In this document: piece by piece, positions 1 to 64,000 of the stretch | Numbering within the stretch: the first letter of the stretch is position 1 | Layout: every line of letters begins with the position of its first letter | NCBI GenBank assembly: GCA_965202985.1 | Contig: CBDBCF010000002.1 | Span: 416,001-480,000, forward strand | Direction of reading: 5' to 3' | Length of the DNA: 64,000 nt | DNA from: Longimicrobiales bacterium | GTDB lineage: Bacteria; Gemmatimonadota; Gemmatimonadetes; Longimicrobiales; Gaopeijiaceae | Notes under the pieces: generated by a model | Told to the model about the DNA's origin: nothing | Seen by the model: the letters and a program-made list of their open reading frames with translations, nothing else | The model's database searches: none | Position numbers and translations under genes: made by a program

Positions 1-58
1 CTGTGAGATCGAGCCCGCGTCGGCAGGGCGCGGTTGCGGTTGCCCCCTGCGTCCGCCG

Positions 59-1348
59 ATGAAGCACTGGGTCGGGAACGCCCTTAGGGGCGCGTGCATG
101 GGGTTGTCGGACGCGGTCCCGGGGGTCTCCGGGGGCACGATGGCCCTGGTCCTGGGTATCTATGCTCGGTTGGTGGACGCCGTGAGCGGGCTGAGTCCCG
201 CGCTGCTGCGGAGCTGCGCCGGGCGCGCGTTCTGGCGGCGCGTGGGCCAAGGCCTTCGCGACCCGGGCGGGTTGCCGGCACCGGGCGCGCCAGCTGGCGA
301 CGATCGGTCGGGGACCGACGCCGGACACGTGCTGCTGCTGGGGTCGGTGGCGGCAGGGCTGTTGCCGGCGCTGGTGATCGGGAGCGCGACGCTGCCTACG
401 CTGTTGAGCCGATACCCGGCCCCGATGCGCGGGCTGTTCCTGGGGCTCGTGCTGGCGTCGGTGACGATCCCGGTGCGGCAGGTGGGCCGGTGGCGTCCGG
501 CGCTGTGGGTCTTGGCGGGCGCGGCGGCGCTGACCACCGCGTGGTTCGTGGGCCTGCCCGAGCGAACGACCGGTCGAGCTCGGGGCGAGGTGGTTCTGCA
601 CCTTGTCCAACCGACGGCGACGGACGTGGTGCTGACGCCGCGCAACTTGGCGCTGGTCGCCGGCGCCGGCGGATCGGAGGACGTCGTCTACGCGCCAGCG
701 GCTTCGTTGACGGTTCCGGCAGGGGTCGCGGAGGTCCGCGTGGAAGTGGTGGCCGGGATGGCCGGGACGGCCGGGAACGCGCCGGCGGGCGTCGTCGAGA
801 GCGTGGCGCGCAGCCCCGTGCCGACCGCGTCCGCGTCGCAGCCCCGGGCTTTGTCCGGCGGGCGCGACCCCAGCTTGGCGTTCGTGTTCGCGGCAGGGGT
901 CCTGGCGATCTCGGCGATGACGCTGCCGGGCGTGTCGGGCGCGTTCGTGCTCCTGCTCTTCGGCCTGTACCACTTCGTGACGCACGCCCTGAAGTCCACG
1001 CTCTCGCGGGGCGACCCCGAGTCGGCGCTGGTGGTGGCCACGATGGTGGCGGCTATGGGGGTGGGGCTGCTGACGTTCGCCCGCGTGCTGCGGTGGCTGT
1101 TCGCCCGGTGGCGAGCGGGAACCCTTGCGATCCTGGCGGGCCTCATGGCGGGCTCGCTGCGCAAGCTTTGGCCGTTCGTGGAGCACGCGCCCGATGGCCG
1201 CGAACTCTTGGCGTGGCCGGCTGCGGGCGATCCCGGCGTGGCCGCCACGGCCGTCCTGTTCCTGGCGGGCGCAACCGCCGTGCTGGCGATGGAGGCGACG
1301 GGCCGGAAGCGCCGAGCCGACCACGCCCCGCAGGACGTCCCGCCCTGA
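59..1348 (+). CDS. DUF368 family membrane protein (putative undecaprenyl-phosphate translocase) with an inserted soluble domain
   Basis: Duplicated DUF368 signature motifs MGLSDAVPGVSGGTMAL and AISAMTLPGVSGAFVLLLFG, multiple TM segments, GLMAGSLRKLWP; about 100-aa non-membrane insert at nt ~560-874. Confidence 0.88.
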   Translation: MKHWVGNALRGACMGLSDAVPGVSGGTMALVLGIYARLVDAVSGLSPALLRSCAGRAFWRRVGQGLRDPGGLPAPGAPAGDDRSGTDAGHVLLLGSVAAGLLPALVIGSATLPTLLSRYPAPMRGLFLGLVLASVTIPVRQVGRWRPALWVLAGAAALTTAWFVGLPERTTGRARGEVVLHLVQPTATDVVLTPRNLALVAGAGGSEDVVYAPAASLTVPAGVAEVRVEVVAGMAGTAGNAPAGVVESVARSPVPTASASQPRALSGGRDPSLAFVFAAGVLAISAMTLPGVSGAFVLLLFGLYHFVTHALKSTLSRGDPESALVVATMVAAMGVGLLTFARVLRWLFARWRAGTLAILAGLMAGSLRKLWPFVEHAPDGRELLAWPAAGDPGVAATAVLFLAGATAVLAMEATGRKRRADHAPQDVPP

Positions 1349-1352
1349 CCAG

Positions 1353-1426
<74 letters not shown>

Positions 1427-1472
1427 GATGTTCGTCGAATGGTCCCAACGATGGCCTGTCCATGCCCCAGCT

Positions 1473-2171
1473 TCAAGGGCTGGGCAAGGAGAACAGCCTT
1501 CTGACCCATGCCACGAGATTGTCTGCTTGCGGCACGCCGGAGTCGAGGTACTGCTTCTTGATCGCGAGGCCCATCGGCGTCCCGGGATCTCTTTGCCAAG
1601 CCAGCCAAGTATGGAGTTCGGCCTTGGACCGCTTCTCATTCTTGAACCTTGCTGGGGACGGAATCGAACCCACGCTCGATTTGACGTGCTCGTACAGCTT
1701 GTGCGAGTCGCCTTTCTTCGGCACCAAGAACTTCAGGAAATCCTCGATTTCTCCTTCCGATCGGTTGTCCGGCATCATCCAGACGCCGACGCGCGGCAGG
1801 AGCGTCCCGTCCGGCGGCGAAACGATCGTGCCTTCCTTGCAGGGCCTCTCGGGAAGGACGTACGAATCGACCCCGCGAATCCGATCAACGATCTCCTTCC
1901 ACCTCTTGCCAGTGTCGGCGTTGGCGTCGACCACGACGCCGATCACGACATCCTTTCCATTGGCATCGCGAATCATCGTTGGCAGCACCTGCTTGAGAAG
2001 TTCGGAGATGCCGCCTGCCTGCTTGATGGTGATGTCGAATTCTTGTTCATCCGAATCACGCTGGCTCGGGTCGTTCGGGTCGTGAACACGGACACAGTGC
2101 CGGTCGAGCAGGTGCATGAGCACGTGCAGGTCGCTCGTGCCCTCGACCAGCAAGGTGCCTCCGCTGGCCAT
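1473..2171 (-). CDS. DUF3226 family (Toprim-like) protein
   Basis: LLVEGTSD, IGVVVDAN, VGVWMMPDN..GEIEDFL, KAELHTWLAWQ.DPG.PMG motifs; 5 nt downstream of an ABC-type ATPase; visibly lower GC than flanks. Confidence 0.8.
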   Translation of the reverse strand: MASGGTLLVEGTSDLHVLMHLLDRHCVRVHDPNDPSQRDSDEQEFDITIKQAGGISELLKQVLPTMIRDANGKDVVIGVVVDANADTGKRWKEIVDRIRGVDSYVLPERPCKEGTIVSPPDGTLLPRVGVWMMPDNRSEGEIEDFLKFLVPKKGDSHKLYEHVKSSVGSIPSPARFKNEKRSKAELHTWLAWQRDPGTPMGLAIKKQYLDSGVPQADNLVAWVRRLFSLPSP

Positions 2172-2176
2172 GGCAG

Positions 2177-3268
2177 TCAGCGCAGCTCGATGTCGTGGCG
2201 CGTAGCGGCCGCCAAGTCGTCGTACTGGAAGACCGTCGGAATCACGCGCCCTTCGTAACGCGACAGCCGCACCAGCGTCCCGTCGTCTTGCTCCTCCGAG
2301 ATCGCCTGCCGAAACGCCCTAACCGCGTCCCAGCTGTGAGTCGTTGCGAATACCTGCACGTCCAAGTCTCGCGACAGCTGCATCAGGACCTTCCAGATGT
2401 CCCTTTGCACGGTGTGGTGAAGTCCGTTGTCGACCTCGTCGATCAGGAACAGGCCATCCCGTGCGTTGATTAGACCGAGGGCCACGGCAAAGGTGCGGTT
2501 CATCCCCTCGCCCAGGGACCGCAACGGCACGGGTCGAGAAACGCCCTCGACACGAGCGATTGGCGTTCTTGACTCAGCCGAACCGCTGCCACCGGCCATC
2601 GCCACCGCGCGAACGCGCGAGTCGACCATACGCAAGGCTTTCACGACATGCTGCTCGTACTCGGTCAGAACAACATTGTCCCAAAGCGAGCCAACCCCTC
2701 CCGGGAGGCACGGACCGACCGAGATGCAGTTCAGCGTGCCTTGGCCACGAAGCCACGTCTCGCGAACTGTGCTGGGAGATCGAACGTACTCGGCGATCTT
2801 CGCCAAGGGCAGAAACTGGTGATTGGAAACTAGCCCTTCCTCGTGTCGGTCGGGAAAGTCCACGAAGAGGGCCGAGACACCCTTCATCGTTGCGACGTTC
2901 AGATTATCATAGGTGCCGTCGTAGTCGAAGTAGCCCGCACGAACTCGCAAGAAGTCGCCCGGCCTTCGGCCTACCGCGGAGATTTGGATTTCGGCCGGGT
3001 GATCAAGCCTTGGGAATCCGTGAAACAACGACGAGATGCCGAGGAAATCCGGCGAACGGCCTGGGACGTCCTTGTCTTCGTCCCGAGACGCGACGATGTC
3101 GCATACGATGTCGGGGGCGGCGTTGAAGGCGTAAAGCCGCAACGCCTCCAAGAGCGACGACTTCCCGGTGTTGTTCTTGCCCGCAATCAGCGTTGCCCGA
3201 CGGAGCGGCGTGACCGACAGCTCTTCCAGGGCGCGGTATCCGCTGATCGTGAAGCTGGATATGTGCAG
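2177..3268 (-). CDS. ABC-type ATPase of the AAA_15/AAA_21 (AbiEii/OLD-like) class
   Basis: Walker A GKNNTGKSS, signature SLGEG, Walker B LIDEVDNGLH, H-loop FATTHS. Start uncertain: ORF is open to 3415; CTG at 3268 has GGAG upstream and lies downstream of the predicted promoter. Confidence 0.85.
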   Translation of the reverse strand: MHISSFTISGYRALEELSVTPLRRATLIAGKNNTGKSSLLEALRLYAFNAAPDIVCDIVASRDEDKDVPGRSPDFLGISSLFHGFPRLDHPAEIQISAVGRRPGDFLRVRAGYFDYDGTYDNLNVATMKGVSALFVDFPDRHEEGLVSNHQFLPLAKIAEYVRSPSTVRETWLRGQGTLNCISVGPCLPGGVGSLWDNVVLTEYEQHVVKALRMVDSRVRAVAMAGGSGSAESRTPIARVEGVSRPVPLRSLGEGMNRTFAVALGLINARDGLFLIDEVDNGLHHTVQRDIWKVLMQLSRDLDVQVFATTHSWDAVRAFRQAISEEQDDGTLVRLSRYEGRVIPTVFQYDDLAAATRHDIELR

Positions 3269-3299
3269 TTCCGACTCCGTGGATGCGGGGATCACCGGT

Positions 3300-3328
3300 A
3301 AGCTACTTCTTGGGGAGGCGGGGAGCAA
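3300..3328 (-). promoter_or_regulatory. Sigma70-type promoter for the ATPase-DUF3226(-tRNA) unit
   Basis: Minus strand TTGCTC-N17-TAGCTT; the same -10 hexamer and 17-nt spacing occur upstream of kdsB. Confidence 0.5.
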
Positions 3329-3487
3329 CGAAGGCCGAACCGTGCGATTCGCGGAAGTGGTGGACGCGCCTCTTGCGGGGGGCGACCAGCCGACCGCAGC
3401 GATGAAGCCGCCCACGGGGCTTGCTCGTACTGTCGGCAGGCGGCAGATTCAGGGCGGCAGATTCGGGGCAACGCGGAAAGGGTGGAG

Positions 3488-4111
3488 ATGAGCGACAGCG
3501 AGCACGGCCGGGGGCGGCGCGGGGGAGCGATGCCGGTCAACGTGACGGTGAACCTGCCGGCGGGGGCGCAGGTCGCTGCGGCCGATCCCGACGAGCAGCC
3601 TTATTCGGCCGGGCTGAGCTACGGGCTGTGGTGCGCGGGCTTGGTCGGGGCGTGCGGCATTCACCGCTTCTACGTGGGGAAGGTCGGGACCGGCGTCCTG
3701 TATCTGCTGACCTTCGGGCTGGCGGGGATCGGCCAGCTCGTGGACCTCTTCAGGATGAAGTCGCTGGTGCGCGACGCCAACATTCGCGAGGGTCGCATCC
3801 CTCATCCCCTGCAGGCGGCCCGCGCCGCAAGGATCGGCAAGGCCGGCGCCAAGCAGGATTCGCCGACGACGTTGCCGCAACGGCTGCTCCAAGCCGCCAT
3901 GGAAAACGGCGGCGAACTCACGGTGACCCAGGGCGTAATGGCCACGGGGCTCACCTTCGAAGAGATCGAGAAGACCTTGGGCGCCATGGCCGACAAGGGG
4001 TACGTGGACGTGGACAACGCGCCGGGGTCGGGCGTCGTCGTGTACCGTTTTCCCGAGCTTGCGGGCCGGCGCGCGCTGAACCGTCCCGCCGGGCGGATCG
4101 GCGGCGAATGA
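3488..4111 (+). CDS. TM2 (NINE) domain protein with a C-terminal winged-helix-like region
   Basis: GIHRFYVGKVGTGVLYLLTFGLAGIGQLVDL TM2 motif; C-terminal GGELTVTQGVMATG...VVVYRFPEL. Confidence 0.8.
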   Translation: MSDSEHGRGRRGGAMPVNVTVNLPAGAQVAAADPDEQPYSAGLSYGLWCAGLVGACGIHRFYVGKVGTGVLYLLTFGLAGIGQLVDLFRMKSLVRDANIREGRIPHPLQAARAARIGKAGAKQDSPTTLPQRLLQAAMENGGELTVTQGVMATGLTFEEIEKTLGAMADKGYVDVDNAPGSGVVVYRFPELAGRRALNRPAGRIGGE

Positions 4112-4145
4112 CCCGCAGCGGGCAGACCATCAAGGAGCACACCGC

Positions 4146-6059
4146 ATGTTGACATCTCCTCTCCTCGCGGCGGTCGCCGCGCTCCAAGCGGCGCCGGCCC
4201 AGCAGGTCGTCCCCGCGCGCGTTGATCTGGAACCGGCTCGGATCGCCCTCGAAGCGGGCGAATCGGCCGTAGTCGAGGCCGCGGTCTTCGGGGTCGGGGG
4301 CTCGGTCTTGGACGGCATAGCCGTGACGTGGCTCGCGCTGGCGCCCGAGGTCGCCCAGGTGGACCAGAGCGGGCGGGTGACCGCCGTGTCGCCGGGAGAG
4401 GCCCGAGTGGCGGCTCGCGCCGGCAACGCCATGGGGTTCGCCACGGTCGTGGTCCGCGCGCTTCCGGTCGCCGACGTGTCCGCGACCCTGCCTTCGGCGA
4501 CGCTGGTGGCGGGAACGAGCGCGCCTCTCCAGGTGCACGCGACGGACGACGCGGGAGAAGCCGTTCGCGCGCCGAGCTTGGCCTTCGCGTCCAGCGACCC
4601 CGGAGTGGCCCAGGTGGACGCGACGGGTCGCGTGTTCGCGCGGACGCCGGGCCGGGCGGAGATCGCCGTGGACGCCGGCGGGGCGCGAAGCGTCGTGCAG
4701 GTCGAGGTGCGGGACGGGTTGCTGGACGGCCTCCGGGTCGTTCCCGAGGGGGCGGAGGTCCGCACGGGAGACGTGGTTCGCTTCGAGGCCAAGGTGCAGG
4801 ACGCGGCTGGGACGGCCTTGCATCCGGCGTGGAGCGTGGACGGGGCCGGGGCGCAAATCGAGTCCGACGGCGGGCAGGGCGTCTTCGTGGCGGAGGCGCC
4901 GGGCACCTACCGCGTCACGGCGCTTGTGGGCGAAGGACTGGCGGCCAGCGCGCTGGTGGCCGTGTCGGCGCGCATCGACGAGGCCGAGCTGGTCAAGGTG
5001 GGCCGCGGAGCCGCCGCCGACCATCATTCGGGCGACACGTGGGTGTTCGAGGGCGTGGACGGCCGGGACTACGCCTACGTGGGCACGTTCATGTACGACT
5101 GGATGAAGGCGTGGGACGTGACCGACCCGGCGTCGCCCGTCCTGACCGATTCCGTGCAGCTGGACGCCCGTCGGATCAACGACGTGAAGATCCACGCCGG
5201 CAACCGGATCGGCATCCTGACCCGCGAAGGCGCCTCGGACCGTCGGAACGGCATCGTGATCCTGGACTTGGCGGACCCGGCCCACCCGACCGTGATCTCC
5301 GAGTACAAGCGGACCGTGCCCGGCGGCGTGCACAACGTCTGGATCGAGGGCGACCTGGTCTACGCCGTCCACAACGGCACCAGCGACATCCACATCATCG
5401 ACATCTCGGATCCCGCCGCGCCGGACGAGGTGGGCCGCTGGGGGATGCCCGAATCGCCCACCAAGTCGCTCCACGACGTGATCGTCCAAGACGGCTACGC
5501 CTATCTGTCGTACTGGGACGACGGCGCCGTCATGCTGGACGTGGGGGCGGGCACGCACGGCGGCACCCCCACCGCGCCCGCGTTCGTGTCGCGCTATAAG
5601 TATCCCGCCGGGAACACGCACACCGCTTGGCGAGCGGGCCGCTACCTGTTCGTGGGCGACGAGATCTTTCCCCAGCAGTGGGACGCGGACGCCCCGATCG
5701 AGGCTCGAGGGTACGTCCACGTGCTGGACATGGCCGACCCCGAGAACCCGGTGGAAGTGGCGCGCTACGAGGTGCCCGAGGCCGGCGCCCACAACATCTG
5801 GGTCGAGGGCGACCGCCTGTACGTGGGCTACTACCAGGCCGGACTGCGGGTAGTGGACATCTCCGGCGAGCTGCGGGGCGATCTCTACCGACAGGGCCGC
5901 GAGATCGCCGTGCTCAAGACCACCGACGCCGAGTCCACGGTGCCCAACTGGGGGATGACCTGGGGCGCCCAGATCCACAAGGGACACGTCTTCACGTCGG
6001 ACCTGAACTCGGGCTTGTGGGTGGTCAAGCTGGTGGAGGGCCGGCGGATCGTTTCCTGA
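4146..6059 (+). CDS. Secreted Ig-like (Big_2) + LVIVD-repeat protein
   Basis: Signal peptide; repeats VAQVDQSGRVTAVSPGEARV / VAQVDATGRVFARTPGRAEI; repeated IVILD/IHIID/LRVVD..DP..P units. Confidence 0.82.
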   Translation: MLTSPLLAAVAALQAAPAQQVVPARVDLEPARIALEAGESAVVEAAVFGVGGSVLDGIAVTWLALAPEVAQVDQSGRVTAVSPGEARVAARAGNAMGFATVVVRALPVADVSATLPSATLVAGTSAPLQVHATDDAGEAVRAPSLAFASSDPGVAQVDATGRVFARTPGRAEIAVDAGGARSVVQVEVRDGLLDGLRVVPEGAEVRTGDVVRFEAKVQDAAGTALHPAWSVDGAGAQIESDGGQGVFVAEAPGTYRVTALVGEGLAASALVAVSARIDEAELVKVGRGAAADHHSGDTWVFEGVDGRDYAYVGTFMYDWMKAWDVTDPASPVLTDSVQLDARRINDVKIHAGNRIGILTREGASDRRNGIVILDLADPAHPTVISEYKRTVPGGVHNVWIEGDLVYAVHNGTSDIHIIDISDPAAPDEVGRWGMPESPTKSLHDVIVQDGYAYLSYWDDGAVMLDVGAGTHGGTPTAPAFVSRYKYPAGNTHTAWRAGRYLFVGDEIFPQQWDADAPIEARGYVHVLDMADPENPVEVARYEVPEAGAHNIWVEGDRLYVGYYQAGLRVVDISGELRGDLYRQGREIAVLKTTDAESTVPNWGMTWGAQIHKGHVFTSDLNSGLWVVKLVEGRRIVS

Positions 6060-7144
6060 CCGGCGAGGCGGGCGGAAGCGCTCGGTTCGACTTTGCCGGA
6101 GCGCGGCGCCGGATTCGGCCGTTGGCATGGAAGACGCCGGTCGTGCCGCTCGCGACGGAAGCAACGCCGGGCGAAGCCGTCTTCCTCAAGTTGGAATCCC
6201 TTCAGCGCTCGGGGTCGTTCAAGATGCGCGGGGCCGCGAACCGGCTGACCAAGTTGCTGACCGATTCCGGTCGGCCGTCGGCGGGAGCGGCACGGGTCAA
6301 CGGTGCGGGGCAGGTTACCGGCTCCGGCTCGGAGGCGTCGAGCGGTGCGCCTGGGGGCGTCGTGGCGGTGTCGTCGGGGAACCACGGTCGGGCCGTGGCG
6401 GAAGCCGGACGGCGGCTGGGGGTGCCGGTCACGGTGTGCGTTCCCGAGTGGACCGACCCGTCCAAGCTGCGGGCCATACGGGGCGCAGGCGCGCGGGCTG
6501 TGGTGGCGGGGCCGTCGTACGACCATGCCGAGCGGGAAGCGGCCCGCCTGGAGGCCGAAGAAGGGCTGACGATGGTGCACCCCTTTGACGAGCCGGACGT
6601 GATCGAAGGGCAGGGGACGCTGGGTTTGGAGATTGCGGAGCAGGTTCCCGGCGTGCAAGAGGTGATCGTGCCGCTGTCGGGCGGGGGACTGGTGGCGGGG
6701 GTGGCGTTGGCGTTGCGATCGCATGCGCCGGGCGTTCGCGTCGTCGCGGTTTCCGCCGAGCGGGCGGCGGTCATGCACCGGAGCTTGTTGGCGGGCCGGC
6801 CCGTCGAGGTCCCGGACGAAGAGACGCTTGCGTCGGCCTTGTCCGGCGGCATCGGGCTGGACAACCGGTTCACCTTCGAGATCGTGCGGAACGCGACCTC
6901 CGAACACGTAATCGTTTCGGAGGAGGCGGTGCGTGCCGCGGTCGCCCGCGCCTTTTGCGAACTGCGGCTGGTCGTGGAAGGGGGCGGGGCCGTGGGATTG
7001 GCGGCGCTGTGGTCGGGCGCCTATCGGCCTCGCGGCACGGCCGTGGTCGTCGTTTCGGGCGGCAACATCGACCCGCCCGCGCTGGCCCACGTCCTCGCTA
7101 TCGAAGCCGAGCCACCAGCACCCGGAGGGCGCCTGTCCCGCTGA
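6056..7144 (+). CDS. PLP-dependent threonine/serine dehydratase family, EutB-like
   Basis: LKLESLQRSGSFKMRGA (PLP lysine), SSGNHG, PLSGGGL, GGIGLDNRFTF, SGGNID; start uncertain (CTG overlapping the upstream stop). Confidence 0.8.
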   Translation: MTGEAGGSARFDFAGARRRIRPLAWKTPVVPLATEATPGEAVFLKLESLQRSGSFKMRGAANRLTKLLTDSGRPSAGAARVNGAGQVTGSGSEASSGAPGGVVAVSSGNHGRAVAEAGRRLGVPVTVCVPEWTDPSKLRAIRGAGARAVVAGPSYDHAEREAARLEAEEGLTMVHPFDEPDVIEGQGTLGLEIAEQVPGVQEVIVPLSGGGLVAGVALALRSHAPGVRVVAVSAERAAVMHRSLLAGRPVEVPDEETLASALSGGIGLDNRFTFEIVRNATSEHVIVSEEAVRAAVARAFCELRLVVEGGGAVGLAALWSGAYRPRGTAVVVVSGGNIDPPALAHVLAIEAEPPAPGGRLSR

Positions 7145-9668
7145 CCGTCACTTCGACTTCGATGCCGTGGCCAGAACCGTCGGACTCGAAGTCGAAGAAC
7201 GCAATCCCGGCGGGCGCAAGCTCCTGTTCGTGCACCGCGTTCTGGAACGCCGAGGGCGACGGGCCGGTCACGGGCCAGGGATAGAGGCCGTCGGGCCGTG
7301 CTGCGGAGCTGCGATGGTAGAGATCGTAGGTCGCGGACCGAAAGTCGTACGTTCGGAAGGCGCGGGGTGGTTGGGGCGCACCGGTTCCGCTGAACATCAT
7401 GGCGACGGCGTATTCTTCCAGCAGCACGGCCATGCGTGACCCGACGACCTGCTCGATCCCCCGCGTGCCTGCAGGCGTAAGCGAGTCGTTCAGCTCGGCG
7501 AAGATGCGGGCCTCGGCCTTCTCCGCCGCTCCTCCGTAGGCGTCGCCCAGGAACCGGTGGAAGTGCCAAGAGGTGCCGTAGTACAGGTGGTGGTCGCCGG
7601 GGTTGGTGGTCAACGAGTTCGGTCCGCCGGCGTAGGACCGCAACATCCGGTCCAAGCGCAACAGCACGCCGTAGTTTTCGGGCGAGGCGATGGAGCCGTC
7701 CCGCGGCGGATAGGAGTCGCGAGTGAACGTCGCTCCTACCGCCACGCCGCCCGTGGCCTCGATCGCCTTCCGCGACGAGATCTCGGCAGCGATCTCGGCC
7801 CCTCCTTCCTCGATCCACGAAGGATGGAAGCTGCCGCCCCACCACCGCTTGTACAGGGAACTCACGTGCTTGACCTCGTGCACCATGGTCGGCAGCGCCT
7901 GGTAGCCTCCGGCGGGCGCGCTCAGGGCCTGGAACATGCCGCTGTGGAAGTACACGAGCTCCATTTCGTTGGACCACGGGCAGTTGCTCCGGGTGGTCAT
8001 GTCCCCCGCCCACACGAACGCGGCACTCCCGTCTTCCACGGCGGGCGACACGACCACGTTCACCCGCCCGTTGTCGTCCACGTCCGACACGCCGCCGAAG
8101 TACTCCGCGATCGTCTCGGCCCCGTAGGCGTCGTAGTAGTCCAGCACTTGCTGAGTCGCGGCCGTCTCCACCGGTTCGCTCGCGCGTTGGACCGAGTCCT
8201 GGTAGATCGCCAAGTGGGCGTTGTAGCCCAGCAGCAAGGCGGGTTCCGGTTCCGGGGCGGGGTACTGGCACGCTTCGCTGGCGCGCTGGGTGTCGTACGG
8301 GCGAATCGAGATGCGGCCCGGCGGGGCGGTCTGCTGTGCCAGGGTGCCGCTGGGGCGTGTGCGGTGCCCGCCAAGGTCGGGCAGCAGGGCGTCCTTTCCA
8401 AGGCGCTGGTAGAGTTCCCGGGTTTGGGCGAGCAGCCGTCCGTGAAGGCGGGAAGTTGCGTCGGCGCGCTCGGCGGCTTCGGCCAAGCCCGGCGGAAGTT
8501 GAACCGCGACCCTCTGCGACTCGCCCGCGGCCGTCGGTCGGAGCGACGAGCGCCCCCCGGCCCGGGCGTCCGCACCGGCGTCGGGCGCCTCGTCGCCGTG
8601 CTCGCGAACGGTCACCACGACCGGGACGAAGGTCAGGTTCGTGGAGAAACCGGAGCGGACCACCGCCACCCGGTAGAGGCTTCCGGCGTCGTCGGCCGGC
8701 AAGAAGGGGGGACAGCCGTCGGCGCCGACCGGACCGTCCGATGCCGTGGCGCCCGGTTCCATGCGCAGCGCCGGGCCGCACACGAGCAGGTGGACTTCCC
8801 GGCTCGACCGGGCGCCCGCCGAGTCGCGAGCGCTGACGGTGAAGGCGGTCGCGCCCTCCTCGACGGCTTCGCCCGACACGACCCCGTGCGCCTCCAGGAC
8901 CAGTCCGCGGGGAAGGGAACCACCGGACACGGACCACTCCACCGGTCCCTGGGCGTGCCTCGCCTCCAGCGTTTCGCGGTACGGCACGTCGACCCGGGCG
9001 CGGGGAAGCCGGGAGGTGGCGACCACAAGCTCGGCCGTGGCGGTGGCGACGAACTCTGCTTGGAGGTCACCGGAGGCCGCGTGGAGCCGGTTGACGCCCG
9101 GTGCTTCTCCCAGCGTCCAGCGCGTGAAGGCCTCGCCTTCGGAGTTGGTGCGGGCCTGCTCAGCCGAAACCGTGCCGCCGCCGGCCGCGACGCGGAACGT
9201 CACCGGGGCGTTTGGTACCGGCGCGCCGCTTGCGTCTGCGACCCGAACCCTGGGGTCTTCGGGAAGGACCGACAGGACCGCGGCGGACAGAGAGTCGCCG
9301 GCCACCTTTCGCATGTCGGCGGGGCGAAGCACGACGGCCAGGGAGGCCGTGCCCGACACCGCTTGGTGCGTCGCCCGGATCACGGCCGTCCCCGGGCCGG
9401 CGACGGTCGCCAGCCCCGTTGGCGACACGGTGGCAACCTCCGGCCTGGCCGACGACCACGCGACCTCCGCGCCTAGGATCGTCGCGCCCTGGGGGTCCTG
9501 CACATGAGCGGAGAACTGCACCGTGGTCCCGACGGTCTCGGCGGTGGCGCTGGCGGGCGTCACGACCACTCGCGACGGGACGGGCGGGGCCGCGTCGCCG
9601 CAGGCGGTCACGGCCAGCGCAACGGTTGCGGCGGCCCAGCCTAGGGAGCGGGGACCGGTTCGGGTCAT
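7098..9668 (-). CDS. Lipoprotein with tandem Ig-like domains and a C-terminal zinc metallopeptidase domain
   Basis: Lipobox AVTAC; Big_2/Big_1/putative-Ig repeats (WSSARPEVATV, GGSLPRGLVL); HEVKH followed by WIEEGGAE (gluzincin-type). Confidence 0.75.
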   Translation of the reverse strand: MTRTGPRSLGWAAATVALAVTACGDAAPPVPSRVVVTPASATAETVGTTVQFSAHVQDPQGATILGAEVAWSSARPEVATVSPTGLATVAGPGTAVIRATHQAVSGTASLAVVLRPADMRKVAGDSLSAAVLSVLPEDPRVRVADASGAPVPNAPVTFRVAAGGGTVSAEQARTNSEGEAFTRWTLGEAPGVNRLHAASGDLQAEFVATATAELVVATSRLPRARVDVPYRETLEARHAQGPVEWSVSGGSLPRGLVLEAHGVVSGEAVEEGATAFTVSARDSAGARSSREVHLLVCGPALRMEPGATASDGPVGADGCPPFLPADDAGSLYRVAVVRSGFSTNLTFVPVVVTVREHGDEAPDAGADARAGGRSSLRPTAAGESQRVAVQLPPGLAEAAERADATSRLHGRLLAQTRELYQRLGKDALLPDLGGHRTRPSGTLAQQTAPPGRISIRPYDTQRASEACQYPAPEPEPALLLGYNAHLAIYQDSVQRASEPVETAATQQVLDYYDAYGAETIAEYFGGVSDVDDNGRVNVVVSPAVEDGSAAFVWAGDMTTRSNCPWSNEMELVYFHSGMFQALSAPAGGYQALPTMVHEVKHVSSLYKRWWGGSFHPSWIEEGGAEIAAEISSRKAIEATGGVAVGATFTRDSYPPRDGSIASPENYGVLLRLDRMLRSYAGGPNSLTTNPGDHHLYYGTSWHFHRFLGDAYGGAAEKAEARIFAELNDSLTPAGTRGIEQVVGSRMAVLLEEYAVAMMFSGTGAPQPPRAFRTYDFRSATYDLYHRSSAARPDGLYPWPVTGPSPSAFQNAVHEQELAPAGIAFFDFESDGSGHGIEVEVTVSGTGALRVLVARLR

Positions 9669-9677
9669 GGAACGGCT

Positions 9678-11525
9678 TTAGTAGGCGAGAGCATAGGCCT
9701 CTCTCCGGGGATCGGCAGCGGCCACCAGCGTCCCGTTCTCGTGATCCACCACGATCATCTGGGCGCCGCCGAAGGTCGCGGTCCAGCCGTGCACCACGCG
9801 AACTTCGTGGCCTAGCGCCGCCAAGGCGTTCAGCACGTCTTGGGAAATGCGGTCCTCCACGTCCACCACCGTGCCGGGGTAGCTGCGGAACCTAGGTGCC
9901 TCCAACGCGGCCTGGGGCGTCATGCCGAAGAGCGCGCCGTTGTTCATGATCTGCATGAGCGACTGGACTTGGCTGTCGCCGCCGGGCGTGCCCAAGGTGA
10001 ACGCCAGGGCGCCGTCGGGCGTGGTGGCCAGGAGCGGCGTCAGGGTATGGTAGGGCCGCTTGCCGGGGGCGACCTGGTTGGGATGCCCGGCCTCCAAAGT
10101 GTGGAGCGAGCCCCGGTTGTGGAGCAGCACCCCGGTCTCCGGCTCCAAGAGGCCGGACCCGAAGCCGTGGAACAGGCTCTGAATCCACGACACCGCGTTG
10201 CCCCACTGGTCGACGGCGGTCAGGTAGACGGTGTCGCCCGCGTCGCGTGGCCCGAGGGCCGGATCGCCGGCGTCGCTGGCGTTGCCTGCGTGGGGCGACG
10301 AGTCCGTGTTGCCGGTGTCGAGGGCGTCGGGCGCGTCGGCCCCGCCCGGAGCGGGAATCCCCGGGGCCACGGCCTCCGCTGCCGCCCTTGGATCGAACCG
10401 TTCGGCTCGCGCCGCCAAGTAATCCGGGTCCAGCAGCTCTTCGATCGGGATGTCCGCGAAGTCGGGGTCGGCGGCCCACTGGTCTCGGTCCGCGAACGCC
10501 AGCTTCTTGAGCTCGATCAGCGTGTGCAGGTACGCCGCCGTGTTGTGTCCCATCTCCTGCAACGGATGCCGGGCGGCCATCTGCGCCAGGGCGAGCTGGG
10601 CGATCCCCTGCGTGTTGGGCGGCAGCACGTGAAGACGCGCGCCCAGGTACTCGGCCGACAGCGGCTCGACCCACGTGGACGTGTGGGCCGCGAAGTCGTC
10701 CAGCACCAGGGCGCCGCCGACGGAGTCCAGGAAGGTCGTCAGGCGCTCCGCGACCGCGCCCCGATAGAACGCCTCCTTGCCCCCGCGAGCGATGGAGCGC
10801 AGCGTGGCCGCCAGCGCCGGGTTGCGGAGCAGGGAACCCGCGGGAGGTGCGCCGCCTTCCGGCAGATAGAGGGCCCGTCCCGGTGCGTTGAGGGCCGACC
10901 CCTGCGCCTCGAAGTCGGACGCAAGCCGCGTGGACACGGGAAACCCGTCTTCCGCGTAGTGGACGGCGGGGGCCAGGAGCTGCTCGAAGGGCAGGGACCC
11001 GAAGCGGGCGTGGGCGTCTTCCCAAGCGGCCGGCGCGCCGGGCACGGAAACGGACAGCGGACCGGTCTCGGGAACGGCTTCGTGCCCCAGTTCCCGGAAG
11101 AACTCCGGCGACGCCTTGGTGCCGGCCCGCCCGCTCCCGTTCAGCGCGTGGACCGCTCCCGTCCGGGCTTCGTAGAAGAGGCCGAAGGCGTCTCCCCCCA
11201 CGCCGTTCATGTGGGGGCGGACCACCGCCAGCACACCGGCCATCGCCACCACCGCGTCCGTCGCGTTGCCGCCGCGTCGCAGCACGTCCAGGCCCGCCGC
11301 CGCCGCCAACGGATGGCCCGCTGAAACGGCGCCCCGGACGCCGCGCACCTCCGGCCGGTTGGTCGAGGGCAGCAGGGCGGCCGTCCCGGCCACGCCGGCT
11401 TGGTCGCGGGCCGTCGTCCCGTCGTCGCCGCCGGAGCCCGATCCCGAACAAGCGGCAAGGGCAAGGGCCGCGGCGAACTGAAATGCCGCAAGCAGCGGTC
11501 CGATCTCCGCCTTGGTTCGTCTCAT
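9678..11525 (-). CDS. ggt: Gamma-glutamyltransferase (lipoprotein)
   Basis: GGNATDA, GVGGDAF, catalytic Thr in GDTVYLTAVD, PGKRPYHTL, GTPGG, AADPRR; lipobox LAAC; ATG at 11525 (the longer ORF reads through a propeller-gene remnant). Confidence 0.92.
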   Translation of the reverse strand: MRRTKAEIGPLLAAFQFAAALALAACSGSGSGGDDGTTARDQAGVAGTAALLPSTNRPEVRGVRGAVSAGHPLAAAAGLDVLRRGGNATDAVVAMAGVLAVVRPHMNGVGGDAFGLFYEARTGAVHALNGSGRAGTKASPEFFRELGHEAVPETGPLSVSVPGAPAAWEDAHARFGSLPFEQLLAPAVHYAEDGFPVSTRLASDFEAQGSALNAPGRALYLPEGGAPPAGSLLRNPALAATLRSIARGGKEAFYRGAVAERLTTFLDSVGGALVLDDFAAHTSTWVEPLSAEYLGARLHVLPPNTQGIAQLALAQMAARHPLQEMGHNTAAYLHTLIELKKLAFADRDQWAADPDFADIPIEELLDPDYLAARAERFDPRAAAEAVAPGIPAPGGADAPDALDTGNTDSSPHAGNASDAGDPALGPRDAGDTVYLTAVDQWGNAVSWIQSLFHGFGSGLLEPETGVLLHNRGSLHTLEAGHPNQVAPGKRPYHTLTPLLATTPDGALAFTLGTPGGDSQVQSLMQIMNNGALFGMTPQAALEAPRFRSYPGTVVDVEDRISQDVLNALAALGHEVRVVHGWTATFGGAQMIVVDHENGTLVAAADPRREAYALAY

Positions 11526-11695
11526 CGACTTCGCCTTTCCACGCAGGTTACGCGGTAGCCCTCCACCCACTCCTCGCCCAGGGCGTTCGTCACCGGCTTG
11601 GCCGTCCCGCAGGTCGGTCATGTCTAATCTCGCGGAAAAGTTGGCCTCGGCCACGAGGGTGTCGCGGGGCCGAATCGCCTTCCATAGGCGGGAAA
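11451..11695. repeat. Copy A of a ~250-bp diverged direct repeat (ggt 5' end + beta-propeller gene 3' end)
   Basis: Aligns with 15101-15350; shared blocks include TTCGTCTCATCGACTTCGC, TAGCCCTCCACCCACTCCTCGCCCAGGG and AAGTTGGCCTCGGCCACGA. Confidence 0.9.
11522..11695 (-). pseudogene. 3'-terminal remnant of the 6-bladed beta-propeller gene
   Basis: Encodes WKAIRPRDTLVAEANFSARLDMTDLRD, matching WKAIGPGGTIVAEANFPRDFDMTDLR of the 15166-16354 gene; has a small deletion; its TGA overlaps the ggt ATG. Confidence 0.85.
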
Positions 11696-11762
11696 ACCGT
11701 TGCGGGTTCAGATAGCCGCCGCTGGCCACGGCCTTGATGTCCAGCTTTGAACGGGGCCGAGG

Positions 11763-13079
11763 CTATGTGGTTCGAACCCGTGGGGTCCCGACATTGGCGT
11801 TCCAAGCGTCAGCCACGGCCTCCATCAGTGTGGCCAGTCTTGGCCAGTCTGTAGTGTGCACTGCGGCCCGGAAGCCCTCGTTCTCCCGCGTCACCATGCC
11901 GCAACAGAAGCGCCACGGTCCCGCGTCGGGGTCTGGAATCGACCACTCTCTCCGAGGCGGGGGCGGGTAAGCGTGCCCAACCAGCATGTCATACCTGTGG
12001 AAGTCGCTCACCACCACTTCCTGCCGAGCAATTACGTCCCCCAACACGACGTACTTCTCCGTACTTGGGCGTCTCACGGCCAAGTCGACGTAGGCCCCGC
12101 CGTTGAAGGCTTCAAGGAATTCTCGAATCGGACGTTCCTCCCCATGCCTGATCGAGGTCGTGTCGAGGTCGTCGCTTGGCCTCGACCACACCCAAGGGTC
12201 CCACCATCCCATTTCACCCAAGTACACGGACACCGGAGACTCATATATGTTCCCTAAGAAGCCACGCGCTCCGGCGGCCCGTAGCACGTCGGCCACTTCG
12301 TCGGCGGACTTACAGGCTTCGAGCGTGCTCCACCCCTCTGAGTTAACGAGGCGGAGGCCCCCCTTCCCAGATCTTACCAGTTGAGACACGGTCCGGGCCA
12401 CGGGGGTCCCGACATGGGTGTTCCAAGCATTGGCCACGCCCTCCAACAGCTCGCCCAGTTCGCCCAGTTTTCGCCAGCCGGTGTCGCGCATCGCGGCACG
12501 GAAGCCATCGTTCTCCGGTGCCACTGTTCCGCAATGGAAATCCCATAGGTCACCAGACTCGTCCTTCGGATACTGAACTGGAATCGACCACCCGCTAATG
12601 CTACGTGTCGAGGGCCAACCCGGGTAGGCGTGCCCCACCAGCGTGTTGCCCACCAGCACCTCCTGCCTGGCGGTTACCCTCCCAAGGTGTAGCCACTTTA
12701 CCTCCTTGCTTCGGGAGCGTTTCAGAGCCAGGTCGACGTAAGCCCCGCCGTTGAAGGCTTCGATGAACTCCCGGACCGGACGCGGGGTCTCGCACCAGAT
12801 ATCGACCTTGTCGTCGTGGTCGGATCGGACAAACAACCTCGACCAATCCCAATGGACGTCGGCGGAACCATCCTGCCACCGTCCAATCCCATCCATTAGG
12901 TACACTTCCACAGGGTTTTCTCGGATGCCACGTCCTTCTCGGATGCCACGTGCTCCGACGGCCCGAAGCACATCGGCCACTTGTTCCGCGGATTCGCAGG
13001 CCTCGAGTGTGGACCAGCGACCAAGGACCGTCGTAGACAGGCTGGCAGGCACAGCTCTTGTCTCCTTACTTGCTTCCAT
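11763..13079 (-). CDS. Hypothetical protein made of two tandem ~200-aa homologous units
   Basis: GGAGG SD upstream; motifs WSTLEAC.SA..VADVLRA.GARG, REF.EAFNGGAYVDLA, LVGHAYP and EN.GFRAA each occur twice; lower GC. Confidence 0.75.
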   Translation of the reverse strand: MEASKETRAVPASLSTTVLGRWSTLEACESAEQVADVLRAVGARGIREGRGIRENPVEVYLMDGIGRWQDGSADVHWDWSRLFVRSDHDDKVDIWCETPRPVREFIEAFNGGAYVDLALKRSRSKEVKWLHLGRVTARQEVLVGNTLVGHAYPGWPSTRSISGWSIPVQYPKDESGDLWDFHCGTVAPENDGFRAAMRDTGWRKLGELGELLEGVANAWNTHVGTPVARTVSQLVRSGKGGLRLVNSEGWSTLEACKSADEVADVLRAAGARGFLGNIYESPVSVYLGEMGWWDPWVWSRPSDDLDTTSIRHGEERPIREFLEAFNGGAYVDLAVRRPSTEKYVVLGDVIARQEVVVSDFHRYDMLVGHAYPPPPRREWSIPDPDAGPWRFCCGMVTRENEGFRAAVHTTDWPRLATLMEAVADAWNANVGTPRVRTT

Positions 13080-13194
13080 CGCCGCTATTCCTCCCGAGCC
13101 CTACCCTAATGGCCCCTGGGCCATCGCCCCCTTGGCTTGGCCCATTCACCGTCTACACAAGTTGCGACCTAATCCCTATGGACGCAACCGAAGG

Positions 13195-13248
13195 TGTCGA
13201 ACGACAACCAAAGTGAGACGGGAGCGACAAGCACGATGAGACCGTCGG
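13195..13248 (+). mobile_element. Isolated transposon-end-like sequence E1 (IS21-family-like)
   Basis: TGT terminus followed by two 23-bp-period repeats CGACAAnCAnnnTGAGAC; 42/54 identical, ungapped, to 15025-15078. Confidence 0.6.
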
Positions 13249-13267
13249 AGGCAGCCGTGGGCCGAGG

Positions 13268-13296
13268 TTGACTGGCATGACTTCGGGGGCTACCAT
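13268..13296 (+). promoter_or_regulatory. Sigma70 promoter (leaderless geometry) of the TPR pseudogene copy
   Basis: TTGACT-N17-TACCAT, 6 nt before ATG 13303; hexamers are conserved with the copy at 17694-17722. Confidence 0.7.
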
Positions 13297-13302
13297 GCGT
13301 TC

Positions 13303-14026
13303 ATGTCCAGCTACCGCAAGCCGTCCGGCCGCCCGGCCAAGCCGGTGAGTCCCGTGGACCAGGAAAAAGACGCATTCGTCGCCACCACGCTTCAGGCCAC
13401 GCGGTGGGCCCGGCGGCACCGGCCGATCCTGACGCTCGGGATCGTCTTGGCGACGGTGATCGTGGCGGGAATCGTGTACTACGTGCGCTACCAGAACACG
13501 CTGAACAGCGGACGGCGCTCCAGTTGGAGGAAATCCAGCAGCGGCTCGACACGGGGGATCAGACAGGGGCGCAGGCCGACTTGGGGCTGTTCTTGGAGTG
13601 CTTCGACGGTACGCCGTCCGCCGACGAGGCTCGGATTGCCGTTGCCCAGATCAGCAACGGGACAGGGGAGCTCGGAGCGACGGCCGCAATCTTGGAGCCG
13701 CTGGCACGGGACATGGGCAGCCCGCTGGGCCCCAGGCCGCGGGCCTTTCTGGCGGTGATCTTCTCGGAGGACGCGGGCAACCTGGAGACGGCGGAGGGGC
13801 TTACCTGCGCCTGGCCGACCATCCCGTTTGGGCTTTCGGGTGAGAGACGCCCTGGCCGCGGCGGCCCGCAGTCGCTGGGAATCGGGCGACGCCGCGGGCG
13901 CCATGGAGCTGTACGACCGGATCTTGAGCCGAATGGACGAGATGCGATCTGAACCGAGGCTTGGCGGAGATGCGGCGGGCCGAAGCGAATGTGATTGCGT
14001 TGTGGACCGCGTCGGAGCTTCCCTAG
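13303..14026 (+). pseudogene. Frameshifted full-length paralog of the TPR (YfgM-like) gene at 17729-18448
   Basis: Colinear from ATG to stop with 17729-18448; single-base indels near 13511, 13800, 13821 and 13945 split it across three ORFs. Confidence 0.9.
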
Positions 14027-14036
14027 CCGTAGCGCC

Positions 14037-14957
14037 ATGAAAGGGAAGTTGGGAGGGCAAGCCCCTGACCCCGTCGGAACTGCTCGGCGAATCGTTGCTC
14101 TGGACCAAGCCCGAGAAGCATTGCTTGCATCACAGACTTACTGGCGCGAGAAGGCTGAGGCTGAGAGGGAGAGCGCATGGCGTCGCGACTTCGGGGACAA
14201 GCGACTCTGGGAGTACCAAGCCCAGAGCTATTGTTTTGCCGCTGCCGCGGAGCGCCTGAAGAGCAACATGGAGATGTTCGCCCGCCGCCTCCATCACGAG
14301 ATCCGTGAATTCCTTAATCCATATCTCCGGCGCTTTGGCTCCGACTTCCGGCCCAACGCCGATGATGTCGCAGCAGCCCTCGAAGTCGCGGGTGGCGACC
14401 GGGCCGTGGCCGCCCGACACCTCCGGATTGCTGCCCTTGGAAGTCGAGGGTACCGTGCTAGTCTTGAAGTTAGTGCCGATGTTGTGCTCCACACGAGTCG
14501 CCACGAAGCCTCGGACCCTGCGGAAACACCCTCACGACTCGCCTGGCTATGGAGGCAAGCCCGAAAGGCCTTATTCGAGCTTATAACCGCCTTTCAGGGG
14601 TTCCTGTACATCTTTACCCCAAGATTCGTCAAGAACCCGCTGTACGACTGGGCCCTGCGCCCTCTGCCCCCAAGATTCCGCCGGCTTCGAGGACTCGTCC
14701 AGCTATGGACGCCAAACAACGGGCGTCATTGGCGGTGGTATTTTGTAATATTCCGCCGTCGCAACCCCGACCCAATCGAAACGGCAACTCGGTGGATCAC
14801 CGTCCTGGGTCAAGCCCGAGAAGCCTTGCTCAATGTCGTCACAGGCGCCGATACCAACGAGGCTAGGACGTTAAAGGAAGATCTAGCAGAAGAGCTAGCA
14901 GAAACCATGATGTTGCTCGCTTATCACATCAGTGCCGAATTGGACACGGCCTACTAG
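14037..14957 (+). CDS. Hypothetical protein (306 aa) with a thrice-repeated helical motif
   Basis: ATG 10 nt after the TPR pseudogene stop; lower GC; repeats of DP.(E/G)T..R...L.QAR.AL. Confidence 0.6.
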   Translation: MKGKLGGQAPDPVGTARRIVALDQAREALLASQTYWREKAEAERESAWRRDFGDKRLWEYQAQSYCFAAAAERLKSNMEMFARRLHHEIREFLNPYLRRFGSDFRPNADDVAAALEVAGGDRAVAARHLRIAALGSRGYRASLEVSADVVLHTSRHEASDPAETPSRLAWLWRQARKALFELITAFQGFLYIFTPRFVKNPLYDWALRPLPPRFRRLRGLVQLWTPNNGRHWRWYFVIFRRRNPDPIETATRWITVLGQAREALLNVVTGADTNEARTLKEDLAEELAETMMLLAYHISAELDTAY

Positions 14958-15024
14958 TCGACTACCACGCGACCTCCACGCTTGCGACTGTCACGCCCTG
15001 GGCGTCCTGCACTATGGTCCCGAC

Positions 15025-15078
15025 TGTAGAGCGACAATCAGAATGAGACCCTGGCGACAATCAAGATGAGACTGTCGG
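15025..15078 (+). mobile_element. Isolated transposon-end-like sequence E2 (IS21-family-like)
   Basis: TGTAGA-GCGACAATCAGAATGAGAC-CCTG-GCGACAATCAAGATGAGAC-TGTCGG; same architecture and orientation as E1. Confidence 0.6.
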
Positions 15079-15100
15079 GATCGGAACTCAATCCCAAACG

Positions 15101-15350
15101 AGCGGCAAGGGCCGGATGCACGGAAGCACCGCAAGCAAGCAGCCCGGTCCTCGCCTCGGTTCGTCTCATCGACTTCGCTCTTCCACGTCGCAGGTTACCC
15201 GATAGCCCTCCACCCACTCCTCGCCCAGGGTGTTCGTGACAGTCCCAACGGCCCGGTCGTCCCCGCAGGTCGGTCATATCGAAGTCTCGCGGAAAGTTGG
15301 CCTCGGCCACGATGGTGCCCCCGGGGCCGATCGCCTTCCAACGGCGGGAG
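15101..15350. repeat. Copy B of the ~250-bp diverged direct repeat, including a ggt 5' remnant (15101-15169)
   Basis: Minus strand reads MRRTEARTGLLA...ALAA versus ggt MRRTKAEIGPLLAA...ALAA; homology stops shortly before E2. Confidence 0.88.
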
Positions 15351-16354
15351 GGCCGCCGTGGGTCCGGGTAGTCGCCCAGCCACAGCCAACCGTTCTCGGC
15401 CGCCACCAAGCCCTGATAGGGCGGGAGGGTGGCGGGGCGCCCGGCGATCTCGACGGAAGCCTCGACGATGTCGGGTCGCCCGGTCTCTTCGCTCCGGACT
15501 GCCATGATCTCGTCCACGTCGTCGTCCGTCAGAACCGAAGGCTCTGCTCCACGACGAAAGGTCCTCCTGCGCCCTGCGCTGTCCAGGGCCGCCAAGTCCG
15601 GCTTGCCGCCCGTCCCGACGACGACAAACGAGTCCGTGGTCGCCAAGACGCTCGCCAAAGGCAGCAAGGGCCTCACGAACTTGGGGCCGCGGCCAACGTG
15701 AATGTGCGTCCCCGAGGGAATCACGCCGATCTTGCGAACGAACGCACCTTCGTCGTCAAAGAAGAGCAGGGGAAGGTCCGGGCGGAACGCGCCGGGTCGA
15801 AAGCCGTCGAGCGACGTGACCATCCCGCCCACTCCGACGATCCCGCCCGGGCCGGGCAGTGCGCCTCCAACGTATGGTGCGAAGTCCCCTCCGCCGCGCA
15901 GCCGAACCAAGCGACCGACCCACGGCTCGTCGGCCCCGAGCACCGTAACTCGCTGAAGGCCGGAATCGTACACGAACAGCGAGTCGCCCTTGATCCGTGT
16001 CATGTCGGTGGGCCTGACGTACTCGCCCGGTCCCTCGCCTCCGCGAGCCTCGTAGACGGTGTGGCCGTTTCCGTCGAAGTACCTCAGGGCCGGCGGATCC
16101 CTTTCGACGACTGCCACGTAGGCGCCCACCTGGGACACGCCGGCGATCCGAAAGAACGGTTCTCCGCCGGAAGCGATGCCCTCCGGTCCTACGCTGTCCC
16201 AGGCGAACAGCTTCTCGACGTCGCACGACGAATCCTGTGCTGGCCCGTGCTCGTCCTCATGTTCCACGCCGCCACAGGTTGCCAGCAAGCCGCCGATTCC
16301 GCAGATGCACGCGGCCAGCGACGCCCTTCCGAGTACTGGCAATGCAAGGGCCAT
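15166..16354 (-). pseudogene. 6-bladed beta-propeller exported protein with a +1 frameshift near the 3' end (or a sequencing error)
   Basis: RGGEGPGEY, DSLFVYDSGLQRVTV, GWLWLGDY motifs; removing one C from CCCC 15261-15264 restores ...DLRDDRAVGTVTNTLGEEWVEGYRV...* ending in an ATGA overlap with the ggt remnant; copy A has CCC here. Confidence 0.72.
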
Positions 16355-16373
16355 CGGAAAGCCGTGGCCCACC

Positions 16374-17498
16374 CTATCGCGACGACCTGTCTGGACGTGG
16401 TCGCTGTCTACCCTTCTCTCGAATCGCAAGGCTGCTCAGCGTCCATGCGCCGGTCGGCGGAGCATTGGACAACACGACAAGATGGTCGCGAGCGAACAGT
16501 ATCTTGCCCGGCAATGGCACATCTTGCGAAACTTTGGTCAGACTTGACAACGCATAAATGTCGGCTCGATATGACGCCTTTTGGTAGCCAAATTCGCTGG
16601 GATCCAGGTCCCGATGTTCGACGATCAGGAAATTGTTCCCCACAACCCAAAGCGACCTGACCTTCGTAAAGCTCCGAAGAAACAACTGAAATGCTCGTTC
16701 TGCACCGATAAACTCCCCGGCTCTCGGTCTCCTGGGGTGGCGAAAGGACGAAGGTGCTGTCCCAAATTCGGTAACGGAAAGGGTCGACGCGTTGTAGCGA
16801 TGCATCGGGTAGAGCATTGAAGACGCTACATAGAAGTGGTTCGGCGCAACGGCAAGGTGGTGATGGTATCCGGCTGATCCCCAGTACGCTGGAAGCTCGA
16901 GCACGTGTTGTACGTGATGGTGGAAGGCACGCACGATGCTGCCGTCGAGCGAGTACTCGAAGAATGCAGCGCCTGGGGCATGGGTATCGGTCTTCTCAAC
17001 GATTAAAACCGAATCGTGTGCATGAAGTCGTGGCGACCATATCTCTTGATCAAGTGGAAACGAGAAGTCGACGCTGTGATCCGCCATGTTCAGAACGACG
17101 ATCCGAGGTGGAAAATCGGAAACTGCAATGCGGTTGCGGTCCAGAAAGATGGCGTCGTAAGGGGATGCGTAAAGGGGTGCGTCTCTTGTTGCTGCGGGGG
17201 ATGACATGGGAATCGGAGAGCCGGACGAATCAAACAGCAAGACTGCCGGTTGGTCGCGGTCCGTGATCAAGAGGAGGCCGTCGTCCCGTATGTCCAAGTT
17301 GTCCACGGATACCAGTGACGAACTCTCGGTCTGCCGAAGAACGACTTGGCCAACGTCGACGAACTCGAATTCGGCTCGAGCAGGGAGCCCATCTAGTTCG
17401 GTGCAACCCAGAACGCTGGCGATGCCAAGGACATGTGCCACGACGACGCGGCGCCGAGTCGCGACGTGCTTGACAGCTGACTGGCCGAGTCGCCTCAT
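16374..17498 (-). CDS. 6-bladed beta-propeller putative lipoprotein
   Basis: Lipobox-like VLGC; LDIRDDGLLLITDRDQPAVLLFDSSG, YSLDGSIVRAF blade repeats; lower GC. Confidence 0.65.
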   Translation of the reverse strand: MRRLGQSAVKHVATRRRVVVAHVLGIASVLGCTELDGLPARAEFEFVDVGQVVLRQTESSSLVSVDNLDIRDDGLLLITDRDQPAVLLFDSSGSPIPMSSPAATRDAPLYASPYDAIFLDRNRIAVSDFPPRIVVLNMADHSVDFSFPLDQEIWSPRLHAHDSVLIVEKTDTHAPGAAFFEYSLDGSIVRAFHHHVQHVLELPAYWGSAGYHHHLAVAPNHFYVASSMLYPMHRYNASTLSVTEFGTAPSSFRHPRRPRAGEFIGAERAFQLFLRSFTKVRSLWVVGNNFLIVEHRDLDPSEFGYQKASYRADIYALSSLTKVSQDVPLPGKILFARDHLVVLSNAPPTGAWTLSSLAIREKGRQRPRPDRSSR

Positions 17499-17693
17499 CG
17501 GCGTTTCTGCACGACGGCTAGGATTGCGTGAGATGGACCACTCTGGAGTGATCGTCCGCGGTGGACAAGTTCAACATAGGAGGCTGTCAACGGAACGCAA
17601 GATAATTCCGGTACGGGATATGCCGAGTTGGGGAGACCGGCCCCCGAGAAGGAGAGCTCCCTCGGTACTGGGTGCCGCCCCAAGGGCCCCCCG

Positions 17694-17722
17694 TTGACCG
17701 GTGCCCTCTCGGGGGTTACCAT
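17694..17722 (+). promoter_or_regulatory. Sigma70 promoter (leaderless geometry) of the TPR gene
   Basis: TTGACC-N17-TACCAT, 6 nt before ATG 17729; no SD. Confidence 0.72.
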
Positions 17723-17728
17723 TCGTTC

Positions 17729-18448
17729 ATGTCCAGCTACCGCAAGCCGTCCGGTCGCCCGGCCAAGCCGGCGAGTCCCGTGGACCAGGAAGACGCGTTC
17801 GTCGCCACCACGCTCCAAGCCACGCAGTGGGCCCAGCGGAACCGGCCGATCCTGACGCTGGGGATCGTCTTGGCGGCGGTGATCGCGGCGGGAATCGTCT
17901 ACTACGTGCGCTACCAGAACACGCTGAACAGCGGGGCGGCGCTCCAGTTGGAGGAGATCCAGCAGCGGCTCGACACGGGGGACCAGACGGGGGCACAGGC
18001 CGACTTGGAGCTGTTCTTGGAGCGCTTCGACGGCACGCCGTCCGCCGACGAGGCCCGGATTGCCCTTGCCCAGATCAGCGCCGAGGCGGGGGAGCGCGAA
18101 GCGGCAGCCGAGATACTGGAGCCGCTGGCACGGGACATGGGCAGCCCGCTGGGCCCCCAGGCCGCGGGCCTTCTGGCGGCGATCTCGGAGGACACGGGCA
18201 ACCTGGAGACTGCGGAGGCGCTGTACCTGCGCCTGGCCGACCAGTCCCGCTTAGGCTTTCAGGTCAGAGACGCCCTGGCCGCGGCGGCCCGCATTCGCTG
18301 GGAATCGGGCGACGCCGCGGGCGCTATGGAGCTGTACGACCGGCTCCTGGCCCGAATGGACGAGACCGATCCGGACCGAGGCTTGGTGGAGATGCGTCGG
18401 GCCGAGGCGGAGGTGGTCGCGCTGCGGACGGTGCCGGGGGCTCCCTAA
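17729..18448 (+). CDS. Membrane-anchored tetratricopeptide repeat protein (YfgM-like)
   Basis: Single N-terminal TM (ILTLGIVLAAVIAAGIVYY) followed by TPR-like helices (FLERFDGTPSADEARIALA, GDAAGAMELYDRLL). Confidence 0.8.
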   Translation: MSSYRKPSGRPAKPASPVDQEDAFVATTLQATQWAQRNRPILTLGIVLAAVIAAGIVYYVRYQNTLNSGAALQLEEIQQRLDTGDQTGAQADLELFLERFDGTPSADEARIALAQISAEAGEREAAAEILEPLARDMGSPLGPQAAGLLAAISEDTGNLETAEALYLRLADQSRLGFQVRDALAAAARIRWESGDAAGAMELYDRLLARMDETDPDRGLVEMRRAEAEVVALRTVPGAP

Positions 18449-18467
18449 GGCGGACCCCACATCCACC

Positions 18468-19007
18468 GTGGATGCCGCAGACCGGCGGATCGCCGACTCC
18501 GCAACGACGATGTGCCGATGCACCGTCGAACTCACCGCCTGGATCGACCGCATCAAGTATCCGGTTGATGTGCGCGCGGTCGAGGAGACCGTGGAAGACC
18601 AGGCGTCGCAGGCCCTCGCCAGCGTGCTTGAAGGCTTCGAGATCGAGATCGATCGATGCGACTGCACGTTGATCACCGACCGGGATCGTCTAAGCCGCCT
18701 CTTTCGTGAACACCACGCGGCTCGGGTCGAGGCCGCGAAGACTTGGCACCGCCGTGCTCAAGGTCGCGCCGCTTCGAAGGCGGGTCGCGATTGGCCCGGC
18801 GTGTCCGCCGACACACGTCGAGCGCTCCGGGCCGAGGCCGAGAACGAACCCGAGAATCCCAAGACCGAAGGAGCGGACGCGCCTGGGGTCGACGCCGGTG
18901 ACCGACCTGGAGCCCGGGAAGGAGACCCGCGACCCGGAGCCCGGACGCTGGCGAAGATCCGGTGTGTCGTCGGCCGAACTCCGTGCCGAGGCCGAAAACG
19001 CCGTTGA
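18468..19007 (+). CDS. Hypothetical protein, possibly degenerate, abutting dif
   Basis: Protein-like N-terminal half; the LRAEAEN motif recurs in a different frame at ~18980, suggesting a frameshift. Confidence 0.35.
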   Translation: MDAADRRIADSATTMCRCTVELTAWIDRIKYPVDVRAVEETVEDQASQALASVLEGFEIEIDRCDCTLITDRDRLSRLFREHHAARVEAAKTWHRRAQGRAASKAGRDWPGVSADTRRALRAEAENEPENPKTEGADAPGVDAGDRPGAREGDPRPGARTLAKIRCVVGRTPCRGRKRR

Positions 19008-19058
19008 TCTGGCGCTCGGCGGCGGCCAAGGTAATCCCTGGGCGGAGCAACGCCTTGA

Positions 19059-19086
19059 AGTTCGTATAATATGTATTATGTAAAGT
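19059..19086 (+). other. dif site (XerC/XerD chromosome dimer resolution site)
   Basis: AGTTCGTATAA-TATGTA-TTATGTAAAGT: 11-6-11 layout matching E. coli dif GGTGCGCATAA-TGTATA-TTATGTTAAAT; isolated AT-rich spot in very GC-rich DNA. Confidence 0.9.
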
Positions 19087-19193
19087 TGAAGGAACAGGAA
19101 TCGGGCCAGTCAGTCCACGGTTGAGTCTGGGCCCGCTGCCTCCCCTTCCTGAACGGGAAACGGCTTCCGTGGAGCGTGGCCCGTACCGCTCGG

Positions 19194-20291
19194 TCAGCGG
19201 AACAGGTCTTCGATGCGCGCGGCGAGGTCCGTGCTCATGGGCGCACCGCTGAGGTTGGCCGTCACGGCCACGATCGCGCCCGTGTCCCGGTTCACGGTGA
19301 GCACGGTTCGCCCGCCGACGGAGCCTCCGGTGTGGGAGACGATCCGCTCGCCTCGGCTGTTCACGCTCGACCGCCAGCCGATCCCGTAGCCCGTCTCGTC
19401 TCCGTTGCGCAAGCGCTGGGGCTCGAAGAGCACCTCCAGCGTGGCGGCCGACAGGAAGTCGGCGTCCAGATGGGCGGCGGCGAAGCGCAGCAGGTCTTCC
19501 GGCGTGGACAGGAACCCTCCACCCGCCCACTTGTAGCTGTTGTCCACATGGGGCGCGTTGAGGACCTGGCCTCCTTCCCCTTCCACGTAGAACCGAGTTC
19601 GGTGCGGGATGATGCTGTCCGTATGGCCGGCCACGGTATGCCGCATTTCGAGCGGGTCGAAGACGACGCGGTCCATGTACGTCAAGAAGGGCTCGCCGCT
19701 GGCCCCTTCCACGACGGCGCTGATCAGGTTCCAGCCGTAGCTGGAGTAGACGTACGCCGTGCCGGGTTCGTGTAGAAGCGAGTCGTCCCGAAAGATCGCG
19801 AGTCCCGAGAGCACGGTGGGATACCGCGCGGACGAGAAGTTCTCCATGCCCCGGTAGTGACGAACGCCGGCCAGGTGACCCGCCAGCTGCCGGGTCGTGA
19901 CCGGCCAACGCTTCTCCGGAAACGAGGGCACGTAGCGCTGCACGGGCGCGTCCAGGTCCAGCCGGCCGGCGTCCAGCAGCACGCCGAGCGCCGCGGCGGT
20001 CAGCGGCTTGGAGACGCTCCCGACGCGGAACTTGGTCAGTTGCGTCACCGACACGCCGTGGGTCAAGTCCGCGGAGCCGAAGCCTTCCGACCACAACACG
20101 CGGTCCCCCCTGCCCACGGCCGCCGACAGGCCGGGTATGGAATGCGCCTTCATGACCGAATCGAGCAGAACGCGGGCGGCGGCTTCGGGCCCGACCTGCG
20201 GCTCCCCCTGCGGGGTCGGTCGGCAGGCAAGCGGCAACAGCGAAGAGGTGGTCGCGACGCCTGCGAAGGCCAATCTGACGATGATGTTCAT
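19194..20291 (-). CDS. Serine hydrolase, beta-lactamase/LACTB-like family
   Basis: SxxK (GSVSK), LAGHLAGVRHY, YSSYG, HTGG; lipobox-like LPLAC. Confidence 0.88.
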   Translation of the reverse strand: MNIIVRLAFAGVATTSSLLPLACRPTPQGEPQVGPEAAARVLLDSVMKAHSIPGLSAAVGRGDRVLWSEGFGSADLTHGVSVTQLTKFRVGSVSKPLTAAALGVLLDAGRLDLDAPVQRYVPSFPEKRWPVTTRQLAGHLAGVRHYRGMENFSSARYPTVLSGLAIFRDDSLLHEPGTAYVYSSYGWNLISAVVEGASGEPFLTYMDRVVFDPLEMRHTVAGHTDSIIPHRTRFYVEGEGGQVLNAPHVDNSYKWAGGGFLSTPEDLLRFAAAHLDADFLSAATLEVLFEPQRLRNGDETGYGIGWRSSVNSRGERIVSHTGGSVGGRTVLTVNRDTGAIVAVTANLSGAPMSTDLAARIEDLFR

Positions 20292-20338
20292 GGGGCTCCT
20301 TTGGGCAGTGGGGGGGCGAACCGCATTGGGTGCGTGCA

Positions 20339-20911
20339 TTAGAACGCCAAGAAGTTCTCCACGATGCGGCGGCCGCCCTCGGTGAACCACGACTCGGGGT
20401 GGAACTGAACGCCCCACACGGGATGCTCCGCGTGGCGCATGGCCTGAATCTCGCCTTCGTCGGCCGGGTCCGCGCTCCACGCGATCGGCTCGAGGCCGGG
20501 CGGCAGGTCGGGAGCAGCCACCAGGGAATGGTAGCGCGCAACCCGCATGGGCGACGAGACCCCGTCGAAGAGCGCGTCGCCCGCGTGGACCACCGAGGCC
20601 GTCTTGCCGTGGACGGCCCGGGCGGCGCGGATCGTGCGGCCGCCGTAAGCCTCGCCGATCGACTGGTGCCCCAGACAGACGCCTAAGGTCGGCACGCGAG
20701 GCCCCAACAGTCGAATCGCCTCCACGCTGATCCCGGCGTCCGCCGGAGTGCACGGTCCGGGAGACACGACGAGCCGTTCGATTCCGGCGTTGAGCAGTTC
20801 GTCGGGCGTCGCGGCGTCGTTGCGGAAGACCTGGGGATCGCCCCCCAGCGCTCCCAGCATCTGGACCAGGTTCCAGGTGAACGAGTCGTAGTTGTCGATG
20901 ACGGCAAGCAT
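20339..20911 (-). CDS. trpG: Anthranilate/aminodeoxychorismate synthase component II
   Basis: IDNYDSFT, SPGPC, GVCLGHQ, RYHSL, QFHPES. Confidence 0.93.
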   Translation of the reverse strand: MLAVIDNYDSFTWNLVQMLGALGGDPQVFRNDAATPDELLNAGIERLVVSPGPCTPADAGISVEAIRLLGPRVPTLGVCLGHQSIGEAYGGRTIRAARAVHGKTASVVHAGDALFDGVSSPMRVARYHSLVAAPDLPPGLEPIAWSADPADEGEIQAMRHAEHPVWGVQFHPESWFTEGGRRIVENFLAF

Positions 20912-20938
20912 GGCTTCATGGGCGACCTGCGCCCGGCG

Positions 20939-21943
20939 TTACCCTCGGAACATGGAGCGAACGACGAATCCGACGTTCGCGGGCCGCTCCGCCAGCCGCC
21001 GAACGTACCAGGGGAACCAGTGGTCGCCGTAGCTGATCAGCACGCGGACCTTCCGGTCTTCGGACGCCAGCCGCGTCTGCTCTTCTCGGCCGATGCCGTA
21101 CAGCATCGGGTATTCGTAGGAGTGCGGATCGACGTCGTGGCTTGCCGCCCAGGCTTCGATACGACGGATCAGAGCGATGTCGTGGGTGGCGAAGCCGGCG
21201 CGCGTTCCCGCCTGGCGCGCGTCCGGGGCCAGCATCCGCGTCGCGAGGTCGAAGAACGCCTGGTCCACGACAGACTTCTCGGCAATCGCCGTCTCCGGCG
21301 GCTCGGCATAGGCGCCCTTGACGAGCCGGACCGAGGGGCCGACGGGCACCAGCGACTCCAAGTCGGCGGGCGTCCTGTGCAGGTAGGCTTGCAGGCAGAC
21401 GCCGAAGTCGTCGTGATCGGCCTGCACGGCTCGGTACAGGTCCAGCGTGGCATCCACGTAGCGGCTCTGCTCCATGTCCAGCCAGACTCGGTTGCCGAAG
21501 TCGGCGGCGGCCTTCGCCACCCGGCGCACGTTGCGTTCGGCCACGTCCAGGCCCAAGTCCAGGCCCAGGTGCGTGGGCTTGAGCGAGATCTCCGCGTCCA
21601 GTCCCCGGGCGGCGATCACGCCTGCCGCGTCTACGTAGTGGTCCGCGACGGCTTGCGCTTCGGCGGCGTTGGCCACGTTCTCTCCCAAGAAGGTGACCAA
21701 GGTGGGAATTCCGGCCCCGCGCTCCAGCGTCTCCGCCGCTTCCAGCGCTTCGTCCAACGTCTCGCCCGGCATGAACCGGCGCACGGCGCGGCGGACGAAC
21801 CCGTAGCGCGGCATCGATTCCCTGCACCACCGGTTTTCCGAGATCCAGAGCAACGCGGGTCGCAACATTCCGGAAATGTCGCCCCCGGCTAGCGCGGAAT
21901 CAACGGGTCGCGGGGCCGCGGCCACCGTCTCGGCGACGGCCAT
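20939..21943 (-). CDS. Monofunctional proline dehydrogenase
   Basis: RFMPGE, SLKPTHLG, LDME, LQAYLHRT, RLVKGAY, ATHD, YVRRLAERPAN. Confidence 0.92.
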   Translation of the reverse strand: MAVAETVAAAPRPVDSALAGGDISGMLRPALLWISENRWCRESMPRYGFVRRAVRRFMPGETLDEALEAAETLERGAGIPTLVTFLGENVANAAEAQAVADHYVDAAGVIAARGLDAEISLKPTHLGLDLGLDVAERNVRRVAKAAADFGNRVWLDMEQSRYVDATLDLYRAVQADHDDFGVCLQAYLHRTPADLESLVPVGPSVRLVKGAYAEPPETAIAEKSVVDQAFFDLATRMLAPDARQAGTRAGFATHDIALIRRIEAWAASHDVDPHSYEYPMLYGIGREEQTRLASEDRKVRVLISYGDHWFPWYVRRLAERPANVGFVVRSMFRG

Positions 21944-22634
21944 CGTCTTGGGGGCGACTGCCGTGGTCCGGGGCGTCCTGCCGGCTCAGGCGGGCCAGCA
22001 CCCCGGTCAGCTGTTCCAGCGCGCCGTCCAGGGCCGCGTCTCTCTCGGCCCGCGTGTCGTGGCGCTCGAAGCGAAGGGGCCGGCCGAAGCGGATCCGCAC
22101 CGGAACGCGGCAGGGTCGCCGAGTCCATCGCGGCCAGGCGCCGAAGGAACCGTCCACTCCGCAGGGCACCACGGGGACTCCGGCCTTGAGGATCAGGCGG
22201 ACGGTTCCCCGGCGGAGAGGCTGAAGCGTTCCGTCCCAGCTGCGCTCGCCTTCCGGGTAGATGCCCACCACGCCGCCCGCCTCCAAGACGCGAAGGGCCG
22301 TCCGCACGGCCTGCGGGTCGATGCGGTACCGCCGGACCGGGATCGCGTTGACCCTGAGCAGGAGCCAGCGGACGAAGCGACCGGACGACGAGAACTGGCC
22401 GCTCTTGGTGAAGGAATGGACGGGCCGACCGCAGGTGCCTTGCACGAGGACCGGGTCCAGGACGCTCTGATGGTTCGCGATCAGGAAGCACGGCCCGGAT
22501 CGGGGAACGTTCTCCAGGCCGCGGACCTCGAGGCGCACCAACACGAACGAAAGCGCCTTTCCCACCCACCGCAGACAGGAGTACCAAGGCGAGGCCGATG
22601 CAGCTCCGACCGACGGACTCGGGCATGCGCTCAA
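21900..22634 (-). CDS. plsC: 1-acyl-sn-glycerol-3-phosphate acyltransferase (PlsC family)
   Basis: NHQSVLD (NHxxxxD), YPEGERS, PVVPC; TTG start overlaps the upstream TGA. Confidence 0.85.
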   Translation of the reverse strand: MSACPSPSVGAASASPWYSCLRWVGKALSFVLVRLEVRGLENVPRSGPCFLIANHQSVLDPVLVQGTCGRPVHSFTKSGQFSSSGRFVRWLLLRVNAIPVRRYRIDPQAVRTALRVLEAGGVVGIYPEGERSWDGTLQPLRRGTVRLILKAGVPVVPCGVDGSFGAWPRWTRRPCRVPVRIRFGRPLRFERHDTRAERDAALDGALEQLTGVLARLSRQDAPDHGSRPQDDGRRRDGGRGPATR

Positions 22635-23266
22635 GGGCGGTCCGCCGGTCGAGGGGCCGCGGTCTCGATCCGAGGCTGGAACTCCAACACGGCGCCCCTG
22701 CCCGCCCGTCGGTAGGCGTCCCGGACCAAGGCGCGCAGCATCTCTTCCCACCGCCGGGGCGAATCGGCCGCGAACCGAAGCTGCACGAGCCGGTCGCCGG
22801 GAAGGGAGAGCTGAAGCGACGACGAAGACGCCTGGACCGCCCGAAGCTCCAAGTAGTTCCACCGCCCCGATTCGGCGGACGGCGCCTCGATGCGGACCTC
22901 GTCTCGATCCGCAGCGACCGTGCCCTGCGCTTCGGGCGCCATCGTCTCGGAGAACCCTCGCAAGGTTCCCTTGTACCAGATCGCCCGCTCCTTGTCGCGC
23001 CACGCGACGAAAACCCGCGCCGAGTGCCGGAAGTCGGCGTCGGGACGGAATGGGTCGTCGCTGAACTCGTCGTGCAACTCTATGTCTCGCAATAACTTGG
23101 ATGCCTCTACTTCATGCGTTCCATGACTCGTGCTCGACACGAACAGCCTTCCGCGACGCCGCGCGACCCGGGTTCCGCAGGAGCGGCATCGCGCCCGGTC
23201 GCCCCTTCCGTCCATGGGATGACGACCGCACGCTGGACAGCGGTAGCAGAGGTCGGTAAGCGCCAC
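22631..23266 (-). CDS. Hypothetical protein with an N-terminal zinc ribbon
   Basis: YRCPACG...CRSCG; translationally coupled to plsC. Confidence 0.7.
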   Translation of the reverse strand: MALTDLCYRCPACGRHPMDGRGDRARCRSCGTRVARRRGRLFVSSTSHGTHEVEASKLLRDIELHDEFSDDPFRPDADFRHSARVFVAWRDKERAIWYKGTLRGFSETMAPEAQGTVAADRDEVRIEAPSAESGRWNYLELRAVQASSSSLQLSLPGDRLVQLRFAADSPRRWEEMLRALVRDAYRRAGRGAVLEFQPRIETAAPRPADRP

Positions 23267-23284
23267 TGGGCTTTCGGTGCGGCC

Positions 23285-24097
23285 TCAGAGCCTGCCGGCG
23301 AGATCGAGAAGCCGGAGCTTCCAGACGCGCCACGCCGCTTCCCAGAGGATGCGCTGGGACATCTTTGAGTCTCCGCTGACGCGCTCGGTGAAGACGAACG
23401 GCACCTCGCGAAGCTCGGCGCCCGCTCTCCAGGCCCGCAGCTTGAGTTCGATCTGAAAGCTGTAGCCGGTGGACTCGATCCGCTCCAGGTCGACCGATTC
23501 CAGCACCGCCCGCCGAAAGGCGTTGAAGCCGCCGGTCGCGTCCTTGACCGGAAGGCGCGTGATCGTTCGGGCGTACCACGACCCGAAGATGCTGATCGCC
23601 AGACGGGTCGCGGGCCAGTCCACCACGCGGACGTGGCCCCCGACGTAGCGGGAACCCACGACCACGCCCGCGTGCCGGCTGTGTTCCAGGAACACCGGAA
23701 GCATCTTCGGCGGGTGAGAGAGGTCGGCGTCCATCTCCACGAAGAGGTCGAAGGGCCGCGCCAAGCCCCATGCGAAGCCGGCCGCATACGCTTTCCCCAG
23801 TCCCAGCTTGCCCGGCCGGTGAAGGACCGACACGCGCTCGTGACGACTGGCCAGCTCGTCGGCGGCCCGGCCAGTGCCGTCGGGAGAGTTGTCGTCCACC
23901 ACCAGCACGTGGAAGGCTTCGCCCTGCTCCAAGATCGAGGGCACGAGCCGGACCAAGTTTTCCCGCTCGTTGTACGTGGGAACCACCACGAGGACCTGGG
24001 TGTCCGGCGTCGTGGCGCCGGCGCTCGCGCCGCCTCCGGCACCGGACTGCCGGGCGGGCAGCGTTCCCTTGGTCCCTGCCTTGCTGGCGCTAGCCAC
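23285..24097 (-). CDS. Polyprenol monophosphomannose synthase-like GT2
   Basis: VVPTYNERENL, VDDNSPDGT, KLGLGKAY, EMDADLSH, DATGGF, GYSFQIE. Confidence 0.92.
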   Translation of the reverse strand: MASASKAGTKGTLPARQSGAGGGASAGATTPDTQVLVVVPTYNERENLVRLVPSILEQGEAFHVLVVDDNSPDGTGRAADELASRHERVSVLHRPGKLGLGKAYAAGFAWGLARPFDLFVEMDADLSHPPKMLPVFLEHSRHAGVVVGSRYVGGHVRVVDWPATRLAISIFGSWYARTITRLPVKDATGGFNAFRRAVLESVDLERIESTGYSFQIELKLRAWRAGAELREVPFVFTERVSGDSKMSQRILWEAAWRVWKLRLLDLAGRL

Positions 24098-25235
24098 TGC
24101 CCTGCCCCGTCAGGCGGCGGTACGCTTCCAGATGACGCTCCACCAGGCGGTCGTTGCTCCAGTGTCGGGCAACCCTCTGCCGGGCTGTCCGTCCGCGCTC
24201 CAGGAGAGCGGGGTCCGCGAGCAGGGCGACCACTTTGGCCGCCAGCGCCTCCGGATCGCCCGGCTCGAACAGCCCGCCCACCGCGTCGTCCACGATCTCC
24301 GGCAGGCCGCCCACGTTGGACGCGGCCACGGGCACGCCGCAGGCCATCGACTCCAGCGCCGCCACGGACGTGGCCTCCACGAGCGACGGCAGCACCGCCA
24401 AGTCGCCGGAACACAGCAGGCCGGGCATCTCGTCGTGCGGTCGGGGGCCCAGGAAGCGGATGCGCGACCCCACTCCCAGCTCTCCGGCCAAGCGTTCCAG
24501 GCGCTCGTGCTCGGGCCCGCCGCCGACGACCAGGGCGTCGATCTTGATCTCGTTCCGCGCGCCCGCGGCGACGATCGCCGGCATGGCCCGCACGAAGAAC
24601 TCGACGCCGTTCTTGGCGAAGAGTCGCCGGGGCACGACCAGGCGGCGGGCACCGGAGCCGGCGGAGGCGGGCATCGACGGCGGCACGGGCCGGAAGATGT
24701 CGGCGTCGACGCCGTTGACGAGCACTTCGGCCTCTAGGGAAGGTCCCAAACCCCGGACCGCCTGCGCCAATTCGTTGCTGGCCGCGAAGTTGTGGTCGCT
24801 GCGCCGGATCAACGCGCCCAAGGCGGAACGGGTCGTCTTGCGGGCGGCAAGGCGCAGGAAGTGCGAGGTGTGGATCGTCGCCGCCAGCGGCGTGCTGCGG
24901 CCCACGAGCGCAAGCGAGCACGGAAGGATCGACGGAAAGGCCTGGGCGTGCACCACGTCGGCGTCGGCAACGGCCTCGCGTGTGCGCTCGGTGGACCCGG
25001 CGGCGTGCGCGAACCAGCCCCACGGCGTGCGAGACGGCAGCGGCGTGCGCCATACCCGAACGCCGTCCGCCTCTTCGCGCGTCGGCAGGCCCGCGCGGGA
25101 CAAGGACGTGACGACGGTCACGACGTGGCCCCGCTCCGCCAATCCGCGGCAGAGGTAGTGGACATGGCTCTCCAGTCCGCCGACCTCGGGCGGATAGTAG
25201 ACGCAGTGGACGACGATCTTCAGGGACTGCTCCAA
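24090..25235 (-). CDS. Glycosyltransferase family 4
   Basis: YYPPEVGGLE, NGVD, KNG, EATSVAALESMACGVPV, VGGLPE. Confidence 0.9.
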   Translation of the reverse strand: MEQSLKIVVHCVYYPPEVGGLESHVHYLCRGLAERGHVVTVVTSLSRAGLPTREEADGVRVWRTPLPSRTPWGWFAHAAGSTERTREAVADADVVHAQAFPSILPCSLALVGRSTPLAATIHTSHFLRLAARKTTRSALGALIRRSDHNFAASNELAQAVRGLGPSLEAEVLVNGVDADIFRPVPPSMPASAGSGARRLVVPRRLFAKNGVEFFVRAMPAIVAAGARNEIKIDALVVGGGPEHERLERLAGELGVGSRIRFLGPRPHDEMPGLLCSGDLAVLPSLVEATSVAALESMACGVPVAASNVGGLPEIVDDAVGGLFEPGDPEALAAKVVALLADPALLERGRTARQRVARHWSNDRLVERHLEAYRRLTGQGSG

Positions 25236-26374
25236 TCTTCCGTCTCCCTGGGAACGCCGGCCAGATCCGCCAGGAGGATGTCGGCGATCCGTTCGCCGGC
25301 CCTGCCGTCGCCGTACGGATTGGAAGCGGGAGACGGATCGTCGCAGGGCTGGTCCAGCCGACGCGACGCTTCGGCCAAGATCCTAACCGGATCGGTGCCG
25401 ACAAGGGTGGCGACGCCGGCGCGCACCGCCTCTGGTCGTTCCGTGACTTCGCGCAGGACGAGCGCGTGCGTCCCGAACGCCGGCGCCTCTTCTTGGATGC
25501 CGCCCGAATCCGTCATCACGAGACTGGCGCGGTCCAGCACCGCCAGCAGGTCCCCGTAGGACAGGGGGCTCGTCAGGTGAACGCGCTCGACTTCGCCCAG
25601 CACCGCTTCGGCAGGCTCCCGAACCCGTGGGTTCGGATGCACGGGGTACAGGACGTCGATGTCGTGGAAGCGCGACGCCAGCGCCTTGACGGCGTCGAAC
25701 ACGCCCTTCAGCGGCGCCCCGAACGACTCTCGGCGGTGGGCCGTCAGAAGCACCAGGCGCCGGGAAGGTGAAGTCGCAACGAGGCGGGCGGCGCACGGGT
25801 TCTCGACGCGGCGGTGCCGTGCTCTCATGTCGCGGAGCGCATCCACGACCGTGTTGCCAGTCACGAAGACGCGGTCGGCGGGCACGCCCTCTCGCTTCAG
25901 GTTGCCGGCCGCCTCGGGCGTCGGCGCGAAGCAGTAGTCGGCCAGCACGTCGGTCATGCGCCGCAGCATCTCTTCCGGAAAGGGAGACCACTTCCTGCGG
26001 CTTCGCAGCCCAGCCTCGACGTGGGCCAGTCCGGAACGCTCGAAGAAGGCGGCCACGCTCGCGAAGAAGACCGTGGCCGTGTCGCCCTGAACGATCGTCA
26101 CGTCGGGTCGAAAGTCGGTCGCCACGTCCTTCAGTCCGTCCAGGCAGGCCCGGCCCACGTCGTGCAGACTCTGCCCTGGCCTCATGAGATCGAGGTCGTA
26201 GTCGGGCTCGATGGCGAACGCCGACAGCACCGGGTCCACGATCTCCGCATGCTGTCCCGTCAGTACGACCCGGTGATCGGCGCCGCCGCGGTCCTCGATC
26301 GCCCGGATCACCGGCGCCATCTTGACCGCCTCGGGGCGGGTCCCGATTACCGAAAGCATCCTGGGCGAGCACAT
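25220..26374 (-). CDS. wecB: UDP-N-acetylglucosamine 2-epimerase (non-hydrolysing)
   Basis: GTRPEAVKMAP, TGQH, QGDT, HVEAGLRS, TDSGGIQEE, NPYGDG. Confidence 0.95.
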   Translation of the reverse strand: MCSPRMLSVIGTRPEAVKMAPVIRAIEDRGGADHRVVLTGQHAEIVDPVLSAFAIEPDYDLDLMRPGQSLHDVGRACLDGLKDVATDFRPDVTIVQGDTATVFFASVAAFFERSGLAHVEAGLRSRRKWSPFPEEMLRRMTDVLADYCFAPTPEAAGNLKREGVPADRVFVTGNTVVDALRDMRARHRRVENPCAARLVATSPSRRLVLLTAHRRESFGAPLKGVFDAVKALASRFHDIDVLYPVHPNPRVREPAEAVLGEVERVHLTSPLSYGDLLAVLDRASLVMTDSGGIQEEAPAFGTHALVLREVTERPEAVRAGVATLVGTDPVRILAEASRRLDQPCDDPSPASNPYGDGRAGERIADILLADLAGVPRETEDWSSP

Positions 26375-26423
26375 GGTTGCGCAGAGGCCGGGCCGGGGGC
26401 GCCCCGTCCGAGCGGTCGCTCCC

Positions 26424-27407
26424 CTACCCTGCCGGGTCGGAGCTCGACGAGCCGGAGCTCGACTTGCGAAGCGCCTCCACCTCATCTCGCACGGAGGCGA
26501 TCATCTCCGCCAGGAACCCGGCCAGGAAGCAGAGCGCGCCCAGGGTCGTCAGGAGCATGACCAAGTAGAGCAGCGGCCGAAACCCTTGGCCGGCCACCAG
26601 GCGCCCGTAGAACGCCGCCGCCCCGACCAAGCCCGCCACCGCCATCAGCACCAGCCCCGGCACGCCGAAGGCCACGAGCGGGCGGTTCGACACCTTGAAC
26701 TGGAACCACACGGCCAGCAGGTCCAGTACCCCGCCCACGATGCGGCGGACGCCGGAATACTTGGACTTCCCCGCGCGTCTGGGGTGCAGGTCGATGTCGA
26801 TCTCCGTGACGCGGTATCCCTTCATATGGGCCGACACCACGAAGAAGCGGTGCCAGTCGTGACGAAGCCGAACGGCCTTCAGCACGTCGGCCCGAAACGC
26901 CTTCATGGAGTTGAGGTCGCTCACGGGCACTTGGAACATCTTCCGGCTCAGCGCATTGTACGTCGAAGAGACGACGCGCTTGTCGTACGCGCCCACCTTG
27001 CGCCCGGTCACGATGTCCCATCCCTCTTCGAGCTTGTCCAGGAAGCGCGGGACTTCCTTGGGGAGGTGCTGGAGGTCCGCGTCGAACAGGACCAGGTACG
27101 CCTTGTCGGTGGCCTCGGCGGCGGTCAGAAGAGCCTCGGTCTTGCCCCGATTGGAGGGATGGCGAAGCACGCGCAACCGGTCCCATCCGCCGGCTTCGGC
27201 CTCGGCCAAGTCTCCCGTTCCGTCGGCGGAACCGTCGTCCACGATCAGGACCTCGCCCGACAGGCTGTGTTCCTCGAAGGTGGAACGCAGCTCCCGGATC
27301 AGCCTGGGGACGTTGGGCGCCTCGTCGTAGGCCGGGACGACCAGGGCGAAGTCCCGGTAGGCGCCGGGAGTCGGGGAGCCGGCGCCGGCCCTTGGAGCGC
27401 TTGCCAA
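26424..27407 (-). CDS. GT2 polyprenyl-phosphate glycosyltransferase (GtrB/ArnC-like)
   Basis: VVPAYDE, VDDGSADGT, FDADLQH, HPRRAGKSKY, two C-terminal TM helices; start approximate. Confidence 0.88.
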   Translation of the reverse strand: MASAPRAGAGSPTPGAYRDFALVVPAYDEAPNVPRLIRELRSTFEEHSLSGEVLIVDDGSADGTGDLAEAEAGGWDRLRVLRHPSNRGKTEALLTAAEATDKAYLVLFDADLQHLPKEVPRFLDKLEEGWDIVTGRKVGAYDKRVVSSTYNALSRKMFQVPVSDLNSMKAFRADVLKAVRLRHDWHRFFVVSAHMKGYRVTEIDIDLHPRRAGKSKYSGVRRIVGGVLDLLAVWFQFKVSNRPLVAFGVPGLVLMAVAGLVGAAAFYGRLVAGQGFRPLLYLVMLLTTLGALCFLAGFLAEMIASVRDEVEALRKSSSGSSSSDPAG

Positions 27408-27409
27408 CC

Positions 27410-28903
27410 TCAGTAGCGCCTTCGCGCCCGGGCCACGGGGATTTGAAGTTCGGTTCGGTACTTGGCGACGGTGCGGCGCGCGACCTGCGTCCCCTCGTGC
27501 CGCAGAAGCTCCACGATCGCTTGATCGGTCAGCGGACGTCCCGGGTCTTCGCTGTCCACCAAGCTCTGGATCTTGGCCTTCACCGCGTGCGTGGACACCT
27601 CTCCGTCCTCCGAGGCGATGCCCCGCGAGAAGAAGTACCGAAGTCGGAAGACGCCGCGTGGAGTCTGAACGTACTTCTTGCTGGTCAGCCGGGATGCCGT
27701 GGACTCGGCGATGCCCACTTCCTGCGCCACCGTGCGAAGCGTGAGCGGCTGGAGAAACTCGGGCCCCCGTTCGAAGAAGTCCTGCTGCGTGTCGATGATG
27801 AAGCGCATGACGGCCAGCATGTTCTCGCGGCGCTGTTCCAGCGTGTCCAGCAGCCACTTGGCCGCGTTCATGCGGTCCAGGATGAACTTCTTGTTCTCTC
27901 CCGTGAACTTCCCCGCCTCGACGACGTCCTTGTAGGTGGGCGACACGCGGAGGCGCGGCATGCCGCGTTCGTTGGACGACACCACGTACCGTCCCTCCAC
28001 CTTCTCGACGATCAAGTCGGGGACGACGTACTGCGCCGGGGCGGCGGACATCGCGCGGCCGGGCCTGGGGTCCAGCTCTCCGATTTCGTCCTTCGCGCTC
28101 TGAAGCTGCTCCTGGGAGACCGACAGCGACTTGGAGATGTCGATCCACCTGTGGTTCGCCAGGTCGTCGAAGTGCTCCACCACAAGTCGGTACGCAAGAG
28201 ACGCTTCGCGACCCGCCCGCCGCAGCTGAATCGCCAGGCACTCGCGCAGGCTGCGGGCGCCTACGCCCGGGGGGTCCAGGCCCTGCACCACCGCGAGCGC
28301 CTCTTCCAAGATGGAGACGTCGCCCACGCCCATGCTGTCGGCCACGTCTTCCAGGGTGCACGACAGCCGTCCGTCGTCGTCCAGGTTCCCCACGATCTCC
28401 ATGGCCGCCGCCGCGATCTCGGGACGCAGGGACGACAGGGCCAGCTGGCCCTCCAGTCGATCGTACAGGTCGGGCACGACCGGCACCGCCGATTCGGCGT
28501 AGTCCATGGGCTCGTAGCCGGCGCGTGCGCCGCCGGGGTCGAAGTCGCCTCGGATGACCTCTTCCCAGTCGAACTCCGCCTCGGAATCGCCTTCCATGTC
28601 GTCCCGGTCCTCGGCGAATTCGTCTTCGGCAAAGTCGTCCTCGGCGTCGAACTCGTCCTCGCGCTCTTCCTCGTCGTCCTCTCCGGCCTCGTACTCCTCG
28701 TCGGCCTCCCACAGCTCCAGGCACGGGTTGGCGTACATTTGTTCCTGCAGGTGAACCGCCAGTTCGGCGCGGCCCATGTCGAACATCTCCATCGCCTCGT
28801 AAAGGCGGGGGTTGGTTGCGCCGGTTTGCCGGTGCTCGCCCCGGATCAGGGCTTGCGCCGACGACCTTCCCTTCCCGCTGGGCGACCCGGCCTTGATCTT
28901 CAC
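27410..28903 (-). CDS. rpoN: RNA polymerase sigma-54 factor
   Basis: DPPGVGARSLRECL, LDPRPG, YVVPD, RpoN box ARRTVAKYR; follows lptB. Confidence 0.93.
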   Translation of the reverse strand: MKIKAGSPSGKGRSSAQALIRGEHRQTGATNPRLYEAMEMFDMGRAELAVHLQEQMYANPCLELWEADEEYEAGEDDEEEREDEFDAEDDFAEDEFAEDRDDMEGDSEAEFDWEEVIRGDFDPGGARAGYEPMDYAESAVPVVPDLYDRLEGQLALSSLRPEIAAAAMEIVGNLDDDGRLSCTLEDVADSMGVGDVSILEEALAVVQGLDPPGVGARSLRECLAIQLRRAGREASLAYRLVVEHFDDLANHRWIDISKSLSVSQEQLQSAKDEIGELDPRPGRAMSAAPAQYVVPDLIVEKVEGRYVVSSNERGMPRLRVSPTYKDVVEAGKFTGENKKFILDRMNAAKWLLDTLEQRRENMLAVMRFIIDTQQDFFERGPEFLQPLTLRTVAQEVGIAESTASRLTSKKYVQTPRGVFRLRYFFSRGIASEDGEVSTHAVKAKIQSLVDSEDPGRPLTDQAIVELLRHEGTQVARRTVAKYRTELQIPVARARRRY

Positions 28904-29700
28904 TAGGGCGGCGGGAACCTGGACCGCATGCGCGCGGTGAGGGACGGACCCAAGTACAGGTTGGCGATCTCGTCGTTCCAGACGAGCTCGGGAACCGTGC
29001 CGCCGATGCGGATGCGGCCCTCGTACATGATGTAGGCGCGGTCGACGATCTCCAGCGTCTGTTCCACGTTGTGGTCGGAGATGATCACGCCGATGTCCCT
29101 CGTGCGAAGCTGGGAAACGATCTCTTGGATGTCGTTGACCGCGATGGGATCGATGCCGGCGAAGGGCTCGTCCAGCAACATGAACTTGGGTTGCTGCACC
29201 AGGGCGCGGGTGATCTCCACCCGCCGCCGCTCACCGCCGGAAAGAGAATATGCCTTCGCGTTCCGAAGGTGGGCAATGGAGAGTTCGGTCAGGAGCTCTT
29301 CCAGCCTTTGCGCCCTTTCCTTGCGGTTCAGGCCCAGAGTTTCCAGGATCGCCATGACGTTCTGGGCCACCGTCAGCTTTCGGAACACGGACGGCTCCTG
29401 GGCTAGATAGCCCACGCCCATCCTGGCTCTCTTGTACATGGGAACCGGCGTCAGCTCGGCATCGTCCAGGAAGACCCGGCCTCCGTCGGGGGCGATCAGG
29501 CCCACGAGCATGTAGAACGTGGTGGTCTTCCCCGCCCCGTTGGGCCCCAGCAGCCCCACTATCTCTCGTTGCCGAACGCGGATGTCCACGTCCGACACGA
29601 CCCGACGCTTGCGGTACACCTTGGTCAGCTGAACGCCTCGAAGCACCGCGCCGGGGTCGCTGGACGGTGCGCCGTTGGACGCGGCGGCGGGGGCGTTCAC
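28903..29700 (-). CDS. lptB: LPS export ABC transporter ATP-binding protein
   Basis: [43 protein letters not shown]. Confidence 0.95.
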
Positions 29701-31478
29701 TTCTGCGCTTCCTGCCTGGACTTCGGCGCCGAGGCGGAATCCGGTCGGGGCGGCGCGGCCGCGGCGGAGTCTGCCGAGGGCGGTCGGGCCGGCGCGGCGG
29801 CGGAGTCTGCCGAGGGCGTGGTCGCAGTCGCGGAGTCCGGCGGCGTGCCCGACGGGAGCGGCTCGAAGTGGTAGCCTTCCGTTTGGCCCTCGACGTGCAT
29901 TCGCACCACTTCGCCCTCTTCCAGGTACATCGTGATCCGCTGTCCCAAGGCCAAGTGCACGGCCGGGGCGCCGCCCGGCTCGGCTCGGCTCGTGTCCGAA
30001 GACGGCAACCGATAGAGGCTGCGGGCGTTGCCGGCGGCTGTCAGGGATTCGAGGAGCACGCGACCCTGGGCGCCGGTTCCCGCTTGCGCGCCGGACGCGG
30101 CCGGGTCGCCGGGAGTGCCGGGACTGGCCCGTGCGAACCCGGCGACGATCGTGTCGCCCTCCATCCAATCGTTGCGTGCAACCTCGGGCGTGCTTTCGGC
30201 GTTCAGTGAGTCGTTCCCGGTGGCCACGGCCCTGGCGTCGCCCACCGCAACGACGGTCTCCAGGACCTGTTCCGGCGACGCCACGTCGATGGAGTCGGCC
30301 TCCAGCGCGAAGTCGTCCGCGAACGCCCGCGGCCGCGAGACGGAATCGGAGACCGCGGCCGTCGCCGAGTCCGCCTCCTGGTTGGCGACCGCCTGCAGCG
30401 TCTGCAGCCGCCGCGCGTCGCCGGGGCTGATGCCGGCCGTGTCGGGGCCCGGCGCCTCGGGAAGCGGAACCGCGCGCAGCGCCACCAAACGCGACAGGGC
30501 GCCCGACTGCAGGTACAGGGCGATCGCAGGGGCGCGCATGGCCACCGCCGCCCCGTCCAGGCGCGCCCCGCCCCGAGCCAGGATCGTTTCGGCACCGTCG
30601 GCGTACGGGGTCAGCGAGACGGTCTCCGCTGCCAAATCGAAGCGGCCGTCGTGGACTCGCGGCTCTCCGAACATGGACATGGCGCCCGACTGCTGGTCGT
30701 AGGACAGGGAGTCGCCCTCGGCCCGGAGGGAGTCGCGCAGGACGACAACCTCGCCATGGGCGTCAAAGAAGCGACGCCCCCGGATGCGAAAGCGCTCCGC
30801 GTCGATTTCGTAGGGCGACAAGACGACCGGCTCGTCCGGCGGGTCGGCTTCCGGCGCCTCGGTGGACGGCTCGGTCGGTTCTATGGGCTGGGCGGGTGCC
30901 TCGACTGGTTCGGCTTCGTCCGACTTGGGGGCGCTCGCGGCCGCCGTGGCGAAGACGGTAGCGTGCGGCTGCCCCCCGTAGACGAGCATCTCGTCCAGGG
31001 GCCGGAACTCCGACTGCAGGTCGTAGATCAGCTGGTCGCCCGCGACAACGGTGCCGTTGCTCCGGTACGTGACCCTGGGGCCTTCGAACGCCTGCAGCTG
31101 CCGAATGTTGTCGAAGTAGTACGCCCGCCCCGCCTCCAGCACGATCTCCGGGTCCTGGAACCGCACGTTTCCGAACAGCTGCAACGACTTGTTGGACTGG
31201 AAGCCGGCAACCGAGTCGGCCGAGACGCGAACGCCGCCGTTGCACCGGTAGTCCACGCCGCCGGAAGCGAAGTGGTTGTACATGTCGCCTCCGGCTCGGC
31301 GGCTTTGGGAGTAGCCGCCCACTCGGTGAAGCCGGCACCCGGTCTGCCCGGCCGCGGGCGAAGCCGAAGCGGCCAAGGCGAACGCCCACGCCGCCGAAGC
31401 AGCCAGCAACACGCCCAGCCGCGCCGGCGCCCGCCACCGCCACCGGCTCTCCGCCTCCGGCCTCAACGCCCCGAACAC
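29697..31478 (-). CDS. LptA/OstA-like beta-jellyroll periplasmic protein
   Basis: Signal peptide; repeated ADS..., [20 protein letters not shown] jellyroll-type segments; position between lptC and lptB; C-terminal PSADSAAA repeats; start approximate. Confidence 0.75.
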
Positions 31479-32020
31479 TCGTCGGCCCTCGTGCCGCGGA
31501 TCACCAAGTTGTCGAAGGCCAAGTCGCTTCCGAATCCGTCGCCTTCCACGCGACAGCCTTGGTACAGCATGACGACGGACGAATCGCTCCAGACGGAGTC
31601 GCGTTCGATGGCGAACCAAAGCTCGGCGCTGCGCACTTCGCGGTCCTCCGAAGGGATCGACAGCACGGCGTTTCCGGTTGCCCGAAGCTCGTCGGTCGTC
31701 ATGGTGCCCATCCGTCCCTCGTCGGCCGTGATCCGCGCTCGCCGTCCCCCGCCTTGGTTGTACACCTCCAGAACCAGCCCCTTGAGGCGTGCGTGGGCGG
31801 AGTCGTCCCACATGAGGAGGGTGTCGGCCTCGAGCTTGGCCTGCATGACGCCGTCCCGCGAGAAGTAGCGCTCGACCTGCACCGTCGTGTGATCGGCGGG
31901 CGCGGCCTCGGGCTCGGCGGACGACGGCTCGCTGGGTGGCGCGGTGCAGCCGCCCGCGAACGCAAGCGCACACGCCGCCGCTGCTGCCGCCCCCCGGCGC
32001 CGGCGACCGGTCCGCGTCAC
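31463..32020 (-). CDS. lptC: LPS export periplasmic protein LptC
   Basis: AKLEADT, RITADEG, ATGNAV, SAELW, VWSDSSV, GDGFGSD; synteny after kdsD. Confidence 0.8.
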   Translation of the reverse strand: MTRTGRRRRGAAAAAACALAFAGGCTAPPSEPSSAEPEAAPADHTTVQVERYFSRDGVMQAKLEADTLLMWDDSAHARLKGLVLEVYNQGGGRRARITADEGRMGTMTTDELRATGNAVLSIPSEDREVRSAELWFAIERDSVWSDSSVVMLYQGCRVEGDGFGSDLAFDNLVIRGTRADECSGR

Positions 32021-33045
32021 ACGGCCCCCGACCGCAGCAGGTCGTGAAGGTGCACGACGCCGACCAGCCCGGCGCTCCCGTCCACCACCGGCATCGCCAT
32101 GATCCCGTGCCTCTCCATGCGCCGCACGGCTGCGGCTCCCAGCTCTCCGGGCGTGGAGGTCTTGGGCGAGCGGGTCATGAACCGCGACACCGGCGCGTCC
32201 AAAAAGTCCTCCGCGCGCTCCATGAGCCGAGTCAGGTCGCCGGCCGTCACGACGCCCTCGACCTGCCGGTCCGACCCGACGACGGGCACGGTCCCGCGCA
32301 TCCGGGCCAGCGGCACGATCACGTCCCGGGCAGGCGTCGCGGGCGGCACGGCGGGATAGTCCTGCGACTCCATGACGTCTGCCACGCGCAAGGTGAGGCG
32401 CCGTCCAAGCGAGCCGCCCGGATGGAGGCGGGCAAAGTCCTCCGCGCCGAAGCCGCGTCGGTCCAGGACGGCCACGGCAAGGGCGTCGCCCATGGCCAGC
32501 GCCGCCGTGGACGAGGTGGTCGGCGCCAAGCCCATCGGACACGCCTCCGGCCCCGCGCCGCAGTCCAGCACCGCGTCCGCCCGCCGGGCCAGGGGAGAGG
32601 CCGGGTCGCCCGCGAGCACCACCACCGGCACCCCCTTCGCCTTTGCGAAGGTCGCCAGGGCGTCCAGTTCCGCCGTGGCGCCGCTCTTCGTGACCAGGAT
32701 CATCACGTCCAAAGGGTCCACGATCCCCAGGTCGCCGTGGAGTCCCTCCACCGGATGCAGGAACACCGCCGGCGTGCCGGTAGAGGTCAGCGTGGCCGCA
32801 ACCTTCCGAGCGACCAGTCCCGACTTGCCGATCCCCGACGCCACCGCCCTGCCCCGGCACGAAGCCACCAGCTCCACCGAACGCAGGAACTGGTCGTCCA
32901 GTCGGTCGGCCAGCGCCGCCACGGCCTCCGCCTCCATCCGCAGCACGCGACGCCCTTCCTCCAGGGCCCGGGACGGCGCAGGCCTGGGCGGGGGCGCGCC
33001 CGGATCAGCCGCCGCGTTCGCGACAGTACTGGCCGACCAGCTCAT
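32017..33045 (-). CDS. kdsD: Arabinose-5-phosphate isomerase (KpsF/GutQ, SIS + CBS)
   Basis: GIGKSG, STGTPA, HGDLG, EACPMGLAPTTS, HPGGSLG, CBS pair. Confidence 0.95.
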   Translation of the reverse strand: MSWSASTVANAAADPGAPPPRPAPSRALEEGRRVLRMEAEAVAALADRLDDQFLRSVELVASCRGRAVASGIGKSGLVARKVAATLTSTGTPAVFLHPVEGLHGDLGIVDPLDVMILVTKSGATAELDALATFAKAKGVPVVVLAGDPASPLARRADAVLDCGAGPEACPMGLAPTTSSTAALAMGDALAVAVLDRRGFGAEDFARLHPGGSLGRRLTLRVADVMESQDYPAVPPATPARDVIVPLARMRGTVPVVGSDRQVEGVVTAGDLTRLMERAEDFLDAPVSRFMTRSPKTSTPGELGAAAVRRMERHGIMAMPVVDGSAGLVGVVHLHDLLRSGAV

Positions 33046-33556
33046 CCCACTGCCCCCGCGCTTTCAGCAAGGCTTCCGCGAACTCGCGAACGGCCCCGTC
33101 GCCGCCCTTGCGGCCGCTCTGCCAGACCGCTGCGGCCCGCACCTCGGGCACGCCGTTGGCCACGGTCGCCGGCAGACCCACCTTCCGCAGCACGGGAAGG
33201 TCGGCCAGATCGTCGCCCAGAAGCGCCGTTTCCGGCCAGTCCATGCCGAGGTCGGTCAAGATCTTCTCCACCCAGGGCATCTTGTGCGTGTTCCTGTCCT
33301 GATAGACGTCCGAGATTCCCAGCTCGGCAGCCCGGATGTCGGTGGCGGCCGACACTCTTCCGGACACGATGGCCACGTGCAGTCCGGCTCGCTTCATCAT
33401 GCGCACCGCGATGCCGTCCTCCACGTGAAACTTCTTGAGTTCGACGGAGCTGCCGTCGTCCGCGGCCCCGATGTAGAGACCGCCGTCGGTCATGACGCCG
33501 TCCACGTCCAGTATGACGAGGCGCACTCGCTGCGCCGTTGCTTGAGGCATCTCCAT
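33005..33556 (-). CDS. kdsC: Kdo-8-phosphate phosphatase (HAD)
   Basis: LDVDGVMTDG, GDDLAD, GGDGAVRE. Confidence 0.93.
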   Translation of the reverse strand: MEMPQATAQRVRLVILDVDGVMTDGGLYIGAADDGSSVELKKFHVEDGIAVRMMKRAGLHVAIVSGRVSAATDIRAAELGISDVYQDRNTHKMPWVEKILTDLGMDWPETALLGDDLADLPVLRKVGLPATVANGVPEVRAAAVWQSGRKGGDGAVREFAEALLKARGQWDELVGQYCRERGG

Positions 33557-33558
33557 CG

Positions 33559-36940
<3,382 letters not shown>

Positions 36941-36976
36941 CGGCATGGGGTAGTTTGGTTCGTCAAAGGCAAGCCG

Positions 36977-38029
36977 TTGAAGCAGGACAACTCGAAGGAG
37001 CCAAGCGTCACGTATCGACGATGCCTCGTGTGCGCCGCCGCGTTTCCCCGGAACGAGGACTTGACGCACTTGAGCCTGGGGCGGCGGGTCGCCTTCGATC
37101 CAGAGCGGGGCCGCCTTTGGGTCGTGTGCGGGGCGTGCCAACGATGGTCCTTGGCGCCCCTGGAGTCGCGGTGGGAGGCGCTGGACGAACTGGAACGGCT
37201 GGTCCGGGACCACGGGCGGCTCCTGTCCCAGACCGCCAACGTGGGGCTGTTGCGGGCGCGGAGCCTGGAGGTCGTTCGCGTGGGCCGGGCGCAGCTCCAG
37301 GAAGAAGCTTGGTGGCGCTACGGCCAGGAGCTGCGGCTTCGTCGGAAGCGCTATCGGAAGATGGCGGCGGTCGGAACCGTCACTGCAGCCGGCGTCGTTG
37401 CGGGCTCGTGGGCCACCGGCGGCATGAGCTTCTTCGGCGCATGGCTGGCGTGGAACTACGCCCCCAAACTGGCAACCCGAAGCGCTCGCTGGGTCCGGTT
37501 CGGTTCCGCGGCGTGGCGAGGCCGGGGCCAATGCGCGCGTTGCGGGCGTTCCCTGTCCGAGGTCCGGTTCGCTTGGCTGAACCGCTTGCTGGTAAGTCCG
37601 GGTGGGTGCGCGCCCGAGGTGACCGTGACCTGTCCGGCGTGTCGAGGGCGTCCCGGCGCCGGGATGCTGTTGTCCCGGCCGGAAGGCGCTCGCGTCTTGC
37701 GCCAAGCTCTGGCCTACCATCACTTCGCCGGCGCCCCGGCCCGGCGCGTCGAGAGTGCGGCCCGGCTGGTCGAAGTGGCCGGCGGCCCCGCCAAGCTGCC
37801 GGCGCGCATCTTGGGCGACGGGAAGACGATCCCCGACATGGGACGGACGGGTGCCGTGGCCATGGAGATCGCCGTCCACGAGGAACACGAGCGTCGCTTG
37901 CTCGAGATGGAGCTGGCGGAACTGGAGGCCCACTGGCGACGCGAAGAGGAGCTGGCCGGGATCATCGACGGCGAACTCTCCTCCGCCTCGCTCTCGGCCG
38001 ACCTGCTGCGTCGGCTCCGCTCCGGCTGA
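36977..38029 (+). CDS. Hypothetical protein with four CxxC motifs
   Basis: CLVC, CGAC, CARC, CPAC; VAFDPERGRLWVVC, EERRLLE.ELAELEAHWRREEELA; start (TTG) uncertain. Confidence 0.75.
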   Translation: MKQDNSKEPSVTYRRCLVCAAAFPRNEDLTHLSLGRRVAFDPERGRLWVVCGACQRWSLAPLESRWEALDELERLVRDHGRLLSQTANVGLLRARSLEVVRVGRAQLQEEAWWRYGQELRLRRKRYRKMAAVGTVTAAGVVAGSWATGGMSFFGAWLAWNYAPKLATRSARWVRFGSAAWRGRGQCARCGRSLSEVRFAWLNRLLVSPGGCAPEVTVTCPACRGRPGAGMLLSRPEGARVLRQALAYHHFAGAPARRVESAARLVEVAGGPAKLPARILGDGKTIPDMGRTGAVAMEIAVHEEHERRLLEMELAELEAHWRREEELAGIIDGELSSASLSADLLRRLRSG

Positions 38030-38096
38030 GAATGGCTGGCCGGGGCGTCAATCGGCGTTGGGCATGCGCCGCGCCTCCCCGCGGTCTCCGATGCGT

Positions 38097-40049
38097 TCAG
38101 CGCGGACGCAGATGCGCTTCGGCTTCCCAGATGGCGTGCCCGTCCGCTGCGATCTGGCCCGTCCTGATCCGGACGATGTCGTAGCTCGGCAACTGCACAG
38201 GGATCACGCATCCGCCGCCTTCCTTGTAGTGGTGCCGCCACGTGATCAGGCGGAAGGCATGTCGTTCGTGGCCGGCGCCGGCCGAACCGGCGGGAAGCGC
38301 TTGCGGGTCCGCCGGGTGGAAATCGACGTAGAAGCGCGTCGCGGCTTGCCCGTCGCCGCGGCGGCAGCGGCGCTTTACGTAAACGAGCTGGTTGTCGCGC
38401 AAATGCACGTCCCAGGCCGAACGGATCAGCAGTGCGCCCTTATTGTCCTCGTTCTCGCCGGGATCACGGTGACGCAGCAGTGTGCGCAGATGCGGGCCAA
38501 CCGCGTAGGCGCTCTTCTGGCGCTCAACGACGGGTCCAGTGTCCAATAGGAGAGAGTGCCCGAGGGTTTCGTAGGGCAGGAAGCCTGGCCTGGACGTCGG
38601 TCTGTACATCTGGAGTCCCATTTCCCACACGACCGTGACCGCGCCGACGGCCAGCACCGCCAACAGGGCGCGGTAGGCTGGCCGCGAACGCTCGTGCCTG
38701 TCGGGCGGCCGAGCCGCAACGGCGCGCGCCGCGTAGTGGGCGAGCACCACCAGCGCCGGGATCGTGAATCTGATGCTCCATTCGCTGAGGTCCGGTTGTC
38801 CGTACCAGTACCAGGGCGCGACCAGCAATGCGCCGACGGCGGCAACGAACGGCGGGTCCCGGACGACGCGGGGGTCGAGCCGCAGCAGCAGCGCGGCGAG
38901 CACCGCGAACTCGGCCGCGTAGAGCAGCAGGACATCGGCCGCCAGCCGAATCCGGTCGTCGTACAGCTCCCAGAGCCAGCCGCGCTCGAAGTCGACGGCG
39001 CCGCTGGTCATGTACAAAGCGATCAGCGCGGCCAGCGGCACGGCGACGAAGAAGTTCTGCCGGCTCGCTGCGCGACGAGCGTTCGGGTTCTTCGCCAGCA
39101 TCGCCGCGGCCAGCGGCAGCAGGCCCGTGGCGAGCAGCGGCGACCAGAAGAGGCAGCAGGCGAGGACCACGCCGCTCGCCTCCAAGAAGCGGCGGCGCTC
39201 GCGAAGCCGGAGCATGAGCAGCGTGGCCAAGCCCGCCGGAAGGAAGTGCTGCGGCGTAAGCGTGAGAGTCCGGTTGTACGTCTGGTACTCGAGCAGCATC
39301 GGGCTGGCCGACGTTTGCACGAAATCGAGCAGTCGGTTTCGGTTCTGTCCTTGTGGCCAGACCCAGTCCGGGTCGATCTTGTCGCGGAGCATGTGCGCGA
39401 AGTCGGGAACGCCCTGGCGCAGCATCATCTCCACTATGTCCATGCCGCTGAAGAACACCAGGACGGCGACGGCCAGCAGCGCCGCCCGCAGCGTGGGCAG
39501 GCCGCGTGCGAAGAGCAGCACGACCAGGGCCGTGCCGCACCACGTCCACAAGGGCACCGCCCAGTTGAGTGCCGCGGGTCCCAGCCACCGCCCCAGCAGA
39601 ACCGGGACCATGTGCCAGCCCAGGTAGTAGCGCAGCAACGGCGGCGGGTCGTGCAGGTAGTCGACCGGGTACGTGGGCCATCCGCCCCGGGTCAGGTCCA
39701 GAAGGGTGGCCCGGTGCGTGGACCAGTCGTCGGCAACGGTGAAGACCCCGCCTGCCGGCGTCGTGAGAACCCACGCGCCGGCCGCAAGCACCAGCACGAC
39801 CGTGGCGCGGGAAGGCCGGCGCGGGCGCCAAGAGCCCGACAGCGCCTTCCACGCGCCGGCCGCAAGCAGCGCCGTGGCGGGCACGCCCGTCCACCAGTGG
39901 AACCACCCCAGCAGCCACACCGCCACCGGCGCCAGCAGGTAGGCCATCGCCAGCCGGTGCACCAAAGGCAGCTCGCGGGACTCCGTCACCACACCGCCCG
40001 AAGCGCCGCTGAACAACTGCCGACCGTCGCCGGCGTCGCGACGAGTCAT
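38097..40049 (-). CDS. Polytopic membrane protein, putative GT-C-fold glycosyltransferase with a C-terminal soluble domain (copy 1)
   Basis: About 12 hydrophobic segments; first-loop DDW..H....DL...WP, LRYY.GWH..P, FSGMD, PQH; ATG 40049 overlaps the stop of copy 2. Confidence 0.7.
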   Translation of the reverse strand: MTRRDAGDGRQLFSGASGGVVTESRELPLVHRLAMAYLLAPVAVWLLGWFHWWTGVPATALLAAGAWKALSGSWRPRRPSRATVVLVLAAGAWVLTTPAGGVFTVADDWSTHRATLLDLTRGGWPTYPVDYLHDPPPLLRYYLGWHMVPVLLGRWLGPAALNWAVPLWTWCGTALVVLLFARGLPTLRAALLAVAVLVFFSGMDIVEMMLRQGVPDFAHMLRDKIDPDWVWPQGQNRNRLLDFVQTSASPMLLEYQTYNRTLTLTPQHFLPAGLATLLMLRLRERRRFLEASGVVLACCLFWSPLLATGLLPLAAAMLAKNPNARRAASRQNFFVAVPLAALIALYMTSGAVDFERGWLWELYDDRIRLAADVLLLYAAEFAVLAALLLRLDPRVVRDPPFVAAVGALLVAPWYWYGQPDLSEWSIRFTIPALVVLAHYAARAVAARPPDRHERSRPAYRALLAVLAVGAVTVVWEMGLQMYRPTSRPGFLPYETLGHSLLLDTGPVVERQKSAYAVGPHLRTLLRHRDPGENEDNKGALLIRSAWDVHLRDNQLVYVKRRCRRGDGQAATRFYVDFHPADPQALPAGSAGAGHERHAFRLITWRHHYKEGGGCVIPVQLPSYDIVRIRTGQIAADGHAIWEAEAHLRPR

Positions 40050-41977
40050 CGCCTCGGTTGCGACGGCGGAGTCGACGTCAGGTGTGCCTCGGCTTCCCAG
40101 ATGGCGTGCCCGTCCGCGGCGATCTGGCCCGTCCTGATCCGGGCGATATCGTAGCTCGGCAGCTGGACCGGGATCACGCATCCGCCACCCTCCTTGCGAT
40201 GCCGCCAGGGAACCAAGCCAACGGCGACTCGTTCGCGGCCGGCGTCGGCCGGACCGGCGGGAAGCGCTTGCGGGTCCGCGGGGTGGAGATCGACGTAGAA
40301 GCGCGTCGCGGCTTGCCCGTCGCCGCTACGGCACCCTTGCTTCTTCACGTAGACGAGATGGTTGTTGCGCAAGTACACGTCCCAGGCCGAGCGGATCAGC
40401 AGCGCGCCCTTCTTGTCTTCGTTCTCGCCCGGATCGCGGTCGCGCAGCAGTGTGCGCAGCTCCGGGCGAACCGCATAGGTGCTCTTCTGGCGCGTCGTCA
40501 GAGAGGTCGTGTGGGTCAGAAGAGAATGGCCGAGAGTCTCGTACGGCTGGAGCGTGGGGTTGTGCATCACGGTGCCCATTTCCCACACGGTTGTGACGGC
40601 GCCGACGGCCAGCACCGCCAAGAGCGCGCGGTAGGCCGGCCGGGCACATGCAAGGTTGCCCGGCGGCCGAGCGGCGACGGCGCACGCCGCGTAGTGGGCG
40701 AGCATCACCAGCGCCGGGATCGTGAACCTGATGCTCCACTCGCTGAGCCGCGAGGCTCCGTACCAGTACCAAGGCGCAACCAGCAACATGGCAATTGTGG
40801 TCGAGAACGTCGGGTCACGGACGACTCGGGGGTCCAGGCGCCATAGCAGTATCGCGAGCACCATGAATTCGGTTGTGTAGAGCAGGAGGACGTCGATCGC
40901 CATGCGGATCCGGTCGTCGTACAGCTCCCAGAGCCAGCCGCGCTCGAAGTCAATGTGGCCGCTGGTCATGTAAAGGGCGATCAGCGCGGCCAGCGGCACG
41001 GCCACGAAGACGTTCCGCCAACTTGCCGCGTGCCGCGCACTCGGGTTCTTGACCAGCATGGCCGCGGCCAGCGGCAGCAGGCCCGTGGCAAGGAGCGGAG
41101 ACCAGAGGAGACAGCAGGCGAGGACGATGCCGCTCGCGCCCAGGAAGCGGCGGCGCTCGCGAAGCCGAAGCATGAGCAGCGTGCCCAAACACGCCGGAAG
41201 GAAGTGATGCGGCGTACTCGAGAGCGTCAGGTGGTGCGACTGGTACTCCAGCGCCATGGGGCTGGCCGACGTTCGCACGAACTCGAGCCGTCTTTCCTGC
41301 CCGGCAGGCGGGACCCACTCCGGGTCGATCCTGTCGAGAAGCATGTGCGCGGCGTCGGGCATGCCTTCGCGCAGTACCAGTTCAACCACGTCCATGCCGC
41401 TGAAGAGCGCCAGGACGGCGACGGCGGCCAGCGCCGCCCGCAACGCGGACAGTCCGCGAGCGAACAGCAGCACGACCAAGGTCGCGCCGCACCATGTCCA
41501 CAACGGCACCGCCCAGTTGAGCGTCGCGGGTCCCAACCACCGCCCCAGCAGAACCGGGACCAGGTGCCAGCCCGGGTAGTAGCGGAGCAGCGGCGGCGAG
41601 TCGTTCAGGTAGTCGACCGGGTACGTGGGCCAGCCGTCGCGAGTCAGGTCCAGAAGGATGGCCCGGTGTGTGGACCAGTCGTCGGCAACGGTGAAGACCC
41701 CGCCTGCCGCCGTCGTGAGAACCCATCCGGCAGCGACAAGTGCGAGTACGACCGTGGTGCGGGAAGGCCGGCGACAACGCCACGAGCCGGACAGCGCCTG
41801 CCATGCGCCGACCGCGAGCAGCGCCGTCGCCGGCACGCCCACCCACCAGTGGAACCACCCCAGCAACCAAACTGCGACCGGTGCCAGCAGATAGGCCACG
41901 GCTAGCCGGTGCACCAACGGCAGCGCACGGGACTTGCTTGACAGTTGCAGACCGTCGCTGGCGTCGCAACGGGTCAT
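40046..41977 (-). CDS. Polytopic membrane protein paralog (copy 2, most divergent)
   Basis: Colinear with copies 1 and 3; ATG 41977 overlaps the stop of copy 3. Confidence 0.7.
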   Translation of the reverse strand: MTRCDASDGLQLSSKSRALPLVHRLAVAYLLAPVAVWLLGWFHWWVGVPATALLAVGAWQALSGSWRCRRPSRTTVVLALVAAGWVLTTAAGGVFTVADDWSTHRAILLDLTRDGWPTYPVDYLNDSPPLLRYYPGWHLVPVLLGRWLGPATLNWAVPLWTWCGATLVVLLFARGLSALRAALAAVAVLALFSGMDVVELVLREGMPDAAHMLLDRIDPEWVPPAGQERRLEFVRTSASPMALEYQSHHLTLSSTPHHFLPACLGTLLMLRLRERRRFLGASGIVLACCLLWSPLLATGLLPLAAAMLVKNPSARHAASWRNVFVAVPLAALIALYMTSGHIDFERGWLWELYDDRIRMAIDVLLLYTTEFMVLAILLWRLDPRVVRDPTFSTTIAMLLVAPWYWYGASRLSEWSIRFTIPALVMLAHYAACAVAARPPGNLACARPAYRALLAVLAVGAVTTVWEMGTVMHNPTLQPYETLGHSLLTHTTSLTTRQKSTYAVRPELRTLLRDRDPGENEDKKGALLIRSAWDVYLRNNHLVYVKKQGCRSGDGQAATRFYVDLHPADPQALPAGPADAGRERVAVGLVPWRHRKEGGGCVIPVQLPSYDIARIRTGQIAADGHAIWEAEAHLTSTPPSQPRR

Positions 41978-43905
41978 CGCCCCGGGCGCGACGGCGGATT
42001 CGGCGTCAAGTGCGCCTCGGCCTCCCAGATGGCGTCTCCCTCGGGTCCAGCCTGGCCCGTCCTGATCCGGTCGATGTCGTAGTCGGGAAGCGGGACCGGG
42101 ATCACGCATCCGCCGCCTTCCTTGTAGTGCCGCCACGCCATCAGGCCGAAGGCATGCCGTTCGTGGCCGGCGCCGGCCGAACCGGCGGGAAGCGCATGCC
42201 GGTCCGCCGGGTGGAGATCGACGTAGAAGCGCGTCGCGGCTTGCCCGTCGCCGCGGCGGCAGCGGCGCTTTACGTAAACGAGCCGGTTGTCGCGCAAATG
42301 CACGTCCCAGGCCGAACGGATCAGCAGTGCGCCCTTATTGTCCTCGTTCTCGCCGGGATCACGGTGACGCAGCAGCGCGGCGAGCGGGTCGGGAATCGCG
42401 TAGGTGCTCTTCTGGCGCGTCGTCAGAGGGGTCGTGTGGGTCAGGAGAGAGTGCCCGAGGGTTTCGTAGGGCAGGAAGCCTGGCCTGGACGTCGGTCTGT
42501 ACATCTGGAGTCCCATTTCCCACACGACCGTGACCGCGCCGACGGCCAGCACCGCCAACAGGGCGCGGTAGGCTGGCCGCGAACGCGCGTGCCCGTCGGG
42601 CGGCCGAGCCGCAACGGCGCGCGCCGCGTAGTGGGCGAGCACCACCAGCGCCGGGATCGTGAATCTGATGCTCCATTCGCTGAATTCCGGTCGTCCGTAC
42701 CAGTACCAGGGCGCGACCAGCAATGCGCCGACAGCGGCAACGAACGGCGGGTCCCGGACGACGCGGGGGTCGAGCCGCAGCAGCAGCGCAGCGAGCACCG
42801 CGAACTCGGCCGCGTAGAGCAGCAGGACATCGGCCGCCAGCCGAATCCGGTCGTCGTACAGCTCCCAGAGCCAGCCGCGCTCGAAGTCGACGGCGCCGCT
42901 GGTCATGTACAAAGCGATCAGCGCGGCCAGCGGCACGGCGACGAAGAAGTTCTGCCGGCTCGCTGCGCGACGAGCGTTCGGGTTCTTCGCCAGCATCGCC
43001 GCGGCCAGCGGCAGCAGGCCCGTGGCGAGCAGCGGCGACCAGAAGAGGCAGCAGGCGAGGACCACGCCGCTCGCCTCCAAGAAGCGGCGGCGCTCGCGAA
43101 GCCGGAGCATGAGCAGCGTGGCCAAGCCGGCCGGGACGAAGTGCTGCGGCGTGAGCGCTAGAGTCCGGTTGTACGTCTGGTATTCGAGCAGCATGGGGCT
43201 GGCCGACGTTTGCACGAAATCGAACTGTCGGTTCTGTCCTTGTGGCCAGACCCAGTCCGGGTCGATCTTGTCGCGGAGCATGTGCGCGAAGTCGGGAACG
43301 CCCTGGCGCAGCATCATCTCCACTATGTCCATGCCGCTGAAGAACACCAGGACGGCGACGGCCAGCAGCGCCGCCCGCAGCGTGGGCAGGCCGCGTGCGA
43401 AGAGCAGCACGACCAGGGCCGCGCCGCACCACGTCCACAATGGCACCGCCCAGTTGAGTGCCGCGGGTCCCAGCCACCGCCCCAGCAGAACCGGGACCAT
43501 GTGCCAGCCCAGGTAGTAGCGCAGCAACGGCGGCGGGTCGTGCAGGTAGTCGACCGGGTACGTGGGCCATCCGCCCCGGGTCAGGTCCAGAAGGATGGCC
43601 CGGTGCGTGGACCAATCTTCGGAGATCGCGAACACCCCGCCTGCCGGCGTCGTGAGGACCCACGCGCCGGCCGCAAGCACCAGCACGACCGTGGCGCGGG
43701 AAGGCCGGCGCGGGCGCCAAGAGCCCGACAGCGCCTTCCACGCGCCGGCCGCAAGCAGCGCCGTGGCGGGCACGCCCGCCCACCAGTGGAACCATCCCAG
43801 CAGCCACACCGCCACCGGCGCCAGCAAGTAGGCCATCGCCAGCCGGTGCACCAAAGGCAGCTCGCGGGACTCCGTCACCGCACCGCCCGAAGCGCCGCTG
43901 AACAA
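41974..43905 (-). CDS. Polytopic membrane protein paralog (copy 3)
   Basis: Near-identical to copy 1 over long stretches; TTG start, with an in-frame TGA 7 codons upstream. Confidence 0.7.
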   Translation of the reverse strand: MFSGASGGAVTESRELPLVHRLAMAYLLAPVAVWLLGWFHWWAGVPATALLAAGAWKALSGSWRPRRPSRATVVLVLAAGAWVLTTPAGGVFAISEDWSTHRAILLDLTRGGWPTYPVDYLHDPPPLLRYYLGWHMVPVLLGRWLGPAALNWAVPLWTWCGAALVVLLFARGLPTLRAALLAVAVLVFFSGMDIVEMMLRQGVPDFAHMLRDKIDPDWVWPQGQNRQFDFVQTSASPMLLEYQTYNRTLALTPQHFVPAGLATLLMLRLRERRRFLEASGVVLACCLFWSPLLATGLLPLAAAMLAKNPNARRAASRQNFFVAVPLAALIALYMTSGAVDFERGWLWELYDDRIRLAADVLLLYAAEFAVLAALLLRLDPRVVRDPPFVAAVGALLVAPWYWYGRPEFSEWSIRFTIPALVVLAHYAARAVAARPPDGHARSRPAYRALLAVLAVGAVTVVWEMGLQMYRPTSRPGFLPYETLGHSLLTHTTPLTTRQKSTYAIPDPLAALLRHRDPGENEDNKGALLIRSAWDVHLRDNRLVYVKRRCRRGDGQAATRFYVDLHPADRHALPAGSAGAGHERHAFGLMAWRHYKEGGGCVIPVPLPDYDIDRIRTGQAGPEGDAIWEAEAHLTPNPPSRPGR

Positions 43906-43957
43906 CTGCCGACCGTCGCGTTGTCACCGGCCACGAGAGAGAACATCGATCCGACCA

Positions 43958-45772
43958 TCAGTAGTCCGGCGGCCGCAAGTAGGACTCCGCCGAACTGTCC
44001 GACAGCACCGCCGAAGCGGGCGGCCGTCGCTTCCAGTGGGTGCCCGCCAGCCGCCGTCGCACGACCTCCACGTCTTGGGCCGAGAAGCCTCCCGCCACCA
44101 GGACGCCCGGCGCATGGCCCCGAACCAAGCCCAGCAGGATCGGATCCGCCCGGTGGTACGAAATGCCCAGCTCGTCTTCGTCGTGCACGCCCGGCACCAG
44201 GTCGGCGCTCGGAGGGCTGGCGACGATCTCGTCCGGCACGCCCAAGTGGCGCGCCAGCGCCGTCACCTGGGTCTTGAACAGGTCTCCCAACGGGTTGACC
44301 GGCAGGGCGTCGTCGGCGTGCCAAGTGAAGTAGCCCAGCAAGCGCTCGCTCTTGTTGCCGGTCCCCAAGGGCAGGGCCGCCAGCTTGGCCGACTGGTCGA
44401 ACAGCACGGCCGCCCGAACGCGCGCCGCGAAGTTGCCTCGGCGCAACCCCGACGCGCCCGCCTCGTGAGACGCCAGGTACCCGTCCACCGCACCGGCAAC
44501 ATCCAGCGTCCGCGCTTCGACGCTGGAAGCGTCCAACGCGAGCGCCGCACGGGCGCGGCCGGCGGCGCTGGAAGCTGCGTCGGGCAAGCGAAACCCAAAG
44601 ACGTTCTCGGGCCCGAGCGCCCTGCAGGCCAGAAAGAGGGACACGGCCGAATCCACGCCGCCCGAGACGCCCACGACGACTCGCGAGAAGCCCCGGCGAC
44701 CGGCGACCTCGTCTTGAATGAAGGCCAGCAGCGCAGTCTCGACCAGGGCGGGATCGACGACCAGCGCCGCCTCCAACTGGCGCAACAACGAACCGTCGCT
44801 GTCGGAAGACGGCTTGGAAGGCGCTTCCGCTTCGGTGCCGGGCGACCCGGGCTCGCGCCCCACGCTCCTGGCCGGGGGCGCACCGCCGGCCTCCGGCCCG
44901 GCCCCCGCTTCGGCCGCCAGGTCCAGCGAGCGGCGAAGGTGCGGCAGCGCAGAGCGCAGATCGGCCAGGAACGGTTGGCGAGCGCGCACTCGGCCGATCT
45001 CGCCCGAGCGCACCAGAGCCCGCGCGGCCCCTCCGCCGAACAAAGGTCCCCGCGCAAGCAGCTCGCCGCCGGGACCCCACGCGGTCGACCCGCCGGAGAA
45101 CAACTTCCCCCCTTCCGATCCGACCAACTGGGACACCATCACGAAGACGCCGTGCTCGCGGGCTGTCCTCCCCGCCGTCCGGTCCCATTCGTCCAAATTG
45201 CCCGGGCGGGGCGCGGTCGAGGCGTTCGGACGGGGCGCGAACCCGCGAGCCGGAGACGCCGCGACGCACAGGATCAGACCTGCCCCGTCCAGGGCCAGAA
45301 CCGTGGCGGGCAGCGAGTGCCACAGATCCTCGCACACCAGCAGGCCCATCCGCCCGAAGCGCGTGTCGAAGGCGCGCACTTCCCTTCCCGGCTCCACGAA
45401 CCGCCCTTCGTCGAAGAGACCATACGTGGGCAAGAACATCTTCCGATGCACGTGGACGAGATGGTACCGTCCGCCCCGTGGCGTCAGATACGCAGCGCTG
45501 TTGTACACGCCCTCGTCGTCCTTCTCGTAGAAGCCCAGGACCACGTCGCAGTCGCAGCCCGGGGGCGGTTCGCCCAGGGCGCGCGCCAGCCCTTCGCGCG
45601 TCAGGGCGACTTCCCTGGTGCCGCCCTCCACGAAATACCCCGAAAGCACCGTCTCCGGGAACACCACGACGTCCGCTTCGGGGTCGAGCGTCTTCCTTGC
45701 CGCGCCGGCGTTCCATGCAACGTCGCCCTTGCAGGGCTTGATCTGGGCCAGCACGACCCGGATGGAGCGCAT
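43958..45772 (-). CDS. nadE: Glutamine-dependent NAD+ synthetase (nitrilase domain + synthetase)
   Basis: Nitrilase triad FPET / HRKMFLP / CEDLW; GVSGGVDS, GN..ARVR, TGNKSE, GDLFKTQV, PSADL. Confidence 0.93.
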   Translation of the reverse strand: MRSIRVVLAQIKPCKGDVAWNAGAARKTLDPEADVVVFPETVLSGYFVEGGTREVALTREGLARALGEPPPGCDCDVVLGFYEKDDEGVYNSAAYLTPRGGRYHLVHVHRKMFLPTYGLFDEGRFVEPGREVRAFDTRFGRMGLLVCEDLWHSLPATVLALDGAGLILCVAASPARGFAPRPNASTAPRPGNLDEWDRTAGRTAREHGVFVMVSQLVGSEGGKLFSGGSTAWGPGGELLARGPLFGGGAARALVRSGEIGRVRARQPFLADLRSALPHLRRSLDLAAEAGAGPEAGGAPPARSVGREPGSPGTEAEAPSKPSSDSDGSLLRQLEAALVVDPALVETALLAFIQDEVAGRRGFSRVVVGVSGGVDSAVSLFLACRALGPENVFGFRLPDAASSAAGRARAALALDASSVEARTLDVAGAVDGYLASHEAGASGLRRGNFAARVRAAVLFDQSAKLAALPLGTGNKSERLLGYFTWHADDALPVNPLGDLFKTQVTALARHLGVPDEIVASPPSADLVPGVHDEDELGISYHRADPILLGLVRGHAPGVLVAGGFSAQDVEVVRRRLAGTHWKRRPPASAVLSDSSAESYLRPPDY

Positions 45773-45861
45773 CGGCGGCAGCTCCTCTTCGGCAGTAGGC
45801 GCAAAATCGGTCAACCTTCTAAAATAAGGGAGACTCCCCCGCAACCCGGAACGACATTCCC

Positions 45862-47544
45862 ATGCCCACGTCATCGCGCGCCAGCTTGGCGTCTCTTGCA
45901 ACTCTCGTCGCCGGGCTGCTTCCGGTGCCCGCGCAGCCCGCGACCGCCCAGAGCGGCCAGAGCGCGGAGACGCCGCCCGTAGTCGCTTCCGGGAACGGGG
46001 TGGTCGGCCGATCCCAGGCCCCGCCGGAAGCGGCCCGAGTCTTTCTGGAAGTCTTCCGGGCGATCTCCCGGAACCACGAGTCGGCCCCCAGCGATTCGGC
46101 CCTGTGGGAAGACGCGATCGAGGGCTTGGTCGAGCAGCTGGACGACCCCTACGCCGTCGTCCTCAGCACCGACGACTTCGCTCGGTTCACCGAGGACAAC
46201 ACGGGCAACTACGCGGGCATCGGCGTCCAGATTTCCCTCTTGGGCGGGCGTGTCACAGTTACGGCCGTCTTCGACCAGACGCCTGCCCAGCGAGCCGGCG
46301 TGACTCTGGGCGATCAGATTGTGGAGGTGGAGGACGAAGACGCTCGCGAATGGTCCCTGGACCAAGCCCGAGACGCGATCCGGGGCCAGCCCGGGTCGGT
46401 CGTGCGAATACGGGTAGCCCGCGAAGGGTTTGCGAACTTGGTTCCCTTCGCCATCACGCGCGACAACGTTCACGTCCCGTCGGTGGAGGCGACTCGGCTC
46501 GCGGAAGACGTGGTCTACGTCCGTGTTCACCGGTTCGCCCGCAATGCGGCGCTGGAGCTGGCTTCGTCGCTGGACTCGGAGCCGGACGCCGCGGCGTTCG
46601 TCCTGGACTTTCGCGGGAACCCGGGGGGGTACCTGGACGAATCCCTGCACGTCGCCGACTTGTTCCTGACGCCAGGCCAGGTCGTGGCCAGCGTGGACCA
46701 GCGGGACGCTGCCGGCAACGTGCGCCAACAGTCCTTGCGAGCGGCGCGGCCGGCGCGGATCCCGGGCAAGCCTGTCGTGGTCCTGGTCGACGAGTTCACG
46801 GCGTCGGCGCCGGAGATCGTGGCGGGCGCCCTGCAGGACCACGATAGGGCGCTGGTCGTGGGCGAGCGCACCTTCGGCAAGGGGCTGGTTCAGACCGTGT
46901 ATCCGCTCAGCGACGGTCGGCGCATTCGGCTGACCACCGGGTCGTGGTACACCCCGCTGGGCCGCTCCCTGCACCGCGCGCGCCACCGGAATGGGGTTCC
47001 GATCCGTCCCGAAGTGCTCCGGGCGGCGATTGCCGGCGCCGCCGACAGTGACGAGGCGGTGGTGGCGACCCCGGCCGGCCGGCTCATGAAGGCGGGGGGC
47101 GGCGTGTACCCGGACGTGGAAGTCGTGGCCGACACCTTCGGAATCGAAGTGCGGCGGCTGGTGGACCACGCGAACGAGCAGCAGGTCCTGCTGTACGCTC
47201 GAATGGAGGAGTACGCCTTCGGCCAAGCCAAGGCGGCCCGCGCCTCGGGCGACGTGCGCCCGCTGCCGTCCTCTGCGTTCGACGAGCTGGCCCAGGACTT
47301 GATCGACGCCGGGTTGGGCGCAGCGCTGGTCGACGACCCGGTGGCCCGGGACTGGCTGGAGTGGCGCACGCAAATTCGGTACCTCAGCCGGGCCGGCGCC
47401 ATGGACCTGGCCTTGTCGGTGCAGGCACGGCACGACCGCGTGCTGGCCGAGGCGGTCCGGCTGGCGCGCTCCGCCAACACGACCGACGAGCTCTTTGCGC
47501 TGGTGGGCTCGACCGAAGAAGAGGTCCCTTCCCAGTCGCGCTGA
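45862..47544 (+). CDS. ctpA: Carboxy-terminal processing protease, S41 family
   Basis: LDDPY, GNYAGIG PDZ, DFRGNPGG, TASAPEIVAGALQD, GERTFGKG, YTPLGRS. Confidence 0.9.
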   Translation: MPTSSRASLASLATLVAGLLPVPAQPATAQSGQSAETPPVVASGNGVVGRSQAPPEAARVFLEVFRAISRNHESAPSDSALWEDAIEGLVEQLDDPYAVVLSTDDFARFTEDNTGNYAGIGVQISLLGGRVTVTAVFDQTPAQRAGVTLGDQIVEVEDEDAREWSLDQARDAIRGQPGSVVRIRVAREGFANLVPFAITRDNVHVPSVEATRLAEDVVYVRVHRFARNAALELASSLDSEPDAAAFVLDFRGNPGGYLDESLHVADLFLTPGQVVASVDQRDAAGNVRQQSLRAARPARIPGKPVVVLVDEFTASAPEIVAGALQDHDRALVVGERTFGKGLVQTVYPLSDGRRIRLTTGSWYTPLGRSLHRARHRNGVPIRPEVLRAAIAGAADSDEAVVATPAGRLMKAGGGVYPDVEVVADTFGIEVRRLVDHANEQQVLLYARMEEYAFGQAKAARASGDVRPLPSSAFDELAQDLIDAGLGAALVDDPVARDWLEWRTQIRYLSRAGAMDLALSVQARHDRVLAEAVRLARSANTTDELFALVGSTEEEVPSQSR

Positions 47545-47604
47545 CGCCGGCTTGGGGCGCGTGGCCGGCGCCGATCGGCCGATCGGGGAGCGAGGGCCAG
47601 CGCG

Positions 47605-48528
47605 TCAGCTTCGCGGGTGATGGGTCCGGTGGACGCGGCGCAGGTGCTCGCGGTCCAGGTGCGTATAGACCTGGGTCGTGCCGACGTCGGCGTGTCCCAG
47701 CAGCTCTTGGACGGCCACCAGGTCCGCCCCGCCCTCCAAGAGGTGCGTGGCGCACGTGTGGCGAAGCGTGTGGGGCGAGATCTTGCGCTCGATGCCCGCC
47801 CGCTTGGCCGCGCGGGACACGATCGTCCAAACGGACATGCGGCTCAGCCGGGCACCGCGGTGATTCAGGAACAGGGCGCTCCCGCTTCCGCCCCGGTCCA
47901 GCTCCGGGCGCGTGCCGGTCAAGTAGCGCTCCACCGCCCGGCGGGCCGGCCCTCCCACGGGCACGAGCCGCTCCTTCCCCCCCTTGCCGAATACCACCGC
48001 GCTCTCGTCTTCCAAATCCAGGTCCTGCACCGACATGCCCGTGAGTTCGCTGACCCGCATTCCCGTGGCGTAGAGCAGCTCCAGGACCGCTCGGTCCCTC
48101 CAGTGAGCCGGCGAGTCCGGGTCCACGGCCTCCATGAGTCGCGCGGCCTCCGCCTGCGAAAGGAACTCGGGCAGCTTCTTGGCCTTGACGGGACTGTCCA
48201 TGCGGTCGGCCGGGTTCTCGGACAGCAGCTCCTCGGCGACCAGGAACCCGAAGTACGCCCGCAGCGCCGACTGGGCCCGGCGAATCGACGACGCGGCAGC
48301 GCCCCGCTGGCGAAGGTGGGCCACGTAGCCGTCCAGGATGCGGTGGTCGATCCGGGTCAGCGCCGGTGGCTCTCCGCCGTCCGCCCAGTAGACCAGGAAG
48401 TGCTTCAGGTCGCTGCGGTAGTTCTCCAGGGTGCGGGGCCGAAGCCCTCGCTCCAGCGCAAGGAAGTCGAGAAACGGTTCTGCATGGCACCCGCGCATGA
48501 GGGCGTCCGTTCGCGACTCACCGCGCAT
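47605..48528 (-). CDS. xerD: Tyrosine recombinase XerD
   Basis: RDRAVLELLYATGMRVSEL, GKGGKERLVP, HTLRH, LLGH, TTQVYTH; LSRMSVW favours XerD over XerC. Confidence 0.88.
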   Translation of the reverse strand: MRGESRTDALMRGCHAEPFLDFLALERGLRPRTLENYRSDLKHFLVYWADGGEPPALTRIDHRILDGYVAHLRQRGAAASSIRRAQSALRAYFGFLVAEELLSENPADRMDSPVKAKKLPEFLSQAEAARLMEAVDPDSPAHWRDRAVLELLYATGMRVSELTGMSVQDLDLEDESAVVFGKGGKERLVPVGGPARRAVERYLTGTRPELDRGGSGSALFLNHRGARLSRMSVWTIVSRAAKRAGIERKISPHTLRHTCATHLLEGGADLVAVQELLGHADVGTTQVYTHLDREHLRRVHRTHHPRS

Positions 48529-49150
48529 GGTTCGGGTCTCCGTCCTCGTCGGTCCGGCGAGCGCGACGCCACCACGTCGCCAGCGCGACGCCGACCACGG
48601 CCGCAACGACCAGCAGCCCCCGGTTGGTGCGCCGAAGAGCCTCGGCAACGGCATCCAAGTTGTCGCCGGCCAAGTAGCCTGCCCGCACCAGCGCCCCGTA
48701 CCACGCGGCCGACGCCAGCAGCAGCGGCGCCGCCACCTTGAACGGCGCTTGGCGCGTCACGCCGGCGAAGACGGGCACCAGGGCGCGGAAGCCCGGCAGG
48801 AATCGAGCCAGGAAGATCGCCGCGACGCCCCATCGCTCGTAGAACGCCGCCAAGCGCGTCATCTGCCGCTCCGAGACCCAGCGCCTTCCCCGTCCCGAGC
48901 GGAAGAAATCGGGCCCGTAGCGCCGACCCGCCAGGTAGACCGCCCACGCCCCGCCCACGTTCAGGCCCCAGACGGCCAGAAAGACGACCACGGGGTCCAG
49001 CATGCCGACGCCTGCCAGAAAGCCGCCGGCCACGATGAACGTGTCGGCCGGCACAACGGGCAGCAGGTTTTCGACGAAGGCGCCCGCCGCCAGAAGCGCG
49101 TACACCGGCGCCGGAGGAAGGTCGTTCAGGCAGGCAAGAACCTCTTCCAC
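48518..49150 (-). CDS. DedA family membrane protein
   Basis: FVENLLPVVPAD, YLAGRRYG, ARFLPGFR. Confidence 0.9.
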   Translation of the reverse strand: MEEVLACLNDLPPAPVYALLAAGAFVENLLPVVPADTFIVAGGFLAGVGMLDPVVVFLAVWGLNVGGAWAVYLAGRRYGPDFFRSGRGRRWVSERQMTRLAAFYERWGVAAIFLARFLPGFRALVPVFAGVTRQAPFKVAAPLLLASAAWYGALVRAGYLAGDNLDAVAEALRRTNRGLLVVAAVVGVALATWWRRARRTDEDGDPNHAR

Positions 49151-49211
49151 GGCTAACCGGCCCGCACCGCCGTTCCGCTGCGGCGACCCGCTCGGCGCAT
49201 GCCGCCGAGCC

Positions 49212-49784
49212 CTAGCGCTGCCGCCCGGCGCCCGCCGACAGCGGCGCCAACGCGGCCACGGCGTGCACGGCGACCCCCTCGCCGTGCCCGATCCAGCCCA
49301 TCCCCTCGTTGGTCTTGCCCTTCACCGACACGTCGCCCGCGTCCACGCCCAGACGCCCGGCAAGCACGGCGCGCATCTCGGCCGCCCGCGGGCCGATCTT
49401 GGGACGCTCGCACACCACCACGACATCCACGTTCGCCACCCGCCAGGAGGCCCGGCGCAACAGAGCCGCGACCCGGCCGAGCAGCGCCATGGAGTCGGCC
49501 CCTCGCCAGCGCGGGTCGCCCGGAGGGAAGTGGCTGCCCACATCCCCCAGGCACGCCGCGCCCAACACGGCGTCGATCACGGCATGGGCGACGGCGTCGC
49601 CGTCGGAGTGACCCTCCAGGCCTGGGCTCTCGGGGAAGCGGACGCCGCCAAGCACCAAGGGCGGCGAGGCGTCGAAGCGGTGCGAATCGTAGCCGATGCC
49701 GACGCGGAAGCCGTGCCGCCGCGGGGGCTTGCTGTTCCCGGCGTCGTCGCGAGGCCCGCCGTCTTCGGCCCCGTCGCCGCCCAC
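49212..49784 (-). CDS. ispF: 2-C-methyl-D-erythritol 2,4-cyclodiphosphate synthase
   Basis: RVGIGYDSHRF, GHSDGDAVAHA, GDVGSHFP, KGKTNEGMG; start approximate. Confidence 0.95.
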   Translation of the reverse strand: MGGDGAEDGGPRDDAGNSKPPRRHGFRVGIGYDSHRFDASPPLVLGGVRFPESPGLEGHSDGDAVAHAVIDAVLGAACLGDVGSHFPPGDPRWRGADSMALLGRVAALLRRASWRVANVDVVVVCERPKIGPRAAEMRAVLAGRLGVDAGDVSVKGKTNEGMGWIGHGEGVAVHAVAALAPLSAGAGRQR

Positions 49785-49785
49785 G

Positions 49786-51123
49786 CTAGTCGTCGTAGCG
49801 CCGGATCGCCAAGCAGGCATTGTGCCCGCCGAACCCGAACGAGTTGGTGAGCGCCAGCGTGACCGGCCGCTCCATCATGCCGCCGTGGGCGTACTCCAGG
49901 TCGCAGGCCTCGTCCTTCTCGGCGAAGTTGATCGTGGGCGGAACCTTGCCCGTTCGGCAGACCTGCACGCAGAAGGCGGCCTCCAGCGCCCCGGCGGCCC
50001 CCAGCAGATGGCCCGTCATGGACTTGGTGGAGCCCACCACGACATCGTAGGCCCGGGACCCCAGCACGGCCTTTACGGCTGCAGTTTCTGCGGCGTCGTT
50101 CTGCGGCGTGGAGGTTCCGTGGGCGTTCACGTAGTCCACGTCTTCGGGGCGTGCGCCGGCATCGGCCACCGCCATGCGCATGGCGTGCTGGGCGCCCTTG
50201 GCTTCGGGCGGGGGCGCCGTGATGTGATGGGCGTCTCCCGATAGACCGTACCCCATCACCTCCGCCAGCACCTCCACACCCCGGGCGCGCGCGTGCTCCA
50301 TCTCCTCCAGGACCAGGCACGCGGCCCCTTCGCCGATCACGAACCCGTCCCGTCCGGCGTCGAACGGCCGACTGGCCCCCTCGGGGTCGTCGTTCCTCGT
50401 GGACAGCGCCTTCATCGACGAGAAGCCCGCGACCGTCAACGGCGTCACCGCGGCTTCCGTGCCCCCGGCCAGCATAAGTTCGGCGTCGCCCCGCTCGATG
50501 AGCCGAACCGCGTCGCCGATGGCGTGAGCGCTCGATGCGCACGCCGACACGGTGGCGTAGTTGGGGCCGCGCAGCCCGTAGCGGATCGACACCACGCCCG
50601 CCGCGATGTCGGGAATGAACATCGGGACGAAGAAGGGGCTGACCCGCCCCGGCCCGCGATCGATGAGCGCCCGGCAGTTGGTCTCGAACGTCTGCATGCC
50701 GCCGACGCCGCTGCCGATGATCACGCCGAACGCCGACGACGGCGTGCCCGGAGGCGAACCCGAGAGTCCGGCGGACTCCATGGCCTCGGCCGCGGACGCC
50801 ACCGCCAGCTGCGCAAAGCGGTCGTAGCGCCTGGCCTCGCGCTTGCTCAGGTGGTCCAAGGGGTCGAAGCCCTTGACCTCGCAGGCGATCCGCGTGGAGA
50901 AGCCTTCGCTTGCGTCGAACCGGGTGACGGGACCGCCTCCCGGGGTGCCCGCCAGGAGCGCATCCCACGTGGACGGCAAGTCCAGACCCAGCGGGCTGAC
51001 GACCCCCATGCCCGTGATGGCCACTCGCCGCCTAGGCGGTTGCCCGTTCGGGTTCCGGTCCCCGCGCGGCGCTTCGTCCGGCTGCCTGCCGGGTTGCGGC
51101 ACCGCCCCGGCGCGCGTCCTCAC
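49786..51123 (-). CDS. fabF: 3-oxoacyl-ACP synthase II
   Basis: RRVAITGMG, SACASS, NAHGTST, KSMTGHLLGA, NSFGFGGHN; start approximate. Confidence 0.96.
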   Translation of the reverse strand: MRTRAGAVPQPGRQPDEAPRGDRNPNGQPPRRRVAITGMGVVSPLGLDLPSTWDALLAGTPGGGPVTRFDASEGFSTRIACEVKGFDPLDHLSKREARRYDRFAQLAVASAAEAMESAGLSGSPPGTPSSAFGVIIGSGVGGMQTFETNCRALIDRGPGRVSPFFVPMFIPDIAAGVVSIRYGLRGPNYATVSACASSAHAIGDAVRLIERGDAELMLAGGTEAAVTPLTVAGFSSMKALSTRNDDPEGASRPFDAGRDGFVIGEGAACLVLEEMEHARARGVEVLAEVMGYGLSGDAHHITAPPPEAKGAQHAMRMAVADAGARPEDVDYVNAHGTSTPQNDAAETAAVKAVLGSRAYDVVVGSTKSMTGHLLGAAGALEAAFCVQVCRTGKVPPTINFAEKDEACDLEYAHGGMMERPVTLALTNSFGFGGHNACLAIRRYDD

Positions 51124-51133
51124 GCCCTCCGGC

Positions 51134-51379
51134 TTACGAAGAAGATGCGTGCTTCTTGACGTAGGCAACGGCATCGCCGACGGTGCGCATCTCTTCCGCG
51201 TCTTCGTCGGGGATGTCGATGTCGAACTCCTCCTCGAACGCCATGACCAGCTCGACCGTATCGAGGGAATCGGCGCCCAGGTCTTCGATGAACGAGGCTT
51301 CCGGGACGACCTTGTCGGCCTCGACCCCAAGCTCGTTGATGATGATCTCCTTGACCTTGGCTTCCGCGCTGTCGGACAT
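51134..51379 (-). CDS. acpP: Acyl carrier protein
   Basis: [20 protein letters not shown]. Confidence 0.98.
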
Positions 51380-51431
51380 GTCGGTGTTGCTCCCGTGGGT
51401 GAAGTGGCGCGCCTGACGTTCGAGCGGGCGC

Positions 51432-52172
51432 CTACATGGCCATGCCGCCGTCGACGGCGATGACTTGGCCCGTAATGTAACGCGCTTCCGGCCCGGCCAA
51501 AAAGCGGACCAAGCCGGCTACGTCTTCGGGTTCTCCAAGCGAGCCCAAGGGAATGCCGGTCCGGAGGGACTCGACCTGGGCTTCTCCCAGGCCGGCGGTC
51601 ATGTCGGTGCGCACGAAGCCCGGCGCGACCGCGTTGCATCGAACGCCCCGCGGCGCCAGCTCCTTGGCGGCGGACTTGGTCAGCCCGTGGAGCCCAGCCT
51701 TGGACGACGCGTAGTTCGCCTGCCCGGCGTTCCCCGACAGGCCGATTACGGAGCTGACGTTCACGATCGACCCTTCGCGACGCTTCATCATGCCCCGGGC
51801 GACGGTCCGGATCATGTTGAAGGCGCCCTTCAAGTTGGTGTCCAGCACGCGCGACCAGTCTTCGTCCCGAAGCCGGAGGAGGAGTCCGTCGCGGGTGATC
51901 CCGGCGTTGTTGACCAGGATCGAAACGGGTCCCTGCTCGGCTTCGGCCCGGATCACCACGTCCCGGCACGCCGCCGCGTCCACCACGTCGCAGGGACGAC
52001 CCGCGTGTCCGTCGCCGGGCAACGCCGCGGCGGCGGCGCTCGCGCGCTCCCCGTCTCGTGCGGCCACCATCACCCGCGCGCCGGCCTCCGCCAGGGCCCG
52101 GGACACGGCCAGCCCGATCCCGCGGGAGCCTCCGGTCACCACCGCCGTCTTGCCCGCCAGGTCGCCGGTCAC
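51432..52172 (-). CDS. fabG: 3-oxoacyl-ACP reductase
   Basis: [33 protein letters not shown]. Confidence 0.96.
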
Positions 52173-53116
52173 GCCGCACCCTCCTCTCGTTCGAACGGCG
52201 TCATGGCCTCGGCGGCTTGCCGAGTTCCCAGGGGAAGCGTGGGAACCCCCTTCGCGTTTCGGCGGTTGAGTCCCGTCAAGACCTTGTCCGGCCCCAGCTC
52301 CGCGAATCGTGTCGCGCCCAACCGCAACATTGCGGCCACGCACTCCGTCCAGCGCACCGGCGACGTCAGCTGCCGCGCAAGCAGCTCCCGGGCCTGTCCA
52401 GCCTCGCGCACGGCCTCCGCCGTCACGTTCGAGACCACCGGAAAGGCCGATCGCGCCATGGGCACGGCTTCGATCTGCTCCCGAAACCGACCCGCCGCCG
52501 GAGCCATCAGAGGCGAGTGAAACGCCGCGGACACGTTGAGCCGCACGACCCGCTTTGCGCCCCTCCGCTTGGCGGCTTCCCCCGCCTGCCGTACGCCTTC
52601 CGTAGAGCCGCTTACCACGACTTGGCCCGCCGCGTTCAGGTTGGCGGGCGTCACGACGGTTCCCTGCGCGCTCAGCTCGCTGCACAGACCCGCCACCACA
52701 TCGTGGTCGAGCCCCATGACGGCCGCCATGGCGCCGGGCGCGGCGTCCGCCGCCTGCGCCATCAGTTCGCCCCGCCGCCGCACCACCCGCAGCCCGTCGG
52801 CGAAGGAAAACGTGCCCGCCGCGGCGTGGGCCGACAGTTCGCCCAGCGAATGGCCCGCCGCGGCCGCCACGGTCCCCAGCTTGCTCCGCACGACGCGGAA
52901 GGCGGCGACGGCGTGCACGTACAACGCGGGCTGGGCGTTTTCGGTGGCGGTGAGGGTCTCGGCGGGGCCTTCCCACATGAGGCGCGACAGGGACACCCCC
53001 AGCAGATCGTCGGCCTCCTTGAACGTGTCGGCGGCGACCGGAAAGGCGTCGGCCAAGTCGCGGCCCATGCCCACGTGTTGCGAGCCCTGTCCGGGAAAAA
53101 GCAGCCCGGTGCTCAC
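52169..53116 (-). CDS. fabD: Malonyl-CoA:ACP transacylase
   Basis: FPGQGSQ, GHSLGE, SAAFHS, QLTSPVRW. Confidence 0.96.
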   Translation of the reverse strand: MSTGLLFPGQGSQHVGMGRDLADAFPVAADTFKEADDLLGVSLSRLMWEGPAETLTATENAQPALYVHAVAAFRVVRSKLGTVAAAAGHSLGELSAHAAAGTFSFADGLRVVRRRGELMAQAADAAPGAMAAVMGLDHDVVAGLCSELSAQGTVVTPANLNAAGQVVVSGSTEGVRQAGEAAKRRGAKRVVRLNVSAAFHSPLMAPAAGRFREQIEAVPMARSAFPVVSNVTAEAVREAGQARELLARQLTSPVRWTECVAAMLRLGATRFAELGPDKVLTGLNRRNAKGVPTLPLGTRQAAEAMTPFEREEGAA

Positions 53117-53135
53117 GGTTCGGGAAGGCCTCCGC

Positions 53136-54146
53136 CTACCACCGCATGGCCGTGGCGCCCCACGTCAAGCCGGCGCCGAAGGCCGTCATGAGCACCAGCG
53201 CGCCGGGCGAAAGGCGGCCTTCCTCCGCGGCCTCGTCCAAGGCGACGGGGATCGTGGCGGACGAGATGTTGCCGTATCGGCCAAGGTTGACGAACACCTT
53301 CTCCATCGGAATCCCGGCGTAGCGCGCCGTGGACTCGATGATCCTCACGTTGGCTTGGTGGGGCACCAGAAGGTCCACGTCGTCCGCCTTCAGTCCAGCG
53401 TCCCGAAGCACCCGCGTGCCGGCCTGGGCCATCGACTTGACGGCGGACTTGAACACTTCGCGGCCCGACATGCGCAGCAGGTGCTCCTTGTTCCGCACGC
53501 GTTCCTCGTCCAAGGGCCGAGCGCTGCCCCCGGCCTTCCGTTGCAGGAGCGGGGCCATGTCGCCGTCGGACCGATGGAAGCTGGTCAAGATGCCGCGTCC
53601 GTCGGTGGCCCGCGTCACGACCGCGGCGCCGGCGCCGTCGCCGAAGAGGATGCACGTGGCGCGGTCGTCCCAGTCGACGATCGAAGACATCTTCTCCGTC
53701 GAGACGACCAAGACCGCCTCGGCCTGGCCCGCCGCAATGCACCCCTCGGCCACGGACAGCGCGTAGAGGAAGCCCGTGCATGCGGCGTGAAGGTCGAACG
53801 CCATCGACGTGCGGGCGGCGCCGATCCGGGATTGGATCTCGCACGACGTGGCCGGCAACCAATGGTTGGGCGTCGCCGTCGTGACCAGAAGCACGTCCAG
53901 GTCGCTCGCCGCCAGCCCCGCCTTCCGCAACGCCTCCAACGCCGCCCGCTCTCCCATGTCCACCGGAGACGTGTCGTCGTCCGCGATCCGCCGCTCGCGG
54001 ATGCCGGTGCGCTCGGTGATCCACGCGTCGGTGGTGTCAACCATGCCTTCCAAGTCGGCGTTGCTCAGAACGCGGTCGGGCAAGCACCGGCCCGTGGCCG
54101 CGACTTTGGCCGTCGGTGCTCCGACCGCCGTGCGACCCGTGCTCAC
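53136..54146 (-). CDS. fabH: 3-oxoacyl-ACP synthase III
   Basis: WITERTGI, AACTGF, LFGDGAGA, PHQAN, GNISSA, FGAGLTWG. Confidence 0.96.
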   Translation of the reverse strand: MSTGRTAVGAPTAKVAATGRCLPDRVLSNADLEGMVDTTDAWITERTGIRERRIADDDTSPVDMGERAALEALRKAGLAASDLDVLLVTTATPNHWLPATSCEIQSRIGAARTSMAFDLHAACTGFLYALSVAEGCIAAGQAEAVLVVSTEKMSSIVDWDDRATCILFGDGAGAAVVTRATDGRGILTSFHRSDGDMAPLLQRKAGGSARPLDEERVRNKEHLLRMSGREVFKSAVKSMAQAGTRVLRDAGLKADDVDLLVPHQANVRIIESTARYAGIPMEKVFVNLGRYGNISSATIPVALDEAAEEGRLSPGALVLMTAFGAGLTWGATAMRW

Positions 54147-55126
54147 GAAACCACCGCCCGCGGCTCGGACGCCAAGTCCCGCGCCATGTGCGCCACCATG
54201 CCGTTGCGCACGGCGCGCGCCGCTACCGCGATCGCCGCGCCGATTGCCTTGGGGGGCGACTCTCCGTGGCAGATGATGCTGACGCCGTTCACCCCCAGGA
54301 GGGGCGCGCCGCCGTACTCGGTGTAGTCGAACACGCGAAAGACCTCTTCCAGGTCGGGGTCCAGCCCCGCCGGGTCCATGCGCGACCGAAGGTGGTGAAC
54401 CAGAAATCCGGCCACGGACTCGTAGAACTTGAGCAGCACGTTGCCCACGAAGCCGTCGCACACCAGCACGTCACACGAATGGTCGATGATGTCGCGTCCC
54501 TCCATGTTGCCGACGAACCGCAGGTCGCTCCGGGACAGCAGGTGGTGCGCCTCCTGGACCATCTCGGAGCCCTTGCCCGGCTCGGCGCCGACGTTGAGGA
54601 GTCCGACGCGGGGAGCCGCGACGCCCTGCACGTCGTGCATGTAGATCGTCCCCAGGCGAGCGAACTGCAACAGATGCCGCGGCTTGCACTCGATGTTGGC
54701 ACCGGCGTCGACCAGCAACGTCGGTCCCCTCGACGTGGGAAGGAGCGCGCCGACCGTGGGACGCGCCACGCCGGCCAGGGACCGGAGCATGAACAGCGAG
54801 CCGGCCATGACCGCGCCCGTCGCGCCCGCCGACACGAAGGCGTCGGCCTCGCCGCGCTGCTGCAGGCCGAGACCCACGCTGATCGACGACCGCGGCCGAC
54901 GACGGAACGCCGAGGCCGGGGCGTCGGCGGAGGTGATGCGGTCGGGCGCGTGTACCACGTCGATGCGGCTGGAAGCGGCGTGACCGCTCAGCGACTGGTC
55001 CAGCACATCCTCGTCGCCGACCAGAAGGACGGCCAGATCGGGGTCCGCGCCGACGGCCCGAACGGCACCCGCGACCTCGTTGGCCGGAGCGCCGTCCGTT
55101 CCCATGGCGTCCAAGGCAATCCGCAT
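54143..55126 (-). CDS. plsX: Phosphate acyltransferase
   Basis: IALDAMG, SAGATGA, DAGAN, LLNVGAE, CDGFVGN, GGAPLLG. Confidence 0.96.
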   Translation of the reverse strand: MRIALDAMGTDGAPANEVAGAVRAVGADPDLAVLLVGDEDVLDQSLSGHAASSRIDVVHAPDRITSADAPASAFRRRPRSSISVGLGLQQRGEADAFVSAGATGAVMAGSLFMLRSLAGVARPTVGALLPTSRGPTLLVDAGANIECKPRHLLQFARLGTIYMHDVQGVAAPRVGLLNVGAEPGKGSEMVQEAHHLLSRSDLRFVGNMEGRDIIDHSCDVLVCDGFVGNVLLKFYESVAGFLVHHLRSRMDPAGLDPDLEEVFRVFDYTEYGGAPLLGVNGVSIICHGESPPKAIGAAIAVAARAVRNGMVAHMARDLASEPRAVVS

Positions 55127-55157
55127 CGGCACGCGGCGCGCGACGGGACGGCGCCGG

Positions 55158-55340
55158 CTACTCTTCGTGCGAGTCGAAGACGTGCTTGCCCCGATACATC
55201 CCGGACGTGGGGCACACGCGGTGCCGGAGCGCCGGATCTCCCGTCTTGGCGCACGTGCCCAAGGTGGCTTCCTGGGCCTTGTAGTGGGTGCGGCGCTTGC
55301 GCTTCCTCTGCTTCGACACCCGCTTCTTCGGGACGGCCAT
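55158..55340 (-). CDS. rpmF: 50S ribosomal protein L32
   Basis: MAVPKKRVSKQRKRKRR...HRVC..GMYRGK. Confidence 0.95.
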   Translation of the reverse strand: MAVPKKRVSKQRKRKRRTHYKAQEATLGTCAKTGDPALRHRVCPTSGMYRGKHVFDSHEE

Positions 55341-55353
55341 GGCGTGCTTTCTC

Positions 55354-55863
55354 CTACTCGGATTGCAATGCCCGCAACGCCTCCCACCTGGGATCGGCGG
55401 CGGCGGGCTCGGGCGGTTTCGGGGGCTGGCGAAAGCGGGCGACGGGAACGCCGCAACGTGTGCAGCGACCGTCGCCGTCTTCGCCTGGAACAAGATAACG
55501 CGGCACGGCCAGCAGCACTTCCTCGCGCACCGCGTCGTCCAGGCTCAACGCACCGGAACGACCGTCCAGCACGCGTTCGTCGGCGTCGGTCCAGGCGGTC
55601 GCGCCGCCGGGGCGACCTTGGTCCGGCACGTAGGCCAGCGTGAAGGCGCGTCGCACCGGCATGCGCACGCCTTCCAGGCAGCGTCCGCATTCGTGCACGA
55701 CCACGGTCTCCCAAGAGCCCCGCACCACGATGCTCCCCTCCGCGGTGGCCAAAGCGGCGCCTTCGACGGCGACCGGAACTTCCAGCGTCAGCTCGGACTC
55801 GTCCCAGAGCGCGGCGTCCGGCGCCAACGTCCCGCTGACCGGAAGCTCCCTCTCCCTCCACAA
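55354..55863 (-). CDS. DUF177 (YceD) family protein
   Basis: ECGRCL, VREEVLLAVP, CTRCG, DPRWEAL; upstream of rpmF; the true start may be a few codons upstream. Confidence 0.9.
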   Translation of the reverse strand: MWRERELPVSGTLAPDAALWDESELTLEVPVAVEGAALATAEGSIVVRGSWETVVVHECGRCLEGVRMPVRRAFTLAYVPDQGRPGGATAWTDADERVLDGRSGALSLDDAVREEVLLAVPRYLVPGEDGDGRCTRCGVPVARFRQPPKPPEPAAADPRWEALRALQSE

Positions 55864-55906
55864 GCGAGCCAGGTCGACCCGGAGGGCGGCCGCGGGAGAC
55901 AGGGCG

Positions 55907-56344
55907 CTACCCCGCCAGGTCCGCGTCCGGCCTCGCCAACTCCGCCTCCGGAAAGAAGAACCCGATCTCGCGGCGCGCGTTGTCGGCCGAATCGGAGGCG
56001 TGGATGGCGTTCCGCTCCTTGGACTGGGCGTGCAGCCGGCGAACGGTTCCCGGTGCGGCTTCGGCGGGATCGGTGGCGCCGATCGCCCGTCGAAGGCGGG
56101 CCACCGCGTCGGGAGCCTCGAGGACCATGGGGATGCAAGGCCCCGAGGTCATGAACGACACCAGGGACGGAAAGAAGGGACGCTCCCTGTGGACATTGTA
56201 GAACGCGCGGGCCTGGGGCGGCGTCAACGTGACCATGCGCACGGCGCGCAAGGCGAAGCCGGCCTCTTCCAGCATGGCCAGGATCGCGCCGGCCTTGCCG
56301 GAGCCCGTCGCGTCGGGCTTGACGATCGCCAAGGTTCGGTTCAT
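55907..56344 (-). CDS. ndk: Nucleoside-diphosphate kinase
   Basis: RTLAIVKPDA, FMTSGP, GATDP, NAIHASDS. Confidence 0.96.
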   Translation of the reverse strand: MNRTLAIVKPDATGSGKAGAILAMLEEAGFALRAVRMVTLTPPQARAFYNVHRERPFFPSLVSFMTSGPCIPMVLEAPDAVARLRRAIGATDPAEAAPGTVRRLHAQSKERNAIHASDSADNARREIGFFFPEAELARPDADLAG

Positions 56345-56376
56345 GGCAACAACGGAACCCGAAGGCGGGCCGGGGG

Positions 56377-57267
56377 TCAAGCCCTGCCCTGCGCCGGCTT
56401 GTCGGCCGCGACCGCGCCGCCGAACGCACGCAACACGGTAGCGCGCTCGAGAAAGCCGATCAGCTCGCCTTCGCGCACGACCGGAAGCTGGCCGACGCCG
56501 CGCGCCACCATGGAGCGGGAGGCATCCAGCAACGGCTCGTCGGCGCCCACGCACAGGACGGAACGCGTCATCACGTCGCGGGCAGCCAGGGCGGACTCGC
56601 CGGCCAAGCCGTCCTCGCCCTCCTGCCGGGGCAGCACGTGAGGGACCACGTCTCCGTCCGTGATGACGCCCAGGACCTCGCGGTTCTTGCCCACGACGGG
56701 CACCGCGGCCAGCCCGCGACGGGCCATCAGTTGCTGGACTTCGGCGACGGGCGTGTCGGGGTAGATGCGGTAGGACAGGGGCGTCAAGGCGTCTTCGACG
56801 GCCACGCGGGAGGCGACTCGGGCGGTCGCGAACTCCCGCGACTGCATGATCTCGTCGACTTCGCTCCGGACCGGTTCCTTGCCGAACCCCGAACAGGCCC
56901 GCCGAAGCGCAGGCGCCAGGAACAGGTTGACCGAGGGCACGGACAGTCCCCATGCGACCCATGTCACGTCCGAGATGCGTTCGGCGTCGGCTCGGTCCGC
57001 CGGCATCCCCAGCAGCAGCCCCGGCCCCGCCTGGGCGGACCGGCTTTCGTCGTCGCCTCCGTTTCCGCCGCCCAAGTCCAACAGCCGGACTCCCCGCACC
57101 AGGGCCAGGTCGCGGGGCGCCGCCCCGGAACGGGCCGCCCGGCGAACCGCTTGGTGCAGCGGGTGGCCACGGTCGAGTTGCGCGGCAGCGGCGGGCAGCG
57201 ACGCCCAGGCGTCCTTCTTGACGCCGACGAGAACTTTGGGCTGGACCAGCAGTTGCGCGAGCGTCAC
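56377..57267 (-). CDS. CBS-pair protein with an unidentified N-terminal domain
   Basis: AVPVV...VLGVITDGDV and ARDVMTR...LPVVREGELIGFL CBS repeats. Confidence 0.75.
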   Translation of the reverse strand: MTLAQLLVQPKVLVGVKKDAWASLPAAAAQLDRGHPLHQAVRRAARSGAAPRDLALVRGVRLLDLGGGNGGDDESRSAQAGPGLLLGMPADRADAERISDVTWVAWGLSVPSVNLFLAPALRRACSGFGKEPVRSEVDEIMQSREFATARVASRVAVEDALTPLSYRIYPDTPVAEVQQLMARRGLAAVPVVGKNREVLGVITDGDVVPHVLPRQEGEDGLAGESALAARDVMTRSVLCVGADEPLLDASRSMVARGVGQLPVVREGELIGFLERATVLRAFGGAVAADKPAQGRA

Positions 57268-57273
57268 ACCGAT

Positions 57274-58170
57274 TCAGCCCGCTCGACGCCCCAAGGCCTT
57301 GCCCGTCAAGCGGCTGATCTCCACTGGTCTGCGGGCGACGTGAACGCCGTTGTCCTCGAAGGCCTGGACCTTCTCGGCGGCCGTGCCCCCCGCGCCGCTG
57401 ACGATGGCGCCGGCGTGGCCCATGCGCTTGCCCGGCGGCGCCGTCCGCCCCGCGACGAACCCCACGACGGGGATGTCCAGGTGTGCGCCCGCCCAAGCGG
57501 CCGCCTCCTGTTCGGCAACGCCCCCGATCTCGCCGATCAGCACCACGGCCTCGGTCTCCTCGTCGTCGGCGAAGGCCTTCAGGCAGTCCACGAAGCTGAT
57601 CCCGATCAGGGGGTCGCCGCCGATGCCGACGCAGGTCGTCTGGCCCAGGCCGTCCCGTGTCAGGTGGTGCACGGCCTCGTAGGTCAGGGTCCCGGACCGC
57701 GAGACCAGGCCCACGGGCCCGGGGGCCACGATGTCGCCCGGGATGATCCCCAGCTTGGCCTTGCCGGGCGAGATGAGGCCGGGACAGTTGGGGCCGAGGA
57801 CGCGGCAACCCCGGTCCTGGGCCAGGGCGTGCGCCCGGGTCATGTCCAGCACGGGGATCCCCTCGGTGACGCACGCGACGAAGCGGATGCCGGCGTCGGC
57901 GGCTTCCATGATCGCCCCGGCCGCGAAACCCGGCGGCACGTACACTACCGACGCGTCCGCGTTCGTCTCGGCCACCGCGTCGGCCACCGTGTCGAAGACG
58001 GGCACGGTCCGCCCGTCCGGCCCTTCGAAGCGGCGTCCCCCCTTCCCCGGGGTCACCCCGGCCACGACCCGCGTGCCGTACGCCATCATCTGGCGCGTGT
58101 GAAACGAGCCGTCGCGGCCGGTGACGCCCTGCACGACGACCCGCGTGCTCTCGTCGACGAATATCGCCAT
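57274..58170 (-). CDS. sucD: Succinyl-CoA ligase alpha subunit
   Basis: QGVTG, GVTPGKGG, GPNCPG, SRSGTLTYE, MGHAGA. Confidence 0.97.
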   Translation of the reverse strand: MAIFVDESTRVVVQGVTGRDGSFHTRQMMAYGTRVVAGVTPGKGGRRFEGPDGRTVPVFDTVADAVAETNADASVVYVPPGFAAGAIMEAADAGIRFVACVTEGIPVLDMTRAHALAQDRGCRVLGPNCPGLISPGKAKLGIIPGDIVAPGPVGLVSRSGTLTYEAVHHLTRDGLGQTTCVGIGGDPLIGISFVDCLKAFADDEETEAVVLIGEIGGVAEQEAAAWAGAHLDIPVVGFVAGRTAPPGKRMGHAGAIVSGAGGTAAEKVQAFEDNGVHVARRPVEISRLTGKALGRRAG

Positions 58171-58186
58171 GGGGTTCTCTTTCCGG

Positions 58187-59317
58187 TCAGGCGGCCAGCC
58201 GCACTGCCTTCTCCACCACTTCGTCCATGGACGCCGCCGTCTCGAAGCCCGCGTCCGCCAAGATCTCCCGCGCCTGCGCCTCGTTGGTCCCCGTGAGGCG
58301 GATCACCAACGGCACCCCGATCTCCGAGGTGCGCGCCGCCTCCACGATCCCGCGCGCCACGTCGTCGCAGCGCGTGATGCCCCCGAATATGTTGAACAAG
58401 ATCGCACGCACGCCCGGGTCCGCGGTGATGATCTCCAGCGCCGCGACCACCTTGCCGGGGTTGGACGAGCCGCCGATGTCCAGGAAGTTGGCGGGTTCGC
58501 CGCCGTAGTACTTGACCAAGTCCATCGTCGCCATGGCCAACCCGGCGCCGTTGACGCAGCAACCTACGGCGCCGTCCAGCTTGACGAAGCTCAGGCCGGC
58601 GTCCCGGGCGCGCGCGGCGGCCGCATCCTCCGCGTCTTCGTCCCGAAGCGCCTCGATCTCGGGCCGCCGGAAGAGTTCGTTGTCGTCGATGCTGACTTTG
58701 GCGTCGATGGCTTTGACCTGCCCGCCGGACGTGGAGATCAAGGGGTTGATCTCCGCCATCGACGCACCGCTGTCCTTGAAGGCGTCCCAGAGGCGCGCGA
58801 TCGCGCGTGCGCCCTGCCGCACCAGGTCCGGCGCGTCGTAGAGCTTGGCAGCCAAGCCGTATGCTTGGTGGGACAGCAGGCCGTAGCGCGGGTCCACGCG
58901 GACCTTGTGGATCGCCTCGGGGTTGGCGGCAGCCACCTCTTCGATGTCCACGCCCCCCTCGGCCGACGCCATCAAGACCGGGCACTGGCCCTTCCGATCC
59001 ACCAGAACGCCCACGTAGGCCTCGGACGCGATCGATTCCGCAGGCGACACCAGGAGCTTCTCGACGACCAGCCCGTTGATCTCCATGCCCAAGATGGCGC
59101 GGGCGCACTCGGCGGCTTGGTCCGGACCCTCGGCCAGCTTGACGCCGCCGGCCTTTCCCCGGCCGCCGGAGTGGACCTGCGCCTTGACGACGACCGTGCC
59201 GCCGTACTCCTCCGCCGACGCCCGGACTTCCTCGGGCGAAACGGCCACGCGACCGTCGTTGACCGGCACGCCGGCGGCGCGGAACAGGTCCTTGGCTTGA
59301 TATTCGTGAAGGTCCAT
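58187..59317 (-). CDS. sucC: Succinyl-CoA ligase beta subunit
   Basis: MDLHEYQAK, KAQVHSGGRGKAGG, NGAGLAMATMD, NFLDIGG, NIFGGI. Confidence 0.97.
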   Translation of the reverse strand: MDLHEYQAKDLFRAAGVPVNDGRVAVSPEEVRASAEEYGGTVVVKAQVHSGGRGKAGGVKLAEGPDQAAECARAILGMEINGLVVEKLLVSPAESIASEAYVGVLVDRKGQCPVLMASAEGGVDIEEVAAANPEAIHKVRVDPRYGLLSHQAYGLAAKLYDAPDLVRQGARAIARLWDAFKDSGASMAEINPLISTSGGQVKAIDAKVSIDDNELFRRPEIEALRDEDAEDAAAARARDAGLSFVKLDGAVGCCVNGAGLAMATMDLVKYYGGEPANFLDIGGSSNPGKVVAALEIITADPGVRAILFNIFGGITRCDDVARGIVEAARTSEIGVPLVIRLTGTNEAQAREILADAGFETAASMDEVVEKAVRLAA

Positions 59318-59438
59318 GAGACGAGTCCGAAGGGAGGACGGCCACGTTGCGCGCCCGACGACGGGCTTGCCGTCGGCGACCGTCCATTATGGCGGAAGAA
59401 CAGGGCGTAGAAAACCCGCCGCCGCCGTATATTAGTGA

Positions 59439-60605
59439 ATGTCGGCCCAATCGGAGGCGTTCTACCTGGACCACGCCGCGACCACGCCCATGCGGTCCGA
59501 AGTTCGCGCCGCGGTCGCCCGTTGCGCGGACGAGCGGCTGGGCAACCCGTCGAGCGCGCACGCATGGGGCCGGCGAGCCAGACGGCGACTGGAGGAAGCC
59601 CGGGTCACGGTGGCCGAAGCGCTGGGGGCCCCGGCGGACCACGTCTTCTTCGTGCGCGGAGGCACCGAGGCCAACAACTTGGCGGTGCTGGGCCGCGTCA
59701 GACGGCAAATGGCGAACGGCGGCGGCGGCGCGCCCCTGGTCGTCACGTCGCCCGTCGAGCACCCGGCGGTCTTGGAGGCGGCCCGGCAGGCCCGTGCGGA
59801 GGGCGCCGTCCACGGAACCCTGAAGATGGACGCGCGTGTCCTGGACATGGACGCGCTGGACGAGCTGCTGGACGCGCGCCCCGCCGTGGTCTCCTGCATG
59901 TGGGTCAACAACGAGACGGGGCTGCGGCTGCCGGTGGAGGAAGTCGCCGTGCGTTGCCGAAGCCGCGCCGTGCCGTTTCACTGCGACGCGGTCCAGGCCC
60001 TGGGAAAGGTTCCGTTGCGGCTGGCGGAGGTTCCGGTCTCCTCGCTCGCGATCTCGGGCCACAAGGTCTACGGACCTCCGGGGACGGGCGCACTCGTGAC
60101 GGGCGACCCGGACGCGCTGCTGCCCATGCACCAGGGCGGCGGGCAGGAAGGGGGACTCCGGCCGGGCACCGAAGACGTGGTCGGCGCCGTGGGGCTGGCG
60201 GAGGCCGTACGCCTGGCTGTGGCCGAGCAGTCGGCAGAGGCGACCCGGCTGGCGACGATGAGGGACGAGGTCGAGGCGAGGCTGCTGGCGTCGGACGACG
60301 GGCTCCGGGTATACGGACGGGAGCTTCCTCGGGCGCCGCACATCCTGTCGTTGGGCGTGCCCGGTGCCGACTCCGACACGCTGCTGGCGGCGCTGGACGC
60401 GAACGGCGTGGCCGCGTCGGGGGGGGCGGCCTGCGCCAGCGGTTCCCGGGCTCCCAGCCCCACATTGGCGGCGCTCTACCCGGAGGAAGACGCGGCTGTG
60501 GTGCGACTCAGCTTTGGGCGGCTGATCCGGTTGCGCCAGGCAAAGACGGCCGCCGAGGTCGTGGCCGATGTGATCCGACGCGCCCGCGAACTGCTGATCG
60601 GATGA
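59439..60605 (+). CDS. iscS: Cysteine desulfurase (IscS/NifS family)
   Basis: YLDHAATTP, GNPSS, NNETG, HCDAVQ, SGHK, GAAC; TATATT 5 nt upstream of ATG. Confidence 0.9.
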   Translation: MSAQSEAFYLDHAATTPMRSEVRAAVARCADERLGNPSSAHAWGRRARRRLEEARVTVAEALGAPADHVFFVRGGTEANNLAVLGRVRRQMANGGGGAPLVVTSPVEHPAVLEAARQARAEGAVHGTLKMDARVLDMDALDELLDARPAVVSCMWVNNETGLRLPVEEVAVRCRSRAVPFHCDAVQALGKVPLRLAEVPVSSLAISGHKVYGPPGTGALVTGDPDALLPMHQGGGQEGGLRPGTEDVVGAVGLAEAVRLAVAEQSAEATRLATMRDEVEARLLASDDGLRVYGRELPRAPHILSLGVPGADSDTLLAALDANGVAASGGAACASGSRAPSPTLAALYPEEDAAVVRLSFGRLIRLRQAKTAAEVVADVIRRARELLIG

Positions 60606-61735
60606 AGGTCCTCGTCGCCATGTCGGGCGGTGTGGATTCGTCCGTCGCCGCCGCCCTGCTCGTGGAGGCCGGCCACGAGGTGGTGGGCGCCACCATGAAG
60701 ACGTTCTGCTACAGCGGTCCGGCGGGCGGCTCCAAGACGTGCTGCGGTCTGGACGGCATACGCGACGCCAAGCGGGTGGCGGACGCCCTGGACATCCCCC
60801 ACTACGTGTTCGACGTGGAGGAGGAGTTCGCTCGCGACGTGATCAACGACTTCGTGGCGGAGTACGCGCAGGGCCGCACGCCCAACCCGTGCGTTCGCTG
60901 CAACTCCAACACCAAGTTCCGCGACCTGTTCAAGCGCGGCCGCGTGCTGGGCTGCGACGCCGTGGCGTCCGGCCACTACGCACGCATCGACCGTTCAGGG
61001 AGCCGGCCCCGCCTTTTCCGCGGAGCGGACCCGACCAAGGACCAGTCCTACTTCCTTTGGGGGTTGCCGTCCGACCTGCTGGGAACCCTCCGCTTTCCGA
61101 TCGGCGACCTGGAGAAGCCCGCGGTGCGGGAGCGTGCCCGAGCGCTGGGCCTGGCGACGGCGGACAAGCCGGAATCGCAGGAGATCTGCTTCGTCCCCAC
61201 CGGCAACTACCGGGACCTGCTCCGGAAGAGGCTGCTTCCGACGCACCGGGCGCTCGTGCCCGGTCCGATCGTGGACTGGCGGGGCCGCGTGCTGGGACGC
61301 CACGAGGGCTACGCGGCGTTCACGGTGGGTCAGCGCAAGGGACTGGGCGGCGGGATGCACGAGGCCTGCTACGTGCTGGAGATCCGCCCCGAGACGCGCG
61401 AAGTGGTGGTGGGTCCCCGCGAGATGCTCGACGCGCGACGCCTGCTGGTGAGCGACTTGAACTGGCTTGGTCCGCCCCCGGCGCCCGGCGACGGGCTGCG
61501 CGTCCAGATCCGCTACCGCTCGCCCCCGTTGCGCTGTCGCGTGGCGTCGATTCGAGACGGGACCGTCGAGTTGCGGCTGCACGAGCAGGGACGGGCGGCG
61601 ACGCCGGGCCAGTCCAGCGTGCTCTTCGACGGGGACGAGGTGCTGGGGGGCGGTCGCATCTTGTCCGTGGGCGAACGCGCGCCCTCCGCGAACGGCGCTA
61701 CCACTTCATCCCCGCGGCCTTCGCAAAGGCGCTGA
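60602..61735 (+). CDS. mnmA: tRNA 2-thiouridylase
   Basis: [46 protein letters not shown]. Confidence 0.97.
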
Positions 61736-62819
61736 AACGCGCTTCCTGCTCGCCGGCGGCGGCTTCCGGGACGCGCACGCCGATCCGCACGTACTGTGCG
61801 CCCGTCCGGTTTCCGGAGCGCACTCCCTGTCCTCGGATTCTAAAGAGCGTTCCGGGCTGCGTGCCCGGCGGCACGCGGAGCACCACGTCGCGTCCCGAGA
61901 TCGTGGGCACCGAGACCTTCGACCCGAGCACGGCCTGGGCCAAGTTCACGCGCTTGGAGACGTGAACGTCCAGCCCGTCACGCCTAAAGACCGGATGAGG
62001 CTTCACCTTGAAAGCGATGACCAGGTCGCCGGGAGCCCCCCCCCTCTCGCCCCGCTCCCCCTGCCCTGTGAGCCGCACCTTGGAGCCGTTCTGCACGCCG
62101 GCGGGCACCGACACCTGGATCTTGCGCTTCTGGTGCACCTTGCCGTCTCCCCCGCACGGGTCGCAGGGCCGCTCCGCCCTTCGCCCCCGGCCCACGCACG
62201 CCGGGCACGGGCGCTTGACGGCGAAGCCTCCCTGCCCGAAGGAGACGTTGCCCGAGCCCCGGCATTCGGCGCACGTCTTCCACCCGGCGCCCGGCGCACC
62301 CCCCGAGCCGCCGCACACCGTGCACTCTTCCGTGATCGGCACCGACAGCGCGATCTTGCCGCCTCGGGCCGCCTTCAAGAAGTCCACCTCCACGCTGTAG
62401 TCCACGTTGCGGCCGCGACTGGGCCCTTTCGGACGGGACTCGGGGTCCTTCTTGGTGCGGTCGAACCAGGACGAAAAGATCTCCGACAAGCCGCCCAGGC
62501 CGCCCATCTCCTCGAACGAGAAGCCGCCGGCCATCCCCGGTCGGGGGGTCGCGCCGGGTCGCGCTCCCGTCCTGGCGCCGCCGACTCCGAACGCCCGCAG
62601 CTTGCGCATCTGGTCGTACTTCTTGCGCTTGGCCGGGTCGGACAACACGGCATGAGCCTCTCCGACCTCCTTGAAGCGCTCGGCGGCCTTGGGGTTGCTC
62701 GGATTGGCGTCGGGGTGGTGTCGCTTGGCCAGCCTCCGGTAGGCCTTCTTGATCTCTTCGGCGCCGGCCTTCTCGCCGACTCCGAGGATCTCGTAGTAGT
62801 TCTTGTCCGTCGCGGTCAT
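61698..62819 (-). CDS. dnaJ: Chaperone DnaJ
   Basis: J domain HPD, G/F region, four CxxCxGxG repeats. Confidence 0.94.
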
Positions 62820-62835
62820 GATCAGCCGAAGCCGG

Positions 62836-63528
62836 CTATTCGGCCTTGTAGACGCTCACGCGCGCGGGGCGGAGCAACTGGCCCTTGAAAACGTAGCCCT
62901 TCTGGAAGACGCGCTCGACCTTCTCGTCGTCTTCGGCCGCTTCGGCGGGCACCCGCATCATGGCTTCCATGGTGTTCGGGTCGAAGCGCTCTCCTGCCGG
63001 GTCGACCACAGAGACGCCCGCGTCCTCCAGGATGCGCGAGAACTTGCGTCCCACCAGCGCCGCCCCCTCTACGACCGGCACGACGGGTTCGGGGACCTCC
63101 CCTTCCCATCCGGCCAACCGCTCCAAGTCGTCCAGGGGCTCGAGCAGGCGCGCAGCCAAGTCGGCCTGTGCCCGGTCCCAGCGCGACCGCATCCGGTCCT
63201 CGGAGCGCTTCCGGTAGTTGTCGAAGTCCGCCGCCAGACGCAGGTGGCGGTCCTTCCACTGGTCGCGCTCCGCCGCCAGCGGGTCGGGCTCGGGCAGCGT
63301 CTCGGGCGTGGCCGCTTCTTCGGGCGTGGCCGTCGGCGCAGGGGCTTCCGAAGTCTCCGGCGTCTCGGCGGGGTCCCGCTCCTCGTGAGCCCCCGTCTCC
63401 GTGGCGGCCGACTCTTTCGGCGCCTTCTCCGGTTCCGGGCCGCGGGCGACGGATTCGTCGCCGGGCTCGTCGCCAGCCCGAGCGTCCGTGGCCATCTCTT
63501 CGTTCGTCGTCTGTTCGTCCATGTCCAC
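62836..63528 (-). CDS. grpE: Nucleotide exchange factor GrpE
   Basis: [20 protein letters not shown]...LLRPARV. Confidence 0.95.
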
Positions 63529-63540
63529 CGTCGTCTGGGG

Positions 63541-64000
63541 TTAGGGGGCGGAAGTCGTGCCCTGGTGAGCCCGCCAAGCCAGGGCGTCGGCCGCCATGCG
63601 CAGCACCGCCGTCACGCTCTTGTCGCGGACGGCGTTGCGCCCGCCTTCGAACCGCTCGACGCGGGCCTCGCCGGTTCCGTCGGCCTGCGCCACGGCGAAC
63701 CATACCGTGCCGACGGGCTTCTCGGCACTTCCCCCCGACGGGCCTGCGATTCCGGTGACGGCCATGGCCACGTCGGCGGAGAAGCGCTGGCAAGCGCCGA
63801 AGGCCATCTGGAGGGCCACCACCTTGGAGACGGCGCCGTAGGCCTCCAGGTTGCGCGGATCGACGCCCAGGTGGGTTGCCTTCGCCTCGTTGCAGTAGGC
63901 CACCACGCCGCCGGCGTAGTAGGCGGACGCTCCGGGGGCGTCGGTGATCGTCTTGGCGAGCAGGCCGCCGGTGCAGCTCTCGGCGGTCGCCACCCGAACC
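63541..64000 (-). CDS. cinA: CinA C-terminal / nicotinamide-mononucleotide deamidase domain (5' end outside the window)
   Basis: AESCTGG, PGAS, GAVS, TGIAGP, KPVGTV. Confidence 0.88.
   Translation of the reverse strand, partial: VRVATAESCTGGLLAKTITDAPGASAYYAGGVVAYCNEAKATHLGVDPRNLEAYGAVSKVVALQMAFGACQRFSADVAMAVTGIAGPSGGSAEKPVGTVWFAVAQADGTGEARVERFEGGRNAVRDKSVTAVLRMAADALAWRAHQGTTSAP

Follow-up and report, generated by a model that had tools for sequence, protein, structure and literature searches.

The two 54-bp motifs E1 (13195–13248) and E2 (15025–15078) are ordinary scars, left by a resident IS21-family element that inserted separately at two places in a decaying tandem duplication near dif, a reading to which we assign a probability of roughly 0.86. 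Both lie in the window, the whole stretch of 64,000 nucleotides of Longimicrobiales DNA that was analyzed, and are identical at 42 of 54 positions without gaps, on the same strand and 1830 bp apart, as a first-pass annotation had reported; the best score of any other 54-mer in the window against E1 is 30/54. The 19-bp unit recognized within them is matched exactly at 13201, 13224, 15031 and 15054, with a period of 23 bp. When the 42 shared positions were scored across the 3.86-Mb genome, seven sites reached 38–42 and the next one 28. The placement near dif also holds: a dif-like 28-mer on the plus strand (19059–19086) is the only site in the genome matched by any of the three dif patterns and is conserved in 3/3 congeners, and the cumulative GC skew of contig C2 peaks at about 11076 in window coordinates. 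The dif-like site and the skew turn together put the locus at the chromosome terminus. An assembly artefact was ruled out: the duplicate copies are 11–22% diverged, sequencing runs X9 and X10 contain 0.99 and 0.92 of the words (both are possibly the source sample, and hence not independent), and a contig from X1 spans E1, showing no differences over 13166–13493 and so confirming E1 outside the likely source sample.

Opposite ends of a resident IS21 element

The IS sequence at E1 extends over 13195–13271 on the plus strand, with repeat L1 at 13201 and L2 at 13224, and is cut at IS position 77. It is 83% identical to positions 1–77 of a 2,866-bp element in the congener G001, and the end ahead of istA at C1:516971 of the source genome (G000) matches it at 89% over 65 bp. 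In the case of E2 (15025–15083, plus strand; R1 at 15031, R2 at 15054), the element is cut at position 59, and the match is to positions 2866–2808 of the same G001 copy (88%) and to the right end of a bounded copy at C1:1381745–1384154 of the source genome (96.5% over 57 bp). As the two motifs match opposite ends of the complete G001 element, E1 is an IRL and E2 an IRR, the latter from another copy of this IS21 that inserted in reverse orientation. E1 and E2 are therefore two different ends, reaching 77 and 59 bp, and not one type. Since the IRL and the IRR share a strand, they belong to two oppositely oriented insertions and do not make a direct-repeat pair, and we infer that, by the known IS21 pathway, such an arrangement could neither transpose as a unit nor be excised as a pair of direct repeats. 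A BLASTN search of the window with a complete copy of this IS21 returned E1 and E2 as the only matches.

Across the genome, copies of the end fall into two classes, split by their downstream sequence. About 200 bp downstream of the E1-class end at C1:516971, an open istA frame (C1:517195–518079) matches NF033546 at 205.7 bits (cut-off 160) and has the catalytic residues D132, D198 and E245, counted on the translation; this gene, which is not present in the window, has its best plasmid relatives among IS21 istA genes at 56% identity, Sinorhizobium medicae plasmids being the nearest database relative. At C1:1381745–1384154 the two classes face each other around a decayed istA and istB, and in G001 they are inverted around the 2,866-bp element, which has istA and istB frames; a second G001 copy of 2,416 bp is internally deleted. 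Both bounded G001 copies start with TGT and end with ACA, termini that E1 and E2 match in agreement with the TG...CA of the family, and the at least two direct repeats per end of IS21 elements are present in E1 and in E2. The istB gene lies between istA and the right end, as PF01695 pieces at C1:518772 and C1:1383264–1383763 in the source genome and as an open frame in G001's element; in the source genome, which is 92% complete, PF01695 has 10 matches, all of them short of the full IstB profile. The expectation that matches would flank istA and istB was thus borne out, together with the IS21-type reading of the ends: the E1-type end precedes istA, and both types bound an istA-istB element in G001. 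A transcription-factor operator was rejected as the motif forms the terminus of istA/istB elements.

According to PMC10122671, IS21 ends carry two direct repeats each (L1/L2 and R1/R2), both needed by IstA, and on sequence grounds the 23-bp-period tandem repeats of E1 and E2 are the predicted IstA-binding sites of these two types. The same source gives 5-bp direct repeats as the product of IS21 insertion; a target-site duplication is absent at 2/2 bounded G001 copies, at the bounded copy of the source genome and at the reconstructed E2 insertion. This counts against the scar reading; such an absence is expected where adjacent deletion or recombination has followed (PMC11708052). Several left ends carry one repeat after TGT (C1:2169610 and C1:2095077 in the source genome, C1:3724890 in G001, and likewise the end in the related strain X5), and look as if one 23-bp unit had been lost by slippage. 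A 25-letter end pattern is matched 9 times in the source genome and 11 times in G001; the other 29 genomes have no match (2 of 31 genomes with matches), and a reversed control found nothing. All four matches on contig C2 lie on the plus strand, and a two-repeat end pattern had no matches in metagenome contigs. The element is a putatively new IS21-family member, occurring in two species of one genus.

To place E1 and E2 among their relatives, 13 ends in the source genome (8 left, 5 right) were catalogued by hand. Their first IS block stops at 59, 70, 77, 79, 97, 121, 145, 146, 152, 226, 359, 388 and 959, and on the inner side of the 11 ends besides E1 and E2 there is more IS DNA in eight, unique DNA in one, a CRISPR-like repeat region in one and a repetitive gene family in one; in 0/11 does a copy of a neighboring single-copy host gene lie there. 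The solo ends are a decay series of this IS21. Three other IS queries gave 14, 14 and 9 matches in the genome, many of them fragmentary. The outer 1 kb falls in the lowest GC quartile for 12/13 ends, so that the ends associate with foreign-looking DNA, which counts against the scar reading; low-GC, foreign-looking DNA is also where IS insertions are tolerated. Elsewhere in the source genome, at C1:519089, the istB of this element is directly joined to part of an istA belonging to a second, distinct IS21, an istB fragment of that second IS21 abuts an IRR of the first (C2:822532), and a 226-bp left-end remnant stands just before a long CRISPR-like array with a repeat of ~36 bp and a period of ~73 bp (C2:293665–304276).

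A decaying tandem duplication around the scars

E1 and E2 both lie inside a tandem duplication of a Big_2-GGT-propeller-TPR segment. In 3/3 congeners the order is single-copy (Big_2, GGT, TPR, dif, serine hydrolase, putB-like) and is free of the propeller-like genes, ORF1 and ORF2. Copy 1 contains an intact minus-strand gene for a Big_1/Big_2 Ig-domain surface protein (7098–9668; Pfam, syntenic in 3/3 congeners) and an intact minus-strand gamma-glutamyltranspeptidase (GGT) gene (9678–11525; PF01019, E 6e-141; 75–77% identical to congeners). The 5′ end of this intact GGT gene is followed by a 3′ remnant of propeller-like gene 1 (11432–11733, minus strand), which was recognized by tblastn of a 463-aa ORF, residues 352–429; the same pair, GGT 5′ end plus gene 1 3′ end, occurs again at 15082–15387 (minus strand; 245/317 identical to 11432–11733). 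Two minus-strand lipoprotein-like ORFs (15038–16429 and 16374–17498), here labelled beta-propeller-like, have no family match and are absent from this locus in the three congeners. The 463-aa ORF is apparently frameshifted near its 3′ end (15038–15260) and reads through the GGT remnant into E2; a sequencing error of the assembly does not account for this frameshift, since an X1 contig (15090–15622) has the same letters.

The TPR gene is represented twice. The intact plus-strand TPR_21 gene of copy 2 (17729–18448; PF09976, E 5e-14), which we take to be YfgM-like, has one match each, at 69–72%, in 3/3 congeners, and a frameshifted pseudogene on the plus strand (13267–14025) is identical to 17693–18447 at 678 of 765 positions and retains a promoter-like site. 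Between the intact gene and dif lies a third ORF without a family match (18468–19007); across the three congeners TPR and dif stand ~56 bp, 1.2 kb and 1.5 kb apart, which makes this slot a variable one. Other features of the window include three tandem copies of ~1.93–1.97 kb at 38109–43900, 60–99% identical in parts, and two ARAGORN calls, tRNA-Arg(CCT) at 1352–1426 and tRNA-Arg(CCG) at 8481–8572, the second of which lies inside the Big_2 ORF and is probably a false call.

The duplicated host segments begin close to the motifs, as had been noted, and the intervening letters are IS sequence; the spacing of about 20 bp given for both sides is right for E1 (19 bp, host from 13267) and wrong for E2 (4 bp, host from 15082). 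The left side of E2 was misjudged as well. Here a minus-strand remnant of the Big_2 gene (14954–15024; native 9445–9533; sole other match in the genome, E 6e-7) is identical at 51/63 positions over 14954–15016 and, if one 18-bp deletion between 6-bp direct repeats is allowed, runs to 15024 and abuts the TGT of E2. As the Big_2 copy reaches the TGT, E2 is a junction between host and host, not between an orphan gene and host, and its two host flanks lie about 1.84–1.9 kb apart in copy 1.

At its inner junction E1 shares 5 bp between IS and host, with one mismatch to the IS, and E2 shares 2 bp. Within the E1 overlap lies the -35 hexamer of a sigma-70-like -35/-10 site with a 17-bp spacer (13268–13296, plus strand), copied from the TPR gene, where the identical hexamer pair stands at 17694–17722. 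This is the only promoter-like match in 12900–15300, with 0.3 expected from shuffles. The E1 deletion stops within the overlap, and since the overlap contains the -35 hexamer the promoter-like site survived, facing the TPR pseudogene and ORF2; a deletion that removed the TPR promoter is thereby ruled out. Its survival may reflect chance or selection. A more ambitious reading holds that IS21 activity built the block, with opposite copies moving or fixing a rearranged host segment together with ORF2, and that the deletion stopped at the -35 because the predicted promoter now drives ORF2; we regard it as very unlikely. If true, the terminus slot would be an IS-made nursery of fast-evolving, lineage-specific genes in a sponge-associated bacterium. 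An outward hybrid promoter from E1 toward ORF1 was not detected, as the minus strand has no promoter-like site, and Rfam gave 0 matches in 9000–20000. The native -35/-10 pair lies 6 bp before the TPR start codon (17694–17728), which suggests, from sequence, that the TPR transcript may be leaderless.

Substitutions in the two TPR copies bear on the age and origin of the middle block. The pseudogene branch has 31 nonsynonymous and 12 synonymous changes over 529/188 sites (ratio ~0.9), plus frameshifting indels, with C>T or G>A in 23/43 changes, and the intact branch has 4 and 10 (ratio ~0.14); changes were polarized with three congeners, outgroups of only ~70% identity, leaving 11/68 differences ambiguous. 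The copy beside E1 appears to have evolved neutrally, its function lost at or soon after duplication. This tells against the copy being a long-lived gene of another species, and so against the idea that the middle block is xenologous, brought in with ORFs and IS scars from a related species by a single crossover in the GGT/propeller repeat. The distribution of divergence would suit such an import, as the degenerate pieces are contiguous in the middle and 11–22% diverged and the outer functional parts share ~97% identity with strain X8, where the block is absent; mostly synonymous change would be expected of it, however, against a pseudogene ratio of ~0.9 versus ~0.14 for the intact copy (11/68 differences unpolarized), and we consider it highly improbable.

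Related strains and the order of events

Runs containing the sequence are marine and sponge metagenomes, and 4/10 listed runs were aligned to the window. In X8, a 9,657-bp contig of ~97% identity links 11612 to 17690 via 2,950 other letters, and thus shows one copy, without ORF1 or ORF2; up to 11612 this single copy matches copy 1, but it may not represent the ancestral condition. In X5 the duplication is present, as are both ORFs. At the site of E2, the X5 sequence runs from 15024 through 24 letters to 11370; these letters are the reverse complement of the IRL and lead on into its terminal CA, and 5 bases are common to host and IS at the left-hand joint. The junction comes from one contig of depth 11, placed at 80% likeness with 30 letters on the short side, and was assigned to record 18 by length arithmetic (617+4+354+24+30 = 1,029). 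Because X5 keeps the opposite end, a whole IS21 once sat at the E2 site, and the simplest reading is that the common ancestor carried one complete, leftward-reading IS21 between Big_2 9533 and GGT 11372.

For two IS21 insertions in a decaying duplication, a plausible history has three steps. A tandem duplication near dif, starting within the Big_2 gene and ending at the TPR stop codon, would have come first (the homology is observed, and the order is reconstructed), followed by reciprocal gene loss in which copy 1 kept Big_2 and GGT, and copy 2 the propeller-like genes and TPR. Two IS21 copies would then have inserted in opposite orientations into the dispensable middle, to judge from their ends. 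The insertion behind E2, placed between Big_2 9533 and GGT 11372, is reconstructed as lacking both 1.84 kb of host DNA and any target duplication, which points to an IS-adjacent deletion or to recombination between two copies. Finally, microhomology-mediated deletions (2–5 bp, judged from the observed junctions) would have removed the IS bodies, leaving 77 bp of IRL at E1 and 59 bp of IRR at E2; X5 would have lost the other side at E2 and kept ~26–31 bp of IRL. One insertion leaving opposite ends in two strains is an instructive example, and same-strand solo ends that can mimic cassette sites call for caution.

The same ends might instead be the remains of an inverted composite transposon, in which two opposite IS21 copies, with E1 and the X5 IRL as outer ends, moved TPR, ORF2 and the Big_2 remnant as cargo and then decayed. 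Two insertions in opposite orientation do lie on either side of ORF2, the 5-base flanks to the left of E1 and to the right of the X5 IRL (the latter taken from the window copy) agree at 4/5, like a worn 5-bp target duplication, and like-kind pairs of IS21 ends integrate in vitro according to PMC10122671. However, two duplications would be required, given the TPR-Big_2 adjacency and the target's own 360-bp GGT/propeller repeat; a 4/5 match arises by chance at an estimated ~3%; and all cargo but ORF2 is local host DNA. We judge this composite history quite unlikely.

ORF1, ORF2 and the capture proposal

ORF1 (11763–13079, minus strand) encodes a lineage-restricted protein of 429–438 aa with two internal repeats of ~215 aa and has no Pfam, NCBIfam or PHROG match; it stands in place of most of the propeller-like genes in copy 1. 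ORF2 (14037–14957, plus strand; 306 aa), also lineage-restricted, lies at the junction of the two duplicate copies and has no Pfam or NCBIfam match and one marginal PHROG match (E 0.0088). Both have internal repeats. The first-pass annotation had called the ORFs left of the motifs low-GC orphans: the low GC is confirmed (~0.62 and ~0.59 versus a genome 1-kb median of 0.69), and strict orphan status is not, since three homologs of ORF1 (71–76% identity) and two of ORF2 (59–65%) were found among 8,000 scored candidates each, 59–76% identical overall. Contigs of 8,889 and 43,474 bp occur in both lists. The frames are open in 4 ORF1 and 3 ORF2 sequences despite many in-frame indels, and in X5 the two ORFs differ from the window by ~10%, versus ~4% for GGT and the first propeller-like gene (~2.5x faster). 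A profile search of 1.84 billion proteins with ORF1 gave seven matches, namely one homolog and six proteins of 98–125 aa (P0008–P0013) that weakly match the first half of each ORF1 repeat (E 1.7e-7 to 9.6e-4), two of which have a weak match to phrog_19191. No locus for ORF1 turned up in the genome or metagenome contigs. ORF1 was not found in 30/30 relatives and ORF2 not in 29/30; the lone ORF2 match (G007, E 7.6e-5) falls within the TPR gene and was treated as compositional. The Atlas gave no usable match for either ORF, and the AlphaFold model of ORF1 has a pLDDT of 30.

Both ORFs stop short of the IS ends: the first possible start of ORF1 lies 115 bp from E1, and the ORF2 stop 67 bp from E2, in this second case with host DNA between. 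We think it most likely that ORF1 and ORF2 are foreign genes, part of a variable stretch of the terminus that the IS entered later. The annotation had proposed instead that the solo ends are recombination sites used in trans, here by IstA/IstB, to capture orphan cassettes and build an array beside dif. E1 and E2 each retain two full repeats, the IstA minimum in vitro as given in PMC10122671, the genome has an open istA frame, the ends lie in low-GC DNA, and the ORF1 and ORF2 homologs sit on contigs of the same two sizes, all of which would suit capture. Set against this are host DNA on both sides of E2, retained lengths that vary continuously with more IS DNA after 8/11 other ends, and the finding that 0/10 PF01695 matches span the full IstB profile (genome 92% complete). 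Moreover, neither an integron integrase over cut-off in the genome nor an attC-like site in 11501–15200 nor a second dif in the window was found. X5 lost the IRR at E2 yet keeps both ORFs and the opposite end, an allele that largely refutes capture. No allele missing exactly the 1,830-bp E1–E2 interval appears among the joints listed (15/27, from four runs, in contigs that drop rare variants), and the matches reduce to IS21 copies, the outcome named in advance as telling against capture, which we now hold to be exceedingly improbable. The remaining interest lies in ORF1 and ORF2 themselves, whose frames are kept open and which have no family match.

Comparison with known systems

MITEs and mobile insertion cassettes consist of IS ends without a transposase; their two ends are inverted, their length is fixed and they are flanked by a target duplication. 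The present arrangement resembles them in its IS ends without a transposase; this class was rejected because E1 and E2 are single ends that share a strand instead of being inverted, and the block length runs from 59 to 959 over 13 ends and is not fixed. Integron cassette arrays and pdif modules have short direct repeats beside ORFs, and short direct repeats beside lineage-restricted ORFs near dif are what the window presents. An integron cassette array was rejected on five partial TIGR02249 matches, none over cut-off, in the 92% complete genome, and the simple attC-like pattern RYYYAAC...GTTRRRY is absent from 11501–15200; a pdif/Xer module was rejected because the best site besides dif scores only 13/22 against the genome's own dif. 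Tn7-like or CAST ends were likewise rejected, as ends of this type enclose istA and istB, not tnsB, tnsC or tniQ.

The closest likeness is to the IS21 family (IS21, IS5376), which (PMC10122671) shares the TG...CA termini, two repeats per end, istA (DDE) followed by istB (AAA+) and a length of ~2.9 kb. Unlike such elements, the window holds single ends only, of 77 and 59 bp, with no target duplication, and some copies have a one-repeat left end. For the deletions, the parallel is with IS-adjacent events: PMC9330008 reports that ISPve1, of the IS21 family, is adjoined by deletions of 0.5–4.5 kb, and PMC11708052 describes adjacent deletions, loss of the target duplication and IS copies at the center of large deletions and duplications. 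E2 agrees with such cases in its non-adjacent host flanks, the absence of a target duplication and the 1.84 kb of missing DNA, a size inside the ISPve1 range. Our literature search found no paper pairing IS fragments with microhomology in symbionts. E2 departs from the IS-associated duplications of PMC11708052 in lying inside one duplicate copy, off the duplication junction, and from the deletions and duplications described in both sources in that the IS body itself would later have been deleted, differently in two strains.
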